Of a DNA stretch of 64,000 nt, positions 1 to 64,000 are shown one piece after another. The position numbers and the translations under genes were made by a program. The stretch covers positions 154,620 to 218,619 of the forward strand of contig CAWECG010000001.1 in the NCBI GenBank assembly GCA_963807605.1. The letters are read 5' to 3'. Each line of letters starts with the position of its first letter. Position 1 is the stretch's first letter. Below the pieces are notes generated by a model, which was not told where the DNA came from, searched no databases, and saw nothing but the letters and a program-made list of their open reading frames with translations. The stretch comes from Candidatus Bathyarchaeota archaeon (GTDB taxonomy: Archaea > Thermoproteota > Bathyarchaeia > 40CM-2-53-6 > RBG-13-38-9).

Positions 1-250
1 GCGAACTAATACTGCACGGGGCGGACATGTTGAGTCATGCAAAGTCACTCCTGAGATGGAGGAGCTAGCGTTGAGGACGGCAAATGTTTTCGGGGATGGC
101 ATCTATGGTGTTGACATGATGGAAAGTAAAAACGGTTTGAAGATACATGAGGTGAACTATACGACTGAGTTTAGAAATAGCGTTCCAGCGACGGGCATCG
201 ACATCCCCGGCTTGATTCTTGATTTTGCTGCCGGAAAGAGGAGGAAGTAG
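1..250 (+). CDS. lysX: C-terminal part of LysX/ArgX-type ATP-grasp ligase (RimK family, LysW-gamma-glutamate/aminoadipate ligase); 5' end lies outside the window
   Basis: Frame continuous from position 2 with stop at 248-250. The tail HEVNYTTEF...GIDIPGLILDFAAG is typical of the LysX/ArgX/RimK C-terminus. It lies directly upstream of argC-argB-argD-argE homologs, as in LysW-type clusters. Confidence 0.55.
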   Translation, partial: RTNTARGGHVESCKVTPEMEELALRTANVFGDGIYGVDMMESKNGLKIHEVNYTTEFRNSVPATGIDIPGLILDFAAGKRRK

Positions 251-267
251 TTTCGAAGATTTCAATA

Positions 268-1305
268 GTGGGTGGTTCAGGATACGCCGGAGGCGAACTC
301 ATACGCGAGTTGCTTTTCCATCCAAAAGTCGAGATATCGACGGTCGTCTCAAGGACTTTCGTCGACGAGTACGTATTTCGAGTTCATCCAAACCTTCGCG
401 GGTATACAGAACTGAAATTCTCACCTTTGAACCTCTCGAACATAACCTCTAATTCGGACCTAGTCTTCACGGCAATTCCACACGGAACCTCAGCAGAACT
501 GGTGCCGAAGTTACTCGAGGCCGGTGTGAAAGTAATCGATCTGGGCGCAGACTTCCGGCTGAAGGATCCTGCAGATTATCCGAAATGGTATGGGTGGTCA
601 CATCCACATCCAGAGCTTCTAAAAGAGGCTGTCTATGGTCTTCCTGAATTCCACAGGGAGGAAATCAGAAAGGCGAAACTTGTTGCCTGCGCAGGATGTA
701 TGTCGACAGCAACAATTCTTGCACTCGCACCACCGATCAAAGAACAGGTCATCGATCCTGAAAGAATAGTCGTAGATGCCAAGATTGGCTCCTCAGGGGC
801 CGGCAACGCGCTTACGAAGGCATCTCACCATCCCGAACGCGCTAATAGCGTAAGACCCTACAAGGTAGTTGGCCACAGACACATTCCAGAGATGGAGCAG
901 GAACTTTCGCTACTAACTAATACAAAACCAAGAATATCCTTCTCCCCCCACGCAATCCCGATGATCCGGGGTATCCTGACAACCATCCACACTTTCCCCA
1001 CTAAGAACCTGACACTTCCGGATGTCTGGAAGATGTACCGATCGATGTATGGCCAAGAACCCTTCATACGACTTGTAAAGGACAGAAAAGGCCTCCACCA
1101 GCTTCCTGACCCTAAAGTCACGACAGGCTCAAACTTCTGTGACATCGGATTCGAAATCGACACTCATCTGAATAGAATGATCATTTTCAGCGCGATAGAT
1201 AATCTGGTCAAAGGGGCTTCAGGCCAAGCCGTTCAGTGCTTGAATATAATGCTCGGAATCGATGAGAAGACTGGCATCCCAGGCCCGACCATTTACCCCG
1301 TGTGA
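268..1305 (+). CDS. argC: N-acetyl-gamma-glutamyl-phosphate reductase / LysY-type ([LysW]-aminoadipyl-phosphate reductase)
   Basis: GTG start 268 preceded by a GGAGG RBS at 239-243. N-terminal GGSGYAGGELIRELLFHP NAD-binding fold and a catalytic Cys in the ACAGCMSTA motif are present. 345 aa. Confidence 0.9.
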   Translation: MGGSGYAGGELIRELLFHPKVEISTVVSRTFVDEYVFRVHPNLRGYTELKFSPLNLSNITSNSDLVFTAIPHGTSAELVPKLLEAGVKVIDLGADFRLKDPADYPKWYGWSHPHPELLKEAVYGLPEFHREEIRKAKLVACAGCMSTATILALAPPIKEQVIDPERIVVDAKIGSSGAGNALTKASHHPERANSVRPYKVVGHRHIPEMEQELSLLTNTKPRISFSPHAIPMIRGILTTIHTFPTKNLTLPDVWKMYRSMYGQEPFIRLVKDRKGLHQLPDPKVTTGSNFCDIGFEIDTHLNRMIIFSAIDNLVKGASGQAVQCLNIMLGIDEKTGIPGPTIYPV

Positions 1306-1311
1306 TGATGA

Positions 1312-2118
1312 ATGCTTCTAGTCGTCAAGCTCGGAGGAAGTACCCTTGAAGAGGGTGTCTCGGAAGAGTTTGTTCAAGATGTCAAGAAGGTAACTGGAAA
1401 CCACAAGTTGGTAATCGTGCACGGTGGAGGCGCTAAGGTAACAGAGATAGCGACGAAACTGGGAAAAGAACAGAAATTCGTCGTCTCACCAGAAGGTTTC
1501 AGAAGCAGATACACGGACCGTGAGACTGTTGAAATCTACACGATGGTTATGGCTGGAAAGATAAACAAAGATATGGTCATAGCGCTCCAACGTCACAGCG
1601 TCAACGCCGTCGGCCTCTCAGGTTTGGATGGGTCTTTAGCAAAGGCTGAGCGTAAGAAACAACTCATAATTGTTGACGAGAGAGGTAGAAAGAGGATCAT
1701 TGAAGGAGGCTACACAGGCAAGATAAGCAAGATCAATCCTGGTCTCATTAATCTTCTTGTTGAGAATGGCTACACACCTGTAATCGCTCCAGTTGCTATT
1801 GGATCAGAGGGCGAACCGCTAAATATCGACGGAGACCGCATGGCTGCAAACATCGCAGGCGCGCTCAAGGCTGACATGCTAATCCTGCTAACCGATGTCA
1901 AAGGCGTCGAGTTGGATGGTAAGCTAGTGCCAAAGATGGACCTTCTAGAAGCCAAAGACGCACTTCCACGCATAGGGCACGGAATGATAACGAAGATCTA
2001 CGCTGCCATAGAGGCCATTGAGAATGGCGTGAGAAAGGTCGCGATATCGCCAGGTCTTGAGCCATCCTCAATCTCGCTGTCTATTGAGAACAAATGTGGT
2101 ACTGTGATAGAACGATGA
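1312..2118 (+). CDS. argB: acetylglutamate kinase / LysZ-type amino acid kinase
   Basis: KLGGS...VHGGG amino-acid-kinase motifs. 268 aa. Stop overlaps the next start in an ATGA. Confidence 0.9.
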   Translation: MLLVVKLGGSTLEEGVSEEFVQDVKKVTGNHKLVIVHGGGAKVTEIATKLGKEQKFVVSPEGFRSRYTDRETVEIYTMVMAGKINKDMVIALQRHSVNAVGLSGLDGSLAKAERKKQLIIVDERGRKRIIEGGYTGKISKINPGLINLLVENGYTPVIAPVAIGSEGEPLNIDGDRMAANIAGALKADMLILLTDVKGVELDGKLVPKMDLLEAKDALPRIGHGMITKIYAAIEAIENGVRKVAISPGLEPSSISLSIENKCGTVIER

Positions 2119-3314
2119 ATGAGCAGGAAATAATTGACGTCGAAAAGGTCCACATGGCAAATGTCTATGCCAAGAAGAACCTCGTAATAGTCAGGGGTCA
2201 AGGGGCCAAGCTATGGGACGTCAACAACAGAGAATACATAGACTGCATGGGCAGCTACGGCGTCTCAATCGTTGGCCATTGCCATCCCAAAGTAGTTGAA
2301 GCAGTAAAAAAGCAATCTGAGACACTCATTTCATGTCACAGCTCATTATACAACGATTCAAGATCACAATTCCTTGAAAGGCTAGTTCAGATCACCCCAA
2401 AAGGTCTCGACAAAGCATACCTCTCGAACAGCGGTGCCGAAGCTGTAGAATGTGCCATCAAGCTGGCAAGAAAGTATTCCGGGAAGAAAGAGGTGATAGC
2501 AATGATGGGCGCCTATCATGGAAAAACGATGGGAGCACTTTCAGCCACATGGGATAAGAAATACCGTGAGCCCTTTCTACCATTAGTTCCCGGCTTCAAG
2601 CACGTACCCTACGGAAATTCAACAAAGCTCAAAGGAGCTCTTACCGAGGAGACTGCAGCTGTAATGGTTGAGCCGATACAGGGCGAAGGAGGAGTGCGAA
2701 TCCCCCCTGATGGTTACCTAAAAGAGGTTAGAGAGATCTGCGACGAGAAAGGAATCCTTATGGTGGCAGATGAAGTTCAGACTGGCTTCGGCCGGACTGG
2801 GAAGGTCTTTGCATGCGAACATTCGAAAATCACTCCAGACATAATGTGTCTTGCAAAAGCCGTCGCCGGAGGTCTCCCTCTTGGAATAACACTCGCAACA
2901 CAGGAAATCATGTCGTCACTTAGGGTAGGCGAACACTCGACAACCTTTGGTGGCAACCCACTTGTTTGCGCTGCGGCGAGAGCAGCTATCGACGTACTCA
3001 TCGATGAAAGGCTTCCTGAGAGAGCCGCTGAACTCGGAGCCTACTTCATTGAGAAGCTGAAGAAGCTGCAGGCCGAACATAATACGTTACGCGAAGTCAG
3101 AGGACTGGGCCTGATGATAGGTATCGAATCCAGATTCGATGTCTTTAATCTATTGCAGAATTTAATGTCCAGAGGAGTGATCGCCTTGGACGCTGGAAGA
3201 AACATAGTCCGTTTTCTTCCACCATTGGTGATTTTAAGAGAACAACTTGACAAGGTAGCCGAATCCATGGATGCAGCCTTAGTGGGGGAAGAGGAAAATA
3301 GAGCACGAGGTTGA
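2115..3314 (+). CDS. argD: acetylornithine/LysW-lysine aminotransferase (class III PLP aminotransferase)
   Basis: ATG 2115 overlaps the argB stop. Class III aminotransferase motifs are present, including the PLP-lysine region [12 protein letters not shown]. About 400 aa. Confidence 0.9.
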
Positions 3315-3315
3315 A

Positions 3316-4404
3316 GTGCTGGTCGAGATGCTCCGACGGTATAGTCCCAGCGGAGAAGAAAGAAATCTCGCAGAGTATCTCAGAAAGGAACTGGAAGGGA
3401 ACAATTTCAACGTGCACCTAGATGATGCTGGAAATGTGATAGGCACACGAGGTAAGGGCCCTCCAACGCTGCTACTGTGTGGGCATATGGATACAGTTCC
3501 CGGAAAGCTGGAGGTTAGAGTCGAAGGAGACGTTATTTACGGGAGAGGCGCCGTCGACGCAAAAGCCCCGCTTGCGAGTATGATCGTGGGTGCATCCAAG
3601 AGTGCTGAACAGATGGGCAAGATAATAGTGGCTTGTGCTGTGGACGAGGAAGGGCAAGGAAAGGGAATAAGGCAACTGATTAACGACGATGTTCAAGCAG
3701 ACTATGCAATATTTGGAGAACCGAGCAGATCGTGGAATGTTACCATCGGCTACAAAGGAAGCCTACACCTATTGTTAGAATGCACCGGTGAGACTGGCCA
3801 TTCATCAGCACCTTGGCTCTTCGACAACGCGATCGAGAAGACCTACAAATTTTGGGAAGCGATGAAGGGGTATCGCTTCGAAGAGGAGAAGGCCGAAAGC
3901 CGCTTCTACTCAGTGACTTGGTGCTTGACCAGATTGAATGGGGGAGGCTCCTCGAGTGTGATTCCGTCACGATGCGAGGCAGAGATAGATATTCGCACTC
4001 CTCCACAAATCCCACCTGAGGTCGTATTAAGCAGGCTTGAGGGACTCCTCGAGGAATTCAGCAAGACCAACCCAAAGACGAAACTGAAGTTGAACTCTAT
4101 GGGTACCGTTCAAGCATACGAGTCTGACTCCAGATCTCTACTCGTCAGGGCCCTAACCTACGCCATCAGAAAGATCTTTCAACAATCACCAACACTTCTG
4201 AGGAAGACGGGCACGGGCGATATGAATGAACTGGGATCTACATTGAAGATACCGATGGTATCGTACGGACCCGGTGACTCACATCTTGACCACACATCCG
4301 ACGAGCATATCTCGATATCAGAGTACCTATCGAGCATCAAGGTCTACCAAGAAGCCATTTCCAGACTATTCGACCTACATAGATCCCGAGAACGAGGTGA
4401 CTGA
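3316..4404 (+). CDS. argE: M20-family deacylase (ArgE/LysK, [LysW]-lysine/ornithine hydrolase)
   Basis: M20 metal-site motifs (HMDTV, DAKAP-like GAVDAKA). Placed last in the arg/lys cluster. 362 aa. Confidence 0.8.
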
Positions 4405-5800
4405 GCTGAGCAGCAGAAAGATCACTCACGATGTTCTACTTCTCGATACAACCTTGAGGGAAGGAGAACAGACTCCGGGAGTCACTTTCACAATAGAAGA
4501 GAAACTCGAAATAGCCAAGAAACTGGACGAAATAGGCATCGATATGATCGAGGCTGGAGACCCCAATGTCTCAAGCGATGTCAAGGAAGCCATCCGAAGG
4601 ATTGCGAAGGAGGGGCTGAAAGCCGAGATACTTGCTCACTGCAGGGCCTTGATCCCCGACGTAGAGAACGCTGCCTCATGCGAGGTCGATAGAATCGCAA
4701 TATTCCTAGGTACTTCAAAGTCTCACCTCCAATACAAGCTGAAGAAAGATGAAGACAAGGCGATCGAATTAGTCTCAAAGGCGATAGAACATGCCAAGGA
4801 CCAAGGATTGAAGGTCAGGTTCACTGCTGAGGACGCATCGAGGACTGACCGCGGTTTTCTTTTGAGAATCTGCAGGGAAGCACAGGATACTGGGGCAGAT
4901 AGGATAAGCATCCCCGACACAGTTGGAATAATGATGCCAGATGCTGTCCGTGAACTATTTCAGGATCTCAGTCATGAACTCAAAGCCCAACTGGACACAC
5001 ATTGCCACAACGACCTCGGCCTTGCTACCGCCAATACCTTGGCAGGACTTGAGGGAGGGGCTACCGCAGCTCATGTCACTATCAACGGCCTAGGGGAGAG
5101 GAGCGGAATAGCGCCACTTAGCGAAGTCGCGGTTGCCCTGAAAGTGCATTATGGAATCGAGACTGTTAAGCTCGAATCTCTACCTGCATTATCGCTTTTG
5201 ATTGAACGGTTTAGCGGTATTGTCCCCGCGCCAAACACGCCTATAATTGGAGAGAACGCCTTCACCCACAAGGCAGGCATTCATGTCGCAGGTGTCTTGG
5301 CTAATCCGTCAACTTACGAGGGTTTTCCGCCAGACTTGATCGGTAGACAAAGGGACATAATCATAGACAAGTATACGGGGATTCATGCAGTCAGATCGAG
5401 GCTCGAGAGATTGGGTGTCTCTCTCAACGAGAATCAACTTACGAGCGTCGTCCAAGCCATAAAAGAGAGACCGACCATCAGCAGATTTAGAGACGCAGAT
5501 ATAATTGAGTTAGCCGAGCGAGTGACTGGTAAAACCCTCAAGGCTCAGGTTCCCAGCAAAGTGGAAGCTCTCTTGAGAGTAAAGTGTGAATCAAACGTTT
5601 ACACAACGGCGATAGCTAGGAAAATCCGGGCTCTCAAGAAAGTAACCAAGGTGTACGAGGTAACTGGAAATTACGACATCGAAGCTACTATAACCGCCGA
5701 TTCTACCTTCGACCTGAATGAAATCCTGGAGAGGATAAGAGAGATTGAGGGTGTCGAAGCAACCGAGACTCAACTGGTTTTGAAAAAGTTTGAGACATAG
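4397..5800 (+). CDS. homocitrate synthase / 2-isopropylmalate synthase family enzyme with C-terminal RAM/ACT-like regulatory domain (likely lysine-pathway HCS)
   Basis: LLLDTTLREGEQTPGV and HxH(N)D motifs of the DRE-TIM aldolase family. Start inferred at GTG 4397, overlapping the argE stop; the track ORF starts further upstream at 4274. A C-terminal ~80 aa domain (VYEVTGNYDIEATI...IEGV) resembles Lrp/RAM effector domains. It sits adjacent to the LysW cluster. Confidence 0.7.
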   Translation: MTELSSRKITHDVLLLDTTLREGEQTPGVTFTIEEKLEIAKKLDEIGIDMIEAGDPNVSSDVKEAIRRIAKEGLKAEILAHCRALIPDVENAASCEVDRIAIFLGTSKSHLQYKLKKDEDKAIELVSKAIEHAKDQGLKVRFTAEDASRTDRGFLLRICREAQDTGADRISIPDTVGIMMPDAVRELFQDLSHELKAQLDTHCHNDLGLATANTLAGLEGGATAAHVTINGLGERSGIAPLSEVAVALKVHYGIETVKLESLPALSLLIERFSGIVPAPNTPIIGENAFTHKAGIHVAGVLANPSTYEGFPPDLIGRQRDIIIDKYTGIHAVRSRLERLGVSLNENQLTSVVQAIKERPTISRFRDADIIELAERVTGKTLKAQVPSKVEALLRVKCESNVYTTAIARKIRALKKVTKVYEVTGNYDIEATITADSTFDLNEILERIREIEGVEATETQLVLKKFET

Positions 5801-5987
5801 ACTTTCACCAATAAACTTATAGGCAAATGAAAAGATTTTATGCAAGAAACCGGGCGATGAGTGAAGGCGAGATGTTACCAGTGGCATATCCAAGACTCCC
5901 CCATTGCTTGAAGTTGATAGCGCTGCTCATCGTCGTTTTAGTACTTCTAGTGTAGCCTGAGCAGCGAACTCTCTGTTATTGCTGCGC

Positions 5988-6001
5988 GGGTCGTATAAAA
6001 C
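5988..6001 (+). promoter_or_regulatory. candidate archaeal TATA box (TATAAAA, 5994-6000) for a leaderless ilvB transcript
   Basis: TATAAAA is centred about 26 nt upstream of the ilvB TTG start at 6023. The 222 nt upstream region is non-coding and no attenuator-like leader peptide was seen. Confidence 0.35.
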
Positions 6002-6022
6002 AACAGTAGAGATGATAAAAAT

Positions 6023-7702
6023 TTGGTGAAATTAACCGGCGCCAAGGCGCTGGTGGAATCGCTGGAAAGAGAGAAAGTACAGACTATGTTCGGCATACCA
6101 GGTGGGCAGATAATGCCTGTCTACGACGTACTACTGGACTCTAAGATCAGACACATACTCGCAAGACACGAACAATCGGCAGCCCACATGGCAGATGGGT
6201 ATGCAAGGGCTGGCGGAAGAACCGGAGTCTGTATGGCAACCTCTGGTCCTGGGGCCACGAATTTGGTGACTGGATTAGCTACTGCACACTTAGACTCATC
6301 ACCAATAGTGGCTGTGACAGGCCAAGTTCCCACCCCACAGATAGGTCTTGATGCTTTCCAAGAGGCGGATATAATAGGCATAGGAAGTCCAGTTACCAAA
6401 TACAGCTTCCAACCGCGTAAGGCTGAGGAGATACCATTAGCCGTTAAGCAAGCCTTCTTCATAGCCCAGACAGGAAGAAAAGGTCCCGTCCTAATAGATC
6501 TACCCAGAGATGTTCAATTAGAGTCGGCTGAAATGGAATTTCCAGATAGGGTTGAGATTAGAGGATACAGAACAGTCTACAAGCCAGACCCAGAGAAAAT
6601 AGGCCGAGCGGCAGAGATGTTGGTCAGAGCTGAGAGGCCGCTTATACTAGCAGGCGGAGGAGTAAGTCTAGCAAATGCTTCTAGCGGGTTACAAAAACTA
6701 TCTGAATTACTCTTGGCACCGGTCGCTACCTCATTAATGGGTAAAGGTACTTTCCCAGAAGATCATCCTCTTTCCATAGGCACCATAGGAATGCACGGTA
6801 CAAGAGAAGCTAACCAGTTGATCTACGAAACTGACATCCTATTAGCTATCGGTTGCCGATTCAGTGACAGAACAACTGGAAAGGTGGATGAGTTCTGCCC
6901 AACCTCACACGTCATACATATAGACATCGATCCCACGGAGATTGGAAAGAACAAGTGTGTGAATCTCGCAATAGTAAGTGATGCAGGCATGGCACTCGAA
7001 GAACTCTGCAGCGCATTGCGTAGGAAAATAGAATCGAGAAAGGACACCCCTTGGTCGAGGAAAGTTAAGGAAGTCAAAGAATCCTTCGCAAACAAGATAG
7101 AAAACTCTGGCAAAGAGTTGACTCCCCCAAAGATCCTAAAAGAACTTCGTAGATTGTTGCCATTGCAGTCAATAGTCACGACTGAAGTAGGTCAGAATCA
7201 AATGTGGGCTTCACTATACTTTAAGGCTCTGCAGCCACGCACTTTCATCACTTCAGGCGGATTTGGATGTATGGGATACGGTTTTCCCGCCTCTCTGGGT
7301 GCGAAAGTCGCCAAGCCTGACGTGCCAGTCCTGGACATAGCTGGAGACGGAAGCTTCCAGATGACAGAAAACTCTCTGGCAACGTCGATATCTGAGAAGA
7401 TACCCGTCACAGTCTTGATACTCAATAACAGGATGTTGGGAATGGTTGCACAGTGGCAGAGGCTGTTCTACAACCGGAGATACTCCGCCGTTCAGTTAGG
7501 TAAAGTTCCAGACTTTGCGAGACTCGCCGAGGCCTACGGAGCTGAGGGAATACGCGTCGGCTCGATCAAGGAAATGTCGGAAGCAGTCAAGAAATCCTTA
7601 CGAAGCGATGTTACAACAGTCATAGACGTCCCAATCGATCCCGAAGAAAACGTATTGCCAATGGTGCCTGGAGGATACGGCCTGAAAGATGTCATAGGGT
7701 GA
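6023..7702 (+). CDS. ilvB: acetolactate synthase large subunit (TPP-dependent)
   Basis: TTG start. TPP and FAD-binding motifs are present, including GDGSFQM...N. 559 aa. Confidence 0.9.
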   Translation: MVKLTGAKALVESLEREKVQTMFGIPGGQIMPVYDVLLDSKIRHILARHEQSAAHMADGYARAGGRTGVCMATSGPGATNLVTGLATAHLDSSPIVAVTGQVPTPQIGLDAFQEADIIGIGSPVTKYSFQPRKAEEIPLAVKQAFFIAQTGRKGPVLIDLPRDVQLESAEMEFPDRVEIRGYRTVYKPDPEKIGRAAEMLVRAERPLILAGGGVSLANASSGLQKLSELLLAPVATSLMGKGTFPEDHPLSIGTIGMHGTREANQLIYETDILLAIGCRFSDRTTGKVDEFCPTSHVIHIDIDPTEIGKNKCVNLAIVSDAGMALEELCSALRRKIESRKDTPWSRKVKEVKESFANKIENSGKELTPPKILKELRRLLPLQSIVTTEVGQNQMWASLYFKALQPRTFITSGGFGCMGYGFPASLGAKVAKPDVPVLDIAGDGSFQMTENSLATSISEKIPVTVLILNNRMLGMVAQWQRLFYNRRYSAVQLGKVPDFARLAEAYGAEGIRVGSIKEMSEAVKKSLRSDVTTVIDVPIDPEENVLPMVPGGYGLKDVIG

Positions 7703-8215
7703 AAATGTTGACAAAGACATTTGTAATATCCGCATTGGTTGAACATAAACCAGGTGTTCTCTATAAGGTCTCGAACATGTTCTGGCGCCGCGGCTTCAAC
7801 ATTGAGAGCGTATCCATTGGAACTGCGGAGAAGGAAGACTTGGCTAGAATGACGATAACTATCAAGGGTGAGGAGAAAGATGCCGAGCAGCTTGTCGGCC
7901 AGCTTGAGAAACTGATAGATGTCCTCAAAGCTCAACGGCTCGACCCGGAAAAAGCCGTTATGAGAGAGCTTGCCCTCATCAAACTCAGCGCCGTAGACCA
8001 AAAGAATCCGCTCGGACATCTTCCATTACGTCGAGGTATTTAGGGGAAGGATAGTTGATGTCTCCCCGGAGACGGCTACCGTCGAGATAGTTGGGAGTAA
8101 GGACAAGATAGACGCGTTCATCAATCTGACGCGCAACTTCGGGTTAGTGGAGGTTGCTAGGACCGGTGAGACTGCTCTTATAAGGGGACCAGAATCTGTA
8201 AGGATAAGCGAATAA
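7699..8215 (+). pseudogene. ilvN: acetolactate synthase small subunit (ACT domain), disrupted by a +1 frameshift at the A4 run 8000-8003. Possibly a sequencing error
   Basis: Frame 1 (7699-8043) encodes the ACT domain and ends ...LIKLSAVDQKNPLGHLPLRRGI*. The conserved C-terminus KRIRSDIFHYVEVFRGRIVDVSPETATVEIVGSKDKIDAFINLTRNFGLVEVARTGETALIRG continues in frame 2, which opens only after a stop at 7994-7996 and runs to a stop at 8213-8215. Deleting one A of the AAAA run joins the two parts into a ~171 aa IlvH-like protein. Confidence 0.7.
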
Positions 8216-8228
8216 GGTGATTTAGAGT

Positions 8229-9233
8229 ATGGCAAAAGTATTTCACGACAAAGATGCAGACCTAAAGTATCTTGAAGGAAAGACCATAGCCGTTATCGGC
8301 TACGGTAACCAAGGGCACGCTCAAGCCCTGACATTCAGAGACTCGGGCATCAACGTAGTAGTAGGCTTAAGACCTGGAGGAAAATCCTGGAAATTGGCGG
8401 AGCAGGAAGGGTTCAAACCTCTAACAGTGGACGAGGCAGCGAAGAAGGCGGACATCATACACATGCTGTTTCCAGACCTTGAACAGCCGGCAGTCTACAA
8501 GAAATCCATCGAACCGAACCTCAAAGCCGGCAAGACAATCAGCTGCTCACACGCATACAATATACACTTCAAACAGATAATCCCGCCAAAGAACGTAGAC
8601 GTCATCATGGTGGCGCCGAAGAGCCCCGGCTCAAGACTCAGAGAGATCTACAAGCAAGGCTTCGGTGTACCTGCGCTAATAGCGGTCTACCAAGACGTCT
8701 CCGGCAAAGCGAAAGGGACAGTGCTTGCAATGGCCAAAGCTTTGGGCGCAACGAAGGCAGGAGTGATAGAGACGACATTCAAAGAAGAAGCCGAGACCGA
8801 CATAATAGGCGAACAGATAGTCCTCGGAGGGGGATCAATGGAACTGATCAAGAAGGGCTTCGAAGTCCTCGTTGAGGCGGGCTATCAACCTGAACTCGCA
8901 TACTTCGAGGTTGCTAATGAGCTGAAGCTCATGGTCGATCTTCTCTACGAAGGCGGGCTAACTAGGATGATGAAGATGATATCCCACACGGCGCAGTACG
9001 GTAGCATGACCGTCGGTCCTCGAGTGATAGATGACCACGTGAAGGAGAACATGCGCAAGGTTGTAAAATTCGTTCAGAGCGGTGAATTCGCAAGAGAGTG
9101 GAGCGGTGACCCTCAGAAGAGCATGGAGAGACTGAACAAGCTGATGAAGGAGCTTGAGGAACACCCGGTAGAGAAGGTTGGGAAAACAATCAGACAGATG
9201 GCTGGAACCGAGAGAGGTGCCACTGCCTACTGA
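8229..9233 (+). CDS. ilvC: ketol-acid reductoisomerase (class I)
   Basis: [15 protein letters not shown] motif. 334 aa. Confidence 0.95.
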
Positions 9234-9280
9234 CTGTGATCAATGAATTCCATACCTAGCATTCGAAAACCATGCGAAAA

Positions 9281-9296
9281 TCACTCTTTTTTTCCG
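9281..9296 (+). terminator. oligo-T tract (T7) downstream of ilvC, candidate archaeal terminator
   Basis: A CTCTTTTTTTCC tract lies 50 nt after the ilvC stop. Confidence 0.3.
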
Positions 9297-9352
9297 AAAA
9301 CTCTTTATTAGAGTACGATATGATGTTTAGGCAACATGGCAGGCTATGAAAA

Positions 9353-10615
9353 TTGAACATATTCGAAAAGATCCTCGCTAGGGCATCGGAAAGAAAGGAA
9401 GTAACCCCAGGGGAGATAGTCGAAGCAAACATCGATATGGCGATGATTCACGACCTAACCGGTCCTCTAACAGTGGACTCCTTCCGTAAGATTGGCGCCG
9501 AGAAAGTATGGGACCCAAAGAAGATAGTGGTAATTTTTGACCACTTGGTTCCTCCAAGCACCGTCAGGGCTGCTACCCTCCAAAAAGGAGTCAGAGAATT
9601 CGTGAGAGAACAAGGAATCAGAAGCTTCTACGATGTCGGCCAAGGAGGGGTCTGCCACCAAGTCTTTCATGAGAAGGGATATGCAAGACCCGGTGAACTG
9701 GTCGTCGGTGCCGACTCACACACATGCACCTACGGAGCACTAGGAGCCTTAGCTACTGGAATAGGATCAACCGAGATGGCAGCAGTCTTTACAACAGGAA
9801 GAATGTGGTTCAAAGTGCCTAAAGTCATGAAGATCCATACTAGCGGAAAATTCGAGAAAAATGTTACCTCAAAGGATCTCATACTAAGAATAATCGGAGA
9901 TATTGGAGAGGGTGGAGCAATATACAAGGGAATGGAATTCACAGGTCCAACATTCACAAACATGAGCATTGATGGAAGATTAACAGTATGTAATATGGTG
10001 GTCGAGGCAGGAGCAAAAGCAGGCATAGTCCCGCCAGACAACAAAACCCTCACTTACGTCAGAGCAAGAACAAAGAAACCATTCAAACCATTAAAAAGTG
10101 ATAAAGACGAAGCTTATGAAGAGCAGCTAGAATACGATGTTTCAAAACTAGCTGCTCAAGTAGCCTGCCCCTCATCAGTTGATAACGTCAAACCTGCATC
10201 TGAACTGTCTAACGTAAAAGTAGACCAAGTATTCATAGGATCATGCACAAACGGACGAATCGAAGATCTCAGGTTCGCTGCATCAATCCTGAAGGGTAAA
10301 AACCTTCACCGCGATGTCCGAATGATCGTAAGCCCCTCATCCCAACAAGTATACAGCCAATGCCTCAAAGAGGGGCTGTTCCAAATATTCATGGAAGCTG
10401 GCGCAATAGTGACCAATGCAACGTGCGGGCCCTGTCTGGGTGGACATATGGGATTACTAGCTGCAGGAGAGGTCTGTATCAGTACCTCAAATCGTAATTT
10501 CATAGGCAGAATGGGAAGCCCTCAATCCTACGTTTACCTGGCTAATCCAGCTACAGCAGCAGCATCTGGAATAGCTGGATACATAATCGATCCAAATGAA
10601 TTGAGGAGGAGATGA
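9353..10615 (+). CDS. leuC: 3-isopropylmalate / homoaconitate dehydratase large subunit (aconitase family)
   Basis: TTG start. Aconitase-family Fe-S cysteines are present. 420 aa. Confidence 0.9.
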   Translation: MNIFEKILARASERKEVTPGEIVEANIDMAMIHDLTGPLTVDSFRKIGAEKVWDPKKIVVIFDHLVPPSTVRAATLQKGVREFVREQGIRSFYDVGQGGVCHQVFHEKGYARPGELVVGADSHTCTYGALGALATGIGSTEMAAVFTTGRMWFKVPKVMKIHTSGKFEKNVTSKDLILRIIGDIGEGGAIYKGMEFTGPTFTNMSIDGRLTVCNMVVEAGAKAGIVPPDNKTLTYVRARTKKPFKPLKSDKDEAYEEQLEYDVSKLAAQVACPSSVDNVKPASELSNVKVDQVFIGSCTNGRIEDLRFAASILKGKNLHRDVRMIVSPSSQQVYSQCLKEGLFQIFMEAGAIVTNATCGPCLGGHMGLLAAGEVCISTSNRNFIGRMGSPQSYVYLANPATAAASGIAGYIIDPNELRRR

Positions 10616-11115
10616 AGTTGATCATTACTGCAAAAGCTGTAAAGTTTGGAAACAATATAAACACAGACGTAATCCTACCGGGTAAATATCTTGAATTGAT
10701 CGATCCTAACGAACTAGGAAAACATGCATTGGAAGGACTTGATCCAACCTTCCCGCAGAGAGCAAAAGAAGGTGTAATAATCGTAGGTGGCAAGAACTTC
10801 GGTTGCGGATCAAGCAGAGAACAAGCCCCAATAGCTCTAAAGGCGGCAGGAGTTAAATGTGTCCTCGCTGAGTCATTCGCAAGGATCTTCTATAGGAACG
10901 CGATAAACATAGGGCTGCCGGCCCTAGAATGCTCAGGCATCTCAGAAAAAACCAATGAAAGTGACTCGATCTCTATAAACTTGAAAGACGGAATTGTGGA
11001 AAACCACACTAAAGGAATCACCTTAAAGACCTCCCCTATGCCCGAGTTTATCATGAATCTATTAGAAGAAGGAGGCCTCATCCCTCATACAAGAGGCCTG
11101 ATCGGTAAAAAATGA
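10612..11115 (+). CDS. leuD: 3-isopropylmalate / homoaconitate dehydratase small subunit
   Basis: Aconitase swivel domain with an overlapping ATGA start. 167 aa. Confidence 0.9.
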   Translation: MKLIITAKAVKFGNNINTDVILPGKYLELIDPNELGKHALEGLDPTFPQRAKEGVIIVGGKNFGCGSSREQAPIALKAAGVKCVLAESFARIFYRNAINIGLPALECSGISEKTNESDSISINLKDGIVENHTKGITLKTSPMPEFIMNLLEEGGLIPHTRGLIGKK

Positions 11116-11225
11116 GAGAACATAACATCGCACTTATACCTGGCGATGGTATTGGCCCAGAACAGACTGAAGCTGCACTGAAGGTTTTAGAAGCGCGCGC
11201 TAAGAGTATAAGAGAAAAATGCTAA
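11112..11225 (+). pseudogene. leuB: N-terminal remnant (37 codons) of the native 3-isopropylmalate/homoisocitrate dehydrogenase gene
   Basis: ATG overlaps the leuD stop. It encodes MREHNIALIPGDGIGPEQTEAALKVLEARAKSIREKC*, the classic IPMDH/IDH N-terminus, with host-like codon usage. It terminates just after a GCGCGCGC tract (11193-11200). Confidence 0.6.
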
Positions 11226-11241
11226 GGAGAAAAGAAGAACG

Positions 11242-12303
11242 ATGAGAAAGAAATATAATGTCGCAGTAATTGGCGGTGACGGTACAGGTCCGGAAGTGGT
11301 AGCAGAAGGATTAAAAGTCCTGAAAGCAGCTTCGAATGAATTTGGTTTTTCGTATGATACGACAATGTTTGATTTCGGTGGTGAGCGGTACCTGAAGACC
11401 GGAAAAACAATTACCGATGAAGAACTGGAAGGATTGAAAAAGTTTGATGCGATCTATCTTGGTGCAATCGGACATCCGGATGTAAAACCGGGAATTCTGG
11501 AGCAAGGAATTCTTCTCAAGATACGATTTGCGCTCGATCAGTATATTAATTTACGTCCGGTGAAACTCTATAATGAAGCCTTTTGTCCCTTAAAGGATAA
11601 GAAACCGGAAGATGTTGATTTCGTCGTTGTGCGTGAAAATTCCGAAGGCCTCTACAAAGGACTCGGCAGTTTTGAAAATAAAGGGACAAAAAATGAAGTA
11701 GCAATTCAAATATCGCACAATACACGGAAAGGCGTTGAACGCTGTATTCGCTATGCGTTTGAATACTGCAAGAAACGCAACAGCAAGAAAAAGAAACTCA
11801 CGCTCTGCGGAAAAACGAATGTCCTGACATATGCATGGGATCTCTGGCAGCGAACATTTGATGAAGTGAAAAAAGAATATCCAGACATTCAAACCGAGTA
11901 TGTGAATGTTGATGCAACAACCATGTGGTTTGTAAAAAATCCAGAATGGTTTGATGTGATTGTTACTGATAATTTATTCGGTGATATTATCACTGATCTT
12001 GGAGCGATGGTGCAAGGCGGTATGGGTATCGCCGCGGGTGGCAATATTAATCCGGAAGGCGTTTCTATGTTTGAACCGATCGGCGGATCTGCACCAAAGT
12101 ATACCGGGAAACATGTTATTAATCCGCTTGCAGGGATTTGCGCCCTTGGGATGCTTCTGGAAAATATCGGTGAAGAAAAAGCCGGCAAAGGCGTTGAGAA
12201 TACAGTGATTCGTCTTGTTCAGACTAAGATAAGAAGCCTTTCAGCAGGAAAGATGGGGTATACCACCGAAGAAGTCGGCGATATGGTTGCAGGCGGGTTA
12301 TAA
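11242..12303 (+). CDS. complete isopropylmalate/tartrate/isocitrate dehydrogenase-family gene with foreign (AT-rich, bacterial-like) codon usage, inserted inside native leuB
   Basis: 353 aa intact ORF with its own AAGGAG RBS 8 nt before the ATG. It shows a strong AAA/GAA/TTT codon bias unlike its neighbours. IPMDH-family motifs are present, including NLFGDIITD and a GGDGTG N-terminus. It is flanked at 11193-11200 and 12312-12320 by GCGCGCGC(G) tracts. Confidence 0.8.
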
Positions 12304-12308
12304 GAAAA

Positions 12309-12482
12309 ACACGCGCGCGCTGTGAAAAGGAAGACGACACGAAGTGGACGAATGCAGCTAACGCAATTGAGGAAGCCTTCGTCAACAATCTAGAACAAGG
12401 CGTCTACACACCTGATCTTGGAGGGAAGAGTAGAACAGCGGAAGTTGGAAAAGCAATAGCACAACAAATAATCGAGGGATAA
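12309..12482 (+). pseudogene. leuB: C-terminal remnant of the native leuB-like dehydrogenase
   Basis: It encodes ...TKWTNAANAIEEAFVNNLEQGVYTPDLGGKSRTAEVGKAIAQQIIEG*, an IPMDH/IDH C-terminus, with host-like codon usage. Reading frame 0 matches the N-terminal remnant. The stop lies 2 nt before the leuA ATG. Confidence 0.55.
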
Positions 12483-12484
12483 GA

Positions 12485-14011
12485 ATGCAGCAGGAGAAGG
12501 ATAGAGTCTGGATATTTGATACTACTCTAAGGGACGGCGAACAGACTCCCGGGGTATCCCTCACACCAGAGGAGAAGCTAGAGATAGCTATGAAGCTGGA
12601 CGAGCTTGGCGTCGACACTATAGAGGCGGGTTTCCCAAGAGTATCACGAGGGGAAGTTGAAGCTACTAAGCTCATTTTGAAACAAGGTCTGAAGGCCAAA
12701 GTCTGCGGACTCGCACGGACTGACCAGAAGGACATCGATGCCGCTCTCGAATGTGGAGTCCCCTACATACACGTATTCATAGCAACCTCAGAGATCCACA
12801 TGAAACACAAACTGCAAATGAATAAACAACAGGTTCTAGAGGCTGCAACAAAATGGGTAGGTTACGCGAAGGATCACGGTGTGATTGTAGAATTCTCACC
12901 TGAAGACGCGACTAGAACCGAGCCCGACTTCCTCAAACAGGTCCTTAAGGTCGCTGAAGAGGCTGGAGCCGACATAATAAACGTTCCAGACACCGTCAGC
13001 GCCGCAACACCTGAGAGGATGTTCGAGATCATAAAAGAATGCGTATCCACGGTAGCCATACCGATCAGCGTTCACTGCCACAATGATTTCGGCTTGGCTG
13101 TAGCAAACTCACTCGCCGGAATCAGAGCAGGAGCATCGCAAGCCCATGTAACAATAAATGGGCTGGGCGAAAGAGCAGGTAACGCCTCTCTTGAAGAGTT
13201 TGTAATGTCCCTCCATCTGCTAGAGAATAAGAAGACAAGCATCAACACCAAGCTCATCTACGAGACCTCAAGACTGGTATCCGGGCTTACAGGCGTACTT
13301 ATACAGCCGAACAAGGCTATAGTTGGAGAGAATGCCTTCGGTCATGAATCCGGGATCCATACACATGGAATGCTGAAAAGTCCCTTAACATATGAACCGA
13401 TCACCCCTGAGCTTGTTGGAAGAAAGAGATGGTTCCAAGCCGGAAAACATGCCGGAGGACACGGCCTTGCCGCCAAGCTTGAGGAGGACGGCCTTCATCC
13501 AACTGAAGAACAGATGAAAGAGATAACCCGTCGAGTCAAGGATATCGGCGACAGGGGAAAGATGGTGGCCGATGCAGACCTATTCGCAATCGCCAAAGCA
13601 GTTATCGGCGGAGTTTCGGAAGAGAAGAAGATCGTTGAGTTAGAGAATCTCACAGTTGTAACAGGAACAGGCGTGGTCCCAACATCATCGGTCAAGCTAC
13701 TTATTGACGGAAAAGAGTACATATCCTCGGAGACCGGCGTTGGGCCGGTCGACGCTGCCATCAAGGCTATCCACAAGATAGTTGGTCCGCTGGCGGACGT
13801 GAGATTGAAGGAGTATCGACTGGAAGCCACAACTGGTGGGTCCGACGCTTTAGCCGAAGTCCTCATAAAGATAGAGGATAGCGCAGGCAACATTGTGTCG
13901 GCCAGAGCAGCCAGAACAGATGTGGTGACTGCAAGCGTAGAAGCAGTGATAGAAGGAATCAACAGGACACTAATCAAGAGCCGCATCAAGAGTTCCGAAG
14001 ACCGGCGCTGA
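12485..14011 (+). CDS. leuA: 2-isopropylmalate synthase with C-terminal LeuA-dimer/regulatory domain
   Basis: [15 protein letters not shown] and HCHND motifs with a long C-terminal regulatory domain. 508 aa. Confidence 0.9.
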
Positions 14012-14055
14012 GCACGACACTTCAGAGCTTCCAGAAAGATAGACAGTGACTCATT

Positions 14056-15186
14056 GTGGCCAAGCACAGGATAGCACTTCTTCCGGGCGATGGTATCGGC
14101 AAAGACGTAATCGATGCAGCCAAGATAGTTCTTGACGCGACAAGACTTGACGCCGAGTATTTTCTCGGTGAGATTGGATGGGAATTCTGGAAGAACGAGG
14201 GCGACCCTTTACCCCAGAGAACTCTAAGCCTACTTAGAAGGACCGACGCCTGCTTGATGGGAGCAATAACCTCCAAACCTAAGGATGAAGCTCAACTTGA
14301 GCTAGACCCCAAGCTGAAGAACAAAGCTTACGATTACTACAGCCCAATAGTCAGGCTCCGTCAGGAGTTTAATCTCCACACGAACATAAGACCCTGCAAG
14401 AGCTACAAAGGCAACCCACTCAACTTCAGAGAAGGAATAGACATAGTAGTATTCAGAGAGAATACCGAAGGCCTCTACAGCGGAGTTGAGTTCCACCCCC
14501 TGCCGTTGCCACTGATGCAGTGGCTAATTAAGAATCATCCGAAGATGAAGAGATTCGAATCTACGCCTCTTGATGAGATAGCAATCTCATTGAGGATAAT
14601 GACTAGGAAAGCCTGCGATACGATCCTGACCAGTGCATTCGAGTACGCCAAGAAGAAAGACTACAAGACCGTCACCGTAGTCGAGAAGCCGAACGTACTG
14701 AGAGAGACAGGCGCGCTGATGCTCAGAGAAGCGCGAAGAATTGCCACGAACTACCCTTCAATTCAACTCCTAGAAGGAAATATAGACGCGATCTGTATGT
14801 GGCTGATAAAGAACCCCTTAGACTACTCGATAATTGTGGCTGAGAACCTTTTCGGAGACATCATCTCCGACCTCTGCGCGCAACTTGTGGGAGGCTTAGG
14901 CTTCGCGCCGAGCGCGAACGTCGGTGATAGCTATGCAATCTTTGAACCAACACATGGCTCGGCTCCGAAGTATGCGGGACAGTACAAAGTCAACCCTCTG
15001 GCAACAATCCTCTCTGCAGCTATGATGCTTGAATACCTTAGAGAAAATGCCTTGGCAGCAAGAGTTGAAAACGCAGTCGCAGCTGTCATCGCAGAAGGAA
15101 GAGTAAGAACCTACGATATGGGCGGAAGCAGCACCACCTTGGATATGGCACATGCCATATCTGACAAGCTGAGTTCAAGCTCGTAA
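14056..15186 (+). CDS. isocitrate/3-isopropylmalate/homoisocitrate dehydrogenase family enzyme (may supply LeuB and/or homoisocitrate dehydrogenase activity)
   Basis: GTG start. RIALLPGDGIG N-terminus and NLFGDIISD motif. 376 aa. Confidence 0.85.
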   Translation: MAKHRIALLPGDGIGKDVIDAAKIVLDATRLDAEYFLGEIGWEFWKNEGDPLPQRTLSLLRRTDACLMGAITSKPKDEAQLELDPKLKNKAYDYYSPIVRLRQEFNLHTNIRPCKSYKGNPLNFREGIDIVVFRENTEGLYSGVEFHPLPLPLMQWLIKNHPKMKRFESTPLDEIAISLRIMTRKACDTILTSAFEYAKKKDYKTVTVVEKPNVLRETGALMLREARRIATNYPSIQLLEGNIDAICMWLIKNPLDYSIIVAENLFGDIISDLCAQLVGGLGFAPSANVGDSYAIFEPTHGSAPKYAGQYKVNPLATILSAAMMLEYLRENALAARVENAVAAVIAEGRVRTYDMGGSSTTLDMAHAISDKLSSSS

Positions 15187-15398
15187 TTCTATTGAAAAAT
15201 TGTGGGCAGAGGAAGCTAGATCTTCACGGCATTTGAGTCTCCAAACCTCTTTTTTCTACGCGGCGTCGTAACACTTGTTAGAAGGTCGGTATATCAGGAC
15301 CTTCCTTAGCACTACGATTGGTTACGGTCTTGTCTACGGTTGTGGTCAATCGAAAACGAAGTAGGAGCTTGACGAGTAATATCGATCATTGAATTTCT

Positions 15399-15779
15399 CT
15401 AAGGCGTTTGCTCACGGTATATGTGACATATTATTCCTGCGATTAAGATGAGAACCGCTCCCACTCCAACCAATTGGGGTCCTGAGATCAAAGATGCGAT
15501 TATGAGTACAACTCCGATCACGATGCCTCTTACCCCTGCACTAGCAAGTCTGCTCTTACTTGTCATGTGGAAACAATCGAATCCTAAAAGGGCGCCTACG
15601 ATCTCTATTATGATCCCGGCCAAGTACGTATATTGAAGCGGTTCGCGAAGTCCGAAGGTTGGATACACCGTCGTTATCGGAAGACTCAGAACCGCAATTA
15701 TAAGGACAATAGTGGAACCTAGCAGGAAAAAGATGGATGCTAAATCCAAGAGCGTCTTTCTGCTGAAGGCTTCAGGCAT
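15399..15779 (-). CDS. hypothetical small membrane protein (about 4 TM segments)
   Basis: 126 aa ORF made up almost entirely of hydrophobic segments. No recognisable motif. Confidence 0.35.
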   Translation of the reverse strand: MPEAFSRKTLLDLASIFFLLGSTIVLIIAVLSLPITTVYPTFGLREPLQYTYLAGIIIEIVGALLGFDCFHMTSKSRLASAGVRGIVIGVVLIIASLISGPQLVGVGAVLILIAGIICHIYREQTP

Positions 15780-15959
15780 AACAAGTCACTACCATATTAT
15801 TCCTCTTGTTTAGTATTTAGAAATTCCTGAGAGTGATGGGGACTTCGTTGAGGATCTGTTTACAGGTGATTCCATGCAGCTTCGATCTTAATTGAGTTAA
15901 TCAGAGAAAAAATCAAATTTATCTGCTCAGCATCAGTTGATTCGGCGGTGTGAAGATTC

Positions 15960-16289
15960 ATGGATATGTCAGAATTGATGAATCTGCTGCAGGCGACCAT
16001 TGGCTCGGTAGTGATGATTTCAAGCTCAACCTTGTTGTGTCTAGTAATACAAACACGATATGGAAGAGTTGTCGACAAGATTCGACAGCTCATATACGAA
16101 CGACGTCGTCTTCAACAATCAGATAGCCACAAGCAATCGCTTTCAGGCGCGAATAGGGATCTGGCTCAAGAAAGACTCAACAATATTGATACTCAGATAG
16201 GTCTTCTGCTCAATAGAGGTTCCAAACTTAAGCGAGCTCTTTTCTTCACTTTCTCCGCGTCTTCGCCTTCATATTCAGTTCCTTCCTAA
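15960..16289 (+). CDS. hypothetical protein (N-terminal TM, Arg-rich middle). May be one gene with 16304-16489, separated by a frameshift
   Basis: 109 aa ORF followed 15 nt later by a 61 aa TM ORF in another frame. The architecture is vaguely DUF2721-like. Confidence 0.25.
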   Translation: MDMSELMNLLQATIGSVVMISSSTLLCLVIQTRYGRVVDKIRQLIYERRRLQQSDSHKQSLSGANRDLAQERLNNIDTQIGLLLNRGSKLKRALFFTFSASSPSYSVPS

Positions 16290-16303
16290 TATTTGTAGGT
16301 TCA

Positions 16304-16489
16304 ATGCTGGGACCGGCTATGACAATTCCTTTTGTCGCATTGACATTCTTCTTTGGCATGTTATTCCTTCTGCTCGGCGCTGTCACCACCGTTAATGAAA
16401 TCGCAAACTCCTACGATGTTGTCACCAAAGAAGTGAAGTTTGCAAAGTTCGAGGCATTGAGAATTTCTAATCAGACATCAGAACCATGA
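16304..16489 (+). CDS. hypothetical small membrane protein (possible continuation of 15960-16289)
   Basis: 61 aa with one hydrophobic helix. Confidence 0.2.
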   Translation: MLGPAMTIPFVALTFFFGMLFLLLGAVTTVNEIANSYDVVTKEVKFAKFEALRISNQTSEP

Positions 16490-16633
16490 AGGCATCGTCG
16501 AAAGCTTCGAACCCCTTGGCTAACCTAATCTCTGTCACCCAAGTATCCGGCAAGGTGGGAGCGCCATCGGGAACAAACGGTTGATTGACAATCTGTAGCG
16601 GTTTTGCAGACAATCTTGAGAGACAATGAGCGG

Positions 16634-17302
16634 CTATTTCGTTGCTGTCTTCTCTTTGTGTCTCCTTTCAAGTTCCTTGAATATTTCGCCTAGTGCTACT
16701 TTTCTTGATGCAAGAAGAATCATCAGGTGAAAGATCAAGTCCGTTACTTCCGATACAAGTGCATTCGGCTTGTCTTTCGGCGCTAGAATGACCTCTGTGG
16801 ACTCTTCGCTGATCTTCCTCAGGATCGCGCTTTCACCCTCATCCACCAAGCTCTTGACATAAGATCTCTCGTCGCCGCTCCTTATCCGTTCACCTACTAT
16901 CTCATATATTCTGTTCAATGTTGATGCGTTCGGACGAGGCTCCTCCTCTTTGATGACTGGCTTGTGAAAGCAGCTTTCCATGTTTGTGTGACAACATGGA
17001 CCTACCTGTTGAACTTTGAACAAGACGGCATCGTTGTCGCAGTCCAGACTAAGATTCTGCACTATAGAAAAGTGTCCGGACTCTTCGCCTTTCATCCAAA
17101 GCCTCTTTCTAGTGCGGCTCCAGAAGTGGGTCTTCCCTGAGACCAGGGTAAGTATGAAGGCCTCCCTATTCATATATGCCTGCATGAGAACCCTATTGTT
17201 AGAGGCGTCCTGGACTATCGCCGGGATCAGTCCATTACCTTTTTCAAAGTCAATCCTCTGAGCCATCTCCTCCGCCTCTTTTCTGCTCATCTGCAGAACC
17301 AT
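16634..17302 (-). CDS. hisI: bifunctional phosphoribosyl-AMP cyclohydrolase / phosphoribosyl-ATP pyrophosphatase
   Basis: HisI cyclohydrolase N-domain (C...CH Zn site) and HisE-type C-terminal NTP-pyrophosphatase domain. 222 aa. Confidence 0.9.
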   Translation of the reverse strand: MVLQMSRKEAEEMAQRIDFEKGNGLIPAIVQDASNNRVLMQAYMNREAFILTLVSGKTHFWSRTRKRLWMKGEESGHFSIVQNLSLDCDNDAVLFKVQQVGPCCHTNMESCFHKPVIKEEEPRPNASTLNRIYEIVGERIRSGDERSYVKSLVDEGESAILRKISEESTEVILAPKDKPNALVSEVTDLIFHLMILLASRKVALGEIFKELERRHKEKTATK

Positions 17303-17317
17303 TCGCCCCAGATCCTC

Positions 17318-18124
17318 CTATGATGTCGGTCTGACAGGAACTCCGTGACTCGAAAGGTACTCTTTGACCTTCATAACAGGATAAGTGGCTCGGTGGAATA
17401 TTGATGCGGCCAGCGCAGCATCGGCTGCCCCTTCGACCAACGCCTCTCGAATATGCTCGGGATCACCAGCCCCTCCGCTAGCGATAATCGGTATGTGCGT
17501 ACTCTCGGAGATGGTTCTTGTAAGAGGTATGTCATAGCCTCGCTGTGTCCCATCGCAGTCCATACTTGTAAGGAGGATTTCACCAGCACCCAACTCCTCG
17601 ACACGGGTTGCCCATTCCACTGCGTCGATCCCGGTTGGTATCCTTCCACCTTCAACATGGACTTGCCACCAACACGCTCCCTGTGGTGTATCCACGACCA
17701 TCTTGTTGTCACGTTTCTCGTAGGACCTCTTTGCGTCAATGGCAACTACGATGCATTGAGTGCCGAAAGCCTCAGCTGCTCTCTTGACAAGGGTCGGGTC
17801 CTTCACAGCACCTGTATTTATTGAGATCTTATCTGCACCTGAACCTAGTATCTCGCGGATGCCTTCTATCGACAGTATTCCGCCACCGACAGTAAACGGT
17901 ATGAAGAGAGTCTCAGCGGTTCTCTTGACGACATCGAGGAAAATCTTTCTTCTCTCAAAAGATGCTGTGATGTCGAGGAAGACTACTTCGTCAGCACCTT
18001 CCGCGCCGTAGGCTTCAGCGAGCTTAGCGGGATCGCCTTCCTCCTTTATATTAACAAACTTGACCCCTTTGACTACCTTTCCATCTTTGACATCGAGGCA
18101 TGGGATTATTCTCTTAACCAGCAT
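17318..18124 (-). CDS. hisF: imidazole glycerol phosphate synthase cyclase subunit
   Basis: [16 protein letters not shown] start. (beta/alpha)8 HisF. 268 aa. Confidence 0.95.
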
Positions 18125-18836
18125 TCATTGCAGCCTCCAGGGCCTCTTTCAAAGTGAACTTGTTCTCGTATAGTGCCGTACCCAAGATTACGCCTTGAAC
18201 ACCTATCTTTGCTAGAGCGCGTATATCCTCCGGGCTACTTATTCCTCCTGAGGCTATCACAGGAATCTTCAGTTGGCGGACAAGCCTCTTTGTGTCGTTG
18301 AGCGCCGGGCCGCCTAATGTCCCATCCGCATTGACTGAGGTGAAGATTACGGATCCGACACCTATCGCTTCCAGTTTCTGTGCGACTTCAATATACTCAA
18401 GAGAAGTCTTGCTCCTCCATCCCTCTATTGCTGGGCTGCCATTCTTGACATCTATGGCTGCGGCAACTCTGTCCTTGCCGAAGATGGAGGCGGCTTCTGA
18501 AACAAGTTCAGGCTTTCTGATGGATGCCGTTCCAAATATGATTCTTGTAACGCCGAGGTCTAGGACCTGCCTTGCCTTCTCAATCGTTCTTATTCCGCCT
18601 CCAACCTCGGTCTTGATCTGTACCGACTTCACGATTCTGCTTATGGTCTTGGTGTTCTCTCCGAGACCTAAGGCAGCGTCTAAGTCAACTATGTGAAGCA
18701 TCTCAGCACCCTGTGCTTGAAAGAATCTGGAAGCCTCTGATGGATCCTCATAGTATTGTTTGGTTCTCGAAGGATCTCCCTGGAAAAGTCGGACGCATCT
18801 TCCGCGCATAAGATCGATAGCTGGAATTACTATCAC
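18114..18836 (-). CDS. hisA: ProFAR isomerase
   Basis: VIPAIDL...GG HisA signature. 240 aa. Confidence 0.9.
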
Positions 18837-18844
18837 AGGTTATA

Positions 18845-19453
18845 CTACTTCCTTATCACCCCGACGAAGTTTCTAAGTACTGTCAAACCAGCCTGTGAGC
18901 TCTTCTCGGGGTGAAATTGGGTGGCAAACACGTTTCCCCTCTCAAGAATTGAAGGAAACTCCGTTCCGTATTCTGTCTTTGCAACTACGTCGCCCTCATC
19001 CTCCGGCTTCGCAACGTAGGAGTGAACAAAATAAGCATATGAGTTATCTGGAACTCCCTCAAGAATCGGGCTTTTTCTAATTATCTCGATATTATTCCAT
19101 CCAATTTGGGGAAGCTTAACGTTCGTCGGCAGCTTGACTACCTCTCCTTTTAGAAGATTTAGGCCAGGAGTTACTCTGCCCTCATAGCTCTTTGTGAACA
19201 AGAGCTGGAGACCGAGGCATATCCCCAACAGTGGCTTTCCATTCTTGACTTCCTGAATCAATACGTCTTCAAGTTTTGAGAGGTTCTTCTTTGCTTCTGC
19301 GAAAGCGCCGACTCCAGGCAGAACTATGGCATCAGCACTTCTTACCTTTGCAGGATCGCTTAGGATCTCAACCTCAGCTCCCGCTTTCTCGAGGCCTTTC
19401 TTGACGCTATACAGATTTCCAACGCCGTAGTTGACGATGATTACTAAAGTCAC
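18845..19453 (-). CDS. hisH: imidazole glycerol phosphate synthase glutaminase subunit
   Basis: Class I glutamine amidotransferase with catalytic Cys in GICLGLQ. 202 aa. Confidence 0.9.
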   Translation of the reverse strand: MTLVIIVNYGVGNLYSVKKGLEKAGAEVEILSDPAKVRSADAIVLPGVGAFAEAKKNLSKLEDVLIQEVKNGKPLLGICLGLQLLFTKSYEGRVTPGLNLLKGEVVKLPTNVKLPQIGWNNIEIIRKSPILEGVPDNSYAYFVHSYVAKPEDEGDVVAKTEYGTEFPSILERGNVFATQFHPEKSSQAGLTVLRNFVGVIRK

Positions 19454-19454
19454 T

Positions 19455-20033
19455 CTATAGTTCGCCTTTCGTGCTAGGAATAGTCTTGCGGGCTCTTAGT
19501 TCTAATGAGCATGCTTCCCTTAGCGCTAAAGCTAGAGCCTTTGTTGAAGCTTCTACCTTGTGATGATCGTTGGTTCCGTATAAAGCTGTCACATGGATGT
19601 TCGACTTAGATGATTGTGCCAGAGAAACGAAGAAATGATCTATGTCCTCAGTCTTCAAGTCCTCAATTTCATTCGACTGAATTTTCAGATCGATACTTGG
19701 ATAGGCTCTTCCTCCGAGATCGATCACTGCTCTAGCCAGCGAATCGTCCATTGGTACATGTGCTGAACCGAATCTTCTTATGCCCCTCTTGTCTCCTAGA
19801 GCTTTGTTTACGGCTTCTCCGAGTGCAAGTCCAATATCTTCTGACAGGTGGTGTTTGAGGTCTCCGGAGGCCTTTACCTCCAAGTCTATGAGCGAGTGTC
19901 TGCCGAGAGTAGTCAGTAGATGATTAAGGAATCTGTTTCCCGTCTCCACCTTGACGTTTCCTTTACCGTCCAGGTTAAGTCTCACTGAGATCTTAACCTC
20001 GGCTGTCTCTCTCTTGACTGCTACTTTTCTCAA
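19455..20033 (-). CDS. hisB: imidazoleglycerol-phosphate dehydratase
   Basis: IGPD His-rich Mn motifs. 192 aa. Monofunctional, with no HAD phosphatase domain. Confidence 0.9.
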   Translation of the reverse strand: MRKVAVKRETAEVKISVRLNLDGKGNVKVETGNRFLNHLLTTLGRHSLIDLEVKASGDLKHHLSEDIGLALGEAVNKALGDKRGIRRFGSAHVPMDDSLARAVIDLGGRAYPSIDLKIQSNEIEDLKTEDIDHFFVSLAQSSKSNIHVTALYGTNDHHKVEASTKALALALREACSLELRARKTIPSTKGEL

Positions 20034-20054
20034 TTTCCATGCCTTCCCATTCTG

Positions 20055-21242
20055 TCAAAGACTGCTGGTATCGAGTTCGCATCTCTTATTATTACTTCGA
20101 CCCCAAGTTCCTTGAACCTGTTTTGCAGAGTATTCATAGTTGGTGAAGAAGATAGCGTGCCTATGAAGAGTATATTCTTTGCCTCGAATCTCCTGAGCAT
20201 TTCTGGTCATCAAGGCATCTGCGAACGTATCTCCCACGTAAGCTACAGTCCGACAATCCTTGCAGAATCCTTCTAGAAGAGCTACGAAGGCTCTTGCGTC
20301 TGGCTTCCCGAGAATTGAATTGGATTCCAAGTTTCTCGATGCTCTCATGATGTCCTCGTTGAAGAAAATAGCTCTCTCGTCGAAATAGCCAAGAAGGTTG
20401 TGTTTCTGCAGGATATAGATGCCTTCATTCCTGGGTCTTTCTGAGTACAGCGCCATAAGGCCAAATCTCGACCTCACCTTCTCCAATGTCTCAAAGGAGG
20501 GTATTCTCGTTTCGTTGTCTATCAGACCCTCACCGAAGTCAAAGAAAGGCTTCTTGCCAGAGAATTTTTGGTATAATGTCCGCCCCAAATATGTCTCATC
20601 GAACAACCTCCTGAGCAAATCCTCTCCATCGACACTGAATGGACAGAGGCTCTTCACATTCTCAAGCATGGGCTCACTCAAGGCCAAGTTTTGGCTGATC
20701 CCTTTCAAAATTGGGAGGGACATCTTCTCACTGAATGTCTCCGATAGACTGTTGAGGCCTAGTAGTGAATCGGACTTCATCCTCTCTAGGTATGGGATAT
20801 CTATCCCCATTTGTCCTGATTTCCCTCCTAAATCCCTCAGTCTGCTCACAATATTTCTTAGGTCTGAAGGAGAACGCACTTGATCCTCGTCAGCAGATGC
20901 AGGCTTAACCCAACCTTCGAGCAGGCGTACTATCAATCCCAAATAGTAAGTGATCAGCGCGTAAGTTAGATTCCAATCGTTATTGAAGGCACCAGTATTC
21001 TTCATCTTCTGAATGTCCTCTTGTGTTGCCAAGCGACCTTCTTGTCCCTTAAGTCCGACGAGTTCAAGAAAGAAGTAATCGACTGAACGGGCTATCGCTT
21101 GCCTGTATGAGTCTCTGTCTGAAACTATTACTCCGTCACAGTCAAAGATCAGCTTCTCAACTTCTAGGAGTAACGGGATTGCGTCGTCCCTGCATAGAGT
21201 CAGCTCATCACCGAGAGTATGGTATGACTGTCGGAGCTTCAA
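20055..21242 (-). CDS. HAD-superfamily hydrolase with large cap domain, embedded in the his operon. Candidate histidinol-phosphate phosphatase
   Basis: HAD motif I FDCDGVIV, motif III GKPDARAF and motif IV YVGDTFAD. 395 aa. It sits between hisB and hisC and overlaps the hisC stop, so it is translationally coupled. Confidence 0.65.
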   Translation of the reverse strand: MKLRQSYHTLGDELTLCRDDAIPLLLEVEKLIFDCDGVIVSDRDSYRQAIARSVDYFFLELVGLKGQEGRLATQEDIQKMKNTGAFNNDWNLTYALITYYLGLIVRLLEGWVKPASADEDQVRSPSDLRNIVSRLRDLGGKSGQMGIDIPYLERMKSDSLLGLNSLSETFSEKMSLPILKGISQNLALSEPMLENVKSLCPFSVDGEDLLRRLFDETYLGRTLYQKFSGKKPFFDFGEGLIDNETRIPSFETLEKVRSRFGLMALYSERPRNEGIYILQKHNLLGYFDERAIFFNEDIMRASRNLESNSILGKPDARAFVALLEGFCKDCRTVAYVGDTFADALMTRNAQEIRGKEYTLHRHAIFFTNYEYSAKQVQGTWGRSNNKRCELDTSSL

Positions 21243-22321
21243 ATTAGGATGCGCCTTAATTCCCGCAGGAACCTCTCATTCAGAGGCCGCGTCCCAACGG
21301 TAACCCTCAGACAGTTGCGAAGCAGAGGGATGCTCCCTCTGTCTTTTATCAGGACTCCTTTCTGCCTTAACTCAGACTGGATCTGTGATGACGTTTTTGC
21401 GCCCTCGACTCGAAATAGGATGAAGTTTGCGTCTGATGGGAATGGGGTTACCCCTCTAAGCTGTTGAAGTTGATCTCTCAGCCACTCTCTTTCTTTCTTG
21501 ACAGCCTCCCAACTTTTCTTGAAGTAATCGCATCTTCGAAGTGCTTCCACTGCTAATTGCTGTGCTACAGCGCTTACGTTGAACGGGTGGACGGTCTTCT
21601 TGATTCCGTCCACTAATTCCTGATCGGTTATGAGGTATCCGATCCTTACTCCAGCTAAACCATAGGCCTTAGAGAAGGTTCTGAGAACAACAAGGTTGTC
21701 ATATTGATCTGCCCACTTTAGAACAGAGTATCCTGAAAACTCTGCATAAGTCTCATCGATGACTATAGTTGTCTGGCATTTGCTAAGCAGTTCTTCTAAA
21801 TCTCTCTCCTCAAACTGGTTTCCCGTCGGGCTGTTAGGAGAACAGATGAAAAGAAGTCTAGCCTCACTAGAGGCTTTTATCAACGCATCCATGTCTAGGC
21901 TGAAATCTGGTTTGAGCCTGACCTCGACTTTCTGACCTCGACATAGCTGTGTATAATACGTGTACATGAAGAATGTCGGCTCAGCTACAACAACCACCGA
22001 TCCATTGTCTATTATAGTCCTAGTTAACCTGTCGAGAACATCATCTAGACCGTTCCCTACAAAGATACGTGATGCCTCTATATTGTAAAATTTCCCAATA
22101 GCCTCGACTGCAAGCCTCGCATGAGGCTCGGGATATTCTCTCGGGTCTATTCTCCTGAGTGCTGCACCGAACATCTTCGTCAATACTCCCTTCTCAATCA
22201 ATGGGTTCTCGTTTAGGCTCATTCTGACAAGGTCCGGAAGGGCTTCAGTTGGGAAGTCCTCATCAAGTCTGTAAGGAGATATCTCCAAGAGGTCCTCTCG
22301 GATTACTTCTCTGAATCGCAT
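21239..22321 (-). CDS. hisC: histidinol-phosphate aminotransferase
   Basis: Class II aminotransferase with PLP lysine in SKAYGLAG. 360 aa. Confidence 0.9.
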   Translation of the reverse strand: MRFREVIREDLLEISPYRLDEDFPTEALPDLVRMSLNENPLIEKGVLTKMFGAALRRIDPREYPEPHARLAVEAIGKFYNIEASRIFVGNGLDDVLDRLTRTIIDNGSVVVVAEPTFFMYTYYTQLCRGQKVEVRLKPDFSLDMDALIKASSEARLLFICSPNSPTGNQFEERDLEELLSKCQTTIVIDETYAEFSGYSVLKWADQYDNLVVLRTFSKAYGLAGVRIGYLITDQELVDGIKKTVHPFNVSAVAQQLAVEALRRCDYFKKSWEAVKKEREWLRDQLQQLRGVTPFPSDANFILFRVEGAKTSSQIQSELRQKGVLIKDRGSIPLLRNCLRVTVGTRPLNERFLRELRRILI

Positions 22322-22323
22322 TT

Positions 22324-23631
22324 TCAGACACCTCTAGCCTTTATAGATTCGGAGTGGGCCCGCAGGTTCTCGATCTCGGCCAGCGTCACTGTAGTCTTAG
22401 CTAGTCTCTTCAATCCCTCTTTCGAGCAACGAACATAGCTAATAGTCTTGACAAAATCTTTGACTGAAAGCCCGGAGTAGTTCTTGGCGGATCCGCCTGT
22501 TGGCAGGACGTGGTTTGTTCCTGCAGAGTAGTCGCCAACAGCGACTGGTGAGTATTGCCCCAAGAATATGAGGCCTGCATTTCTTATTTGTGGAAATAGT
22601 CTGGATGCATCTCGAGTCATGATGACTACATGTTCAGGTGCGATCAGATTTGTGAGTGTTGTGGCCTCTTCGAGATCGTCAACAATTATTATGATCCCCT
22701 TTTTGTCCAATGCGATTCTCGCGGTTTCGGATCCGAGGCCAATCTTAAGATTCTCACCTACTCTTTCTCTAACTTCGTTTGCGATTCTTTCGGAGCTGGT
22801 TAGCAGGATGCAAGTCGCGTTTTCATCGTGTTCGGCCTGCGCCAACAGGTCTGATGTAATGAATCGTGTGTTTGCGCTATCGTCTGCTATGATTAGTATC
22901 TCGCTTGGACCAGCGGGGAGATCCACCGAGACGCGTTCGCTCAAGAGTTGCTTGGCGGCTGTCACGTAAATGTTTCCTGGGCCGACTATTTTTTCTACTG
23001 GACTTATCGTCTTGGTGCCGTAGGCCATCGCTGCAATAGCTTGTGCTCCACCGACGCAGAATATTTCGTCTACCCCTGCGATATCTGATGCCACAAGGAT
23101 ATACGGGTTAAACTTTCTTTTCGGGGATGGTGGGCTACACACAACAATCCTTTCAACTCCAGCTATCTTGGCAGGAATAGCACACATCAAGACTGACGAG
23201 GGATAGGAGGTCTTTCCCCCTGGGGCATAGATGCCAACTGATGATACTGGTCTTGTAGAAACCCCGAGTGTGACGCCTCCGCTAGACTGTTCAAATGCTA
23301 TGCGGCTGAACTGCATTTTGTGAAATCGCTTAATGTTAGAAGCCGCCTTTCTCAGTGCTCTGACTTCGACTTCTCGAGTTAGACTGTATGCTGCATCGAC
23401 GTCTTCTCGTGTAGCTCTTATCGTGCAAGAATCTAACCTTACCCCATCGAACTTTTGAGTGAACTCAAATAGAGCCTCATCACCGCGTGTTGATATCGAT
23501 TCGATTATGCCTTTGACATCTTCAGCCACACTTTCGAGTTCCAGTCGGCCTCTGTTGAGAATCTCATCGAGCAACTGGCCTTTCAATTCCCTAGATCTTA
23601 TTAAACGCATAATAATGAGCCTTCTAACCAA
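22324..23631 (-). CDS. hisD: histidinol dehydrogenase
   Basis: HisD Zn/NAD motifs. 435 aa, though the start may be an internal Met. Confidence 0.9.
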   Translation of the reverse strand: MVRRLIIMRLIRSRELKGQLLDEILNRGRLELESVAEDVKGIIESISTRGDEALFEFTQKFDGVRLDSCTIRATREDVDAAYSLTREVEVRALRKAASNIKRFHKMQFSRIAFEQSSGGVTLGVSTRPVSSVGIYAPGGKTSYPSSVLMCAIPAKIAGVERIVVCSPPSPKRKFNPYILVASDIAGVDEIFCVGGAQAIAAMAYGTKTISPVEKIVGPGNIYVTAAKQLLSERVSVDLPAGPSEILIIADDSANTRFITSDLLAQAEHDENATCILLTSSERIANEVRERVGENLKIGLGSETARIALDKKGIIIIVDDLEEATTLTNLIAPEHVVIMTRDASRLFPQIRNAGLIFLGQYSPVAVGDYSAGTNHVLPTGGSAKNYSGLSVKDFVKTISYVRCSKEGLKRLAKTTVTLAEIENLRAHSESIKARGV

Positions 23632-23765
23632 CGAAGGGAAGTTCCAAGGTTGACCTAATAAGCTGGTTTTTGAGACTTAAAGTTCATTGGGAGCATCTAT
23701 GTCGGTCGAACTTCACGACTTCGTAGTCGCCCCGAATACAAATCTGGCACACGGGTCGGTTGAGA

Positions 23766-24614
23766 ATGGCTGGTAAGATCACGATAGCATATCTGGGCCC
23801 TAAAGGGACCTTTACTGAACAAGCTGCAAGAACATTCTTTCCAGGTCCTCATGAGTTCATGGATTGCAGAGATATTCCGGAGATCTTCAGTGCGGTGACA
23901 TCTAACGTCGCCGAATATGGAGTTGCGCCTGTTGAGAACTCTATCGAAGGTTCTGTCAGGATAGCTTTAGACCTCCTCCTAGAATCTGACATCAAAGTCA
24001 CTGGTGAAATTGAGCAACGGATAGTCCACCATCTTATAGCTGATGAAAGTGTTGAGATCTCAACAATACGGGCAGTGGTCTCACATCCGCAGGTATTCCC
24101 CCAATGTAGGAACTTCTTGAGGGAAAGACTCCCAAAAGCCGAGTTAGTAGAAGTCGGGAGTACAGCAGCAGCGGTCAAGTCGGTTAGAGGAACCAAAGAC
24201 GTGGCCGCTATTGGCAGTGAACTGGCTGCCAAGATATATGGCATGAAGATACTCGTGAGAGGCATAGAAGATAATCCTAACAACTCCACCAGGTTTTTTG
24301 TTCTCGGATATAGAGTGGCGAATAGAACTGGAAACGATAAGACTTCGATAATCTTCTCGACAAAGCATGCTCCAGGAGCGCTCTATGAAGCCCTTGGGGT
24401 CTTTGCCAAGAGAAAAATCAACCTTACGAAGATCGAGTCTAGGCCAACACGGAAAACGCCTTGGGAATATGTGTTCTACTGCGATTTTGAAGGACACCAG
24501 GAGGAGAGACTAATCCAAGATACTCTAAACGAACTCAAAGACAAGACGATTCTCCTTAAGATCTTCAGGATCATACCCCAAAGCGAGGAATTAGCTCAGT
24601 ATTTTTTTCACTGA
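23766..24614 (+). CDS. pheA: prephenate dehydratase with C-terminal ACT domain
   Basis: IAYLGPKGTFTEQA...ESRP PDT motifs and a C-terminal ACT domain. ATG at 23766 is in frame with the track ORF. Confidence 0.85.
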   Translation: MAGKITIAYLGPKGTFTEQAARTFFPGPHEFMDCRDIPEIFSAVTSNVAEYGVAPVENSIEGSVRIALDLLLESDIKVTGEIEQRIVHHLIADESVEISTIRAVVSHPQVFPQCRNFLRERLPKAELVEVGSTAAAVKSVRGTKDVAAIGSELAAKIYGMKILVRGIEDNPNNSTRFFVLGYRVANRTGNDKTSIIFSTKHAPGALYEALGVFAKRKINLTKIESRPTRKTPWEYVFYCDFEGHQEERLIQDTLNELKDKTILLKIFRIIPQSEELAQYFFH

Positions 24615-24647
24615 GTAAACTCCAAATGATCTACAAGTCTTTGCGGC

Positions 24648-25088
24648 TTATCCTTTTTTTCTATGAGTGACTTTTTCGATTGCGTTTTGCAGTTTTCGCG
24701 GCTCGGCAGAATACAGTCTTATGAACTCGCCTCTTCTTGGACGGAAGACCGAGACATAACCTCGTTTCTCGTTTACTTTAGCAAGGTAGTTGGACTTCAA
24801 GGGAATGAGCCTTTTCCCTTCTGAGTCAATTCCTGTTGACAGGACTCTGTAACGACTGGGTATTATCAAGATGGGAGAAGGGAGAAGTAGGACGGAGAGG
24901 ATCAGAAATACGATCATTGATATCAGAAGGTTCCCGACATGGAAGACTACTACTTGAACAAAGACGACCACATAAAGAGTCAAGATATCCAGCAGGAAAA
25001 TGAGGATTGCCCTTAGGATTCTTCTATTACGGTCGGCTAATTTTAGGTCCGTTGAATCAGTCTGGTACAGGACATCCTTATCCGTCAT
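24648..25088 (-). CDS. hypothetical membrane protein (2 TM plus a PH-like C-terminal domain)
   Basis: 146 aa, with hydrophobic helices followed by a soluble domain. No catalytic motif. Confidence 0.35.
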   Translation of the reverse strand: MTDKDVLYQTDSTDLKLADRNRRILRAILIFLLDILTLYVVVFVQVVVFHVGNLLISMIVFLILSVLLLPSPILIIPSRYRVLSTGIDSEGKRLIPLKSNYLAKVNEKRGYVSVFRPRRGEFIRLYSAEPRKLQNAIEKVTHRKKG

Positions 25089-25379
25089 TAGGTTAACCTG
25101 CTATTGAATGGTTCATAGCTGTGTCTTTTGCGGACAGAAAAACTTTCTTGACAATCACTCCTATCGCAATCCAAGACCTGTAGTAATAGGAAACGATTTG
25201 ATTTAATAGTCGAAACATGATGGCTTATTCGTCTACTCTAAATGAACATGGGAACCTAATATCGGAACTTTGAGAGTCATCTGCTATTTGTTTTCATTGT
25301 CCCCCCGAGGCAAGCTTAAATAGAGTGGTAGATTCTAAAAGCAAGAAATCTGCAACATTTCTTGGATTGGGTGCTAGGT

Positions 25380-25829
25380 TTGGCCAGAATGTACACAAGC
25401 AAGCGAGGAAGATCCAGCTCCACTAGACCAATCAGCAAGAAACCTCCAAGTTGGTGCAAATACCGGGAAGAAGAGGTAGAAGCGATAATAATGAAACTTT
25501 CAAAGCAGGGAAACAATCCAAGTACAATAGGCACTATTCTCAGAGATACCTACGGCATACCGCTTGCTAGATCGATAACCGGAAGGAAGATGGGACTGAT
25601 TCTGTCACAGTCACAACTTTCTTCCACCATTCCTGAAGACCTTCAGATCCTTCTCGAGAAGGCTAAGGCGCTCGCCAAGCATCTTGAAAGGAATAGGCAG
25701 GACTCCGTCAACAAGCACGGCCTCACCCATGTTGAATCAAAAATACATAGACTCGTAAAATTCTACAAGTCTGAGGGAATCTTGCCAAAAGACTGGAAAT
25801 ACACCCACGTCGCAGCATCCGTCGAATAG
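25380..25829 (+). CDS. rps15: 30S ribosomal protein S15 (uS15, eukaryotic S13 family)
   Basis: N-terminus MARMYTSKRGRSSS...W matches archaeal S15P. TTG 25380 is in frame with the track ORF. About 150 aa. Confidence 0.85.
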   Translation: MARMYTSKRGRSSSTRPISKKPPSWCKYREEEVEAIIMKLSKQGNNPSTIGTILRDTYGIPLARSITGRKMGLILSQSQLSSTIPEDLQILLEKAKALAKHLERNRQDSVNKHGLTHVESKIHRLVKFYKSEGILPKDWKYTHVAASVE

Positions 25830-26098
25830 AAGGTCTTCTTAACGCATGCTCTCCAGAGCCTACTATAGGTAGCAATTTTAACCTCGCCACTGTAGCCGTA
25901 TTCATGGTTATTCTTTCTAAAACAGCATGTACTAGCTGCCGTTATGAGGATGCCTTATGTTCTGCTCGCAAACGGAACTATACGGATGGTCATTGTTTCC
26001 ATCGTGAAAAGATGGAAGATCAGGCAAATGCCTGGCTTTCGGGGACTAGTGAGGCTAAGACATGGGGAAAGGTGAAGGAGAGCGTACGTTTATGATCA

Positions 26099-26599
26099 TT
26101 ACTTCCCCGTTTGACTTATTCCCAGTTTCTTAGCTAATTCAGCAGTTTCGTCGTCGCTCATCCAGAACACCTTGAGGTAGTTGTAGATCTCCAAGTCACT
26201 CATCCCGATTTGTCTGGCCTCTTGAACCGTGCACTTGTAAGCCTCGATCTCCGTGGGTCTGTCCACATATTCGAAGCTGTCGTTGAAAAGCTCATTACCC
26301 TTCAAAAACTGCTTCACGTGGACCAACTCATGAATCAAATCCAAGTAGATCTCCTCTACATTACCATGCTTCAGGTAGTACGTACTGACGATCAAGTGAC
26401 CGTCCTCATCGCTTACCCCCATATACCCGTATCTTGACGAAAAGAACTCGACCTTCAGGTTGCGAAGCACCTCTTCAGTCTTATCGCCGAAAATGCGTCT
26501 AACCGCCTCAGCCTTCTCAAAGCCCTTAAAGTGATCAGAGAATCTGTACAGCGCCACCTTGACAGTTCGAGGAATCTCGACATCAGGCATATTCTTCAT
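26099..26599 (-). CDS. hypothetical protein with HExxH (HELVH) zinc-metallopeptidase-like motif
   Basis: 166 aa with HELVHVKQ...E motifs. No TM segment. Family not recognised. Confidence 0.4.
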   Translation of the reverse strand: MKNMPDVEIPRTVKVALYRFSDHFKGFEKAEAVRRIFGDKTEEVLRNLKVEFFSSRYGYMGVSDEDGHLIVSTYYLKHGNVEEIYLDLIHELVHVKQFLKGNELFNDSFEYVDRPTEIEAYKCTVQEARQIGMSDLEIYNYLKVFWMSDDETAELAKKLGISQTGK

Positions 26600-26900
26600 G
26601 AATTGTCTTCCTCAACCTTGATGAACACAAATCTCAGGTTCTGTAGGTTCCTTCTTCAGAAGAAACTAATGAGACTATGGATTGCTCCATGAGGTTCCTT
26701 CCCCAGCTTGGAAGGGGATCCTGCGCTGTGGATCTCTGGAGTCTTAAACACACAAGTTACAATACATATCTTTTAAAATGGGTCGACTGATAGTTCGCCA
26801 GCCACTTTACAACAGCCAGATCGCCAAACATGTGACGTTTGACCGACCAGGATCCCGCAAAATACAGATATAGCGTAGATGAGGAGTTCGTTGAACAGGA

Positions 26901-28331
26901 ATGCTTGATTCTCATAAGAAGCTCATAGACGAAGCTGAACGAGCTGCCGAGAAGATCAAAGATAACATATCTGAAGGATCTCGTATTGCGGTCGGTTGTC
27001 ACTTCGATGCTGACGGACTGGCTGCCGCCGGAATATTGGTGAAAGCGCTTTACAGAGCAGGTGCATCGTTTCATTTGAGGGTCTTGAAGCAGCTTGACCC
27101 GCAGGACATCGAGTTCTTTTCCAAATCCGCCTCTGATGCAGTGATCCTTGCGGACATCGGAAGTGGCTATCTTGATCTTCTGAAGGATCTAGCGAACTCA
27201 AAGGACGTCTTTGTCTTAGACCATCACCAAATCAATGGCGAGAACTTTGGGAGGCTCATACACGTCAACCCGCATCTATCAAACCTCGATGGAGGAAAAG
27301 AAGTGAGCGGCGCCGGAGTCTCCTACACAGTGGTAAAAGCGTTGGACCAGCAAAACATCGACCTGTCTCCCTTGGCGGTTGTAGGAGCTGTAGGAGATAT
27401 GCAGGATAAAAATGAAGGGAGAACACTTCGTGGATTCAATTCGCTTATAGTGGAAGATGCCGTCAAGTCAGGTCTTCTCAAAGTTGAGACGGACTTGATA
27501 ATCTACGGAAGAGAGACGAGGCCAGTCCACAAGGCTCTATCACATACAGTGAATCCATTTCTTCCCGGGCTGAGTGGACAGGAAGACAACTGTTTCGCAT
27601 TACTATCTTCATTGTCGATACCAATTAAGGTCGGCGACAGATGGAGAACTGTGGTTGAACTCTCTAGTGATGAAAAGAAGAAGATACTATCGGCTATAGT
27701 TGAAAAGATCACCTCTGGCGGTCTTTCAGGAGCCGTTGTCATGAACTTGATCGGAAGCGTCTATACGCTTCTTGGAGAAGAAAATTGGACTCCTACACGT
27801 GACGCGAGAGAATATGCCACATTGCTAAACTCCTGTGGAAGAATGGGCCATCCGTCGATTGCGATAGCTGTATGCATGGGAGAGCGAGGCCCTACAATCG
27901 CTGAAGCCAACAAGATCCTTTCAGAACATCGAAAAGCTCTGGCGACGTATATGACTTTGATAACAGAGAAGCCGTCTTCCGTAGAGAGTCTCGGGAGACT
28001 TTCTGTAATTCATGGTGAGGAGTATTTAAACGAGAATATGACTGGAGCTGTATCCTCCTTGCTGTCGTCATCTGAGACATTTGCTCCAGGCAAAGTGATC
28101 ATTGTTTGCGCCAAGACGAGAAATGGCGAGATAAAGATCTCAGCTAGAGCCACCGCGAAGATGGTTGAAAAAGGGGTAAACCTGGGTCACTCCCTCCAAC
28201 ATATCGCCGAGAAATACGGAGGAATTGGTGGCGGCCACAAAATTGCAGCCGGTGCCCAGATTCCTCAGCAGAGATTGAAGGAATTCCTCAAAGAACTCAG
28301 CGATGAGCTATCAAGGTTGCTTCAAGAGTGA
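26901..28331 (+). CDS. RecJ-like DHH/DHHA1 phosphoesterase (archaeal GAN/Cdc45-like nuclease)
   Basis: DHH motifs (HFDADG, DHH) and a C-terminal DHHA1 motif GGGHKIAAGA. 476 aa, a size typical of archaeal GAN. Confidence 0.75.
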   Translation: MLDSHKKLIDEAERAAEKIKDNISEGSRIAVGCHFDADGLAAAGILVKALYRAGASFHLRVLKQLDPQDIEFFSKSASDAVILADIGSGYLDLLKDLANSKDVFVLDHHQINGENFGRLIHVNPHLSNLDGGKEVSGAGVSYTVVKALDQQNIDLSPLAVVGAVGDMQDKNEGRTLRGFNSLIVEDAVKSGLLKVETDLIIYGRETRPVHKALSHTVNPFLPGLSGQEDNCFALLSSLSIPIKVGDRWRTVVELSSDEKKKILSAIVEKITSGGLSGAVVMNLIGSVYTLLGEENWTPTRDAREYATLLNSCGRMGHPSIAIAVCMGERGPTIAEANKILSEHRKALATYMTLITEKPSSVESLGRLSVIHGEEYLNENMTGAVSSLLSSSETFAPGKVIIVCAKTRNGEIKISARATAKMVEKGVNLGHSLQHIAEKYGGIGGGHKIAAGAQIPQQRLKEFLKELSDELSRLLQE

Positions 28332-28582
28332 ATATAACAATCAATATCCGCCTTCGAAACACACGATTGGCTAAGGCCCTCGCAAAGGCTCTTGAACCTG
28401 ATAATACGCTTGCTCCGTCAACACTGAGTGTAAAGACTTGGGCAAAGAAGGACATTGCAACAACATCGATAACCTGTAGAAAGAGCCTTGAAACATTCAT
28501 AGCAACCATAGATGACTTACTATTGTGTGCGGATGCGGCACATAAGACGCTGGAGGATGTTGAAACTGGTAAACGAGCTTAG
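28328..28582 (+). CDS. probable KEOPS subunit Pcc1-like small protein
   Basis: 84 aa with a Pcc1-like pattern, NITINIRL...AKALAKALEPDN...ATIDDLL. GTG start overlaps the upstream stop. Confidence 0.4.
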   Translation: MNITINIRLRNTRLAKALAKALEPDNTLAPSTLSVKTWAKKDIATTSITCRKSLETFIATIDDLLLCADAAHKTLEDVETGKRA

Positions 28583-28583
28583 G

Positions 28584-30140
28584 ATGTGCGCAAAGATCCT
28601 ACTGAGGTTTAGTGGAGATATCGAAAAGGCAAAAGAATCAATTGGCGAAGCGATTGAAGAAGCAAACAAGACAATCTTGATCAAAGGCGCACCCCAAAAT
28701 CAGGAAGCCGAGGCTGCAAGAATAATCACTTGGAATGTTAAAGGCTCGTCTCTAGAATTGGAGATCGATTCAGGGAGACTCGTCAGGGCAACCACTGCCG
28801 CCCTTAGGCTGCAAAAATTCTTGGGAAACATCTTAGGCAGAGACTTCAAGATTGGGATACGGGAGCTGAAGGCTGAGACGATTGAATTCTCGATTCAAAG
28901 CGATCATGAAATTGATCGCGAAGTAATTAATCGAATAAAAGCGATTCCAAATATCTCAAGTGTCAAGCATGAGGCTAACAGGGTAAGGATAACAATTGGC
29001 CAGATGAGTGAACACGATCTAAAGAACAACGTCCCTGACAGGCTCATAGCCAGGGCCAAGGATCTCTTGGTCAGCGCTCCAAAACCACTCACCCCCTTCC
29101 AACCGGTTCTTGTTGTAAAGAGGGGCGAGGTCAAAAAGGCGAGATTTGACAAAGATCCGATGCAGGTCGCCATAAATTTAGGATGGATCAAAGAATTCCC
29201 TGGACGCGGACAATGGATCTACACAACTCCCTACGCCCAGCTATTCGAGATCATAAGGGATAGTCTCATTGACGAAGTCGCAACTCATCTAGGCTTTCAA
29301 CCATTCATGCTTCCCAAACTGATACCATTAGAGATCATGAGGAAGATGCCAGGATACCTCGATGATATCCCTGAAGGAATGTACTATTGCTTTCCTCCTC
29401 CAAGAGACCCAGAAGCCTTCAGCACATTCAAGGAGACTCTGAAGCTTACAAAGGAGATATCCAAGGAGGAACTCAAGAAGGCCCTCAAAGATCCAGAGTA
29501 TGTGCTTGCTCCAGCCCAATGTGAACCATTCTGGCAGTTCTACGGAAAGGAGACCTTGAATCAGGACGATTACCCATACAAGCTCTACGACACCTCGGGC
29601 TGGACTTACAGATGGGAGGGAGGTGGGGTAGAAGGTATGGTGAGAGTACATGAATTTCAGAGGATCGAACTGACGTACCTCGGTACTCCAAAACAGGTGA
29701 TCGAGATTCGAGACGCCGTACTGGACAGGCTACTCAATGTTGCGGACAGAACACTTGATATGGAATGGAGGGTGACAGCGGCGATACCCTTCTGGGCACG
29801 TGAAGGAACCATAGAAATGAATATTCAAGACAGCGCGGAAGTACCTGCGTACGATCTTGAGATATATCTGCCATACAGAGGAGCCAGAGAGACATCCGAG
29901 TGGCTCGAAGTTGCGGGATGCTTCGTACACAAACTGAAATTCGTGGACAGCTTCGGTATACGCGAGATCAAGAATAGAGAGACCTGGACAGGATGCTCGG
30001 GCCTCGGCTTGACACGATGGGTCGCGGCCTTCCTGGCAACTCATGGCTTTGAACCAGAAGACTGGCCAAAGAATGTACAAGCCAACTTCAATGAGAATTA
30101 CAGGTTGCCCAAGAGTCTGCTCTGGCCACCGAAAAGATAA
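28584..30140 (+). CDS. serS: atypical (methanogen-type, zinc-dependent) seryl-tRNA synthetase
   Basis: Class II aaRS motif 2 (GMVRVHEFQRIE) and motif 3 (GCSGLGLTRW). The N-terminal domain is non-coiled-coil. Strings such as GRGQWIY, MYYCFPP, CEPFWQ and LPYRG match, from memory, the Methanosarcina-type SerRS with its Cys/Glu/Cys Zn site. Start inferred at ATG 28584, immediately after the pcc1-like stop; the track ORF starts at 28512. Confidence 0.6.
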   Translation: MCAKILLRFSGDIEKAKESIGEAIEEANKTILIKGAPQNQEAEAARIITWNVKGSSLELEIDSGRLVRATTAALRLQKFLGNILGRDFKIGIRELKAETIEFSIQSDHEIDREVINRIKAIPNISSVKHEANRVRITIGQMSEHDLKNNVPDRLIARAKDLLVSAPKPLTPFQPVLVVKRGEVKKARFDKDPMQVAINLGWIKEFPGRGQWIYTTPYAQLFEIIRDSLIDEVATHLGFQPFMLPKLIPLEIMRKMPGYLDDIPEGMYYCFPPPRDPEAFSTFKETLKLTKEISKEELKKALKDPEYVLAPAQCEPFWQFYGKETLNQDDYPYKLYDTSGWTYRWEGGGVEGMVRVHEFQRIELTYLGTPKQVIEIRDAVLDRLLNVADRTLDMEWRVTAAIPFWAREGTIEMNIQDSAEVPAYDLEIYLPYRGARETSEWLEVAGCFVHKLKFVDSFGIREIKNRETWTGCSGLGLTRWVAAFLATHGFEPEDWPKNVQANFNENYRLPKSLLWPPKR

Positions 30141-30417
30141 AGACAATCCAGGCAGACGCTAACGGTGGGCTAAGAAAATACCTTCATCAGAGGATCTAAA
30201 GCAAAACAATGCGCGCTCTTCTTGGAGGACGAAGTGACTACGAACCTCTAGGGTTCTGCCAAGTTGTCGGTTGATACGCCTCTAGAATTGAACTGTCAAA
30301 AATCGGTTGATGCAAGCGACCTTACCAAGTCTCTATCGGTTCGTCTAGTTTCTAACTCGTGTCAAAAATCATCGAGTGCGACACATGTTAAATCTGCATG
30401 TGGAGTGAATCTTAACC

Positions 30418-30762
30418 ATGGAAATCGGCAAGATACTAAAAGCAATTCTTGCGTCAATTGGCGACATCGCTTCTATTTCTTGGCTCCTAGTCTTGCTGGG
30501 AGTTATCCCAGAACCTATCTTTCATGGAGCTGAGTTCTTGGCAACATACTACCCATACTTCGTGCTTTCGGCACTGGCGATGTTCTTTTCGTTTACCCTT
30601 TGGCTGGGCTATCAGTTGGGTCTTTACAAAGAAAGAAGAAAGAAGGGGAGAAGTTCTCTCTACATCGGAGCGGCGCTTAAGGAGGGTCGAGATTATAGAA
30701 TCACAGGTCAAGTAAGATCGAAAGATGAGCAACATGAGTCAAGCAACGAGAAATCAAGTTAG
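30418..30762 (+). CDS. hypothetical small membrane protein
   Basis: 114 aa with two hydrophobic helices and a basic/acidic tail. Confidence 0.3.
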   Translation: MEIGKILKAILASIGDIASISWLLVLLGVIPEPIFHGAEFLATYYPYFVLSALAMFFSFTLWLGYQLGLYKERRKKGRSSLYIGAALKEGRDYRITGQVRSKDEQHESSNEKSS

Positions 30763-30990
30763 TTCCGCTCTTGTTCTTTCGAGTTTTGCGAGTTTCTTCA
30801 ATAGGACTAGGTCTGATTCGCACCCCTCGGTAAGCGCCTTCAATCCAAGCTTACGTATGCGTGTCAACACAACCGTGTAGCTCTTCAGCCGCTCACCTTT
30901 CAGATAGGCTTCCAGTACCTTGCGTTCAGGGGGGATACTGGAATGCGTTGGTAATGACTGCTGGTCTACAGGCGTTGCTCTTCTTCCTCA
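30753..30990 (-). pseudogene. small conserved-looking ORF (~78 aa) broken by a frameshift at a C7/G7 homopolymer (30916-30922)
   Basis: Minus-strand ATG at 30990 gives MRKKSNACRPAVITNAFQYPP, then a stop. The -1 frame continues as ERKVLEAYLKGERLKSYTVVLTRIRKLGLKALTEGCESDLVLLKKLAKLERTRAELT*. Removing one G/C of the 7-mer joins them. Confidence 0.3.
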
Positions 30991-31116
30991 TCGCAAAGGG
31001 TTACTATTGCTAAACACAAAGACCCTCTGAATTATCAACCGTTATTTTACAGCCACGAGAACTTACTGTATCAACCGCAGACTTTACAGAACCAACCTCT
31101 AGCAAACATTTTAAGG

Positions 31117-31812
31117 ATGGGCATTGTAGTAGCTCGAGCCAAGATCGAGGTCAAGTGTTTGTCGAAAGCTCCTGGAAGAATTCGTGATAAATGGCGCATG
31201 AAGGAGTGGTACCAAGTATTCACGCCATCCTACTTCGGAGAGTTGAATATTGCAAACATACCCTGCGCGGACCCATCTAAACTAGTCGGAAGGGTTGTGG
31301 AGAGCACACTCTACGAAATTACAGGAGACTTCTCCCATCAATCGATCAAGCTCTACTTCCTTGCAAAAGAAGTGAAAGGAGAAAAGATCGAGACAATACT
31401 CAAAGGACACGAATATTCCGCAGACTACCTCAGGAGTCTCGTGCGAAGAGGTAGCTCTAGGATAGACGGTATATTCAAACTAACGACCAAAGATGGATAT
31501 ACAAGCCGAATATCGGTAGTAGCCTTTGCGAAGGGCAGGATCAACATCTCACAGCAGCACACAATCAGGAGGATGATGCGAGAGGTTCTTGAAGAAAAAG
31601 CTAAGACTCTCAGTTACGACCAGCTTTGCCATGAGATGGTCCTTGGCAGCGTAGCAAAAGCAGGCATCGGCTCAGATATCTACAACCTCGCCAAACGTAT
31701 AAGCCCACTCCGGCATGTCGGAGTTAGGAAATCAAAATTGCTCTCTCTGCCAGTGGCAGCAACTCCTGAAGCGGCTGTGGCAAGTGTGGCAACCGAAGAG
31801 ACTCCCGCCTAG
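31117..31812 (+). CDS. rps3ae: 30S ribosomal protein S3Ae (eS1)
   Basis: The pattern RIRDKWRMKEWYQVFTPSYFGE...GRVVE is characteristic of S3Ae. 231 aa. Confidence 0.85.
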   Translation: MGIVVARAKIEVKCLSKAPGRIRDKWRMKEWYQVFTPSYFGELNIANIPCADPSKLVGRVVESTLYEITGDFSHQSIKLYFLAKEVKGEKIETILKGHEYSADYLRSLVRRGSSRIDGIFKLTTKDGYTSRISVVAFAKGRINISQQHTIRRMMREVLEEKAKTLSYDQLCHEMVLGSVAKAGIGSDIYNLAKRISPLRHVGVRKSKLLSLPVAATPEAAVASVATEETPA

Positions 31813-31925
31813 ACCTCTTCTCATCTCAAGGCGGAGATCCCTCTGCGAGGAGGATTTTGGCCTCCACATATGTCATAGTATACAAGATGTCGAAGACGAA
31901 AAGTGGACCAGTTCTGTGATATGAC

Positions 31926-33296
31926 TTGAAGGAGAAGCTCTTCGGATCATCCGGCGTCCGAGGTGTTGCTAACCTCGATCTAACCCCCGAGTTTGTACTC
32001 AGGTTTGGCCTCACACTAGCCAATTTTACGGCAGGCGGCAAGATAGCAGTTGGATTCGATACTAGGTCATCGAGCCAGATGGTTGTTCATTCCTTGATAG
32101 CGGGACTGTTGGCAGGTGGAGCTGAGGTTAAGAATCATGGTTTGATCCCTACACCAGTCTTGGCCTATTTGACCGCGGATGCAAAATGCAAGGCTGGTGC
32201 TATGGTGACTGCCAGCCATAATCCTGCCGACTACAATGGGGTGAAACTCTTCGATAAAGACGGAATGGCGTTTAATCATAACTTGGAGAACGAGATCGAG
32301 AGACGGTACAATTCGACTGACCTGAAGCGTGCGAGCTGGAGTGCACTTCGCACAGTCGAGACAGTGGACTCCACTAACCGGTACATCGAAATGATCAGAA
32401 ACATGGTCTTCATCGAAAAACCGTGGAAGGTAGTCGTAGACCCCGGATGCGGAGCTGCATACTCCCTAGGGCCTAGGTTGTTCCGCGAGCAAGGATGCAA
32501 AGTCCTGACTGTCAACGCTCAACCCGATGGATTCTTCCCCGGGAGAGATCCTGAGCCCAGCGCCGATTCACTGAATGTCTTATCAAGAATAGTTAAGGAG
32601 ACTGGCTCAGACGCGGGAGTAGCATATGACGGCGATGCCGATAGGATGGCCATTGTCGACGAGACAGGAGAATTGGTGCCTATGGACCAGTTGATAGCCG
32701 CTTACGGAGCCTATCTTGTATCCTTGAACGAGAAGACGATAGTTGTTCCAGTTGACGCATCGATGTGTATTGAGGAGAGTATCGTGGGCATCGGCGGGAG
32801 CGTCATCAGGACAGCCGTCGGTGACGTAAATGTCGCCGAAGCCGTACTAAAGCACAAGGCAGCGCTCGGAGCAGAAGCAAGCGGTGCTTGGATAAACCCC
32901 AACTATAGCCTCTGTGCTGACGGAATCCTCTCAAGCATGCTGGTCTTAGCTACAGTCTCAAGTCAGCGAGTCAACACAACCCTCTCCAAGTTCGTAAACT
33001 CGATTTCCCGATACCCAATACTAAGAGGCAAAGTCCCCTGTCCGGATGAGCTCAAGACCGAGGTTATGAACGAGTTTCAGTCAGAGCTTTTCAAAATCAT
33101 GCCTGAGAAGAGTGAAATTCTTACTATCGATGGCGTGAGAGCCGCTTCGGAAGATGGATGGATATTGATAAGGCCCAGCGGCACTGAACCGGTACTAAGA
33201 ATAACCGTTGAGGCCAAAGATCGCTCCAAAGCAGAACTGTTGATGACTCAGACTCTCGCGCTAATGCAGAACATGATCAAACGCTTATCCCACTGA
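31926..33296 (+). CDS. glmM: phosphoglucosamine mutase / phosphohexomutase
   Basis: KLFGSSGVRG, active-site TASHNP and metal loop DGDADR. 456 aa. Confidence 0.85.
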   Translation: MKEKLFGSSGVRGVANLDLTPEFVLRFGLTLANFTAGGKIAVGFDTRSSSQMVVHSLIAGLLAGGAEVKNHGLIPTPVLAYLTADAKCKAGAMVTASHNPADYNGVKLFDKDGMAFNHNLENEIERRYNSTDLKRASWSALRTVETVDSTNRYIEMIRNMVFIEKPWKVVVDPGCGAAYSLGPRLFREQGCKVLTVNAQPDGFFPGRDPEPSADSLNVLSRIVKETGSDAGVAYDGDADRMAIVDETGELVPMDQLIAAYGAYLVSLNEKTIVVPVDASMCIEESIVGIGGSVIRTAVGDVNVAEAVLKHKAALGAEASGAWINPNYSLCADGILSSMLVLATVSSQRVNTTLSKFVNSISRYPILRGKVPCPDELKTEVMNEFQSELFKIMPEKSEILTIDGVRAASEDGWILIRPSGTEPVLRITVEAKDRSKAELLMTQTLALMQNMIKRLSH

Positions 33297-33378
33297 GTCT
33301 ACTAAAGTTCTCTTGTTGAACCATCTCGATTAAGTTACAGAACAAGATGCAAGAACGTTGGTATAGCTGGTCTAGATT

Positions 33379-34671
33379 ATGAGAGCCGTCATCCTCGCCG
33401 CCGGTGAAGGAGTAAGACTAAGGCCGCTCACAGAGAACAGACCAAAACATATGATTCCGATAGCAGGCCGGCCACTTCTTCAACATGTTATTGAGGCCTT
33501 CAAACACAATGGTGTGCAGAAATTTACTATTGTTGTGGGATATCTGAGCGAGGTTATCGAGCGTTCCCTCTCTGATGGTCGTGGCCTCGGAGTTGACATC
33601 ACCTATGTTCATCAACGCAAGGCTCGAGGTACGGCTGACGCAGTTGCGCAACTACATGATCAGCTTGACGAGTCACGTTTCCTGCTGTGCTATGGCGACA
33701 TCTACGTCTCTCAGAGTGCCCTTGCGGAAGTTATGAAAGCCTTCAACGACAAATCAGTTGACGCCGCGATGGCTGTCGTAAAAGTCAAGGACCAAGAGCA
33801 CTACGGATTAGTCACAATCCACGAAGGATACGTAAAAGAGATCATCGAAAAACCGAAGCGCCCTTCGCCAGCTGGATTCGCCAACGCGGGCATATACGTC
33901 TTCGAAAAGAGCATATTCGATGGTGTAAAGAGGACGGCAAAATCCCCCAGAGGAGAACTTGAATTAACAGATTCAATAGCGAATCTCATAAGATCTGGCA
34001 TCAAGGTCAAACCAGTTCTAATAGACCAAAAGGACTGGCTTGACATAGGGCGTCCTTGGGATCTTTTTCAGGCCAATGAGAGAGCTCTGCAGGCGATCCA
34101 ACCCACCAAGGAAGGTTACGTCGAGAGTACTACGGTTCTGATGGGTCCCGTCACTGTGAAACCGGGAGTAAAGGTTCTTTCAGGATGCCGCGTGGAGGGT
34201 CCAGCATACGTGGGCGAAAGGTCTGTAATCGGTCCGAATTGCTACATCAGACCCTATACCAGCATCGGCCAAGACGTCAGAGTTGGAAACGGCTGCGAGA
34301 TCAAGAACTGCATAATCATGAATCGCACAAAGATACCGCATCAGAGCTACTTTGGAGACAGCATAATAGGTGAAGAATGCAATTTCGGTGCTGGAACTTT
34401 GACGGGAAACCTGCGACTTGATGAAAGGACTGTTCTAATGAGGATCAAGAGAAAGATTGTTGATAGTGGAAGGAGGAAGCTTGGAGCGATAATTGGAGAC
34501 GCCGTCAGCACCGGGGTAAACGTCAATCTTATGCCTGGCGTTAAAGTAGGTTCAAGAACAGCCATAGGCCCCGGAGTTATAGTATACAAAGACCTTCCCG
34601 CAAACGTCAAGGTTCTGCTAAAACAAACCACCGTAAAGAAGATGAGAAAAGAATCAAATGAAAAGGTTTGA
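33379..34671 (+). CDS. glmU: bifunctional sugar-1-phosphate nucleotidylyltransferase / acetyltransferase (archaeal GlmU-like)
   Basis: N-terminal AILAAGEGVRLRPLT nucleotidyltransferase motif and C-terminal left-handed beta-helix hexapeptide repeats. 430 aa. Confidence 0.8.
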   Translation: MRAVILAAGEGVRLRPLTENRPKHMIPIAGRPLLQHVIEAFKHNGVQKFTIVVGYLSEVIERSLSDGRGLGVDITYVHQRKARGTADAVAQLHDQLDESRFLLCYGDIYVSQSALAEVMKAFNDKSVDAAMAVVKVKDQEHYGLVTIHEGYVKEIIEKPKRPSPAGFANAGIYVFEKSIFDGVKRTAKSPRGELELTDSIANLIRSGIKVKPVLIDQKDWLDIGRPWDLFQANERALQAIQPTKEGYVESTTVLMGPVTVKPGVKVLSGCRVEGPAYVGERSVIGPNCYIRPYTSIGQDVRVGNGCEIKNCIIMNRTKIPHQSYFGDSIIGEECNFGAGTLTGNLRLDERTVLMRIKRKIVDSGRRKLGAIIGDAVSTGVNVNLMPGVKVGSRTAIGPGVIVYKDLPANVKVLLKQTTVKKMRKESNEKV

Positions 34672-34674
34672 GAA

Positions 34675-34998
34675 TTGGTGGAACTAGACAAGGATACACT
34701 CCGAAAAAAGTATCCGAACCTTTGGGGCGAGCTTGAGAGCATCCCTGCCGCAAGACCACACAGTAGGAAGATTCAGAATGACATGTTTCGAGGCTATGCC
34801 CCTAACGTGATAGACTATCTCAGAAGATGTGATAGAAGCGAGCAAGCGGAGAAAACAATCTCGTACCTCGTTGAGCATAATGAGATAACTGCCGATTACG
34901 CCGAGGGACTGCGCAAACAATTGAGGGAAAGGGGTCTAAGGAGCTTCGGGCCGAGGAAAAGAGAGGGATTCTATTTGAAAGAGGCCGGCCGGACTTAG
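34675..34998 (+). CDS. hypothetical conserved archaeal protein
   Basis: 107 aa, charged. No motif recognised. Confidence 0.35.
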   Translation: MVELDKDTLRKKYPNLWGELESIPAARPHSRKIQNDMFRGYAPNVIDYLRRCDRSEQAEKTISYLVEHNEITADYAEGLRKQLRERGLRSFGPRKREGFYLKEAGRT

Positions 34999-35224
34999 GA
35001 AATCTGGCGCAGGTACCAAATAGTGTTGAGAACACCTTCTAACCATACTCCTTGCAGAACCTCTTCCTAGGAAGGTTTATCAAGAGATTTGCAGAAGTAC
35101 GCCATCATCTTCATGTAGGATGTAAGAATACCACATTCAATCACATTAGTGAGGACGCTTGAGTTCTTCCAATAGTCTCACAGGCAAGACGTTGCGCAAT
35201 CGAGGACAGGTTACAGAGCAGACG

Positions 35225-35623
35225 ATGCGCCAACTTGCATTCAAGTGGCGTAGAGATCCAGCTATTTTGCGCGTCGAGAAACCCACAAGGTTGGATCGCG
35301 CTAGAAGACTCGGTTACAAGGCCAAACAAGGCTTCACAGTCGTTAGAATCAGAATCCGAAAGAGTGGAGCTAGGAAGAAAAGGCCAACCTCAGGACGCAG
35401 ACAGAAAGCGATGGGTGTAAGAAAGATCAAGTGGGCCAAGAGTGGCAAACAGATTGCAGAAGAGAGGGTGGCCAAGAGATATCCGAACATGGAGGTGCTT
35501 AATTCATACTTCCTCTGGGCCGATGGCAAGTACCTCTGGACAGAGATCCTTCTTGTCGATCCAAGCCATCCTGCCGTAATGAGCGATCCTCGGGTTAAGT
35601 GGATTTCGAGAATCGGAGACTAG
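35225..35623 (+). CDS. rpl15e: 50S ribosomal protein L15e
   Basis: PTRLDRARRLGYKAKQGFTVVRIRIRKSG matches the L15e core. The ATG at 35225 is in frame within the track ORF 35159-35623. Confidence 0.8.
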   Translation: MRQLAFKWRRDPAILRVEKPTRLDRARRLGYKAKQGFTVVRIRIRKSGARKKRPTSGRRQKAMGVRKIKWAKSGKQIAEERVAKRYPNMEVLNSYFLWADGKYLWTEILLVDPSHPAVMSDPRVKWISRIGD

Positions 35624-35641
35624 CACTATAGGGAGCTCTTA

Positions 35642-36028
35642 TTGATGGAAATTCGGCCGAAAGTCGTCCGGAGACCGGTGACAATGCAGAGGAAGAGCCT
35701 TGGAAGAGGTTTCTCGAAGTCTGAACTCAAAGAGGTTGGACTTTCGAGTAGCACCGCGAGAAGATTGGGAATAGTGACTGATGATCGAAGGAAGAGTAAG
35801 CACCAGGTAAACGTCGATAGTCTTCAAGAGATGCTCAAGACTACTGGAAAAAGTATCCCTGAGCTGGTAAAAGAAGCAGCCCCTACGAGAATCCGTTTCA
35901 CGAGCGGACCTCATTATGGAAGGGCTCAGAGAGGATTAACTTCTTCGGGCAAAAGGATGCGTGGGCTTTTTAGGTCGAGAGGATCTAGAGGCACGCGTGG
36001 ATACAAATTCAAGAAGCTGAAACGCTGA
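35642..36028 (+). CDS. rpl13e: 50S ribosomal protein L13e
   Basis: GRGFSKSELKEVGL...ARRLGIVTDDRRKS is the L13e signature. This protein is restricted to TACK archaea. 128 aa. Confidence 0.7.
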   Translation: MMEIRPKVVRRPVTMQRKSLGRGFSKSELKEVGLSSSTARRLGIVTDDRRKSKHQVNVDSLQEMLKTTGKSIPELVKEAAPTRIRFTSGPHYGRAQRGLTSSGKRMRGLFRSRGSRGTRGYKFKKLKR

Positions 36029-36095
36029 AGCTGCAAACTAATTTCTCAATCTTGAAGTGCTCATCTCATATCACACGTACAGTTGAAGACGGCCT

Positions 36096-36908
36096 ATGGA
36101 CCTGACCGTTATAAAACTGGGAGGATCGGTGATAACTGAAAAGGATGGCACCTCGTCATTTAACAGATCACTTCTGGACGAGATCGCCGAGGAGTTGGCC
36201 GAGATAAAGACAAGACTACTCCTCATTCATGGAGCAGGAAGCTTCGGGCATCCAATTGCAAAGAAATATGCTATTGATGAAGGGTATAAGGACTGTGAGC
36301 AGCTGAAGGGCGTCACTGAAACAAAGTGCTCAATGCTTTCTCTCACATTGATGATCACTCAATCGCTAGCTGATCACAACATTCCGGTAGTTCCATTCCT
36401 ATCTTCCAGCTGCATGGTTGCTGAGGCAGGAAGACTGGTCAGAATCGATCTCGATCCATTCAGGGTGATGCTCAACCTTGGTCTCGTACCTTTATGTAGC
36501 GGGGACGTTGTGGCGGATCTGAAAATGGGATTCTGTATAGTCTCCGGCGACCAAATAGCTGTACATCTAGCCGAGAAGCTGGATGCTAAACGAGTAATAT
36601 TCGGATGCGACGTTGACGGAGTCTTCGACTCTGACCCAAAGAAAAACCCGAACGCGAAATTGATTAGGCTAATCACGCCCAAGAGTTTGAAGAAGCAGAT
36701 GGATTTTCTAGGGGAGTCGGCAGCGACTGATGTCACTGAAGGTATGCTAGGAAAGATCAAGGAATCAATCGAGCTAGTCTCTAGCGGCAAAGAGGTCGTA
36801 ATAATCAATCTCAGACGGCCGAAGATTCTTACCAGGTTCTTTGAGGGTCAAGATGTTCCATGTACGCGATTGGTTTCAGATAATGAGAAAGCGAGATCCT
36901 CTATTTAA
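36096..36908 (+). CDS. ipk: isopentenyl phosphate kinase (amino acid kinase fold)
   Basis: IKLGGSVITEK...IHGAGSFGH motifs. It is adjacent to GGPP synthase, which fits the archaeal mevalonate pathway. 270 aa. Confidence 0.75.
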   Translation: MDLTVIKLGGSVITEKDGTSSFNRSLLDEIAEELAEIKTRLLLIHGAGSFGHPIAKKYAIDEGYKDCEQLKGVTETKCSMLSLTLMITQSLADHNIPVVPFLSSSCMVAEAGRLVRIDLDPFRVMLNLGLVPLCSGDVVADLKMGFCIVSGDQIAVHLAEKLDAKRVIFGCDVDGVFDSDPKKNPNAKLIRLITPKSLKKQMDFLGESAATDVTEGMLGKIKESIELVSSGKEVVIINLRRPKILTRFFEGQDVPCTRLVSDNEKARSSI

Positions 36909-36922
36909 CTAAAGAATCAAGT

Positions 36923-37969
36923 TTGTATGATCGACTTTCAAATCACTCTGCTCCGGTGAGAATATTGAATATCACGCAGGTCTTAAACGAGACAAGCCGG
37001 GCAGTCGATCCCATCATGTTGAAATATCTCAAGGGTGGTTCCGCGAAGGATTTCCTGCCCATTGTGACTCACCAAGTGAAAGCGGGAGGAAAGCGGGTGA
37101 GGCCCGCATTAACACTGCTAAGCTGTCAAGCTTGTGGAGGCAAGCGTGAAGACGCACTCCTTGCTGCCGCTATGATAGAGCTCATCCACAACTACTCACT
37201 CATAATGGACGACATAATCGATCATGGAGAGTTGCGAAGAGGCTTGCCCACTGTCAGAGCACGATACGGCGACCCCCAAGCACTACTCGCCGGGATGTTT
37301 CACCGAGAAGTCCTAAGCGAAATAGCCCAAGACTCCTCCAGGCCCAAAGAGATGCATGGCCTTCTAGTCAACTCGATCAAACAGACGATAGAGGGAGAAC
37401 GCCTCGATATTCTATGTGAACAGGGAGGTAGAGATGACCCATACCTAATCAGGCATCGGTACACCACTGTAACGCCGGAACTATACTTTAGGGTGATCAA
37501 GAAGAAGACCGCTGAACTAATCAAGGCTGCCTGCTTAGCAGGCGCCATTTCAGCTCGCGCAAGAAAACCCTACCAGCAAGCAGTCTCAAAATATGGGGAG
37601 AAAGTCGGCCTCGCCTTCCAGGTCATCGATGATTTCCTAGACATATTCGGTCAAGAGACTGGGAAGCAGAAGGGTAAGGACATTATTGAACATAAGCTTG
37701 ACAACGCTGTCATAGTATACGCTCTATTAAAAATGAATCCTGAGCATCGCTCCAAACTCGTGAGTATGATACAAGCAAGAAAGATGGATCAAGTCAAACT
37801 CAAACAAGTTTTAGGCCTTCTGGAATCCACCGGCACAAGGGCGAAGGTCCAGGAATTAGCGAAAGATCTTGTTGAGGATGCTAAGAAGAGTCTGAAAGTG
37901 CTCCCAGAAACATCAGCCAGATATGCCCTTGCAGAATTGGCTGACTTTATCAGGTCCCGCCTCTACTAG
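36923..37969 (+). CDS. idsA: geranylgeranyl diphosphate synthase (short-chain trans-prenyltransferase)
   Basis: FARM motif LIMDDIIDHGELRRG and SARM motif FQVIDDFLD. The start is ambiguous (TTG 36923 or later). About 340 aa. Confidence 0.85.
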   Translation: MYDRLSNHSAPVRILNITQVLNETSRAVDPIMLKYLKGGSAKDFLPIVTHQVKAGGKRVRPALTLLSCQACGGKREDALLAAAMIELIHNYSLIMDDIIDHGELRRGLPTVRARYGDPQALLAGMFHREVLSEIAQDSSRPKEMHGLLVNSIKQTIEGERLDILCEQGGRDDPYLIRHRYTTVTPELYFRVIKKKTAELIKAACLAGAISARARKPYQQAVSKYGEKVGLAFQVIDDFLDIFGQETGKQKGKDIIEHKLDNAVIVYALLKMNPEHRSKLVSMIQARKMDQVKLKQVLGLLESTGTRAKVQELAKDLVEDAKKSLKVLPETSARYALAELADFIRSRLY

Positions 37970-37985
37970 ATGAAACCTCAATTTG

Positions 37986-38366
37986 TTAAAGAAGGCGAAG
38001 ATGCCCGGTAACCTCGTCGATCAGTTTACTTGGTCCCGGACCTATACCGACGCATGTCAGCGTGTCAGGTCTAAGTTGTGTGAGCCCCCTGTCACGAACG
38101 GTTGTTATTGGCAAACCGAGCCTTTTAGCTTTCATCTCTAATTCATGAATTTCATCTTCAGAATTCACTTTCAAAACCACCTTACATTGGCCTTCATCAA
38201 GCCAATCTCTCCACCATGCGTTGTGCTTTTTCCTTGTAATCTCCGAAGCTGAAACGGACGCGTGACCCACCTGCGCAGAGACCTTACCCTTTCCCATCTT
38301 CAGGTCTTGCCTGACGACCACTGCTAGCTTATACTTGACATCCGGGTAATCTGGCACTTGGCTCAA
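37986..38366 (-). CDS. pth2: peptidyl-tRNA hydrolase (archaeal Pth2 type)
   Basis: KLAVVVRQDLKMGKGKVSAQVGHASV is the Pth2 signature. 126 aa. Confidence 0.85.
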   Translation of the reverse strand: MSQVPDYPDVKYKLAVVVRQDLKMGKGKVSAQVGHASVSASEITRKKHNAWWRDWLDEGQCKVVLKVNSEDEIHELEMKAKRLGLPITTVRDRGLTQLRPDTLTCVGIGPGPSKLIDEVTGHLRLL

Positions 38367-38398
38367 CTCAGTTGTCTAACAATAGTCTCTGCTCAGAC

Positions 38399-39118
38399 CT
38401 AGTCGAGGCCGAGCTCTGAGACATCTACTTTTCCCTCATTATCAATATCGATGATGTTGAGTGAATGGCCAAATCGTCCCCGTGTCCTTATACTAGAAGT
38501 GGTCCCTGCATTGACTAAGACGGTATTGTTAATTTGAAGTACTCTCCTCACATGTCTGTGGCCCATAAGCACTAGGTTCACGTTATGTTTGAGGACTAGG
38601 TCAAGGATGTCTCCAGCGTCCTCTAGTACATTCATCTCGCGGCCTGAGTAGGGGACAGGCACCAAGTGATGATGGAAGACTATGACCTTGACAACATCCT
38701 TCGTCAAAGCTCCGAGCTTATCTTCTAAGTAGTTTTGTCTTCTTCGGCCTAGTCGCCCTTCATCTCTATCTGGCTCCGGGCTATTCATGATGAAGATTCT
38801 GCATCTGCCCGTGTCAACGTCGTATTCCAGAGGACTGATCAGTTCGCGAAATAGAGACTGCCCATAGTTCCGTTCGTCGTGGTTACCGGGCGCAACGATT
38901 ACTCTTGGACGGATGGACTTCATCTTCTCAATCGCTAGTTCATAGTCTGCTAGAACACCGTTGTCGGTGAGATCACCTGTGTGAACAACTATCTCAGGAG
39001 CTGGATCCAGATCATTGATTCTCTTAATTGCCCGATCGAATATGTTCTCCAGGAACTGGCCGTATCTTGAAATGTGAGTGTCAGATATCTGCACGATTCT
39101 ATAAGCGATTACTTTCAA
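38399..39118 (-). CDS. calcineurin-like metallophosphoesterase
   Basis: DTHI, GDLTDNG, GNHD and GHRH metal-binding motifs. 239 aa. Confidence 0.75.
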   Translation of the reverse strand: MKVIAYRIVQISDTHISRYGQFLENIFDRAIKRINDLDPAPEIVVHTGDLTDNGVLADYELAIEKMKSIRPRVIVAPGNHDERNYGQSLFRELISPLEYDVDTGRCRIFIMNSPEPDRDEGRLGRRRQNYLEDKLGALTKDVVKVIVFHHHLVPVPYSGREMNVLEDAGDILDLVLKHNVNLVLMGHRHVRRVLQINNTVLVNAGTTSSIRTRGRFGHSLNIIDIDNEGKVDVSELGLD

Positions 39119-39409
39119 ACTGCTTCCCTAGATCCGGTCTGTGTGCAAATTTGCTTTTTGCAGCCAATTTTTTGGTCTGCGGGACCGGAAGACGCATCTA
39201 CTGTTCATTGTTCGCCAGTTCTTCCTCAGGCTTAAGCTTTAACATCTTCTGCGGCTTCCATTGATTGAAGAGTAATTGGAGCTCGCGCATGTTTTTCTCC
39301 AATGACACTATTTAATTGCATTACGGGTGAAAAGTGGTAAATCGAACTTCCTTCTGGAACATTTGTATGAGGATATTCTACGCTTGAGATCACGAGGCTG
39401 CTATCTGTA

Positions 39410-39871
39410 ATGAGATTGGTTGAATCACCTGGGAAAGTCATCTCTATTGAGTTAAATACGATTGCTCATGCGACAGAGAGTCTCGATAAGGTAGAGACAG
39501 CCATTCTAAACGTCCTGCCAACTCAAGTGCATGACTCAACGTCATTCTGCAGACGTTACCTGAAAGGTCATCATGGAAACCCAATAGTCACATTGACCAT
39601 GAGATTGGCGAAGGGGAAGGCGGCTAGGATGTCTGTTGAGCACTTATTCAGAATGCTTAGTCCCACCGAGAAGCATGAACTAGACTTAGAGTTTGAGAGA
39701 TATCTAGACGAAGAAGACAATTTCTACATAAGGCTGGACAAACAGGAAGCGTTCAAAGGTAAGATCAAGCTGGCGCGGGAAGAGCCTATTAGAATCAAGA
39801 TAAAAACAAAAATGTGGCAACCTACTCCAGAAGGAGCAAAAGAGATTCTTAGAAATCTGGGCATGGCCTAA
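39410..39871 (+). CDS. conserved archaeal protein of the exosome/RNase P superoperon (DUF54/UPF0201-like, predicted RNA-binding)
   Basis: 153 aa. The motif IELNTIAHATESLDKVETAILNVLP resembles the DUF54 family usually found at this position. Assigned from memory only. Confidence 0.45.
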   Translation: MRLVESPGKVISIELNTIAHATESLDKVETAILNVLPTQVHDSTSFCRRYLKGHHGNPIVTLTMRLAKGKAARMSVEHLFRMLSPTEKHELDLEFERYLDEEDNFYIRLDKQEAFKGKIKLAREEPIRIKIKTKMWQPTPEGAKEILRNLGMA

Positions 39872-40551
39872 TGAGAAAATTCGCCGACATCAACGTGAAA
39901 GCCCCTATTGGAAAGTACGATCTTCAAGATAGAATGGCAACTCTAGCTTGCGAGATCGGTCTGTCAATGGTCTGTCTGCGTTTTACTTCGAAGACCCCTT
40001 CGATCGAAGTAGAGTCATCTACGAAGATATTTCGCAATGCGGGTCTGGAGGTTGCGGTTGGAATCGACCTCTCGCCAAACTCTCGTAAGCAACTTCTTAA
40101 TCAACTTAGGACTTTTCGCCGTGGTTTTGACATCGTCGCAGTTAAGTCCGCGGACACAAGGACGATGGCTGTGGCTACACACGATAGTCGCGTTGATTTA
40201 ATATCACTAGAACTCCAAAGATCCTTTCGCACCAAACTATCCCTTCTGAAGGCCAGCAAGTCGAACCTCGAACTTGAGCTGGCAAGAATCATACAGCCTG
40301 GATGCTCCGTCACCTATGAATCGTTGAAGCCCCTATGCGGAGAAATTGAGTTAGCACGGAGATGCCGGTCTGACGTTGTTATTTCAAGTGGGGCGACTAA
40401 CCCGCTTACTTTGCGCGCTCCAAGGGATATGATCTCTCTGACATCGTCTTTGGGGGCAAAGAATCAGTTCTCGCTAAAATCTGTTTCCGATATCCCCTTT
40501 GAAACCGTCAGGAAGAATCTGGCTATGCACTCCAGAGAGGTCGTAGAATAA
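39871..40551 (+). CDS. rnp3: RNase P protein component 3 (Rpp30, TIM-barrel)
   Basis: 226 aa. FADINV start, TIM-barrel Rpp30 pattern, and position directly upstream of Pop5. Confidence 0.7.
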   Translation: MRKFADINVKAPIGKYDLQDRMATLACEIGLSMVCLRFTSKTPSIEVESSTKIFRNAGLEVAVGIDLSPNSRKQLLNQLRTFRRGFDIVAVKSADTRTMAVATHDSRVDLISLELQRSFRTKLSLLKASKSNLELELARIIQPGCSVTYESLKPLCGEIELARRCRSDVVISSGATNPLTLRAPRDMISLTSSLGAKNQFSLKSVSDIPFETVRKNLAMHSREVVE

Positions 40552-40878
40552 ATGGGGAAGGAACGTCGAAGATATCTGCTCGTGAGAGTGCTGAGCAACG
40601 AGAAAGTCTCTGAGAAGGACCTCACGTCAGCCCTTACCATGGTGGCCCAGAATCTCTTTGGCTCGGTCGGCCTTTTGCAGATATCACCGAGGATTGTCAA
40701 ATATGACTCCCTTCGTAGCGAGGCCATTCTAAGATGTAGAGCAGAATCGGTGGAAAGGCTCAGGTCAGTTGTTGCGATGTTGACTCAGGTTGCCGGTCAC
40801 CAGGCTGCTGCTTTTGTCATCCATTCGTCAGGAACTATTCGCGCTCTCCGAAGACTGCACGCCGCTGAAGATCTGTAG
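40552..40878 (+). CDS. rnp2: RNase P protein component 2 (Pop5)
   Basis: 108 aa. RRRYLLVRV start and RRM-like Pop5 pattern. Confidence 0.7.
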   Translation: MGKERRRYLLVRVLSNEKVSEKDLTSALTMVAQNLFGSVGLLQISPRIVKYDSLRSEAILRCRAESVERLRSVVAMLTQVAGHQAAAFVIHSSGTIRALRRLHAAEDL

Positions 40879-40923
40879 AACTATATTTGAGCAGTTTAGT
40901 GGAGATGTGCTCCAACTCTCTGC

Positions 40924-41496
40924 CTATTCCCACCGGACGACAGGTTTCCTGACAACGCCGTAAATCAGGCTGATGACTCCTAAGACTGCAATTGGATATC
41001 CTATTTGAGTGAGAATTCTCTCCTGTCGGGCCTCTGGAACCATACTCTCGGAGGTGTATCTTGCTGATATCGTGACTTCCTTCTTGTATGTTGGATCAAG
41101 ACTGTTGTCGAACAGAATGTAGAATGTTCCGTTCTCAAGTGAAATGAATGTCTCGTTGAATTCGTCGACCTTTTGACGTTGCAAGACATAACTGACGTTC
41201 TTTTGTCCATTCTTCCAACTCTGGTACGTTTTGTCATTCATGACGTAGAGGTCTATTTGGCCACTCTTGTTGGAATCCGGAACCTGTACTTTACCGTCAA
41301 GGTTTACAATCCAGTTTTGCTGGAGGTAAACATCCTTCACTGCGAAGTCTCCAATAGGAGATAGCTTCACCTTATCAAAGAGAAGGTGATTCTCGATCTT
41401 AGGTACATCTACTACGTAGGAGTAAGCTCCGAAGTTAATCATCAACAAGCCTACAGCCAGCAACGCGATTCCCGCAAAAGTTGGCGCAGCTCTCAT
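40924..41496 (-). CDS. hypothetical exported protein with N-terminal signal/TM anchor and C-terminal TM anchor
   Basis: 190 aa on the strand opposite the superoperon. N- and C-terminal hydrophobic segments flank an N/K/Y-rich extracellular domain. Confidence 0.4.
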   Translation of the reverse strand: MRAAPTFAGIALLAVGLLMINFGAYSYVVDVPKIENHLLFDKVKLSPIGDFAVKDVYLQQNWIVNLDGKVQVPDSNKSGQIDLYVMNDKTYQSWKNGQKNVSYVLQRQKVDEFNETFISLENGTFYILFDNSLDPTYKKEVTISARYTSESMVPEARQERILTQIGYPIAVLGVISLIYGVVRKPVVRWE

Positions 41497-41970
41497 TCAA
41501 ATGTTCACCATTCCAGCTTACGCTTCCAATCTGAAAGTTGCAGGCGAGGAAAATCACAATTCATTTTGCATGCCTCATGGCGTCCTCGTTAAGATTCATC
41601 TCTCAGCAAGTCTGGGGTCATCATGGTTTGTCTTCTTGTTGTGACATCTAATTTGCGTTCTTGCTGCATTTAACATCTCCCCTGAGCGAAACAACCAAAT
41701 GTGTGCCTAGGTTCATTATCGGAAGGAAACACCACCCGTGTGTTTGAAGATAGATTGGCCAGTCAGAAAAATCGATAAGCTACGAGCTTAGACATGGCAA
41801 TGGATTCGTCGAAAAGGATCCCTCATGATCATCGACAAGCAATACTTGGTAGAAAGATCTCTGGAGCCAGTTTAGTGTTACCGACTCAAGCTCAAGGTCG
41901 GCGATATTCCTTTTTACAAAAGGTTTTTACTGGGGCATAATGTATTTCGATAGAAAGATTTCTTGACTAG

Positions 41971-42726
41971 GTGAACAGTTTGTCGATGTTTGCAGCCCCA
42001 GGAGCGTACGATCGTGCGATAACAGTCTTCTCGCCAGACGGTAGACTTTTCCAAGTTGAGTACGCGTCGGAGACAGTGAAGAGGGGCGCGACGGTTCTTG
42101 GAATAGCTTGCAAAGAAGGTGTGGTCTTGGCAGCTGAAGAAAGAGCCGCGTCCAGACTGCAAGATCTCTCCTTCATGTGGAAAATCTTCCAGATCGATGA
42201 ACATATTGGCGTGGCAGTCGCCGGTCTCAGCTGTGACGCACACACACTCGTGGACCAAGCGAGAGTTTATGCTCAAAGCAACAGACTCATGTACGATGAA
42301 CCCATCGACGTTGAGATGCTGACTCGAAGAATCGGAGAGATAGAGCAACTCTATACTCAACATGGCGGAGTACGACCATTCGGTCTGTCGATGATTTTTG
42401 CAGGCGTCGACAGGAAAGGTAGCAGAGTCTTCTGGACGGACCCAAGCGGAGCATACCTGGCCTACAAAGCATGGTCAATAGGCGCTGGAGGCGATGTTGC
42501 GAACGAAGTTCTTGAGGCAGATTACAGTGACGACCTTACACTCGAAGATTCAATCATCCTAGCGCTCAAGTGCATGGCAAAAGTGCTAGAGGGAAAGGCG
42601 GTTCCACAAAAGGTGAGGATGGCAGTAATACCGGCGGACACTAAGAAGTTCAGAAAACTCTCGATCGATGAGATTGACAAATATCTCAAGAAACTCGAGC
42701 CAACGAGAAAGGCTCCTCAGAAATGA
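41971..42726 (+). CDS. psmA: proteasome subunit alpha
   Basis: [22 protein letters not shown] is the alpha-subunit signature. The real start is probably ATG 41986. Confidence 0.9.
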
Positions 42727-43412
42727 GTAGCAAGTATACAACTGCAAGAGTAGCTGTCGAAGGCGAACATTTTGAGATACTTGTAAAACCAGATCTTGCC
42801 CTTGACTTCAAGATGGGTAAGGCTGTTCCTGTCACACAGATAATTGCAATAGAGGAAATATTTTCAGATGCGAGCAAGGGGACCAGAGCCTCTGCTGAGA
42901 AGCTCCAGAAGACTTTCGGGACTACAGAGCCGGTCAAGATAGCCGAAGAGATCATGAGGCGTGGAGAGCTACAGTTAACAACAGAACAGAGACGACAACT
43001 GGTAGAAGACAAGAAGAAGAGCATAATTGGGTTTATCTCGAAGAATTGTATCGACCCTCGAACAGGAGCACCTCACCCGCCTTTAAGGATCGAGCAAGCT
43101 CTCTCACAGATCAGAGTTTCAATCGATCCCTTCAAGAGTCCAGAGGAACAATCAAAGGAAATTATCGATAAGCTGAGGCCGCTCTTGCCGATCAAGATGG
43201 AGCAGATGCAGCTCACAGTCAACATACGGGCAGAATTCGCCGCAAGGGCTTATGGCGCATTAAAGAGCTTCGGAGTGATACGCAGAGAGGAGTGGCAGTC
43301 GAACGGCTCCTGGGTGGGTACAATGGAGATGCCCGCTGGAGTATACGGCCCATTTATAGAGAAGCTTGGGAAACTGACACAAGGAACAATCCAGACAAAA
43401 GTGATCAGATAG
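42723..43412 (+). CDS. sdo1: ribosome maturation protein Sdo1 (SBDS family)
   Basis: 229 aa with the SBDS N-domain ([15 protein letters not shown]) and its usual position after psmA. Confidence 0.85.
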
Positions 43413-43424
43413 AGATTCAGCTCG

Positions 43425-43583
43425 TTAATCTGTATCTTCTTTAAGCATCTTCTCTAGCCTTGCGACATCGTTCCTGAGTCTTTCAAGCTCCTTCAATATG
43501 TTCTCCACGACTTCCACCAAGTTCTTCTCCTTACCCTTCTCCAAGTCTGATCGACCGATCCGAGTCTTCTCTACATCACACAT
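43425..43583 (-). CDS. possible small coiled-coil protein (52 aa), antisense between sdo1 and rrp4
   Basis: Minus-strand ATG rather than an alternative start. It encodes MCDVEKTRIGRSDLEKGKEKNLVEVVENILKELERLRNDVARLEKMLKEDTD*. Below the ORF-track length cutoff. No homology recognised. Confidence 0.2.
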   Translation of the reverse strand: MCDVEKTRIGRSDLEKGKEKNLVEVVENILKELERLRNDVARLEKMLKEDTD

Positions 43584-43962
43584 ATATTATTGAGGTTCAC
43601 ATGTCAAATATCTTGCTCCATAGACAATCTGCGCGCAGTCATTTGTGATCTCGCAAATGGAAGCTCAGCATGGGATTCGGCTGAACTCAAAAGATGGTCA
43701 AGAATGGCGCGACAAGAAACGAATAAAGCGATGCTTAACCTTCAAGATCGAGGCAAATCACAGAAAGACTTAGTAAGGTCAGTCAATGAACTAACGTGAA
43801 CTTACTCAAAAGCAGAAGTGTGAAATGGCTTCACAGCAGGAGGACCACATTCCAACCTAGTCCAATAAGATTGGACAAGAGAACAGGTGAGTCCCCCCTT
43901 GGCATGCTTTGAATAGTCGATGATAAAGTAATAAAATTAGAAGGTCTTAAAGAGACACGGGA

Positions 43963-44685
43963 GTGTCAACCTTGACGATGTATGTTGAAAAGAGGCAGGT
44001 CGTTACACCCGGCGAGTTGCTTGCTCAGGGCGACTACTATCCAGATCTTAACACGTTCAGAAATGGCGAACTCATCTACTCAACGGTGATGGGAATCTTC
44101 GACTTCAGAGGCAGTCGCCTCTCAGTCGTCCCGCTTAAGCACTGCTACATCCCATTCGTCGGTGATCTCGTTATAGGAAAGATAGTAGACATCGGCATGT
44201 CTGGTTGGTCTGTCGACATAAATTCGCCTTACCCGGCGCTTCTGCCGGCAACGGAGACTGCGAGCAGAGAACGCGGGCCGAGGAGGGAGAGTCAAGGACT
44301 ATTCGTCATCGGAGACCTTGTAAAAGCAAAGGTACTCGCATTCGACAGAACTAGAGATCCGCTACTTACCTTACGGGATCGAGGACTTGGGAAAGTGACC
44401 CAAGGAAGAATGATAAAAATCTCACCATCTACGATCCCGCGTCTAATAGGTAAGGAAGGCTCGATGATTAACATGCTGAAGAAAGAGACCGCATGCTCCA
44501 TAGCAGTGGGTCATAACGGAATTGTGCTCATCTCATGTGAATCTCCAGAAAACGAGGAAGTTGCAGTCAAAATCATCAGAATGATCGAACGTGAAGCTCA
44601 CACACAAGGGTTGACAGATAGAGTATTCGAACTAATCAAAAAAGAGCTTAAAGGTGAAAAAGTTGTCAAAAGAGAAGATACCTGA
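43963..44685 (+). CDS. rrp4: exosome complex RNA-binding protein Rrp4 (S1 + KH domains)
   Basis: S1 domain ([11 protein letters not shown]) and KH domain ([11 protein letters not shown]). The real start is probably ATG 43978. Confidence 0.9.
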
Positions 44686-45430
44686 AAGACTAATCAACGA
44701 TAATGGTATCAGGCTTGATGGAAGGAGACCTGAAGAGCTTAGGCCGACCAAACTCCAAGTGGGAATACTTGAGAATGCGGACGGATCAGCCTACATTGAA
44801 CAAGGGAAGAACAAGATCATGGTCGGAGTCTACGGGCCTCGAGAAATTCATCCCAAACACCTGGTTCTGGCGGACCGAGCTGCCATCAGATGCAGATATC
44901 GCATGGCACCATTCTCAACCGATGAGAGAAAGAGCCCTGCCCCATCAAGACGAGAGATTGAGATCTCCAAGGTAATCAGAGAGGCCTTGGAACCATCAGT
45001 GATGTCCGAATACTACCCCCGAACAGTCATCGACGTATTCATAGAAGCACTTCAATGCGACGGCGGGACAAGGTGCGCTGGAATAGTAGCAGCATCCCTA
45101 GCCCTAGCCGACGCTGGCATCTCTATGAAAGAGCTCGTCTCAGCCTGCTCAGCAGGCAAAATCGACGGACAGATCGTCCTCGACCTCTTCGACACCGAAG
45201 ATAAGTATGGCCAAGCAGACCTGCCAGTCGCGATGATGCCAAACCTCAACGCGGTAACCTTGATACAGATGGACGGCAACCTCAGCAGGCAAGAGTTCGA
45301 GAAAGCCTTAGAGATGGCGATGGAAGGGTGCAGACAGATAAGAAACCTCCAAGCCGAGGCGCTCAAGAAGAGATACCGAACCATGCTTGAGGTAGAAAAA
45401 CCCCAAGAGGTAAGCGAGGGAGCTAAATAA
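44654..45430 (+). CDS. rrp41: exosome complex exonuclease Rrp41 (RNase PH family, catalytic)
   Basis: RNase PH domain with the phosphate-binding DGRR...R motif. 258 aa. Confidence 0.9.
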
Positions 45431-46245
45431 TGTCAACAACCCCTCAAGGCCCATTCGCGGCGAAGCTTGAACGAAACTCGATACTTGAGCTTGCATCAAG
45501 GAATCGCCGGCTCGACGGCAGAGGCTTGACGGACTATAGAGAGATGAAGATCGAGACAGGCGTGGTAGAGAAGGCAAGCGGATCAGCACAGGTCACGCTT
45601 GGCAAGACAAAGATTCTCGCCGGAATAAAACTAGAAGCTGGAACACCCTTCCCAGACACGCCGAATGAAGGAGTACTCACAGTAAATGCCGAGCTTACGC
45701 CCCTAGCCTTCCCAACCTTCGAGCTCGGTCCTCCTGGGGAAAATGCAATCGAGCTTGCAAGGGTCGTCGACAGAAACCTCAGAGAATCCAAGACCATAGA
45801 CGTTGCAAAGCTATGCATAGAACCGGGCAAGCAAGTCTTCGTAGCGTTTGTGGATATTGACGTGCTCGACCACGACGGAAACCTCATCGACGCGTCAACA
45901 TATGCCGCGCTTGCAGCCCTCATGACAAGTAAAATGCACAAATACGAGGTCAAGGATGGAAAGATCGTTTACCAAGAAGGCTTCCAGCCTCTTCCATTGA
46001 ACAACTATCCCGTACCAGTAACCTTTGCAAAGATCGGAAAGACCTTGATGGTAGATCCCTGCCTGGCAGAAGAAGATGCTATGAGCACCAGACTAACGGT
46101 GGGAATCGAAAAGGATGATGCCGTATGCGCGATGCAAAAGGGGGGGATGGGTGAGCTGGACTCCAACGAAGTTAAAGCCGCGGTAGACTTGGCGATTAAC
46201 AAATCAAGAATTATTCGAACACTCATCATGGAGACTGCGAAGTAG
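45430..46245 (+). CDS. rrp42: exosome complex subunit Rrp42 (RNase PH-like, non-catalytic)
   Basis: 271 aa RNase PH-like. The ATGA start overlaps the rrp41 stop. Confidence 0.9.
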   Translation: MSTTPQGPFAAKLERNSILELASRNRRLDGRGLTDYREMKIETGVVEKASGSAQVTLGKTKILAGIKLEAGTPFPDTPNEGVLTVNAELTPLAFPTFELGPPGENAIELARVVDRNLRESKTIDVAKLCIEPGKQVFVAFVDIDVLDHDGNLIDASTYAALAALMTSKMHKYEVKDGKIVYQEGFQPLPLNNYPVPVTFAKIGKTLMVDPCLAEEDAMSTRLTVGIEKDDAVCAMQKGGMGELDSNEVKAAVDLAINKSRIIRTLIMETAK

Positions 46246-46246
46246 A

Positions 46247-46639
46247 ATGCCAAGGATGAGTAAGACTCGGCTTGGAGGAGGTCTCGCCACACGATACGGA
46301 ACTGCGCCCAGAAGACGGTACATCGACGTTCTTACCAGGATGCGACGGTTCCACGAATGTCCAAGATGCCGAGTCAGGGCAGCCAAGCGAGTAAGCGTCG
46401 GACTCTGGCAATGCAGAAAGTGCGGATATCAATTCACTGGAGGCGCTTACGTTCCTTTCACAAAAACCGGAGAGACAGCCAAGAGGTCTGCCACAGCAAT
46501 CACCTACTCGCCCACCATCGCTGAGACTTCTGCCGCTTCCACTGTCCCCGGAACTCCTCTCCCTAAGTCTCGAAACTCCAAAAGAAAGCCTCGCAGAAAG
46601 AAACCCTCAGAGGAGACTTCAAAGGAAGAGACTAAGTGA
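46247..46639 (+). CDS. rpl37ae: 50S ribosomal protein L37Ae (eL43) with an unusual ~40 aa basic, Pro/Ser/Thr-rich C-terminal extension
   Basis: C4 zinc ribbon (CPRC...CRKCG) and GGAYVP motif in the first ~90 aa. The tail TAITYSPTIAETSAASTVPGTPLPKSRNSKRKPRRKKPSEETSKEETK is not part of canonical L37Ae. Confidence 0.8.
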   Translation: MPRMSKTRLGGGLATRYGTAPRRRYIDVLTRMRRFHECPRCRVRAAKRVSVGLWQCRKCGYQFTGGAYVPFTKTGETAKRSATAITYSPTIAETSAASTVPGTPLPKSRNSKRKPRRKKPSEETSKEETK

Positions 46640-47154
46640 TACTTGTAACTACTGGAAGAAATCCCACTCAGAGCACCAGAAGATTATGCAAGGAACTTAC
46701 CAGATTTATGCCCAACACGCGTAGACTGGTAAGGGGTAAGCTAGGCCTACGCCAACTTCCAGATGAACTTGCCTCGGCTGAATCTGATCGGATGATCATC
46801 GTATACAGGGGATTCGGTGGACCAAGTCAGCTGGGACTAGTCAGACTTGACGGCAGTCAGCTGAAGAAGATCCCTCCAACAATAATGTTGCAGAGTATGA
46901 AACTCGAGCCAACCAGAAAACGGCACTCAAGCAAGGTAGAATGCATAACCGCGGACTCAAAGGATGCCCTACATCTGGCTGAGGTTTTCTCAGAATTCCT
47001 AGAGCTGCCTTTGGCTGATTACAAAACCTCCGATTTCAAACACTCACTGCATATATCAAGTGATGCAAGAAGAGTTTTGACGATCGCTCCTATTCATCTG
47101 CAGACAGGGCATATGGAAGGATTCAGTCTAATCGCCAAGAAACTGCAATGGTGA
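46636..47154 (+). CDS. Brix-domain ribosome biogenesis protein (Imp4-like)
   Basis: MILVTTGRNPTQSTRRLCKEL start and Brix fold pattern. 172 aa. Confidence 0.8.
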   Translation: MILVTTGRNPTQSTRRLCKELTRFMPNTRRLVRGKLGLRQLPDELASAESDRMIIVYRGFGGPSQLGLVRLDGSQLKKIPPTIMLQSMKLEPTRKRHSSKVECITADSKDALHLAEVFSEFLELPLADYKTSDFKHSLHISSDARRVLTIAPIHLQTGHMEGFSLIAKKLQW

Positions 47155-47640
47155 GGTTCCTTAGGGCACAAGCGCAAAGCTGTAGAGGCTGAAGTTGCGG
47201 TGCCATTCCGCTCACTCTCCAGTCTCAAAGCAATAAAGACAGCGATGGTAGTGGATGAGAAGAATTGGCCAACACAAAAAGCAGCTACAAGAATCATGAC
47301 CCGGAAGAAGACATTAACACTTAATGTCCAAACAGACAATATCTCTTTCTTAAGGGCCGTACTCAACACCAATCTCAGACTGTTGCTAACTTGGAGAAGA
47401 ATTGTCGACGCTCTTGGATAAGATTTCGAGAACCACGATTTCTTGAACAAGTAAGATCATCTTTGTAGAAAATCATCGATAGTTGTAGTAAGATCTTGAC
47501 GTCTTCACCTAAGTCGTAACTTTGTTATACTGGCAAAGAGATCATAGCATTTCACAAGTGGGAAGTAGATGCTTGATTTCAATAAGCCCAAGTCGTGTTA
47601 AGTCCCTCCAGAGAATCTAGGTCTCTGATGCCATCTGCTT

Positions 47641-47654
47641 CCATTTGCAAATGG
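47641..47654. repeat. perfect 14-nt palindrome CCATTTGCAAATGG in the Brix-pfdB intergenic gap
   Basis: It is self-complementary. Related TTTGC/GCAAA palindromes occur at 39139-39148, 43624-43643, 48562-48576 and 56073-56091. Confidence 0.5.
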
Positions 47655-47988
47655 TATAGTTGTAACCGTCTTACACGTAGCGGAATAGTTCAGGGTTAGA
47701 TCACAAAACTCACATGACATTGCCTTTGTTTTCGTCTCAACGAACGTTCTATATATGACATACACACTCCAATTAGATTTGTCCTCTCAAACAGGACTCG
47801 CAGTCAGACCGGAGGTGACTGTTTTGCCTAAGGCCAAGAAGAAGGCTAAGAAGAAAAAGTAAGTTAGACTGGCCAGCCTCTCACAACGCGCTCAAACTCA
47901 CTCGAGTAGTGTTTGAGAGTCAGTTAGCTTCATATCCAAGTAACTCATCAGCATAGAAGCCATTACTGCAGACAAGGATGTCGAACAA

Positions 47989-48354
47989 TTGGAAGAGGAA
48001 AGAGAGATACCCCCAGAGCTTAAAGAACAGCTTGTAAGGCTTCAACAACTACAACAAACTCTTCAGGCCGTCGTAACTCAAAAACAGCAACTTGAGCTTG
48101 AGAGGACCGAGAATGAGAAAGCTATGTCGGAGCTTGAGAAGGTAACGGATGATACGCCTGTCTACAAGAGTCTGGGTACCATATTGGTGAAATCTGATCG
48201 GCAAAAGCTGTTGGGTGAACTTAAGGAGAGAAACGAACTAACAGATACTCGGATCACAGTTCTCGGGAAACAGGAAGAGCGAACGAGAACTCGGCTCAAA
48301 GAGCTTCAACAGAAGCTTCAGGAGAGGCTGGGTCCCCCATCGGAGCCTAAGTAA
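47989..48354 (+). CDS. pfdB: prefoldin subunit beta
   Basis: IPPELKEQLVRLQQLQQTLQAVVTQKQQLE coiled-coil with a beta-hairpin region. TTG start. 121 aa. Confidence 0.85.
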   Translation: MEEEREIPPELKEQLVRLQQLQQTLQAVVTQKQQLELERTENEKAMSELEKVTDDTPVYKSLGTILVKSDRQKLLGELKERNELTDTRITVLGKQEERTRTRLKELQQKLQERLGPPSEPK

Positions 48355-48590
48355 AGCTATTCCATTATTTTTCAAAGATCCACGACCCGCCTCGGTAACG
48401 ACTTCAGCACAACAATCTCTGACGGGATCCGACATCTTTTCATTGCGATCCGGACTGTCAAGATGAGCTATAATTTCAGATGTCAAGACTCTTGGTTAAT
48501 TCAACCCTGCGTTATCATTTTTTGAAATTATTGCACAAACCTACAATGTAGTCTCAAGGACAGTTTGCAAAACTGCTGAGGAACTGATCT

Positions 48591-49688
48591 ATGTATCAAG
48601 TTTCCGAGCTTCGATATATGGTCAAAAGGGCCAGAAAGATTACAATTCTGACGCACAGGAATGGTGATCCTGACGCTATCTGCTCTGCCTTCGCTCTCAA
48701 GAGACTGCTAAAGAGTCTGAATCCTAGACTGGAAGTTGTTGTAGGAACGCCTGAAGGAGTCAATAAACTCTCCGAAAAGATCCTCAGCCGATTTGGAGTG
48801 ACGGTCGAGTCGAATCCCCAACTTCAGGATCTCGACATAATATTCATGGTGGATACTAACAGTCTACTACAACTAGGAAAACTGGGGACTACTGTTGAGT
48901 CTCTTGGAAAACCGGTTGCAATCATCGATCATCATTATCCAAACGAATCAATCAAAAGATTCCCCCACATCGAATATTGCAACGAAAAATCGCCCTCCAC
49001 CTGCGAGATAGTCTATGAACTTTACAGACAGTCAAAAAAAGAATGTCCCCGGCAAGAAGCTTCAATGCTCCTTGTTGGAATCGTATGTGAGACTAGACAT
49101 CTCAGACTGGCGACATCTAAAACTCTTCTCGTCGTAGCTGAGCTAATTGAGCGAGGAGCCCAGATTGAAGAACTCTCCCCCCTTCTCGAGGTCCCAATGG
49201 ACGATTCGGAAAGGATGGCAAGACTCAAGGCTGCACAGAGATGCAACACGCTTCGTCTAGGAAAATGGATCGTTGTGACTTCAAAGGTTGGATCGCATCA
49301 AGCCTCCGCTGCGCGAGCTCTTATAATGCTTGGCGCCGACTTGGCTACAGTAGGAGGGGACGACAAAGACCGGCTTAAGCTGAGTCTTCGTTCAACGAAA
49401 GAATTCCACCAAGCGACTGGAATCCACCTTGGAAGGGATCTCGCTAGGCCATTAGGTGAATACTTTGACGGGAGCGGGGGCGGTCACTCTCTTGCAGCCG
49501 GAGTCAGCTGTTCGGGAAGACTAGAACCTGCTTTAGAGAAATGCGTAGATTTCATCAGGGATTTGATGAGGAACGACCAGAAACCCACACGAATCCGTTG
49601 CCATGCTGAAGAAGAGATAACACAGTCCACGGCCTCAGAAACCCGATCCCTCGAGTGCAAAAGAAATGACAATAATCAACATGCATGA
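48591..49688 (+). CDS. DHH/DHHA1-family phosphoesterase (NrnA-like nanoRNase / pAp phosphatase)
   Basis: HRNGDPDAICSA and MVDTN DHH motifs, and C-terminal GGGHSLAAG DHHA1 motif. 365 aa. Confidence 0.75.
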   Translation: MYQVSELRYMVKRARKITILTHRNGDPDAICSAFALKRLLKSLNPRLEVVVGTPEGVNKLSEKILSRFGVTVESNPQLQDLDIIFMVDTNSLLQLGKLGTTVESLGKPVAIIDHHYPNESIKRFPHIEYCNEKSPSTCEIVYELYRQSKKECPRQEASMLLVGIVCETRHLRLATSKTLLVVAELIERGAQIEELSPLLEVPMDDSERMARLKAAQRCNTLRLGKWIVVTSKVGSHQASAARALIMLGADLATVGGDDKDRLKLSLRSTKEFHQATGIHLGRDLARPLGEYFDGSGGGHSLAAGVSCSGRLEPALEKCVDFIRDLMRNDQKPTRIRCHAEEEITQSTASETRSLECKRNDNNQHA

Positions 49689-50511
49689 TCTGACTTTCAC
49701 TTATGCAGGGTCAACGAGGCCTGCAATCGAGAATGTGAACCTGTCCGTGGAAAGGGGAGAATTTGTTGTGCTCACAGGACCAAGTGGCTGTGGAAAGACC
49801 ACTCTGGCACGATGCCTGAACGCCCTCATACCAAGCTTCTACCAAGGTGAGATGTCAGGCACGACATCAGTCTTAGATATTGATATCTCGAAGTCAAGCA
49901 CAAGCGAGCTTGCAAGGAAAGTAGGGTTCGTCTTTCAAAATCCTGAAAATCAGTTATTCTCACTATCAGTTGAACGTGATGTAGCGTTCGGCCCTGAGAA
50001 TCTAGGGCTCCCGAGAGAAGAGACCCGAAGGCGGGTTGAATGGGCCATGACAGCGGCTGGCGTAGCTGAGTTCCGAGAAGCCGCTCCATACGAGCTCTCA
50101 GGAGGACAACAGCAGCGGGTAGCCATAGCAGCTGTCTTGGCAATGAAGCCTGAGATAATAGTCCTAGATGAGCCTACCTCATTCCTAGACCCGCGCTCTG
50201 CATCTCAAATACTTGAGGCTATAGCTAAGTTGAGAGATGAGGTCGGCGTAACGATAATCCTGATAGAACATAGACTCGATTTGGTCTCAAAGTACGCTAC
50301 TCGGATTCTAATAATGGATCGCGGCAGAATAATTCTTGAAGGATCGCCGTCAAGGGTCTTCAGTGAAGAAGTCGAGCTGATAGGGGTTGGGATACCCAAG
50401 GTCTCCATGCTCTTCAATCTCCTGAAGAAGGATGGTTTCAACCTGGGCGCAATTCCAGTCACCGTCGATGAGGCATCCCAAAGAATACGGAGATATCTTA
50501 CCCATGATTGA
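49666..50511 (+). CDS. ecfA1: ECF transporter ATPase component A1
   Basis: Walker A GPSGCGKTT, ABC signature LSGGQQQRVAIA and Walker B IIVLDEPT. 281 aa. Confidence 0.85.
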   Translation: MTIINMHDLTFTYAGSTRPAIENVNLSVERGEFVVLTGPSGCGKTTLARCLNALIPSFYQGEMSGTTSVLDIDISKSSTSELARKVGFVFQNPENQLFSLSVERDVAFGPENLGLPREETRRRVEWAMTAAGVAEFREAAPYELSGGQQQRVAIAAVLAMKPEIIVLDEPTSFLDPRSASQILEAIAKLRDEVGVTIILIEHRLDLVSKYATRILIMDRGRIILEGSPSRVFSEEVELIGVGIPKVSMLFNLLKKDGFNLGAIPVTVDEASQRIRRYLTHD

Positions 50512-59129: not shown

Positions 59130-59996
59130 TCAGTGTTTGAGCGCATTTGCCATAAGATCCATCACCGAGGTTACCTTGACTCCAAGGTTATAGTGTTCGT
59201 TCAGATCATTCAGTTGTGAGCGACAATTCTCGCAAGCGGACGCGACGGCGTCTGGCTTCGTCTCTCTTATCTGTTCAGCCTTCCTTCTTCCAGTCTTCAT
59301 CCTCAACTCTTTGAAATCTGGTACTGCTACAACACCGCCACCAGCTCCGCAGCACCAATTGTATTGCCTGCTTGGGGGGGCCAGTTCTCTGAACTCCTTC
59401 ACAGCGGCTCTTAGAACGGTTCGAGGCTCTTCGTAGATCCCGCCGTTTCGTCCAAGCTGGCAAGGATCGTGATATGTTACGACTTCAGGGTTTGCTGATG
59501 GGTCGAGCTTGACTCTCCCGTCTTGGAGGTACTTGGCCATAATCTCCACGATGCTCTTGACTTGGAAGGGGAAGCTTCTGTTGAACCACTTTGATGCGAA
59601 CTGCTTCATCACGCGGTAGCCATGTCCACACTCAGTCATGACGACGCTCTTTACATTTAACGTCTCGGCTTCCTTTATGATCTGGCCTGTCAGGACCTTG
59701 GCGGCTTCAATATCTCCTAGAAAGTAGCTGTAGTTGGCTGCGTCAAAGAGGCTTAGCGACCAGCTATCTTTGGTATAGTTGAAGATCTTCGCAACCGGCA
59801 TTATCGTGTGTGCTCCTGCTATGGGAACGTACAGCATATCCGCACCCCGGTTCTTGACCGGGATTCTTGCTTCTGGATCCGCAGTCTCTGTCTGAAGCTG
59901 GGTTTCCAAGGTCTTAATTTGTTCCAGGTAGAGATCTTCGTATTGTGAGATGTTCTTTGCCTTCTCAACCCCGACTTGAGCTATCATTGTGAGCAT
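59130..59996 (-). CDS. HdrB/DsrK-like CCG-domain protein (two cysteine-rich domains, the second canonical)
   Basis: The C-terminal domain contains HDPC...NWCCGAGGG...CENC (CxnCCGxmCxxC). The N-terminal domain is degenerate (ECGHG). 288 aa. Its start lies 1 nt after the upstream stop (TGAgATG). Confidence 0.8.
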   Translation of the reverse strand: MLTMIAQVGVEKAKNISQYEDLYLEQIKTLETQLQTETADPEARIPVKNRGADMLYVPIAGAHTIMPVAKIFNYTKDSWSLSLFDAANYSYFLGDIEAAKVLTGQIIKEAETLNVKSVVMTECGHGYRVMKQFASKWFNRSFPFQVKSIVEIMAKYLQDGRVKLDPSANPEVVTYHDPCQLGRNGGIYEEPRTVLRAAVKEFRELAPPSRQYNWCCGAGGGVVAVPDFKELRMKTGRRKAEQIRETKPDAVASACENCRSQLNDLNEHYNLGVKVTSVMDLMANALKH

Positions 59997-59997
59997 C

Positions 59998-60390
59998 TCA
60001 GGGGCTGTGCCTCCGGTCTTGCAGAGGAATCTTCCGGCTGAGACTGGCCAGGGAGGATTCTATGCCGAAAGGGCAGTGGACAGTGCATCTTCTACACAGA
60101 GTGCACTCGAACATGGCATCCGAGACCTCTTTGAAGTTCTCATCGTTAAGCTCCATGGCTTTGAAGAACTTCGGGGCTAATCTTCCTGCGAGGGTGTAGT
60201 ATCTTCTGTGGACTCTGCGCAACAGGGCAAGCTTGTAGGCTGGTGAGTGGATCGGTGCATCGGTCTCGTAGTACATGTGGCAACGTTCTGTACAGGCACT
60301 GCAACGGGTGCAAGTGTCCAAGTGGTAGAATGCCTGTCTGGTCAGTCTCTTCTCAAGTGTCGCTGCAGTCTCTTTTCTGTTGTCAGTCAT
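59998..60390 (-). CDS. HdrC-like ferredoxin domain protein with two [4Fe-4S] motifs (N-terminal half of an HdrD/DsrK-type subunit)
   Basis: CTRCSACTERC and CTLCRRCTVHCP motifs. 130 aa. It overlaps the upstream cytochrome b gene by 4 nt. Confidence 0.75.
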   Translation of the reverse strand: MTDNRKETAATLEKRLTRQAFYHLDTCTRCSACTERCHMYYETDAPIHSPAYKLALLRRVHRRYYTLAGRLAPKFFKAMELNDENFKEVSDAMFECTLCRRCTVHCPFGIESSLASLSRKIPLQDRRHSP

Positions 60391-61103
60391 TTTCTCTCCA
60401 GCGTGATAAGCAGGCTAGTCAGTCCCATGCCCATGGAGTGAACCATCTTGCCGAGCGGAAAGTAGATCATAAAAATCAAGGTTAGCAAATAATGGATCAA
60501 GAAAGCTAGATCTGTTGGAAGATAGGAGGGTGAGAGCGCAGCCAGACTGACGAAGTATCTTCTCAGTTCAAGAAGGTTTGTGTTTGAGAAGAATCGAATA
60601 TAGATGCCGGATACAGCTATTGCCAAAACGAGTAGAATGGCAAAGTAGTCTTCAGGATCTGAGAGTTTCCTGAGAAATCTCGGAAATCGGCGACCAAAAA
60701 GGAAGAGGAGCGCGATGATCATTATGGCGCCTGTTGCACCGTCAAAGTACTTTGACACCAGTTGAAAGGTATTCGGATCGGTCTTGAGGATCTCCCAGAA
60801 CCAGATGTATTTGAAGAAGGCTTTGTAGTGGCTTATCACCACCATAATCAACGAGAGATGTAAAAGCAGTGCCCCAGCCCAGAGGGCCTTCTCCTCACGC
60901 AGTAACCTTGGGTATACGAGAACATCGCGTAACACTCTCGGGAAGGCTCGGCCAAAGCCTCTTGAACCGGGGTAGATTGTGAACTGCATTTTTGCCTTTG
61001 GCCTGCGCATCCACCTGTAAAGTCTGTAAAGCATACCATCTATTAGCACGATTAACGCGATGTACGGTAGGACCGCTGTGATAAAGAACGTTGTCCAGTC
61101 CAT
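60387..61103 (-). CDS. NarI/HdrE/DsrM-like membrane di-heme cytochrome b (quinone-interacting subunit)
   Basis: 238 aa with 5-6 TM helices carrying conserved His pairs (HLSLIMVVISH, HYLL, HSMG), an architecture typical of the NarG-gamma/HdrE family. Confidence 0.65.
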   Translation of the reverse strand: MDWTTFFITAVLPYIALIVLIDGMLYRLYRWMRRPKAKMQFTIYPGSRGFGRAFPRVLRDVLVYPRLLREEKALWAGALLLHLSLIMVVISHYKAFFKYIWFWEILKTDPNTFQLVSKYFDGATGAIMIIALLFLFGRRFPRFLRKLSDPEDYFAILLVLAIAVSGIYIRFFSNTNLLELRRYFVSLAALSPSYLPTDLAFLIHYLLTLIFMIYFPLGKMVHSMGMGLTSLLITLERK

Positions 61104-61133
61104 TGGCCCGGTGCTCTTCCATTTTCTTAGCGG

Positions 61134-61373
61134 CTATTTGGTCTTCTTCACATGGAACTTGATCGTTGTTCCTTCGCGTTCTGTTTTAAGGATCTCGTTA
61201 CCTGATGTCTTCGCCCACGCGGGGATATCTGCTAGAGTTCCAGGGTCGGTTGCCAGGACTTCTAGCACTGTCCCTGCTGGGTAATTTCTTATAGCCTCTG
61301 TGAGTTTGACTATGGGCACGGGACAGAAGAGTCCTCGTACATCCAATGTGGCGTTGGGTTTGATCTCAGTCAC
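61134..61373 (-). CDS. tusA: TusA-like sulfurtransferase (CPxP motif)
   Basis: DVRGLFCPVPIVK is the canonical TusA active-site context. 79 aa. Confidence 0.8.
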   Translation of the reverse strand: MTEIKPNATLDVRGLFCPVPIVKLTEAIRNYPAGTVLEVLATDPGTLADIPAWAKTSGNEILKTEREGTTIKFHVKKTK

Positions 61374-61386
61374 TTGTGGTCGCGCC

Positions 61387-61866
61387 CTAAATGAATAATG
61401 TCATTGACGCTCCTTGGCATAGTTCCACGAATGTGGCGGCGCCGATCAAGTCATCCACTTCGGGAATCAGGTCCTCTTTGGTTATGCCGGTTAACTGCAT
61501 CGTGGGAGTGCATGCGTGGAATTTGACTCCTTGTTCTTTTGCCATTTTGATCATTTCTGGGAGTGTCGGCATATTGCTCTTCTTCATTTTGCCCTTTATC
61601 ATCTTGGTAGCCATGGCTGTCATCCCTGGAAGCATGCCGAGGATGTTTGGAATCGGTAGCGAAGGATTCCCGACTGGGGACAACTTGAGATTAGCCGATT
61701 TCTTCTTGGTTATTATGTCCATTCCCCAGAAGGTAAAGTACAGGTGAACATCCCAACCCATGGCCGCAGCGGTCGTGGCTATCATGAACGGTGGAAAGGC
61801 CATGTCGAGTGTTCCTTTAGAGATGACAATTAGAGCTTTCTTTTTCTCTTCAGTCAAATGTCTCAC
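61387..61866 (-). CDS. dsrE: DsrE/DsrF-family sulfur relay protein (soluble DsrE3-like)
   Basis: 159 aa DsrE/DsrF-like fold pattern with a conserved Cys in the FHACTPTM context. GTG start sits within a GGAGGTGA RBS-like sequence. Confidence 0.7.
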   Translation of the reverse strand: MRHLTEEKKKALIVISKGTLDMAFPPFMIATTAAAMGWDVHLYFTFWGMDIITKKKSANLKLSPVGNPSLPIPNILGMLPGMTAMATKMIKGKMKKSNMPTLPEMIKMAKEQGVKFHACTPTMQLTGITKEDLIPEVDDLIGAATFVELCQGASMTLFI

Positions 61867-61953
61867 CTCCGAGAACTTTCTCAGTCTCCCTCAGGTGGCA
61901 CGTGTCCAGTTTTCCAGCGTTTTCTGGTTTCATCAATTGTCTAAACCCATTCC

Positions 61954-62292
61954 TTACTCTCGCCAGCCTGACCTTGTAGTCTTGGCCTCTTTGACCAGCT
62001 GTTCTTTCATGATGGACCTTACTAAGTTACATGCTTCTATGATTCTGGGGTTAGAGAGTGAGTAGTACACGCTTTTTCCTTCTCTTCTCTCATTGATTAT
62101 CCTGTTGCGGCGCATGACCGAGAGATGTTGAGAGACGTTGGGTTGTCTTAGTTGTGTGATGTTTGCAAGCTCGGTGACAGTCTTTTCGCCTTTTTCCAGA
62201 ATGTGAAGTATCTCGAGTCTCTTAGGATTGGTTAGGACCTTGCAGAACTCTGACTGCAGCTTGTACAGGGAGGGTTCGGACTCAGATAGCAA
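61954..62292 (-). CDS. ArsR/SmtB-family HTH transcriptional regulator
   Basis: Winged-HTH pattern NPKRLEILHILEKGEKTVTELANITQLRQPNVSQHLSVMR. 112 aa. First gene of the minus-strand cluster. Confidence 0.8.
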   Translation of the reverse strand: MLSESEPSLYKLQSEFCKVLTNPKRLEILHILEKGEKTVTELANITQLRQPNVSQHLSVMRRNRIINERREGKSVYYSLSNPRIIEACNLVRSIMKEQLVKEAKTTRSGWRE

Positions 62293-62510
62293 GAGTATTC
62301 AATATTTCGAATATTATGGCTCTATTAAAGCATTTGCGAGAATTACGTTCTAACTGGGTATTATCGATTAGGGCTAGCTCTAGAAGCAGGTTTACGCGCG
62401 CGCGCTTGGCGTGTTCTTAAGTTATGTCGGTGCAGAAACTTTAAGCTCTATCTTGCTAAGAGACACGATAGGCATCTACAACGTGCTCTTCCCTTTAAAG
62501 AGAAGTCAGC

Positions 62511-64000
62511 GATGTTTGACTTAGCGAAAGATAATCCGATATTTTATCATGTGCTGGTTAGTGTTGTAGGTGTCGCTGTGGGCATCCTGACTTGTGCTTT
62601 CTATCTGGTATATCTGACCTTATGGTCAGAGATCACTAAAATCATAGAGTACTATAGGCCCTTCTTTTTTGTTTCTGCCTTTCTAGCCTTGGGTTTGTCT
62701 TACTTACTAGTCAGACTTTTCGCAGAAACAAAGATCACAGGGAGTGGAACTCATACTGTCCTAGAGGTTTTCCACCTTAGAAATGGCGATGTGAGTTTTC
62801 GCGACGCATTGATCAAGCCATTGGCGTCCATGTTTACCCTAGGATTCGGAGGAAGCGCTGGACCAGAGGGTCCCAGCTTGCTTCTCGGTGGGGGCGTAGC
62901 CTCGGGAATCTCAAAAAAGTTCAAAGTCAAAACAAGTTTCATGCGAAGCATATTTATCTCTGGTGCTGCTGCTGGTCTGTCCGCGACGTTTAGAACTCCC
63001 CTGACCGGAATACTTTTCGCGTTGGAAATCCCTTATAAACGAGGATTTGAAAGGGAGACATTTATCGATGCTTCCATCGCCTCAATTGTGTCTTATCTTG
63101 TCGCAGTGACAATTCTGGGTAGTGAGAGGATTTTCAAGATTGTAGAGAATGTTCAACTATCTTTAGACAATATTCTTTTGTCTCTACTCTTGGGGCTGCT
63201 ATGCGGCGTCTATGCCCTATTTTTCGTCAAGACTTTCAATCTATTCGGAAGATTTGGATCGGAGATTAGAAAGAAAGCTGGAAGTTACGGAATGATCGCT
63301 TTGGGTAGCATCATGTTGGGGGCAGCAGGATATTTCTCTCTTTTCAGCATTGGTGTAGGCCTGAATTTTGTCGACGCTCTCGTCTATGGGGAAGCCATGA
63401 CATTGACCTTTTTAGTCATTCTGATTCTAGTAAGGACTTTTGCAACCTGTGTAACCTTGAATTTCGGTGGTGGTGGGGGGCTCTTTTTCCCAACAATAGT
63501 TATTGGTGCAGGCATTGGTTACCTTTTCTCCACTATTTCAGGGACACCCTCGCAGGAGCTCTTTATTGCGATAGCTATAGCTGCTTTACTGGCTGGAACG
63601 CACAAGATGCTTCTTACGCCCGTCGCTTTCATAGTTGAAACATTGGGGGGCGGTTATGCCATACCTGCCCTGCTTGCTAGCAGTGTAAGTTACTTGGTGT
63701 CGGGAAAGTCTTCGTTCTATCCCCTTCAACTTGATACAAAACTGAAGTATGAAGAGCTTGCCCTTCAAAGGTTCTACGTCGACGCGAAGAAATCGATTCC
63801 AGAACGCTTGCGTACCACTATGGCAAAGGACTTTATGACAAAGAATGTCTTAGCTCTAAACTTGGGAATGAACGTTAAAGATGCCTTAGGGAAGTTCAGT
63901 ACGACACACTTCAGAGTCTTACCCGTTATAGATCAAGAATATGACGTTGTTGGATATGTGACTCTAGAAGATCTCGGACACATAAGAAAGATGCATTATG
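62511..64000 (+). CDS. ClC-family voltage-gated chloride channel / H+-Cl- antiporter with C-terminal CBS domain, 3' end outside the window
   Basis: An uninterrupted open frame runs from ATG 62511 to the window end (496 codons). The ORF track omits it because it has no stop. ClC motifs GSGTH, GFGGSAGPEGP and GGGLFFP are present, and a CBS-like region begins near the end. Confidence 0.85.

Follow-up and report, generated by a model that had tools for sequence, protein, structure and literature searches.

In the 64-kb stretch of Bathyarchaeia DNA analysed here (the window), a complete leuB gene of bacterial type lies inside the remains of the resident archaeal leuB. The locus is part of the operon ilvC-leuC-leuD-[leuB]-leuA, whose gene order is kept across the window and the relatives compared. 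We consider this arrangement to be most probably a natural in-situ xenologous gene displacement at an intermediate stage, with a probability of about 0.85. A displacement of this kind was the core of the original prediction, and it is borne out by an incomer that is bacterial, flanks that are Bathyarchaeia, and native termini that are kept. Gene trees have long pointed to in-situ displacement of operon genes, which could come about either by replacing the resident copy directly or by acquiring a copy elsewhere and then losing the original. At this locus the intermediate itself is preserved: the incoming gene, its two precise junctions, and the two termini of the gene it displaced can all still be read, and they show that the replacement was direct and took place within the resident gene.

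The operon neighbors of the replaced gene are leuD upstream, encoding the isopropylmalate isomerase small subunit (10612..11115, plus strand; TIGR02087 LEUD_arch, 202.7 bits), and leuA downstream, encoding 2-isopropylmalate synthase (12485..14011, plus strand; NF002085, 685 bits). Two fragments of the native leuB remain between them. The N-stub is an open reading frame of 37 codons (11112..11225, plus strand), the ATG of which overlaps the leuD stop codon (ATGA) and the stop codon of which (TAA, 11223-11225) overlaps the ribosome-binding site (RBS) of the inserted leuB. Its codons 1 to 28 (11112-11195, up to ...KVLEA) are native archaeal leuB, and its tail, RAKSIREKC*, is read-through across the junction into the donor spacer; native LeuBs have at the same place ...PGDGIGPEQTEATLKVLEA and then one of A, V, T, or L. 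The C-stub (12322..12482, plus strand) holds ∼53 native codons and the native stop TAA (12480-12482), and its last bases (GAGGGATAAGA) form the RBS context for leuA.

Profile matches and alignments agree that these flanking peptides are the N and C termini of a native isopropylmalate dehydrogenase (IPMDH) family protein, as had been proposed. The N-stub corresponds to positions 1-28 of Pfam Iso_dh (PF00180) and to up to positions 1-32 of NCBIfam dehydrogenase models, and the frame-0 peptide 12309-12482 corresponds to positions 307-348 of Iso_dh. When aligned with the full-length native Bathyarchaeia LeuB P0136, the N-stub matched residues 2-27 (65% identity) and the C-stub residues 297-341 (67% identity); identities of the N-stub to the sampled native N termini ranged from 61 to 81% (29 anchored residues). 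These data indicate that both stubs are true termini of an archaeal-type (LEU3_arch) leuB. The native residues left in the window are about 1-28 and about 289-341. The central ∼260 codons are gone, the catalytic domain is incomplete, and the stubs are gene remnants. No second native-type leuB was found within the 64-kb window.

The gene between the stubs (11242..12303, plus strand) encodes a protein of 353 amino acids and is, as anticipated, a complete dehydrogenase of the same family. It matched NF002898 (PRK03437 type) with 505.2 bits against a cut-off of 393, over residues 2-350 of 353; the native type scored 425 against 409.8 for LEU3_arch. The nearest solved structure is Mycobacterium tuberculosis LeuB (1W0D). 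Alignment to it revealed that the catalytic and metal-binding motifs of the insert are intact, including the Tyr of ENxEGxY, the Lys of KxNVL, the Asp of VDA, and the DxxxD of GDIxTD, with NLFGDIITD among the motifs kept. The substitutions specific to the window copy, compared to other cassette copies, are mostly conservative and fall at variable columns. The insert is thus a predicted 3-isopropylmalate dehydrogenase, a full-length LeuB. A downstream isocitrate dehydrogenase (IDH)-like gene (14056-15186) had been suggested as what kept the pathway functional. Such a back-up is unnecessary because the insert is itself a complete leuB and because the IDH-like gene is present, at 75 to 79% identity, in all relatives whose contig extends that far, including L007, in which the native leuB is intact.

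The composition of the insert sets it apart from its surroundings. Its GC content is 0.429 versus a host mean of 0.485 (z = -3.8), its GC3 is 0.385 versus 0.517 (z = -3.4), and its codon similarity index is 0.710 versus 0.782 (z = -3.2); it ranks lowest on all three among the 44 long open reading frames of the window. The predicted difference in codon usage is therefore present, but at these z values it is moderate rather than striking. A Shine-Dalgarno-type RBS, AAGGAG (11224..11229, plus strand), came with the donor spacer. The motif had been identified correctly, with a spacing of 8 nt; it lies 12 nt before the ATG at 11242. Since Shine-Dalgarno-like motifs also precede several host operon genes (AGGTGAT for ilvC, AGGAGG for leuD), the imported RBS should be usable in the host.

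Where did the insert come from? The nearest relatives of the 353-aa product were expected to be bacterial, and the best matches, at 80 to 92% protein identity, were copies in bacterial contexts and metagenome-assembled genomes (MAGs) labelled Omnitrophota or Bacteroidota. The closest copy (91.5% protein identity) is on a 725-kb contig labelled Bacteroidota, and copies labelled Omnitrophota (80 to 85%) form the labelled sister clade. Four archaeal copies (the window, L006, L009, and L086) make up one tight clade nested among bacterial sequences. The genes that flank the cassette are Bathyarchaeia; leuA, for example, is 81 to 86% identical in protein to the closest Bathyarchaeia, with synonymous sites saturated. 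BLASTN homology to bacterial-context loci (L087 and L176-L179) covers exactly 11201-12309 at 82 to 83% nucleotide identity, and together with spacer alignments it defines a donor-derived segment at 11201..12311 (plus strand). This segment begins at a TAA that aligns with the stop codon of proC, the bacterial upstream gene; it contains a 38-nt spacer with the RBS, the leuB open reading frame, and ∼8 nt of downstream spacer; and it ends where the donor's next gene, hom, would begin. The donor-type gene order is leuC-methyltransferase-leuD-proC-leuB-hom. No donor-like locus closer than 82.6% nucleotide identity was found. Judged from these comparisons of sequence, the insert is a xenologous leuB of bacterial affinity.

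The stub-cassette-stub layout is also present in other Bathyarchaeia contigs (L006, L009, L086, and L166-L175). Uninterrupted leuB genes, for which a comparison with related genomes had been suggested, do exist: an intact LEU3_arch leuB lies between leuD and leuA in L007, L010, L013, and L017, among other relatives. The C-remnant of the window is 128 nt shorter than the 94-codon remnant of L006, L009, and L086. The two stubs of the window share a reading frame, as first described, but this is coincidental: the remnants are mutually out of frame in L006, L009, and L086, and the frame seen in the window is the product of the further 128-nt deletion.

Gene-sized bacterial DNA, consisting of leuB with its own spacers and RBS, has integrated inside the resident archaeal-type leuB, and native codons ∼29 to ∼245 were lost in the process. 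The N-stub left behind keeps its start/stop coupling to leuD, and the C-remnant still supplies the leuA RBS. The foreign LeuB would then take over the leuB step of the operon, and its translation from the imported Shine-Dalgarno site would probably be aided by ribosomes terminating at the overlapping stub stop. After this first integration, the cassette and left junction passed between Bathyarchaeia lineages, with end points that differ by lineage. In the lineage of the window, the right side of the cassette may represent an illegitimate joint, or a later 128-nt deletion beginning exactly at a (GC)4 tract; the joint abuts the tract, identity drops to 0.60-0.72 just after it, and a later deletion is an equally possible origin. 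The stubs would be relics, which may persist because they are young and because their full deletion would harm the leuD stop or the leuA translation signals.

The right-side pattern fits homology-facilitated illegitimate recombination (HFIR). [quoted passage not shown] The locus resembles HFIR in that a homologous anchor is found in leuD (versus L006) or in the N-stub (versus L009) and in that a putative nonhomologous joint on the other side replaces the resident DNA in between, as fits the right junction of the window. It differs in its archaeal host, in anchor DNA that is ∼75% identical, and in junction tracts that are not common to the sampled partners. Some points count against the displacement model as outlined above. 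The closest donor-like locus found is no nearer than 82.6% nucleotide identity, and homologous recombination should work very poorly between DNAs that differ by ∼25%. The borders of the donor segment also coincide suspiciously well with one gene and its spacers, which plain illegitimate recombination would not predict.

Both junctions fall in GC tracts, a feature that was already part of the original prediction, with GCGCGCGC located at 11193-11200 and 12313-12320. The left junction tract, GCGCGCGCT (11193..11201), is conserved in L006, L009, L086, and L166-L175 and, together with the preceding A, makes a 10-nt palindrome, AGCGCGCGCT. The right junction tract, CGCGCGCGCT (12312..12321), was delimited from the sequence, a tract scan, and comparison with relatives; it carries one substitution each in L006 (GCGTGCGCT) and L009 (GCGCGTGCT). 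(GC)4 tracts were absent from every sampled donor-like bacterial locus and every sampled native leuB. Recombination at GC microhomology, which had been offered as the mechanism, is therefore unsupported, and the tracts look like junction-specific sequence rather than homology common to both partners. In the window as a whole, GCGCGCGC has 6 overlapping matches versus 0.47 expected from shuffles, which merge into 5 distinct tracts. The (GC)4 tracts are tied to the leuB replacement event. Isolated GCGCGC sites number 6 versus 7.5 expected in total; the site is thus not avoided, and we rejected a restriction-site explanation.

The tract scan and the relatives revealed a second, possibly related locus (55225..55758), in which two (GC)4 tracts (55225-55232 and 55750-55758) surround a 518-nt noncoding segment. 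Relatives carry an ATP-dependent DNA ligase gene where the window has this segment. Homology between the window and L180 (96%) ends exactly at a tract. In L180, two identical ACGCGCGCGCGTA tracts flank the 3' part of the ligase gene, and one of them falls in the reading frame of a ligase gene that looks intact. Across 346 kb of other Bathyarchaeia loci, tracts of this kind are nearly confined to these places. Folding gave no sign of structured RNA in the 518-nt segment (z = -1.2 and +0.3), Rfam had 0 matches at E ≤ 1 on 55150-56100, and Pfam returned nothing for the small open reading frames of the segment. Across the whole window, there were 0 Rfam matches at gathering thresholds, a tRNA scan detected none, and a repeat search returned chance-level pairs only; around the cassette, the GC tracts were the only repeats, inverted or direct.

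One potential explanation for these observations is an undescribed, dedicated recombination process that operates at (GC)n tracts, or gives rise to them, and exchanges the DNA lying between a pair of them, with the leuB cassette as one product. We regard this explanation as doubtful, well behind displacement by the route proposed above. Junction tracts found in neither sampled parent, the excess of tracts in the window, their near confinement to these places in other Bathyarchaeia loci, and a donor segment cut exactly at gene borders all speak for it. So do the extra deletion of the window, which begins exactly at the right tract, and the ligase locus, where unrelated sequence is bracketed by tracts at the point at which the L180 homology ends. 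Against it, support comes from two loci only, and no enzyme candidate was identified. The in-frame tract in the intact-looking ligase gene of L180 implies that a tract can occur without visible rearrangement, the independent events in L083 and L008 have no GC tracts, and the near-expected number of isolated GCGCGC sites gives no sign of a restriction system at that site. Tentatively, (GC)4-5 tracts may mark an undescribed pathway that swaps inter-tract DNA with gene-level precision in this Bathyarchaeia lineage, and such a pathway may have brought in the bacterial leuB, cut precisely to its spacers, as well as exchanging the DNA ligase region at 55.2-55.8 kb. If true, the tract-linked pathway would be a cassette-exchange system able to domesticate genes across domains. 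Junction-specific (GC)n tracts that recur at a second swapped locus are a concrete, testable lead on mechanism. Alternating (CG)n, Z-DNA-forming, or palindromic tracts are hot spots of breakage and deletion that pre-exist in the breaking DNA. The cassette junctions, the 128-nt deletion, and the border of the ligase block similarly coincide with (GC)4-5 tracts; the difference is that the tracts here are absent from all sampled parental sequences.

The stubs could have been retained as functional small proteins or regulatory peptides rather than as relics. Their reading frames are open, the 94-codon C-remnant is free of stops in L006, L009, and L086, gene callers predict it as a gene of 97 to 107 residues, and dN/dS between remnants is low. 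This low ratio can be accounted for by divergence that predates a very recent displacement. Moreover, the position of the N-stub stop is variable, with L009 reading through via an A-run indel, and the C-remnant has no conserved start and has lost 128 nt in the window. Elsewhere the native gene has been cut down to 17 codons (L003-L005) or, following an older displacement, survives as decayed traces that carry stops (L008). Retention for function is accordingly improbable.

When did the cassette reach these lineages? In the leuA, leuC, and leuD flanks of cassette-bearing archaea, pS is 0.73-0.77 (dS of >2.7 or saturated), the exception being leuD in the window versus L006 and L086, where leuD is partly inside the shared block. 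Within the cassette, dS between archaeal copies is 0.02-0.05. Sliding identity is likewise ∼0.75 in the flanks versus 0.97-1.00 in the cassette, and the edges of the high-identity block differ from pair to pair. Between the window and L006, the left end point is at about 10822-10860, inside leuD, with mismatch density dropping sharply after about 10821; between the window and L009, it is at about 11154-11168, inside the N-stub; between L006 and L009, an end point lies about 120 nt into the C-remnant. The C-remnants of different lineages show dN/dS of 0-0.19 with high dS, and therefore each lineage kept its own formerly functional tail. Because the flanks are saturated, the cassette dS is so low, and the end points differ, the alignments are taken to show that the cassette with its left junction spread recently between Bathyarchaeia whose operon genes are ∼75% identical in DNA.

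These data leave very little room for a single displacement in an ancestor shared by the lineages of the window, L006, and L009, followed by vertical inheritance of a cassette that looks young by constraint, which we judge less probable still than a function for the stubs. A single original integration is indeed suggested by a left junction that is identical in 4 of 4 archaeal copies and a right junction that is the same in 3. Protein constraint, however, cannot yield the observed cassette dS beside saturated neighbors, and vertical inheritance does not account for block edges that vary between pairs. L007 retains an intact native leuB, and its leuA identity to the window (81%) is in the same range as that of cassette-bearing relatives (83 to 86%). 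The C-remnants also diverged under purifying selection, that is, in working genes of separate lineages. Recent spread thus remains the preferred reading, and it amounts to a sweep of a bacterial gene through archaeal lineages whose neighboring genes are saturated at synonymous sites. The locus shows directly that, in uncultured archaea, recombination is able to move an adaptive cassette between very deeply diverged lineages.

Could the structure be an artifact of assembly or binning, with a bacterial leuB contig joined to an archaeal operon? The material is metagenomic. Two read-derived, unitig-level Logan contigs from run ERR10755942, L001 (window 8006-12069, 100% identical) and L002 (window 12040-19690, 99.96%), break inside the insert with a 30-nt overlap at 12040-12069, and therefore a close variant co-occurs in the sample. 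Each of the two contigs contains one of the junctions, however, so that both lie inside unitig-level sequence. At the junctions, the archaeal and bacterial sequences have at most 9 nt in common, which is too short for a de Bruijn graph mis-join, and the insert is nested, with archaeal sequence at both sides within one contig. L006, L009, L086, and 10 retrieved contigs of 23 recorded (JGI, ENA, and NCBI samples) have the left junction in common with the window. Independent assemblies of many samples, covering at least three diverged lineages, recover the architecture, and different assemblers yield the same junctions with small natural sequence variation. A chimera has a negligible probability. 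Equally negligible is a laboratory construct in which a cloned bacterial leuB with GCGCGC (BssHII-type) linkers replaced the native allele: GCGCGC is a known restriction site, trimming has reduced the insert to one gene and its RBS, and the tracts are foreign to both parents, but the cassette occurs in sediment and freshwater metagenomes of several unrelated projects, its copies differ by 1 to 4% in nucleotides with point-mutated tracts and variable C-remnant lengths and flanks, the window has no vector or marker sequence, and no genetic system, and hardly any pure culture, is known for Bathyarchaeia. The suggestion of an engineered or chimeric insertion can thus be dropped, and the data indicate that the cassette structure is natural.

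In-situ xenologous gene displacement in mosaic operons has reportedly been described before (Omelchenko, Makarova, Wolf, Rogozin, and Koonin, Genome Biol 2003;4:R55, as listed in PMC1779527). As in those cases, a gene of a conserved operon is replaced in place by a distant homologue, here predicted to be isofunctional, while its neighbors keep host ancestry; the incomer occupies the leuB position, its affinity is unlike that of its flanks, and the resident counterpart is lost in the window. Those cases were inferred afterwards from phylogeny, whereas relics and exact junctions are preserved here, the transfer crosses domains, and the cassette spreads secondarily among diverged lineages. We know of no earlier mosaic-operon case in which the incomer is still flanked by the two termini of the gene it displaced, and a literature search found no paper on this leuB cassette in Bathyarchaeia. 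Locus-specific replacement via flanking homology, within species or between close ones, is seen in streptococcal capsule-locus switching and in gene-specific sweeps. These exchanges share with the leuB cassette a low-divergence block in diverged flanks, with end points varying between recipients; the difference is that the flanks here are saturated at synonymous sites.

Mobile elements offer a partial parallel. As with IS200/IS605 elements and integron cassettes, a gene-sized unit has been moved, and at L083, an independent locus, the same leuB type is immediately preceded by an IS200/IS605 transposase. The window differs in having no transposase, subterminal hairpins, attC, or integrase, and its 9-nt repeats flank a replacement. 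Several candidates of this kind were rejected. Transposon cargo (IS200/IS605 or other) has no transposase open reading frame between leuD and leuA to account for it and no repeats besides the GC tracts; an integron cassette has no attC, the distance from the stop codon to native sequence being an 8-nt spacer and a 10-nt GC tract. The repeats are not a target-site duplication, as they flank the replacement of about 215 codons rather than a simple insertion, and excision of an intron or BHB-type element would restore no gene because the native middle is gone.

The relatives without the cassette add further stages. With the native leuB intact in L007, decayed in L008, and deleted in L003-L005, routes of displacement can therefore be compared within one clade. 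In L005, a second bacterial leuB lies a few kb away.

On the forward strand of the window, the operon includes ilvC (8229-9233), leuC (9353-10615), leuD (10612-11115) and, 3' of the cassette region, leuA (12485-14011) and an IDH/HICDH-like gene (14056-15186). Bathyarchaeia MAG contigs encode proteins 81-86% identical to the flanking LeuA, and the host is thus a Bathyarchaeia archaeon. Between leuD and leuA lie two pieces of a resident archaeal-type leuB. The N-stub is an ORF of 37 codons (11112-11225) whose start overlaps the leuD stop (ATGA); it matches Iso_dh family models over the first 28-32 positions. The C-stub, a frame-0 peptide (12309-12482), corresponds to Iso_dh positions 307-348. 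When compared with P0136, a full-length LeuB native to Bathyarchaeia that passes the TIGR02088 LEU3_arch model (425 bits; cut-off, 409.8), the N-stub aligns to residues 2-27 (65% identity) and the C-stub to residues 297-341 (67% identity). Because both pieces align to the termini of this protein, the claim that native leuB ends surround a foreign leuB was borne out, and the central reading of the original prediction, in situ displacement of the native gene by a foreign homologue, was right. The suggested comparison with related genomes also revealed uninterrupted genes: an intact archaeal-type leuB lies between leuD and leuA in several relatives, L007, L010, L013 and L017 among them, and these represent the earlier state of the locus.

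Positions 11242-12303 encode a full 353-aa LeuB belonging to the NF002898/PRK03437 type (505 bits; cut-off, 393), which has Mycobacterium tuberculosis LeuB (1W0D) as its closest solved relative and intact catalytic motifs in the alignment. The differences between the window copy and other cassette copies are mostly conservative and fall at variable columns. Its GC content (0.429), GC3 (0.385) and codon similarity index (0.710) were the lowest among 44 long ORFs (z = -3.2 to -3.8 across the three measures), so the expected deviation in codon usage and GC3 from neighbouring genes held. Searched against 5.8 billion protein clusters, the insert had best matches of 80-89% identity, and those that carried a label were Omnitrophota MAGs. 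A metagenome scan recovered a leuB copy on a 725-kb contig (L087) with 91.5% protein and 82.6% nucleotide identity to the insert; NCBI labels its protein Bacteroidota. In the closest donor-like loci (L084, L087 and L176-L179), the gene has the bacterial context leuA-leuC-methyltransferase-leuD-proC-leuB-hom, and the order in the Omnitrophota-labelled L085 is leuC-leuD-leuB-asd. Neighbour-joining placed the four archaeal copies in one tight clade nested among these bacterial sequences. On the evidence of these labels and this nesting, the nearest taxon is bacterial, as foreseen.

At the left junction, native sequence runs through ...GTTTTAGAAGCG (VLEA, codon 28) and is followed by CGCGC and then by TAAGAGTATAAGAG..., whose alignment with bacterial loci begins at the proC stop codon; the native family at this position has ...PGDGIGPEQTEATLKVLEA and then A, V, T or L. 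At the right junction, GAAAAACA comes after the leuB stop and matches the bacterial spacer up to the hom ATG, with CGCGCGCGCT and native sequence next; the native family here reads ...GGLG[V/L/M]AP[S/G]ANIG.... BLASTN homology to the bacterial loci covers exactly 11201-12309, and the imported piece is therefore a single gene and its entire spacers, with no further sequence. Both junctions contain GCGCGCGC, which has six overlapping matches in the window (0.47 expected from shuffles) that merge into five distinct tracts. GC microhomology had been proposed as the mechanism; this is not supported, because the (GC)4 tracts flanking the cassette belong to neither sampled parent. In the relatives L006, L009 and L086, native sequence restarts at ...ANIGKNFALFEPVHGSAPDIAG... 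and forms a 94-codon open remnant whose frame differs from that of the N-stub. In the window, another 128 nt are missing immediately past the right tract, and 53 native codons are left. It is this extra loss that places the stubs in the same frame, so the in-frame arrangement to which meaning had been attached is accidental.

Could the locus be a product of engineering or of assembly? Two contigs from Logan, an independent read-derived assembly (run ERR10755942), correspond to window 8006-12069 (100%) and 12040-19690 (99.96%), and each contains one cassette junction. Within the insert, at the conserved GGNINPEG region, they share an overlap of exactly 30 nt (12040-12069). This overlap points to a branch in the de Bruijn graph rather than to a fault at a junction; a near-identical leuB variant, from another cassette lineage or the bacterial relative, would therefore co-occur in the same sample. 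The leuD/N-stub/cassette/C-remnant/leuA architecture is also present in L006 (a third-party-annotated MAG, SRP231805), L009 (a Lac Pavin sediment MAG) and L086 (a JGI contig), and the L009 type was seen in 10 retrieved contigs of 23 recorded from JGI, ENA and NCBI samples. Cassette copies differ by small natural changes, among them the right-tract point mutations GCGTGCGCT in L006 and GCGCGTGCT in L009. Given the Logan contigs and the same layout elsewhere with natural variation, an engineered or chimeric insertion, the alternative originally raised, is not supported. An assembly artefact is ruled out by the presence of both junctions inside Logan contigs and of the same architecture in other samples.

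Sliding DNA identity among the window, L006 and L009 was ~0.75 over leuC, leuD and leuA and 0.97-1.00 over the cassette. The flanking genes were synonymously saturated (pS, 0.73-0.77; dS, >2.7 or undefined), with the exception of leuD in the window versus L006 or L086, where the gene lies partly inside the shared block; cassette dS was 0.02-0.05. This contrast excludes vertical inheritance of the cassette from a common ancestor. The edges of the high-identity block were located at ~10822-10860, inside leuD, for the window and L006; at ~11154-11168, in N-stub codons 15-19, for the window and L009; and ~120 nt into the C-remnant for L006 and L009. In the window, identity drops to 0.60-0.72 right after the right tract. 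Between lineages, the C-remnants had a dN/dS of 0-0.19 at high dS, so most of their divergence arose within working genes in separate lineages. The shared left junction, the dS contrast, the pair-specific block edges and the C-remnant divergence indicate a single original integration followed by lateral spread into already diverged lineages via recombination in the operon flanks. Cassette dN/dS was 0.86 between the window and L009 (L009:4623-5681; dN, 0.017; dS, 0.019), from small counts, and 0.14-0.33 in other pairs; the raised value may stem from relaxed or adaptive change once the cassette had reached the window lineage.

These data establish replacement in place by a gene of bacterial origin that spread laterally with variable end points and intact signals. 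The spacing of its ribosome binding site (RBS) is AAGGAG-N12-ATG and not AAGGAG-N8-ATG, as first given, and SD-like motifs precede several host operon genes. The foreign LeuB would carry out the leuB step of the operon and would be translated from the imported AAGGAG. Ribosomes coming from leuD may re-initiate there, since the N-stub stop codon (11223-11225) overlaps this RBS. The final 3' bases of the native gene were probably retained because they hold the leuA RBS; the same few bases survive in L003-L005, relatives in which the native gene is otherwise deleted. In the window lineage, the left side would have arisen by homologous crossover in leuD and the right side, at the tract, through either a joint without homology or a deletion that came later. 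Homology-facilitated illegitimate recombination is a precedent that fits this pattern (PMC6382021).

Turnover of leuB has recurred among relatives. In L003-L005 (83-84% LeuA identity), native leuB is cut to a 17-codon N-stub (MKKHNITVIPGDGI...) and the last ~12 nt with the leuA RBS (L003:5560-5680, L004:1766-1890 and L005:5895-6015). L005 carries a different bacterial-type leuB (L005:10570-11628; 65% identical to the insert) ~3 kb downstream, which makes this a displacement through gain elsewhere and subsequent deletion. In the more distant Bathyarchaeia contig L008 (L008:4540-6010), an NF002898-type leuB (527 bits; 69% identical to the insert) lies between leuD and leuA and is flanked by decayed, stop-containing traces of the native N- and C-termini, with ...ALIPENRIDPEQ... 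upstream and LGITPSALVGK and LGIADAKRILE downstream. Each of these matches is weak, yet they are collinear and correctly placed, and the locus looks like an older, independent in situ displacement. An unrelated, probably bacterial, genome (L083:890-2864; Logan SRR22388062) contains an in-frame fusion of 29 N-terminal codons of its resident leuB with the final 33 codons of the donor proC, followed by an IS200/IS605-family transposase with flanking hairpins and then by a leuB 89% identical to the insert. This locus, which has no GC tracts, records a separate displacement by a leuB of the type found in the window. The left junction falls at resident codons 24-29 in all three in situ events (window cassette, L008 and L083); that of L083, at ~codon 29, is at nearly the same codon as in the window.

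Omelchenko et al. reportedly described in situ xenologous gene displacement in mosaic operons in 2003. This is the closest concept for the window locus, which shows its testable features. New at the window locus are the survival of the intermediate, complete with the two relics and precise junctions; a transfer across domains; a recent cassette sweep, directly evidenced, across synonymously saturated lineages; gene-level trimming of the imported segment; and junction-specific (GC)n tracts that reappear at another locus. Our literature search turned up no publication on any of these features.

The IDH/HICDH-like gene at 14056-15186 had been put forward as a leuB back-up. This is not supported, because the gene is kept at 75-79% in all relatives with a contig reaching that far, whatever their leuB state. 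It scores below all curated NCBIfam cut-offs (best, AksF2, 334 bits versus 540), and its AksF2 match falls in two stretches, which suggests an inserted segment.

The second tract locus lies between EF-2 and the diphthine-ammonia ligase gene. The relatives L182-L184 carry an ATP-dependent DNA ligase gene here (537 aa; L182:1373-2986), and no ligase is present in the ~900 nt of the window interval (55185-56083). The window instead has 518 nt of unrelated sequence flanked by tracts at 55225-55232 and 55750-55758; the segment has no ORF of >100 codons and no Pfam or Rfam match. In L180 (L180:1-560), which towards dph6 shares 96% identity with the window, the 3' part of the ligase gene lies between two identical ACGCGCGCGCGTA tracts. 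The first is in frame inside the gene, with RAR in place of LDT; the second is just past the stop codon, exactly where the 96% homology with the window stops. Across 346 kb of other Bathyarchaeia loci, tracts were confined to the cassette junction, L180 and L181, apart from a single one in L015; isolated GCGCGC sites were not depleted. At two loci in the window lineage, swapped segments are thus delimited by the tracts. They may be break hot spots, or they may be filler made at joints; that they are sites of a specific recombination process is unlikely. The fifth tract of the window, CGCGCGCGCGC (62395-62405), is intergenic, upstream of an ArsR-like regulator (61954-62292, minus strand), and is followed by ~1.5 kb poor in ORFs.

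What the first reader, a model, noticed from the sequence alone, without database searches (positions are those of the whole stretch)
20055..21242. 395-aa HAD hydrolase embedded in the his operon: candidate for the missing archaeal histidinol-phosphate phosphatase
The operon hisD-hisC-[HAD]-hisB-hisH-hisA-hisF-hisIE is otherwise complete. hisB is monofunctional (dehydratase only), and no PHP-type or IMPase-type HolPase is visible. The inserted gene has HAD motifs I (FDCDGVIV), III (GKPDARAF) and IV (YVGDTFAD), with an unusually large ~250 aa cap insertion. It overlaps hisC, indicating co-translation. The HolPase step is the least conserved step of the pathway and is unassigned in many archaea.
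Basis: inference. Interest (0 to 1): 0.6.

Follow-up and report, generated by a model that had tools for sequence, protein, structure and literature searches.

The report
Archaeal HisN-type histidinol-phosphate phosphatase gene
The HAD-family gene between hisC and hisB is very probably the histidinol-phosphate phosphatase of this Bathyarchaeon, but that enzyme family was already identified and tested in 2024, and the odd 395-aa gene end is a one-base assembly error.

Summary
The ORF exists, with HAD motifs and a hisC overlap as described. Its 3' end is an artefact. One extra base at window 20186/20187 shifts the frame. An independent assembly, 99.95% identical over 7.9 kb, lacks that base and encodes an intact 403-aa protein whose stop overlaps the hisB start. 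The window has at least three other frameshifted genes (ilvN, DUF2721, pheA end), so this is assembly error, not biology.

The protein is a full-length homologue (hhalign probability 100%, E 2e-44) of the Nitrosopumilales nmHisN group. nmHisN (Nmar_1556) was shown in vitro to be a specific histidinol-phosphate phosphatase (Kinateder et al. 2024), and the hisC/hisB hydrolase gene was noted in 2009. The second-best structural match is Tt82 from Thermococcus, which carries the toHisN fingerprint.

The hisC-HAD-hisB position recurs in Bathyarchaeia, Thaumarchaeota, Odinarchaeia, Atribacterota and Acidobacteriota, and Gastranaerophilales have a hisC-HAD fusion.

Two differences remain. The helical cap is about 75-90 residues larger and resembles S. 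aureus ZR25 (1qyi). Fingerprint residue Asp25 is Arg here (Y-R-K-D).

This is a divergent, untested member of a known family.

The parts
20030..21242 (-). True hisN-like HAD phosphatase CDS (403 aa once the spurious base at 20186/20187 is removed)
   Evidence: The repaired translation is identical to P0085 from an independent assembly. Family members are 390-405 aa. The AF2 model has pLDDT 88.9 and pTM 0.84.
20055..21242 (-). Residues 1-352 are genuine and residues 353-395 are out-of-frame junk.
20186..20187 (-). Single-base insertion that causes the frameshift (window GAGATTCGAGG; L091 lacks the C; L001 reads GAGA-TCGAGG)
   Evidence: The window carries three further indel-type frameshifts.
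20030..20185 (-). Genuine C-terminal segment in the other frame (EAKNILFIGTLSSSPTMNTLQNRFKELGVEVIIRDANSIPAVFDRMGRHGN*). It forms the last two beta-strands and helices of the Rossmann core and includes invariant G361.
21129..21146 (-). HAD motif I, FDCDGV (nucleophile D34, general acid/base D36)
   Evidence: Invariant columns in A1/A3
20508..21122 (-). Single large all-helical C1 cap (residues ~41-245, about ten helices). It is ~75-90 residues longer than in Nitrosopumilales nmHisN-type proteins.
21102..21107 (-). Y46-R47, equivalent to nmHisN fingerprint residues Y24-D25 (Asp replaced by Arg)
   Evidence: Alignment to Nitrosopumilales orthologues; fingerprint from PMC10804674
20976..21002 (-). 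K81...D89 in KNTGAFNND, equivalent to nmHisN K56 and E64. Both are invariant in the family.
20217..20306 (-). HAD motif III (K313 in GKPD) and motif IV (D338, D342 in YVGDTFAD)
21239..21242 (-). TTGA overlap of the hisC stop and the HAD start (translational coupling)
20030..20033 (-). TTGA overlap of the repaired HAD stop and the hisB TTG start
21239..22321 (-). hisC, histidinol-phosphate aminotransferase (makes the proposed substrate)
   Evidence: TIGR01141 318.6 bits, above cut-off
19455..20033 (-). hisB, monofunctional imidazoleglycerol-phosphate dehydratase (192 aa, no phosphatase domain)
   Evidence: Pfam IGPD only; NCBIfam
22324..23631 (-). hisD, histidinol dehydrogenase (consumes the proposed product)
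16634..19453 (-). hisH, hisA, hisF and hisIE, the remainder of the operon

Best explanation
The gene encodes an intact 403-aa Mg2+-dependent HAD-superfamily phosphatase of the archaeal HisN family (nmHisN/toHisN type, TIGR01548-like). It catalyses step 8 of histidine biosynthesis, L-histidinol phosphate -> L-histidinol + Pi.

Inferred mechanism, from HAD chemistry and the nmHisN mutagenesis: Asp34 attacks the phosphate and forms an aspartyl-phosphate intermediate. Asp36 acts as general acid/base. Ser267 (the motif II position), Lys313 and Asp338/Asp342 bind phosphate and Mg2+. The large helical cap closes over the site, and Tyr46, Lys81 and Asp89 (with Ile50 and Ile77) position the imidazole/amino-alcohol part of the substrate.

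The gene is co-transcribed and translationally coupled on both sides. hisC lies upstream and makes the substrate, and hisB lies downstream. The apparent 395-aa truncated product is an assembly artefact caused by a one-base insertion.
For: Shown here:
- HAD core motifs are invariant.
- Full-length profile-profile homology to eight Nitrosopumilales nmHisN-type proteins: probability 100%, E 2e-44, 322 columns.
- Five of the six published specificity/accessory positions are conserved: Y46, I50, I77, K81 and D89 (D for E, as in toHisN).
- The gene sits between hisC (or hisD) and hisB in relatives down to 25% identity: Bathyarchaeia, Nitrosopumilales, Nitrososphaerales, Odinarchaeia, Atribacterota, Acidobacteriota, Verrucomicrobia.
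- Rosetta-stone hisC-HAD fusions occur in three Gastranaerophilales-like genomes.
- hisB is dehydratase-only, and the window has no PHP or IMPase gene.
- Frameshift is an artefact. L091 is 99.949% identical over 7,857 aligned positions and lacks the extra base. P0085 equals the repaired protein. All five other full-length members of the 90% cluster are 403 aa. The window has at least 3 further frameshifts.

From the literature: Nmar_1556 has kcat 0.79 s-1 and KM 73 uM for HolP and was inactive on nine other phosphoesters (PMC10804674).
Against: - No activity has been measured for this subfamily.
- Fingerprint residue Asp25 is Arg47 here, a charge reversal. The D25A mutant of nmHisN lowers kcat/KM about 220-fold, and the authors say Arg at this position 'puts the HolPase function into question' for Euryarchaeota.
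- Identity to the characterised enzymes is only ~23-28%.
- The cap is much larger and resembles S. aureus ZR25 (1qyi), whose function is unknown.
- About half of the Y-R-K-D members found (haloarchaea, delta-proteobacteria) are not in his clusters.
- Only 64 kb of the genome was seen, so another HolPase elsewhere cannot be excluded.
Confidence: 0.85

Rival explanations
1. The frameshift is real. In this organism the gene is a recently inactivated pseudogene or makes a C-terminally scrambled, probably inactive 395-aa protein, and the HolPase step is done by another enzyme or histidine is scavenged.
For: The frameshifted product is what the deposited 599-kb contig encodes. The insertion is not in a long homopolymer.
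Against: An independent assembly of essentially the same strain (99.949% identity) has the intact gene. At least three other conserved genes within the window (ilvN, DUF2721, pheA 3' end) carry the same kind of one-base frameshift, which points to assembly error. The out-of-frame C-terminal coding sequence is fully preserved. The rest of the operon is intact.
Confidence: 0.05
2. The protein is a HAD phosphatase with a different or broader physiological substrate, for example a sugar phosphate, phosphoglycolate or another housekeeping phosphoester. It is carried in the his operon for historical or regulatory reasons, and the Arg47 substitution and enlarged ZR25-like cap reflect a changed specificity.
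For: - Public annotations call relatives 'phosphoglycolate phosphatase-like'.
- Asp25 -> Arg departs from the experimentally defined fingerprint.
- The best structural match is ZR25, of unknown function.
- Many Y-R-K-D members lie outside his clusters.
- HAD phosphatases are often promiscuous (general knowledge).
Against: - The position between the substrate-producing hisC and hisB is conserved across at least 7 phyla, including 28 Y-R-K-D loci.
- hisC-HAD fusions exist.
- Position 25 varies (D, R, E, G, L, N, Y) among his-embedded members, while Y24, K/R56 and D/E64 stay fixed.
- No other HolPase candidate accompanies a dehydratase-only hisB.
- The 'phosphoglycolate phosphatase-like' labels are generic automated names.
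Confidence: 0.08
3. The extra base is genuine and is bypassed by programmed +1 ribosomal frameshifting to regulate HolPase levels.
For: Only that a full-length product would require a +1 shift at ...GAG AUU C GAG...
Against: Every relative examined, including a 99.95%-identical one, is in frame. There is no recognisable slippery or stimulatory element. Similar indels disrupt unrelated genes in the window.
Confidence: 0.01

Closest known systems
nmHisN (Nmar_1556), HAD-type histidinol-phosphate phosphatase of Nitrosopumilus maritimus (Kinateder et al. 2024, Protein Sci 33:e4899)
   Same: Full-length homology to the Nitrosopumilales orthologue group (hhalign 100%, E 2e-44). Same gene position between hisC and hisB. 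Same architecture, a HAD Rossmann core plus one large all-helical cap after motif I. Y24, I28, I52, K56 and the acidic residue at 64 are conserved.
   Different: Only ~23-28% identity. About 403 aa against ~310 aa, with roughly 75-90 extra cap residues. Asp25 is Arg47. Glu64 is Asp89. No activity data exist for this subfamily.
toHisN (TON_0887, Thermococcus onnurineus; Lee et al. 2008) and its solved relative Tt82 (PDB 6iah, T. thioreducens)
   Different: Tt82/toHisN is ~240 aa with a much smaller cap (seven helices according to PMC10804674) and has the fingerprint Y-D-R-D, against Y-R-K-D here. That Tt82 is the toHisN orthologue is my inference from its fingerprint and taxon and was not shown here.
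TIGR01548 'HAD-SF-IA-hyp1' family (NCBIfam hypothetical equivalog)
   Same: Best NCBIfam model for the window protein and for every subfamily tested, including nmHisN-type proteins. JGI names some cluster mates 'TIGR01548 family'.
   Different: The window protein scores 79.5 bits against a cut-off of 140.2. Among those tested only the haloarchaeal type passes (223.6 bits). The model carries no functional name.
ZR25 / Q8NW41 of Staphylococcus aureus (PDB 1qyi), structural-genomics HAD protein of unknown function
   Different: 21% identity. Phe replaces the fingerprint Tyr and there is an insertion before the NNDW-like motif. Function and genomic context are unknown to me.
Other HolPase types: E. 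coli HisB-N (HAD-IIIA, fused to IGPD), paHisN (PSP-like HAD), PHP-type HisJ/HisK, IMPase-type HisN
   Same: Same reaction. HisB-N and paHisN share the HAD core chemistry.
   Different: No fusion to IGPD, no zinc-loop or HAD-IIIA signature above threshold, a different cap, and no PHP or IMPase fold.

Membership tests
Archaeal HisN family (nmHisN/toHisN-type HAD HolPases) | HAD catalytic motifs I-IV (DxD, S/T, K, DxxxD) | tested here: met
   D34/D36, K313 and D338/D342 are invariant in the family. S267 lies in the conserved YSERPR stretch. Pfam Hydrolase E 3e-8.
Archaeal HisN family (nmHisN/toHisN-type HAD HolPases) | Significant full-length sequence homology to nmHisN-type proteins | tested here: met
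   hhalign of A3 against eight Nitrosopumilales orthologues: probability 100%, E 2e-44, columns 9-402 against 8-331. N. maritimus Nmar_1556 itself was not available; same-genus and same-family orthologues were used.
Archaeal HisN family (nmHisN/toHisN-type HAD HolPases) | One large all-helical cap inserted after motif I | tested here: met
   The AF2 model (pLDDT 88.9) has about ten helices between residues 43 and 243 and no second insertion. The cap is larger than the nine helices described for nmHisN.
Archaeal HisN family (nmHisN/toHisN-type HAD HolPases) | Fingerprint Tyr24 | tested here: met
   Y46
Archaeal HisN family (nmHisN/toHisN-type HAD HolPases) | Fingerprint Asp25 | tested here: not met
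   R47, at least 90% conserved in this subfamily. This is the same exchange the paper reports for Euryarchaeota and delta-proteobacteria.
Archaeal HisN family (nmHisN/toHisN-type HAD HolPases) | Fingerprint Lys/Arg56 and Asp/Glu64; accessory Ile28 and Ile52 | tested here: met
   K81 and D89 are invariant; I50 and I77 are present
Archaeal HisN family (nmHisN/toHisN-type HAD HolPases) | Gene located in the his cluster between hisC and hisB | tested here: met
   Window and relatives
Archaeal HisN family (nmHisN/toHisN-type HAD HolPases) | Specific Mg2+-dependent hydrolysis of L-histidinol phosphate | not testable with these tools
   Requires an enzyme assay or complementation.
TIGR01548 (NCBIfam HAD-SF-IA-hyp1) | Score at or above the curated cut-off of 140.2 bits | tested here: not met
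   79.5 bits (frameshifted ORF) and 79.4 bits (intact P0085). It is the best-scoring model all the same.
HisB-N type HolPase (E. coli; HAD-IIIA, TIGR01656/TIGR01662) | HAD-IIIA/Histidinol-ppas domain above threshold, usually fused to IGPD | tested here: not met
   TIGR01662 E 0.03, 14.4 bits (cut-off 44.6). TIGR01656 not reported. hisB is a separate 192-aa IGPD.
PHP-type (HisJ/HisK) and IMPase-type (HisN of Actinobacteria/plants) HolPases | PHP or inositol-monophosphatase domain | tested here: not met
   No such Pfam domain in this protein or in any ORF of at least 70 aa in the window.
paHisN-type (PSP-like HAD HolPase of Pseudomonas) | Fingerprint D16-D18-Y47 and a four-helix PSP-like cap | not tested
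   No paHisN sequence or structure was compared directly. The cap architecture described in PMC10804674 differs from the model here.

The most novel reading that the evidence does not exclude
The Arg-25 ('Y-R-K-D') branch of the HisN/TIGR01548 superfamily consists of genuine histidinol-phosphate phosphatases that recognise the substrate without the Asp25 judged critical in nmHisN. This branch includes the large-cap Bathyarchaeial form, a ~225-aa small-cap form embedded in Acidobacteriota his operons, Atribacterota members, the hisC-fused Gastranaerophilales form, and by extension the haloarchaeal and delta-proteobacterial TIGR01548 proteins. If so, one family would close a sizeable share of the remaining hisN gaps. 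GapMind 2026 still reports hisN missing in 20% of prototrophs. The published four-residue fingerprint would also need relaxing at position 25.
Probability: 0.6. Interest if true: 0.4.

Novelty: new member of a known kind. Interest (0 to 1): 0.22.

Why it matters
For this genome, the result fills the one apparent hole in histidine biosynthesis and shows that the deposited gene model is corrupted by an indel. The same contig has several such errors, which matters to anyone inferring auxotrophy or pseudogenes from it.

More generally, the comparative data gathered here give independent genomic support that members with Arg at fingerprint position 25 are HolPases. That data comprises 28 his-embedded Y-R-K-D loci in several phyla plus hisC-HAD fusions. 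The 2024 paper left this point open, and annotation resources (the NCBIfam TIGR01548 name, GapMind hisN gaps) have not absorbed it. The advance is incremental. The enzyme family, its operon position and its presence in Bathyarchaeota are already published.

Tried and rejected
- The supplement of PMC10804674, which would hold the nmHisN sequence and logos, is not held. Numbering was anchored on Nitrosopumilales orthologues from the genome scan.
- Model coordinates are not exposed to scripts, so distances from R47, Y46, K81 and D89 to the catalytic Asp could not be measured.
- A real pseudogene and programmed frameshifting were both considered and rejected, because an independent 99.95%-identical assembly is in frame and other genes in the window carry similar indels.
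- The tRNA scan of the window found nothing.
- A literature search for TIGR01548 found nothing relevant. Searches for follow-up work on nmHisN or on a haloarchaeal HolPase found none.
- One 'FS?' flag from the frameshift scan (L003 antisense ORF at window ~14050-14160) is a gene-junction artefact, not a frameshift.

Full report
OBSERVATION.
The ORF exists at 20055..21242 on the minus strand. It is 395 aa with a TTG start, and that start overlaps the hisC stop in a TTGA junction. Pfam and NCBIfam confirm the minus-strand gene order:
- hisD 22324-23631
- hisC 21239-22321
- HAD 20055-21242
- hisB 19455-20033
- hisH 18845-19453
- hisA 18114-18836
- hisF 17318-18124
- hisIE 16634-17302
hisB is a 192-aa dehydratase-only protein. 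The HAD ORF matches Pfam Hydrolase (E 3e-8). Its best NCBIfam model is TIGR01548 'HAD-SF-IA-hyp1', at 79.5 bits against a cut-off of 140.2.

THE GENE MODEL IS FRAMESHIFTED.
Homologues are 390-405 aa, yet even a 95%-identical one (P0001, 403 aa) covered only 90% of the query. The alignment shows the window protein diverging after '...NAQEI'. The conserved C-terminus 'EAKNILFIGTLSSS...VFDRMGRHGN*' lies in another frame. DNA alignment shows one extra base in the window: GAGATTCGAGG against GAGA-TCGAGG. Removing it gives a 403-aa protein whose TGA stop overlaps the hisB TTG start (ATTGA), the same coupling junction as at hisC/HAD.

The exact 395-aa product exists in one public record on a 599,409-bp contig. 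The five other full-length members of its 90% cluster are all 403 aa. Its 7,855-bp contig (L091, Logan ERR10755942) is 99.949% identical to window 19723-27579. It differs by two substitutions and two one-base insertions in the window, one at 20186 (HAD) and one at 24566 (3' end of pheA).

The window also has a frameshifted ilvN at ~8000-8010, where the ALS_ss_C domain continues in frame +1. A DUF2721 gene is frameshifted at ~16241-16253. Both indels lie beside 4-nt homopolymers. Four indel frameshifts in conserved genes, together with an intact gene in an independent assembly of the same population, make assembly error by far the best explanation. In the AF2 model the lost segment forms the last two beta-strands and helices of the Rossmann core and includes invariant G361. 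A real truncation would therefore probably be inactivating.

WHAT IT IS.
The family is conserved in Bathyarchaeia at 35-95% identity. In relatives' contigs the gene keeps its place:
- hisD-hisC-HAD-hisB-hisH-hisA-hisF-hisIE in L002, L004, L005 and L007.
- hisD-HAD-hisB in L003 and L006.
- hisG-hisD-hisC-HAD-hisB in L008, a contig that looks bacterial from its gene content.

A scan of species-representative genomes returned 80 loci. Labelling their ORFs with the window's His proteins shows the HAD gene embedded in his clusters in Bathyarchaeota, Nitrosopumilales, Nitrososphaerales, Odinarchaeia, Woesearchaeota, Atribacterota, Verrucomicrobia and about 25 Acidobacteriota (Bryobacterales, a short ~225-aa form). 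In three Gastranaerophilales-like genomes it is fused to the C-terminus of HisC, giving 581-586-aa ORFs. In L064, hisC TIGR01141 covers residues 10-350 and TIGR01548 covers 355-533. Haloarchaeal, delta-proteobacterial, spirochaete and Bacillota members lie outside his clusters. The neighbouring hisB is the short dehydratase-only form wherever gene calls exist.

THE LITERATURE ALREADY EXPLAINS IT.
Kinateder et al. 2024 (PMC10804674) started from a remark by Fondi et al. 2009 about an uncharacterised hydrolase gene between hisC and hisB in Thaumarchaeota. They purified Nmar_1556 (nmHisN) and showed it is a monomeric HAD enzyme with one large nine-helix cap. Its kcat is 0.79 s-1 and its KM is 73 uM for histidinol phosphate with Mg2+, and it was inactive on nine other phosphoesters. 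Alanine scanning defined the fingerprint Y24-D25-K56-E64 plus I28 and I52. Their similarity network placed nmHisN in a cluster of Thaumarchaeota and Bathyarchaeota sequences. Euryarchaeal and delta-proteobacterial clusters carried Arg at position 25, which they considered 'likely' but less certain HolPases. toHisN of Thermococcus onnurineus (Lee et al. 2008) is a distant member with Y-D-R-D.

MEMBERSHIP TESTED HERE.
Nitrosopumilales orthologues from the genome scan reproduce the published numbering: FDCDGVL(V/I)DIT(Q/K)SYD..TI ... IIDGFK..GGFNDE. A profile of the Bathyarchaeial family aligns with a profile of eight such proteins over their full lengths, with probability 100% and E 2e-44. The mapping is:
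- Y24 = Y46
- D25 = R47
- I28 = I50
- I52 = I77
- K56 = K81
- E64 = D89
. Five of six positions are therefore kept, with D for E as in toHisN, and Asp25 is Arg.

Tt82 shows the toHisN fingerprint SYD...LRRKGSFGDD. The roughly 75-90 residues that the window protein has beyond nmHisN-type proteins lie in the middle of the cap and are shared structurally with ZR25.

WHAT THE COMPARISON ADDS.
Among 78 scanned loci with a readable fingerprint, Y-R-K-D occurs in 28 his-embedded loci and 23 others. Y-D-K-E is confined to Nitrosopumilales and other Thaumarchaeota. Y-D-R-D occurs in Nitrososphaerales, Odinarchaeia and Caldarchaeum. Position 25 is D, R, E, G, L, N or Y among his-embedded genes, while Tyr24, Lys/Arg56 and Asp/Glu64 are essentially fixed. 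This argues that Asp25 is not required for the his-linked role, and it supports the HolPase assignment of Arg-25 members, which the paper left open. The evidence is contextual, not enzymatic, and the pattern-based scan biases which loci were recovered.

OTHER HOLPASE TYPES.
A Pfam scan of all ORFs of at least 70 aa in the window found no PHP, IMPase or further HAD phosphatase, and no HisG. The window is only 64 kb, so this says little about the whole genome.

MECHANISM.
Shown: the motifs, the fold, the homology and the context.
Inferred from HAD chemistry and the nmHisN mutagenesis:
- Asp34 is the nucleophile and Asp36 the acid/base.
- Lys313, Asp338 and Asp342 bind Mg2+/phosphate.
- Cap residues Tyr46, Lys81 and Asp89 hold the histidinol moiety.
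The role of Arg47 and of the extra cap helices is unknown.

VERDICT.
The 395-aa form is an assembly artefact. The gene is a divergent, uncharacterised subfamily member with a larger ZR25-like cap and Arg at position 25, so I classify it as a new member of a known kind. Interest is low to moderate.

Noticed in passing
window ~7990-8230 (+): ilvN (AHAS small subunit) is frameshifted. The ORF 7699-8040 ends '...SAVDQKNPLGHLPLRRGI*', while the ALS_ss_C-like continuation 'KRIRSDIFHYVEVFRGRIVDVS...ARTGETALIRG' lies in frame +1. The indel is next to CCAAAAGAA.
   Followed up: partly
window 15960-16483 (+), shift at ~16241-16253: A DUF2721 membrane-protein gene is frameshifted relative to its orthologues in L002 and L011, next to CTCTTTTCTTC.
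   Followed up: partly
window 24566 (pheA, 23760-24614 +): There is one extra G relative to the 99.95%-identical contig L091. It alters the last residues of prephenate dehydratase (284 aa here against 275 aa called in L091). Together with the other indels this suggests an error-prone, probably long-read, assembly of the 599-kb source contig.
   Followed up: partly
window 23631-23760 and the whole window: No hisG (ATP phosphoribosyltransferase) or hisZ is present in the window. A divergently transcribed pheA lies upstream of hisD. In other Bathyarchaeia (L004, L006) a HisS-like gene (putative hisZ) and hisG sit directly upstream of hisD.
   Followed up: no
L064:3939-5681, L067:4041-5786, L071:3966-5723: Natural hisC-HAD gene fusions (581-586 aa) occur in Gastranaerophilales/Melainabacteria-like genomes and are directly followed by hisB. 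L064 has hisC at residues 10-350 and TIGR01548 at 355-533. I found no mention of this fusion in the papers read.
   Followed up: partly
L045, L048, L051-L056, L058, L062-L063, L065, L068-L070, L072-L076, L078-L079, L083-L087 (and others): About 25 Acidobacteriota (Bryobacterales/Solibacteraceae) loci carry a short ~220-235-aa, small-cap Y-R-K-D version of the same HAD family between hisC and hisB, in the order hisIE..hisD-hisC-HAD-hisB-hisH-hisF-hisA. L045 scores 121 bits on TIGR01548, just under the cut-off.
   Followed up: partly
L015:6480-7601: One Bathyarchaeia contig has a second HAD paralogue (92 bits to the window protein) immediately after hisIE, in addition to the copy between hisC and hisB.
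   Followed up: no
L003, L006, L022, L024: In several lineages hisC is missing from the cluster, and the HAD gene directly follows hisD (hisD-HAD-hisB).
   Followed up: no
window 1-15183 (+): A long run of amino-acid biosynthesis genes lies upstream: a RimK-like/ArgC/ArgB/class-III aminotransferase/M20 set (LysW/ArgX-type arginine-lysine cluster), a homocitrate/isopropylmalate synthase-like gene fused to an AsnC ligand-binding domain (4274-5797), then ilvB, ilvN, ilvC, leuC, leuD, leuB, leuA and a second Iso_dh.
   Followed up: no
window 59133-61866 (-): A sulfur-relay-like cluster: DsrE/DsrE2, TusA, a nitrate-reductase-gamma-like membrane protein and a CCG/Fer4 (HdrD-like) protein, next to an ArsR regulator and a CLC channel with a CBS domain.
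   Followed up: no
window 43409-43963, 47450-47989, 55482-56084: These are unusually long stretches (540-600 nt) without an ORF of at least 70 aa. No tRNA is predicted anywhere in the window. Given the indel errors seen elsewhere, they may hide further broken genes or non-coding RNAs.
   Followed up: no

Follow-up and report, generated by a model that had tools for sequence, protein, structure and literature searches.

The gene at 28557..30140 on the forward strand of the window (the whole 64-kb stretch of DNA that was analysed) is recognised, from its domains and profile matches, as encoding a type-2 seryl-tRNA synthetase (SerRS) and not the coiled-coil form of this enzyme. We propose that it is very probably the functional, zinc-dependent housekeeping SerRS of a Bathyarchaeia archaeon, inherited vertically within the Bathyarchaeia. 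What the results reported here show directly is the family of the protein, the conservation of its ligands, its fold, its place in the tree, and the synteny and composition of its gene.

The SerRS gene and its start codon

28557..30140, forward strand: type-2 (methanogen-type) SerRS gene, starting at ATG 28557 (527 aa) or ATG 28584 (518 aa), with a TAA stop at 30138-30140

The forward-strand reading frame is open without a break across 28512-30140 and ends in TAA. An earlier note on this DNA had begun the gene at ATG 28584, which gives a protein of 518 aa, and the residue numbers used below (Cys313, Glu362 and Cys471) are those of this form. The reading frame and the stop were borne out; the start, judged by the N-termini of homologues, is probably ATG 28557 (527 aa) instead, because in many homologues the column of 28584 holds no Met and the N-terminus lies further upstream. 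In a 17-sequence alignment, that column holds Leu, Ile or Phe in several homologues, and most N-termini lie 6-9 residues upstream. The start nevertheless stays uncertain, since the GGAGG at 28552-28556 is too close to ATG 28557 to be its ribosome-binding site. On the contig of the 95%-identical relative, the gene caller picked the equivalent of 28533 (535 aa). The choice has no effect on the fold, because the first 8 residues of the 527-aa AlphaFold model are unstructured.

With a GC content of 0.48 and a GC3 of 0.53, the gene has the same composition as the adjacent genes. Its dN/dS against the 95%-identical relative is 0.31, which equals that of the adjacent phosphoglucomutase-family (PGM) gene. 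A pseudogene was also considered, and is ruled out by the intact reading frame, the invariant ligands and this dN/dS.

Domain content, profile scores and fold

28599..29060, forward strand: N-terminal tRNA-binding domain (PF18490, tRNA_bind_4), residues 6-159 of the 518-aa form, replacing the coiled-coil arm of canonical SerRS
29490..30041, forward strand: class II aaRS catalytic core (PF00587), residues 303-486, with motif 2 MVRVHEFQRIE and motif 3 GCSGLGLTRW

The N-terminal domain matched its Pfam profile with an E-value of 9.5e-40 over positions 8-156 of 162, and the same region has pLDDT values mostly between 80 and 96 in the AlphaFold model; the catalytic core matched PF00587 with an E-value of 7e-13. 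The Seryl_tRNA_N coiled-coil domain was absent from the protein in the Pfam scan. Class II motifs 2 and 3 are present, as the earlier note had read, and their R, E, G and R columns are invariant in alignments of 17 and of 43 sequences. The six strings that it had quoted were all found: GRGQWIY at aa 207, MYYCFPP at 266, CEPFWQ at 313, RVHEFQRIE at 354, LPYRG at 429 and CSGLGLTRW at 471.

The type-2 models won when the protein was searched by HMM against the SerRS families, a check that the earlier note had suggested. NF002120, the NCBIfam model of type-2 SerRS, aligned over its full length with 546.2 bits (E 6.8e-164) and so did TIGR00415 (serS_MJ), with 452.2 bits (E 2e-135). The canonical model TIGR00414 aligned with the core alone and scored 28.6 bits, against a cut-off of 301.65. 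Both type-2 scores lie below the equivalog cut-offs (611 and 489.55, respectively), a shortfall that reflects how far the Bathyarchaeia clade has diverged from the methanogen seeds. Because scores fall below these cut-offs, NCBI names several members of the clade 'aminoacyl--tRNA ligase-related protein' or 'hypothetical protein'. The NCBIfam cut-offs thus miss members, and the Bathyarchaeia clade of type-2 SerRS is under-called.

A sequence search of the PDB returned 3w3s_A, the type-2 SerRS of Methanopyrus kandleri (E 6.2e-118), and then 2cim_A, the SerRS of Methanosarcina barkeri (E 1.6e-90), both aligned end to end. With these structures, the two Pfam domains and the two NCBIfam models in agreement, the identification of an atypical, zinc-type SerRS at 28584-30140 in the earlier note stands. 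An AlphaFold model of the 527-aa form, built from the 43-sequence alignment, has a mean pLDDT of 84. Its nine best PDB matches are type-2 SerRS chains of M. kandleri and M. barkeri, matched over their full length with E-values of 1e-52 to 2e-39 and TM-scores of 0.66-0.79. For carrier-protein ligases and canonical SerRS, the overlap with the model is limited to the core, with a TMq of about 0.45-0.46. The window SerRS is an added member of an already known and structurally solved family.

The scores under the equivalog cut-offs and the vague NCBI names given to several clade members could also point to a paralogue with another job, for example an amino acid:[carrier protein] ligase or a synthetase whose specificity has changed, acting beside a canonical SerRS; indeed, the carrier-protein ligases are true homologues of the SerRS core. 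We consider this very unlikely, as the protein has the complete tRNA-binding domain that the ligases lack, the ligase model NF005479 gives 80.1 bits against a cut-off of 357, and the structural match to the ligases stops at the core. Moreover, the serine and zinc ligands are invariant, and the position of the gene among housekeeping genes for translation and replication is kept across phyla. Carrier-protein ligase as such was rejected as an identity for the protein on domain content, the tRNA-binding domain being present.

The zinc site and a proposed mode of action

29520..29522, forward strand: zinc ligand 1, Cys313, codon TGT, aligned to M. barkeri Cys306 (2cim_A residue 326); invariant column C337 in ORF numbering
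29667..29669, forward strand: zinc ligand 2, Glu362, codon GAA, aligned to M. barkeri Glu355 (2cim_A residue 375); invariant E386 in ORF numbering
29994..29996, forward strand: zinc ligand 3, Cys471, codon TGC, within motif 3, aligned to M. barkeri Cys461 (2cim_A residue 481); invariant C495 in ORF numbering

The zinc ligands of M. barkeri SerRS, reportedly described by Bilokapic and colleagues in 2006, are said to be Cys306, Glu355 and Cys461. The 2cim chain has 522 residues against about 502 in the native protein, and we take it to carry some 20 extra N-terminal residues. The three window residues were paired with positions 326, 375 and 481 of 2cim_A through a HMMER alignment, assuming this chain offset of +20. 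The Cys/Glu/Cys ligands that the earlier note expected of the atypical enzyme are therefore all in place, and no variation is seen at their columns in the alignments of 17 and of 43 sequences, which cover Bathyarchaeia, Hadarchaeota and methanogens. [quoted passage not shown]

If the solved homologues are a guide, the mixed alpha/beta domain at the N-terminus would bind tRNASer, and the class II core would activate serine with ATP. The active-site Zn2+, held by Cys313, Glu362 and Cys471, would coordinate the amino group of serine. The conserved architecture and ligands let us infer, with high confidence, serylation activity and zinc dependence for the protein, which may also be the sole SerRS of its genome. 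M. barkeri is said to carry both SerRS types. In the 64-kb window, tblastn with E. coli SerRS gave no match at E <= 10, and no canonical serS was seen there; against the collected SerRS loci the same query matched type-2 cores only, with no canonical serS.

Distribution and phylogeny of type-2 SerRS

A protein database search returned 448 relatives, the best being a 95%-identical protein from a JGI metagenome, with the annotation 'seryl-tRNA synthetase'. About 80 clusters at 76-50% identity come next; they carry Bathyarchaeia or Bathyarchaeota labels wherever they are named, and are followed by Hecatellaceae, 'Nitrososphaeria' and Hadarchaeum. An exact-sequence look-up of the window protein gave no record. 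Scanning one genome per GTDB species yielded 134 type-2 SerRS loci; the best 80 of these comprise some 36 from Bathyarchaeia (Hecatellales included), about 8 labelled 'Nitrososphaeria/Nitrososphaerota' and about 32 from Hadarchaeota, the rest being a few labelled merely 'uncultured archaeon' or 'Methanobacteriota archaeon'. The family is rare: of 1.84 billion cluster representatives (50% identity), only 57 matched at E <= 1e-30, about 30 of them over the full length. Those with names come from Bathyarchaeia, Caldarchaeales, Thermoproteota, Aenigmarchaeota, Methanopyri and Methanofastidiosa, MAG labels that need caution. The representatives of 390-460 aa with weak matches were examined as candidates for canonical SerRS and have the class II core only and no Seryl_tRNA_N. 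According to these searches, type-2 SerRS is present throughout the sampled Bathyarchaeia, as the normal form for the lineage and not as an oddity of the window genome.

In the NCBI taxonomy, Bathyarchaeia belong to the kingdom Thermoproteati and Hadarchaeota to Methanobacteriati. The TACK-like host deduced in the earlier note agrees with this placement of Bathyarchaeia and with two further features of the window:

35642-36028: L13e gene
268-5800: lysine/arginine-type biosynthesis genes

The phylogeny of atypical SerRS that the same note had called for was built as a distance-based neighbour-joining tree (101 sequences, 498 columns, Kimura distances, 100 bootstraps), and the named methanogen enzymes included for comparison were obtained by searching with the M. 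kandleri sequence. The Bathyarchaeia form a clade with 99% support in which the 'Nitrososphaeria'-labelled sequences are nested, and the window protein lies deep inside it, neither as an outlier nor grouped with methanogens. Hadarchaeota form a clade of their own (100%), as do class I methanogens together with Methanonatronarchaeia and Methanopyrus (100%). The M. barkeri enzyme is a separate branch, the longest in the tree. The deep nodes are weak, the one joining Bathyarchaeia and Hadarchaeota reaching 70%.

These data bear on a view of the rare SerRS that is well established in the literature. Fournier et al. 2015 saw it only in methanogens and proposed its transfer from an ancient, now unsampled lineage; a 2024 specialist review describes it as 'confined only to methanogenic archaea', and a 2026 review places it in 'some euryarchaeota'. 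On this methanogen-restricted distribution, reviews from 2015 to 2026 base the scenario of a transfer from an extinct pre-LUCA lineage. The earlier note had followed the same view in restricting the form to methanogens and a few relatives, which does not hold for an enzyme distributed across Bathyarchaeia and Hadarchaeota. It is only against the textbook confinement of the rare SerRS to methanogens, which current sequence data contradict, that the window protein is an outlier. Among open-access full texts, we found none that reports the type-2 enzyme from Bathyarchaeia or Hadarchaeota; an earlier mention elsewhere is possible.

Since reviews confine the enzyme to methanogens, its occurrence in a TACK genome seems foreign at first sight, as if the window genome had recently taken the gene from a methanogen and become an outlier within its own lineage. 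The earlier note had offered precisely this choice between a phylogenetic outlier and a horizontal transfer event. We regard a recent transfer as extremely improbable. The protein is 37-42% identical to the methanogen enzymes in the 43-sequence comparison (30% for M. barkeri), against 50-95% to dozens of Bathyarchaeia proteins, and its well-supported clade stands apart from the methanogens. Moreover, the composition of the gene equals that of its neighbours, and its locus, a conserved housekeeping one, is identical across the class Bathyarchaeia. Vertical inheritance within Bathyarchaeia accordingly remains the reading that we favour.

A fixed position in an old gene cluster

25362..25829, forward strand: gene for ribosomal protein S15, on the upstream side of the conserved S15-RecJ-Pcc1-(SerRS)-S3Ae neighbourhood
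26901..28331, forward strand: archaeal RecJ/Cdc45-family DHH nuclease gene (NF053576, 494 bits, cut-off 360), heading the RecJ-Pcc1-SerRS run
28328..28582, forward strand: KEOPS subunit Pcc1 gene, 84 aa, GTG start (NF011470, 34.6 bits, cut-off 27)
31117..31812, forward strand: gene for ribosomal protein S3Ae, on the downstream side of the same neighbourhood
30252..31093, strand not assigned: MITE-like insertion of 842 bp in the SerRS-S3Ae spacer, with 26-nt terminal inverted repeats and a 9-bp target duplication AACCTCTAG

The earlier note was right to place a RecJ homologue upstream of SerRS and a Pcc1-like gene abutting or overlapping it. The last 4 nt of RecJ are also the first 4 of Pcc1 (GTGA), and Pcc1 ends 1 nt short of ATG 28584, or overlaps SerRS by 26 nt if the latter starts at 28557. 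The SerRS gene, which has the same orientation as RecJ and Pcc1 and is closely spaced with them, has very probably been passed down vertically in Bathyarchaeia in a pan-archaeal S15-RecJ-Pcc1-S3Ae neighbourhood. Rfam and ARAGORN detected no RNA genes, tRNASer included, in the 64-kb window. The MITE-like insertion, which is missing from the 95%-identical contig, lies outside the SerRS gene and yet breaks up the cluster.

To follow synteny, the window proteins were compared by tblastn with every SerRS locus collected. Over 21 kb, gene order on the contig of the 95%-identical relative agrees with that of the window, and S15-RecJ-Pcc1-SerRS-S3Ae recurs in almost every Bathyarchaeia locus long enough to show it, often followed by PGM/PMM and NTP-transferase genes. 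Loci labelled 'Nitrososphaeria' read S15-RecJ-SerRS-S3Ae, Pcc1 being undetected there by tblastn. In Hadarchaeota, every locus has SerRS-S3Ae-PGM, with the NTP-transferase next in most; S15-RecJ adjoins SerRS on its upstream side in about eight loci and is 2-5 kb off in others, and Pcc1 was detected directly upstream in some. A closed Methanonatronarchaeum genome has the complete run, S15-RecJ-84-aa ORF-SerRS-S3Ae. Traces of the arrangement also occur in other methanogens: a weak Pcc1 match immediately 5' of SerRS in Methanothermobacter marburgensis, a 73-aa ORF, without annotation, at the corresponding place in Methanobacterium ferruginis, and SerRS-S3Ae on a Methanopyrus-like contig. The Methanotorris and Methanocaldococcus loci retain no part of the S15-RecJ-Pcc1-SerRS-S3Ae order. 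By these comparisons, the rare SerRS always occupies the same place of an ancient cluster where the order is kept, and it does so in lineages of both archaeal kingdoms. Makarova et al. (PMC3307487) had already inferred that the last common ancestor of archaea possessed an S15/RecJ/S3/Pcc1 neighbourhood; the T. kodakarensis example in that paper consists of S15, S3 and Pcc1 with GAN, and SerRS is unmentioned.

The Bathyarchaeia ancestor may have received the SerRS gene from a Hadarchaeota-like or methanogen-like euryarchaeal lineage, possibly with its flanking genes, so that it displaced the canonical SerRS while the function stayed the same. Such an ancient en-bloc transfer is a serious alternative, which we hold to be possible, if on the unlikely side. 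The Crenarchaeota, Thaumarchaeota and Korarchaeota sampled in 2015 have the common SerRS, Bathyarchaeia and Hadarchaeota group together, albeit weakly, and both have the downstream S3Ae-PGM-NTP-transferase order. However, SerRS sits between Pcc1 and S3Ae inside the very neighbourhood inferred for the last archaeal ancestor (PMC3307487), and the same placement is found in Methanonatronarchaeum and, in part, in Methanobacteriales and on the Methanopyrus-like contig. Because this placement recurs across lineages, shared ancestry is simpler than repeated insertion at one site. Furthermore, the neighbours are as divergent between phyla as SerRS itself (identity is about 30% for RecJ, about 40% for S3Ae and about 47% for SerRS), and MAGs labelled Caldarchaeales, Nitrososphaeria and Thermoproteota also have the type-2 enzyme.

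Beyond vertical inheritance within Bathyarchaeia, we advance a broader idea, tentatively and as a rather doubtful one at present. Type-2 SerRS might be the ancestral archaeal enzyme, and not a methanogen speciality spread by transfer. An early archaeal ancestor would already have had its gene in the S15-RecJ-Pcc1-S3Ae cluster, with Pcc1 on one side and S3Ae on the other. The gene would have been kept at this locus in Bathyarchaeia, Hadarchaeota and Methanonatronarchaeia, with fragments of the arrangement left in class I methanogens, and the common SerRS would have taken over in other archaea.

For the window itself, the gene is a routine housekeeping synthetase of a characterised family. The wider significance lies in the record that it corrects: public data place type-2 SerRS throughout Bathyarchaeia and Hadarchaeota, and MAGs bearing the labels Caldarchaeales, Nitrososphaeria, Thermoproteota and Aenigmarchaeota have it as well; in several phyla it is always at one ancient locus. 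This distribution offers a testable handle on the time at which the two SerRS forms diverged, and on the form used by early archaea.

Comparison with known enzymes

The closest characterised enzyme is the type-2 SerRS of M. kandleri (PDB 3W3S), which resembles the window protein end to end (query 5-515 against chain 9-526, 39% identity, TM 0.72). The two have FPGRGQWIYT, PAQCEPF, SGWTYRWEGG, EFQRIE and the zinc ligands in common, and differ in motif 3, which reads GCAGLG in M. kandleri and GCSGLG in the window protein. In contrast to M. kandleri, the window host is a non-methanogen of the kingdom Thermoproteati, and its sequence belongs to a separate, well-supported clade. The M. barkeri SerRS (PDB 2CIM/2CJ9/2CJA/2CJB), the enzyme in which zinc-dependent serine recognition was established, has the same two-domain fold as the window protein (TM 0.66-0.79); its Asn435/Ser437 region is unconserved both in the window protein and in M. 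kandleri. The amino acid:[carrier protein] ligases, such as Bradyrhizobium Bll0957 (PDB 3MEY/4H2S), have a homologous core derived from the lineage of type-2 SerRS (sequence match E about 1e-10, fold match E about 1e-15), but they are without the N-terminal tRNA-binding domain, which is complete in the window protein. Finally, canonical SerRS (TIGR00414; E. coli, Aquifex 2DQ3) shares with the window protein the class II core and, presumably, the reaction, whereas the coiled-coil N-terminal arm is present in the canonical enzyme and missing from the window protein.

Distribution and annotation of type-2 SerRS

The methanogen-type seryl-tRNA synthetases of the Bathyarchaeia clade fall below both NCBIfam type-2 SerRS cut-offs (the window protein, 28584-30140, was the one scored), and therefore clade members appear in public records as 'aminoacyl--tRNA ligase-related protein' or 'hypothetical protein', as is the case for the homologous proteins P0008, P0013, P0027, P0059, P0078, P0086, P0087, P0388, P0397 and P0401. 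This annotation gap conceals the true distribution of the enzyme. Type-2 SerRS was also found in metagenome-assembled genomes labelled Nitrososphaeria, Caldarchaeales, Thermoproteota and Aenigmarchaeota (loci L034-L041 and L067; proteins P0086, P0087, P0401, P0248 and P0417). In the neighbour-joining tree of 101 sequences, those labelled 'Nitrososphaeria' form a monophyletic group (100%) that falls inside the Bathyarchaeia clade. The same tree places P0013, a type-2 SerRS that is 61% identical to that of the window and comes from an 8.7-kb contig deposited as '[Eubacterium] cellulosolvens', among the Bathyarchaeia. This record is probably archaeal contamination in a bacterial assembly.

Ten proteins of 390-524 aa matched the window SerRS over its catalytic half alone, with E values of 1e-14 to 1e-26 (P0299, P0311, P0317, P0319, P0320, P0323, P0325, P0362, P0385 and P0386). 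They have the class II core, but no SerRS N-terminal domain, of either the type-2 or the canonical form, was found in them. They form an uncharacterised set of type-2-SerRS-like core proteins with other N-terminal regions.

Gene content and a candidate mobile element

The remaining window content (268-5800, 6023-15186, 16634-23631 and 35159-36028) fits a Bathyarchaeia chromosome. Besides an amino-adipate/LysW-type cluster, it comprises leu/ilv genes, a minus-strand his operon and the genes for ribosomal proteins L15e and L13e. The cluster encodes a semialdehyde dehydrogenase, an amino-acid kinase, a class III aminotransferase, an M20 peptidase and a fusion of a homocitrate-synthase-like protein with an AsnC ligand domain. 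Three features lie in the spacers around the SerRS gene and its neighbours:

26099-26599, minus strand: 166-aa ORF between S15 and RecJ, opposite in strand to both
30252-31093: putative MITE-like insertion of 842 bp in the SerRS-S3Ae spacer
30418-30762: hydrophobic 114-aa ORF within the insertion

Neither ORF had a Pfam match. The 166-aa ORF is 93% conserved in L001, the contig carrying a 95%-identical relative, and was not detected in any of the other fetched loci (tblastn, E <= 1e-5). The 842-bp insertion is missing in L001. It ends in 26-nt terminal inverted repeats (GGTTCTGCCAAGTTGTCGGTTGATAC...), contains subterminal TCGGTTGAT repeats and is flanked on either end by a 9-bp direct duplication, AACCTCTAG; the S3Ae gene starts 23 nt past its end. 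The same terminal repeat adjoins a DUF4277 + DDE_Tnp_1 transposase in the metagenome contig L091, which suggests that the insertion derives from an IS4/IS1634-type element and is non-autonomous (MITE-like).

Conserved gene order around type-2 SerRS

Window positions 25362-34671 were compared with the relatives' loci L003-L082, L084, L085, L087 and L088. The order S15 - RecJ - Pcc1 - type-2 SerRS - S3Ae is common to nearly all Bathyarchaeia loci of sufficient length, often followed by PGM/PMM and NTP-transferase genes. It is largely kept in Hadarchaeota and complete in Methanonatronarchaeum, with an 84-aa ORF at the Pcc1 position. Methanothermobacter retains the Pcc1-SerRS pair (the Pcc1 match being weak), Methanobacterium ferruginis has a small unannotated ORF where Pcc1 would be, and a Methanopyrus-like contig retains the SerRS-S3Ae pair. 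The S15/RecJ/S3/Pcc1 cluster has been inferred for the archaeal ancestor (Makarova et al., PMC3307487). Since the gene order recurs, whole or in part, across Bathyarchaeia, Hadarchaeota and some methanogen lineages, the rare SerRS has a fixed slot inside this old cluster.
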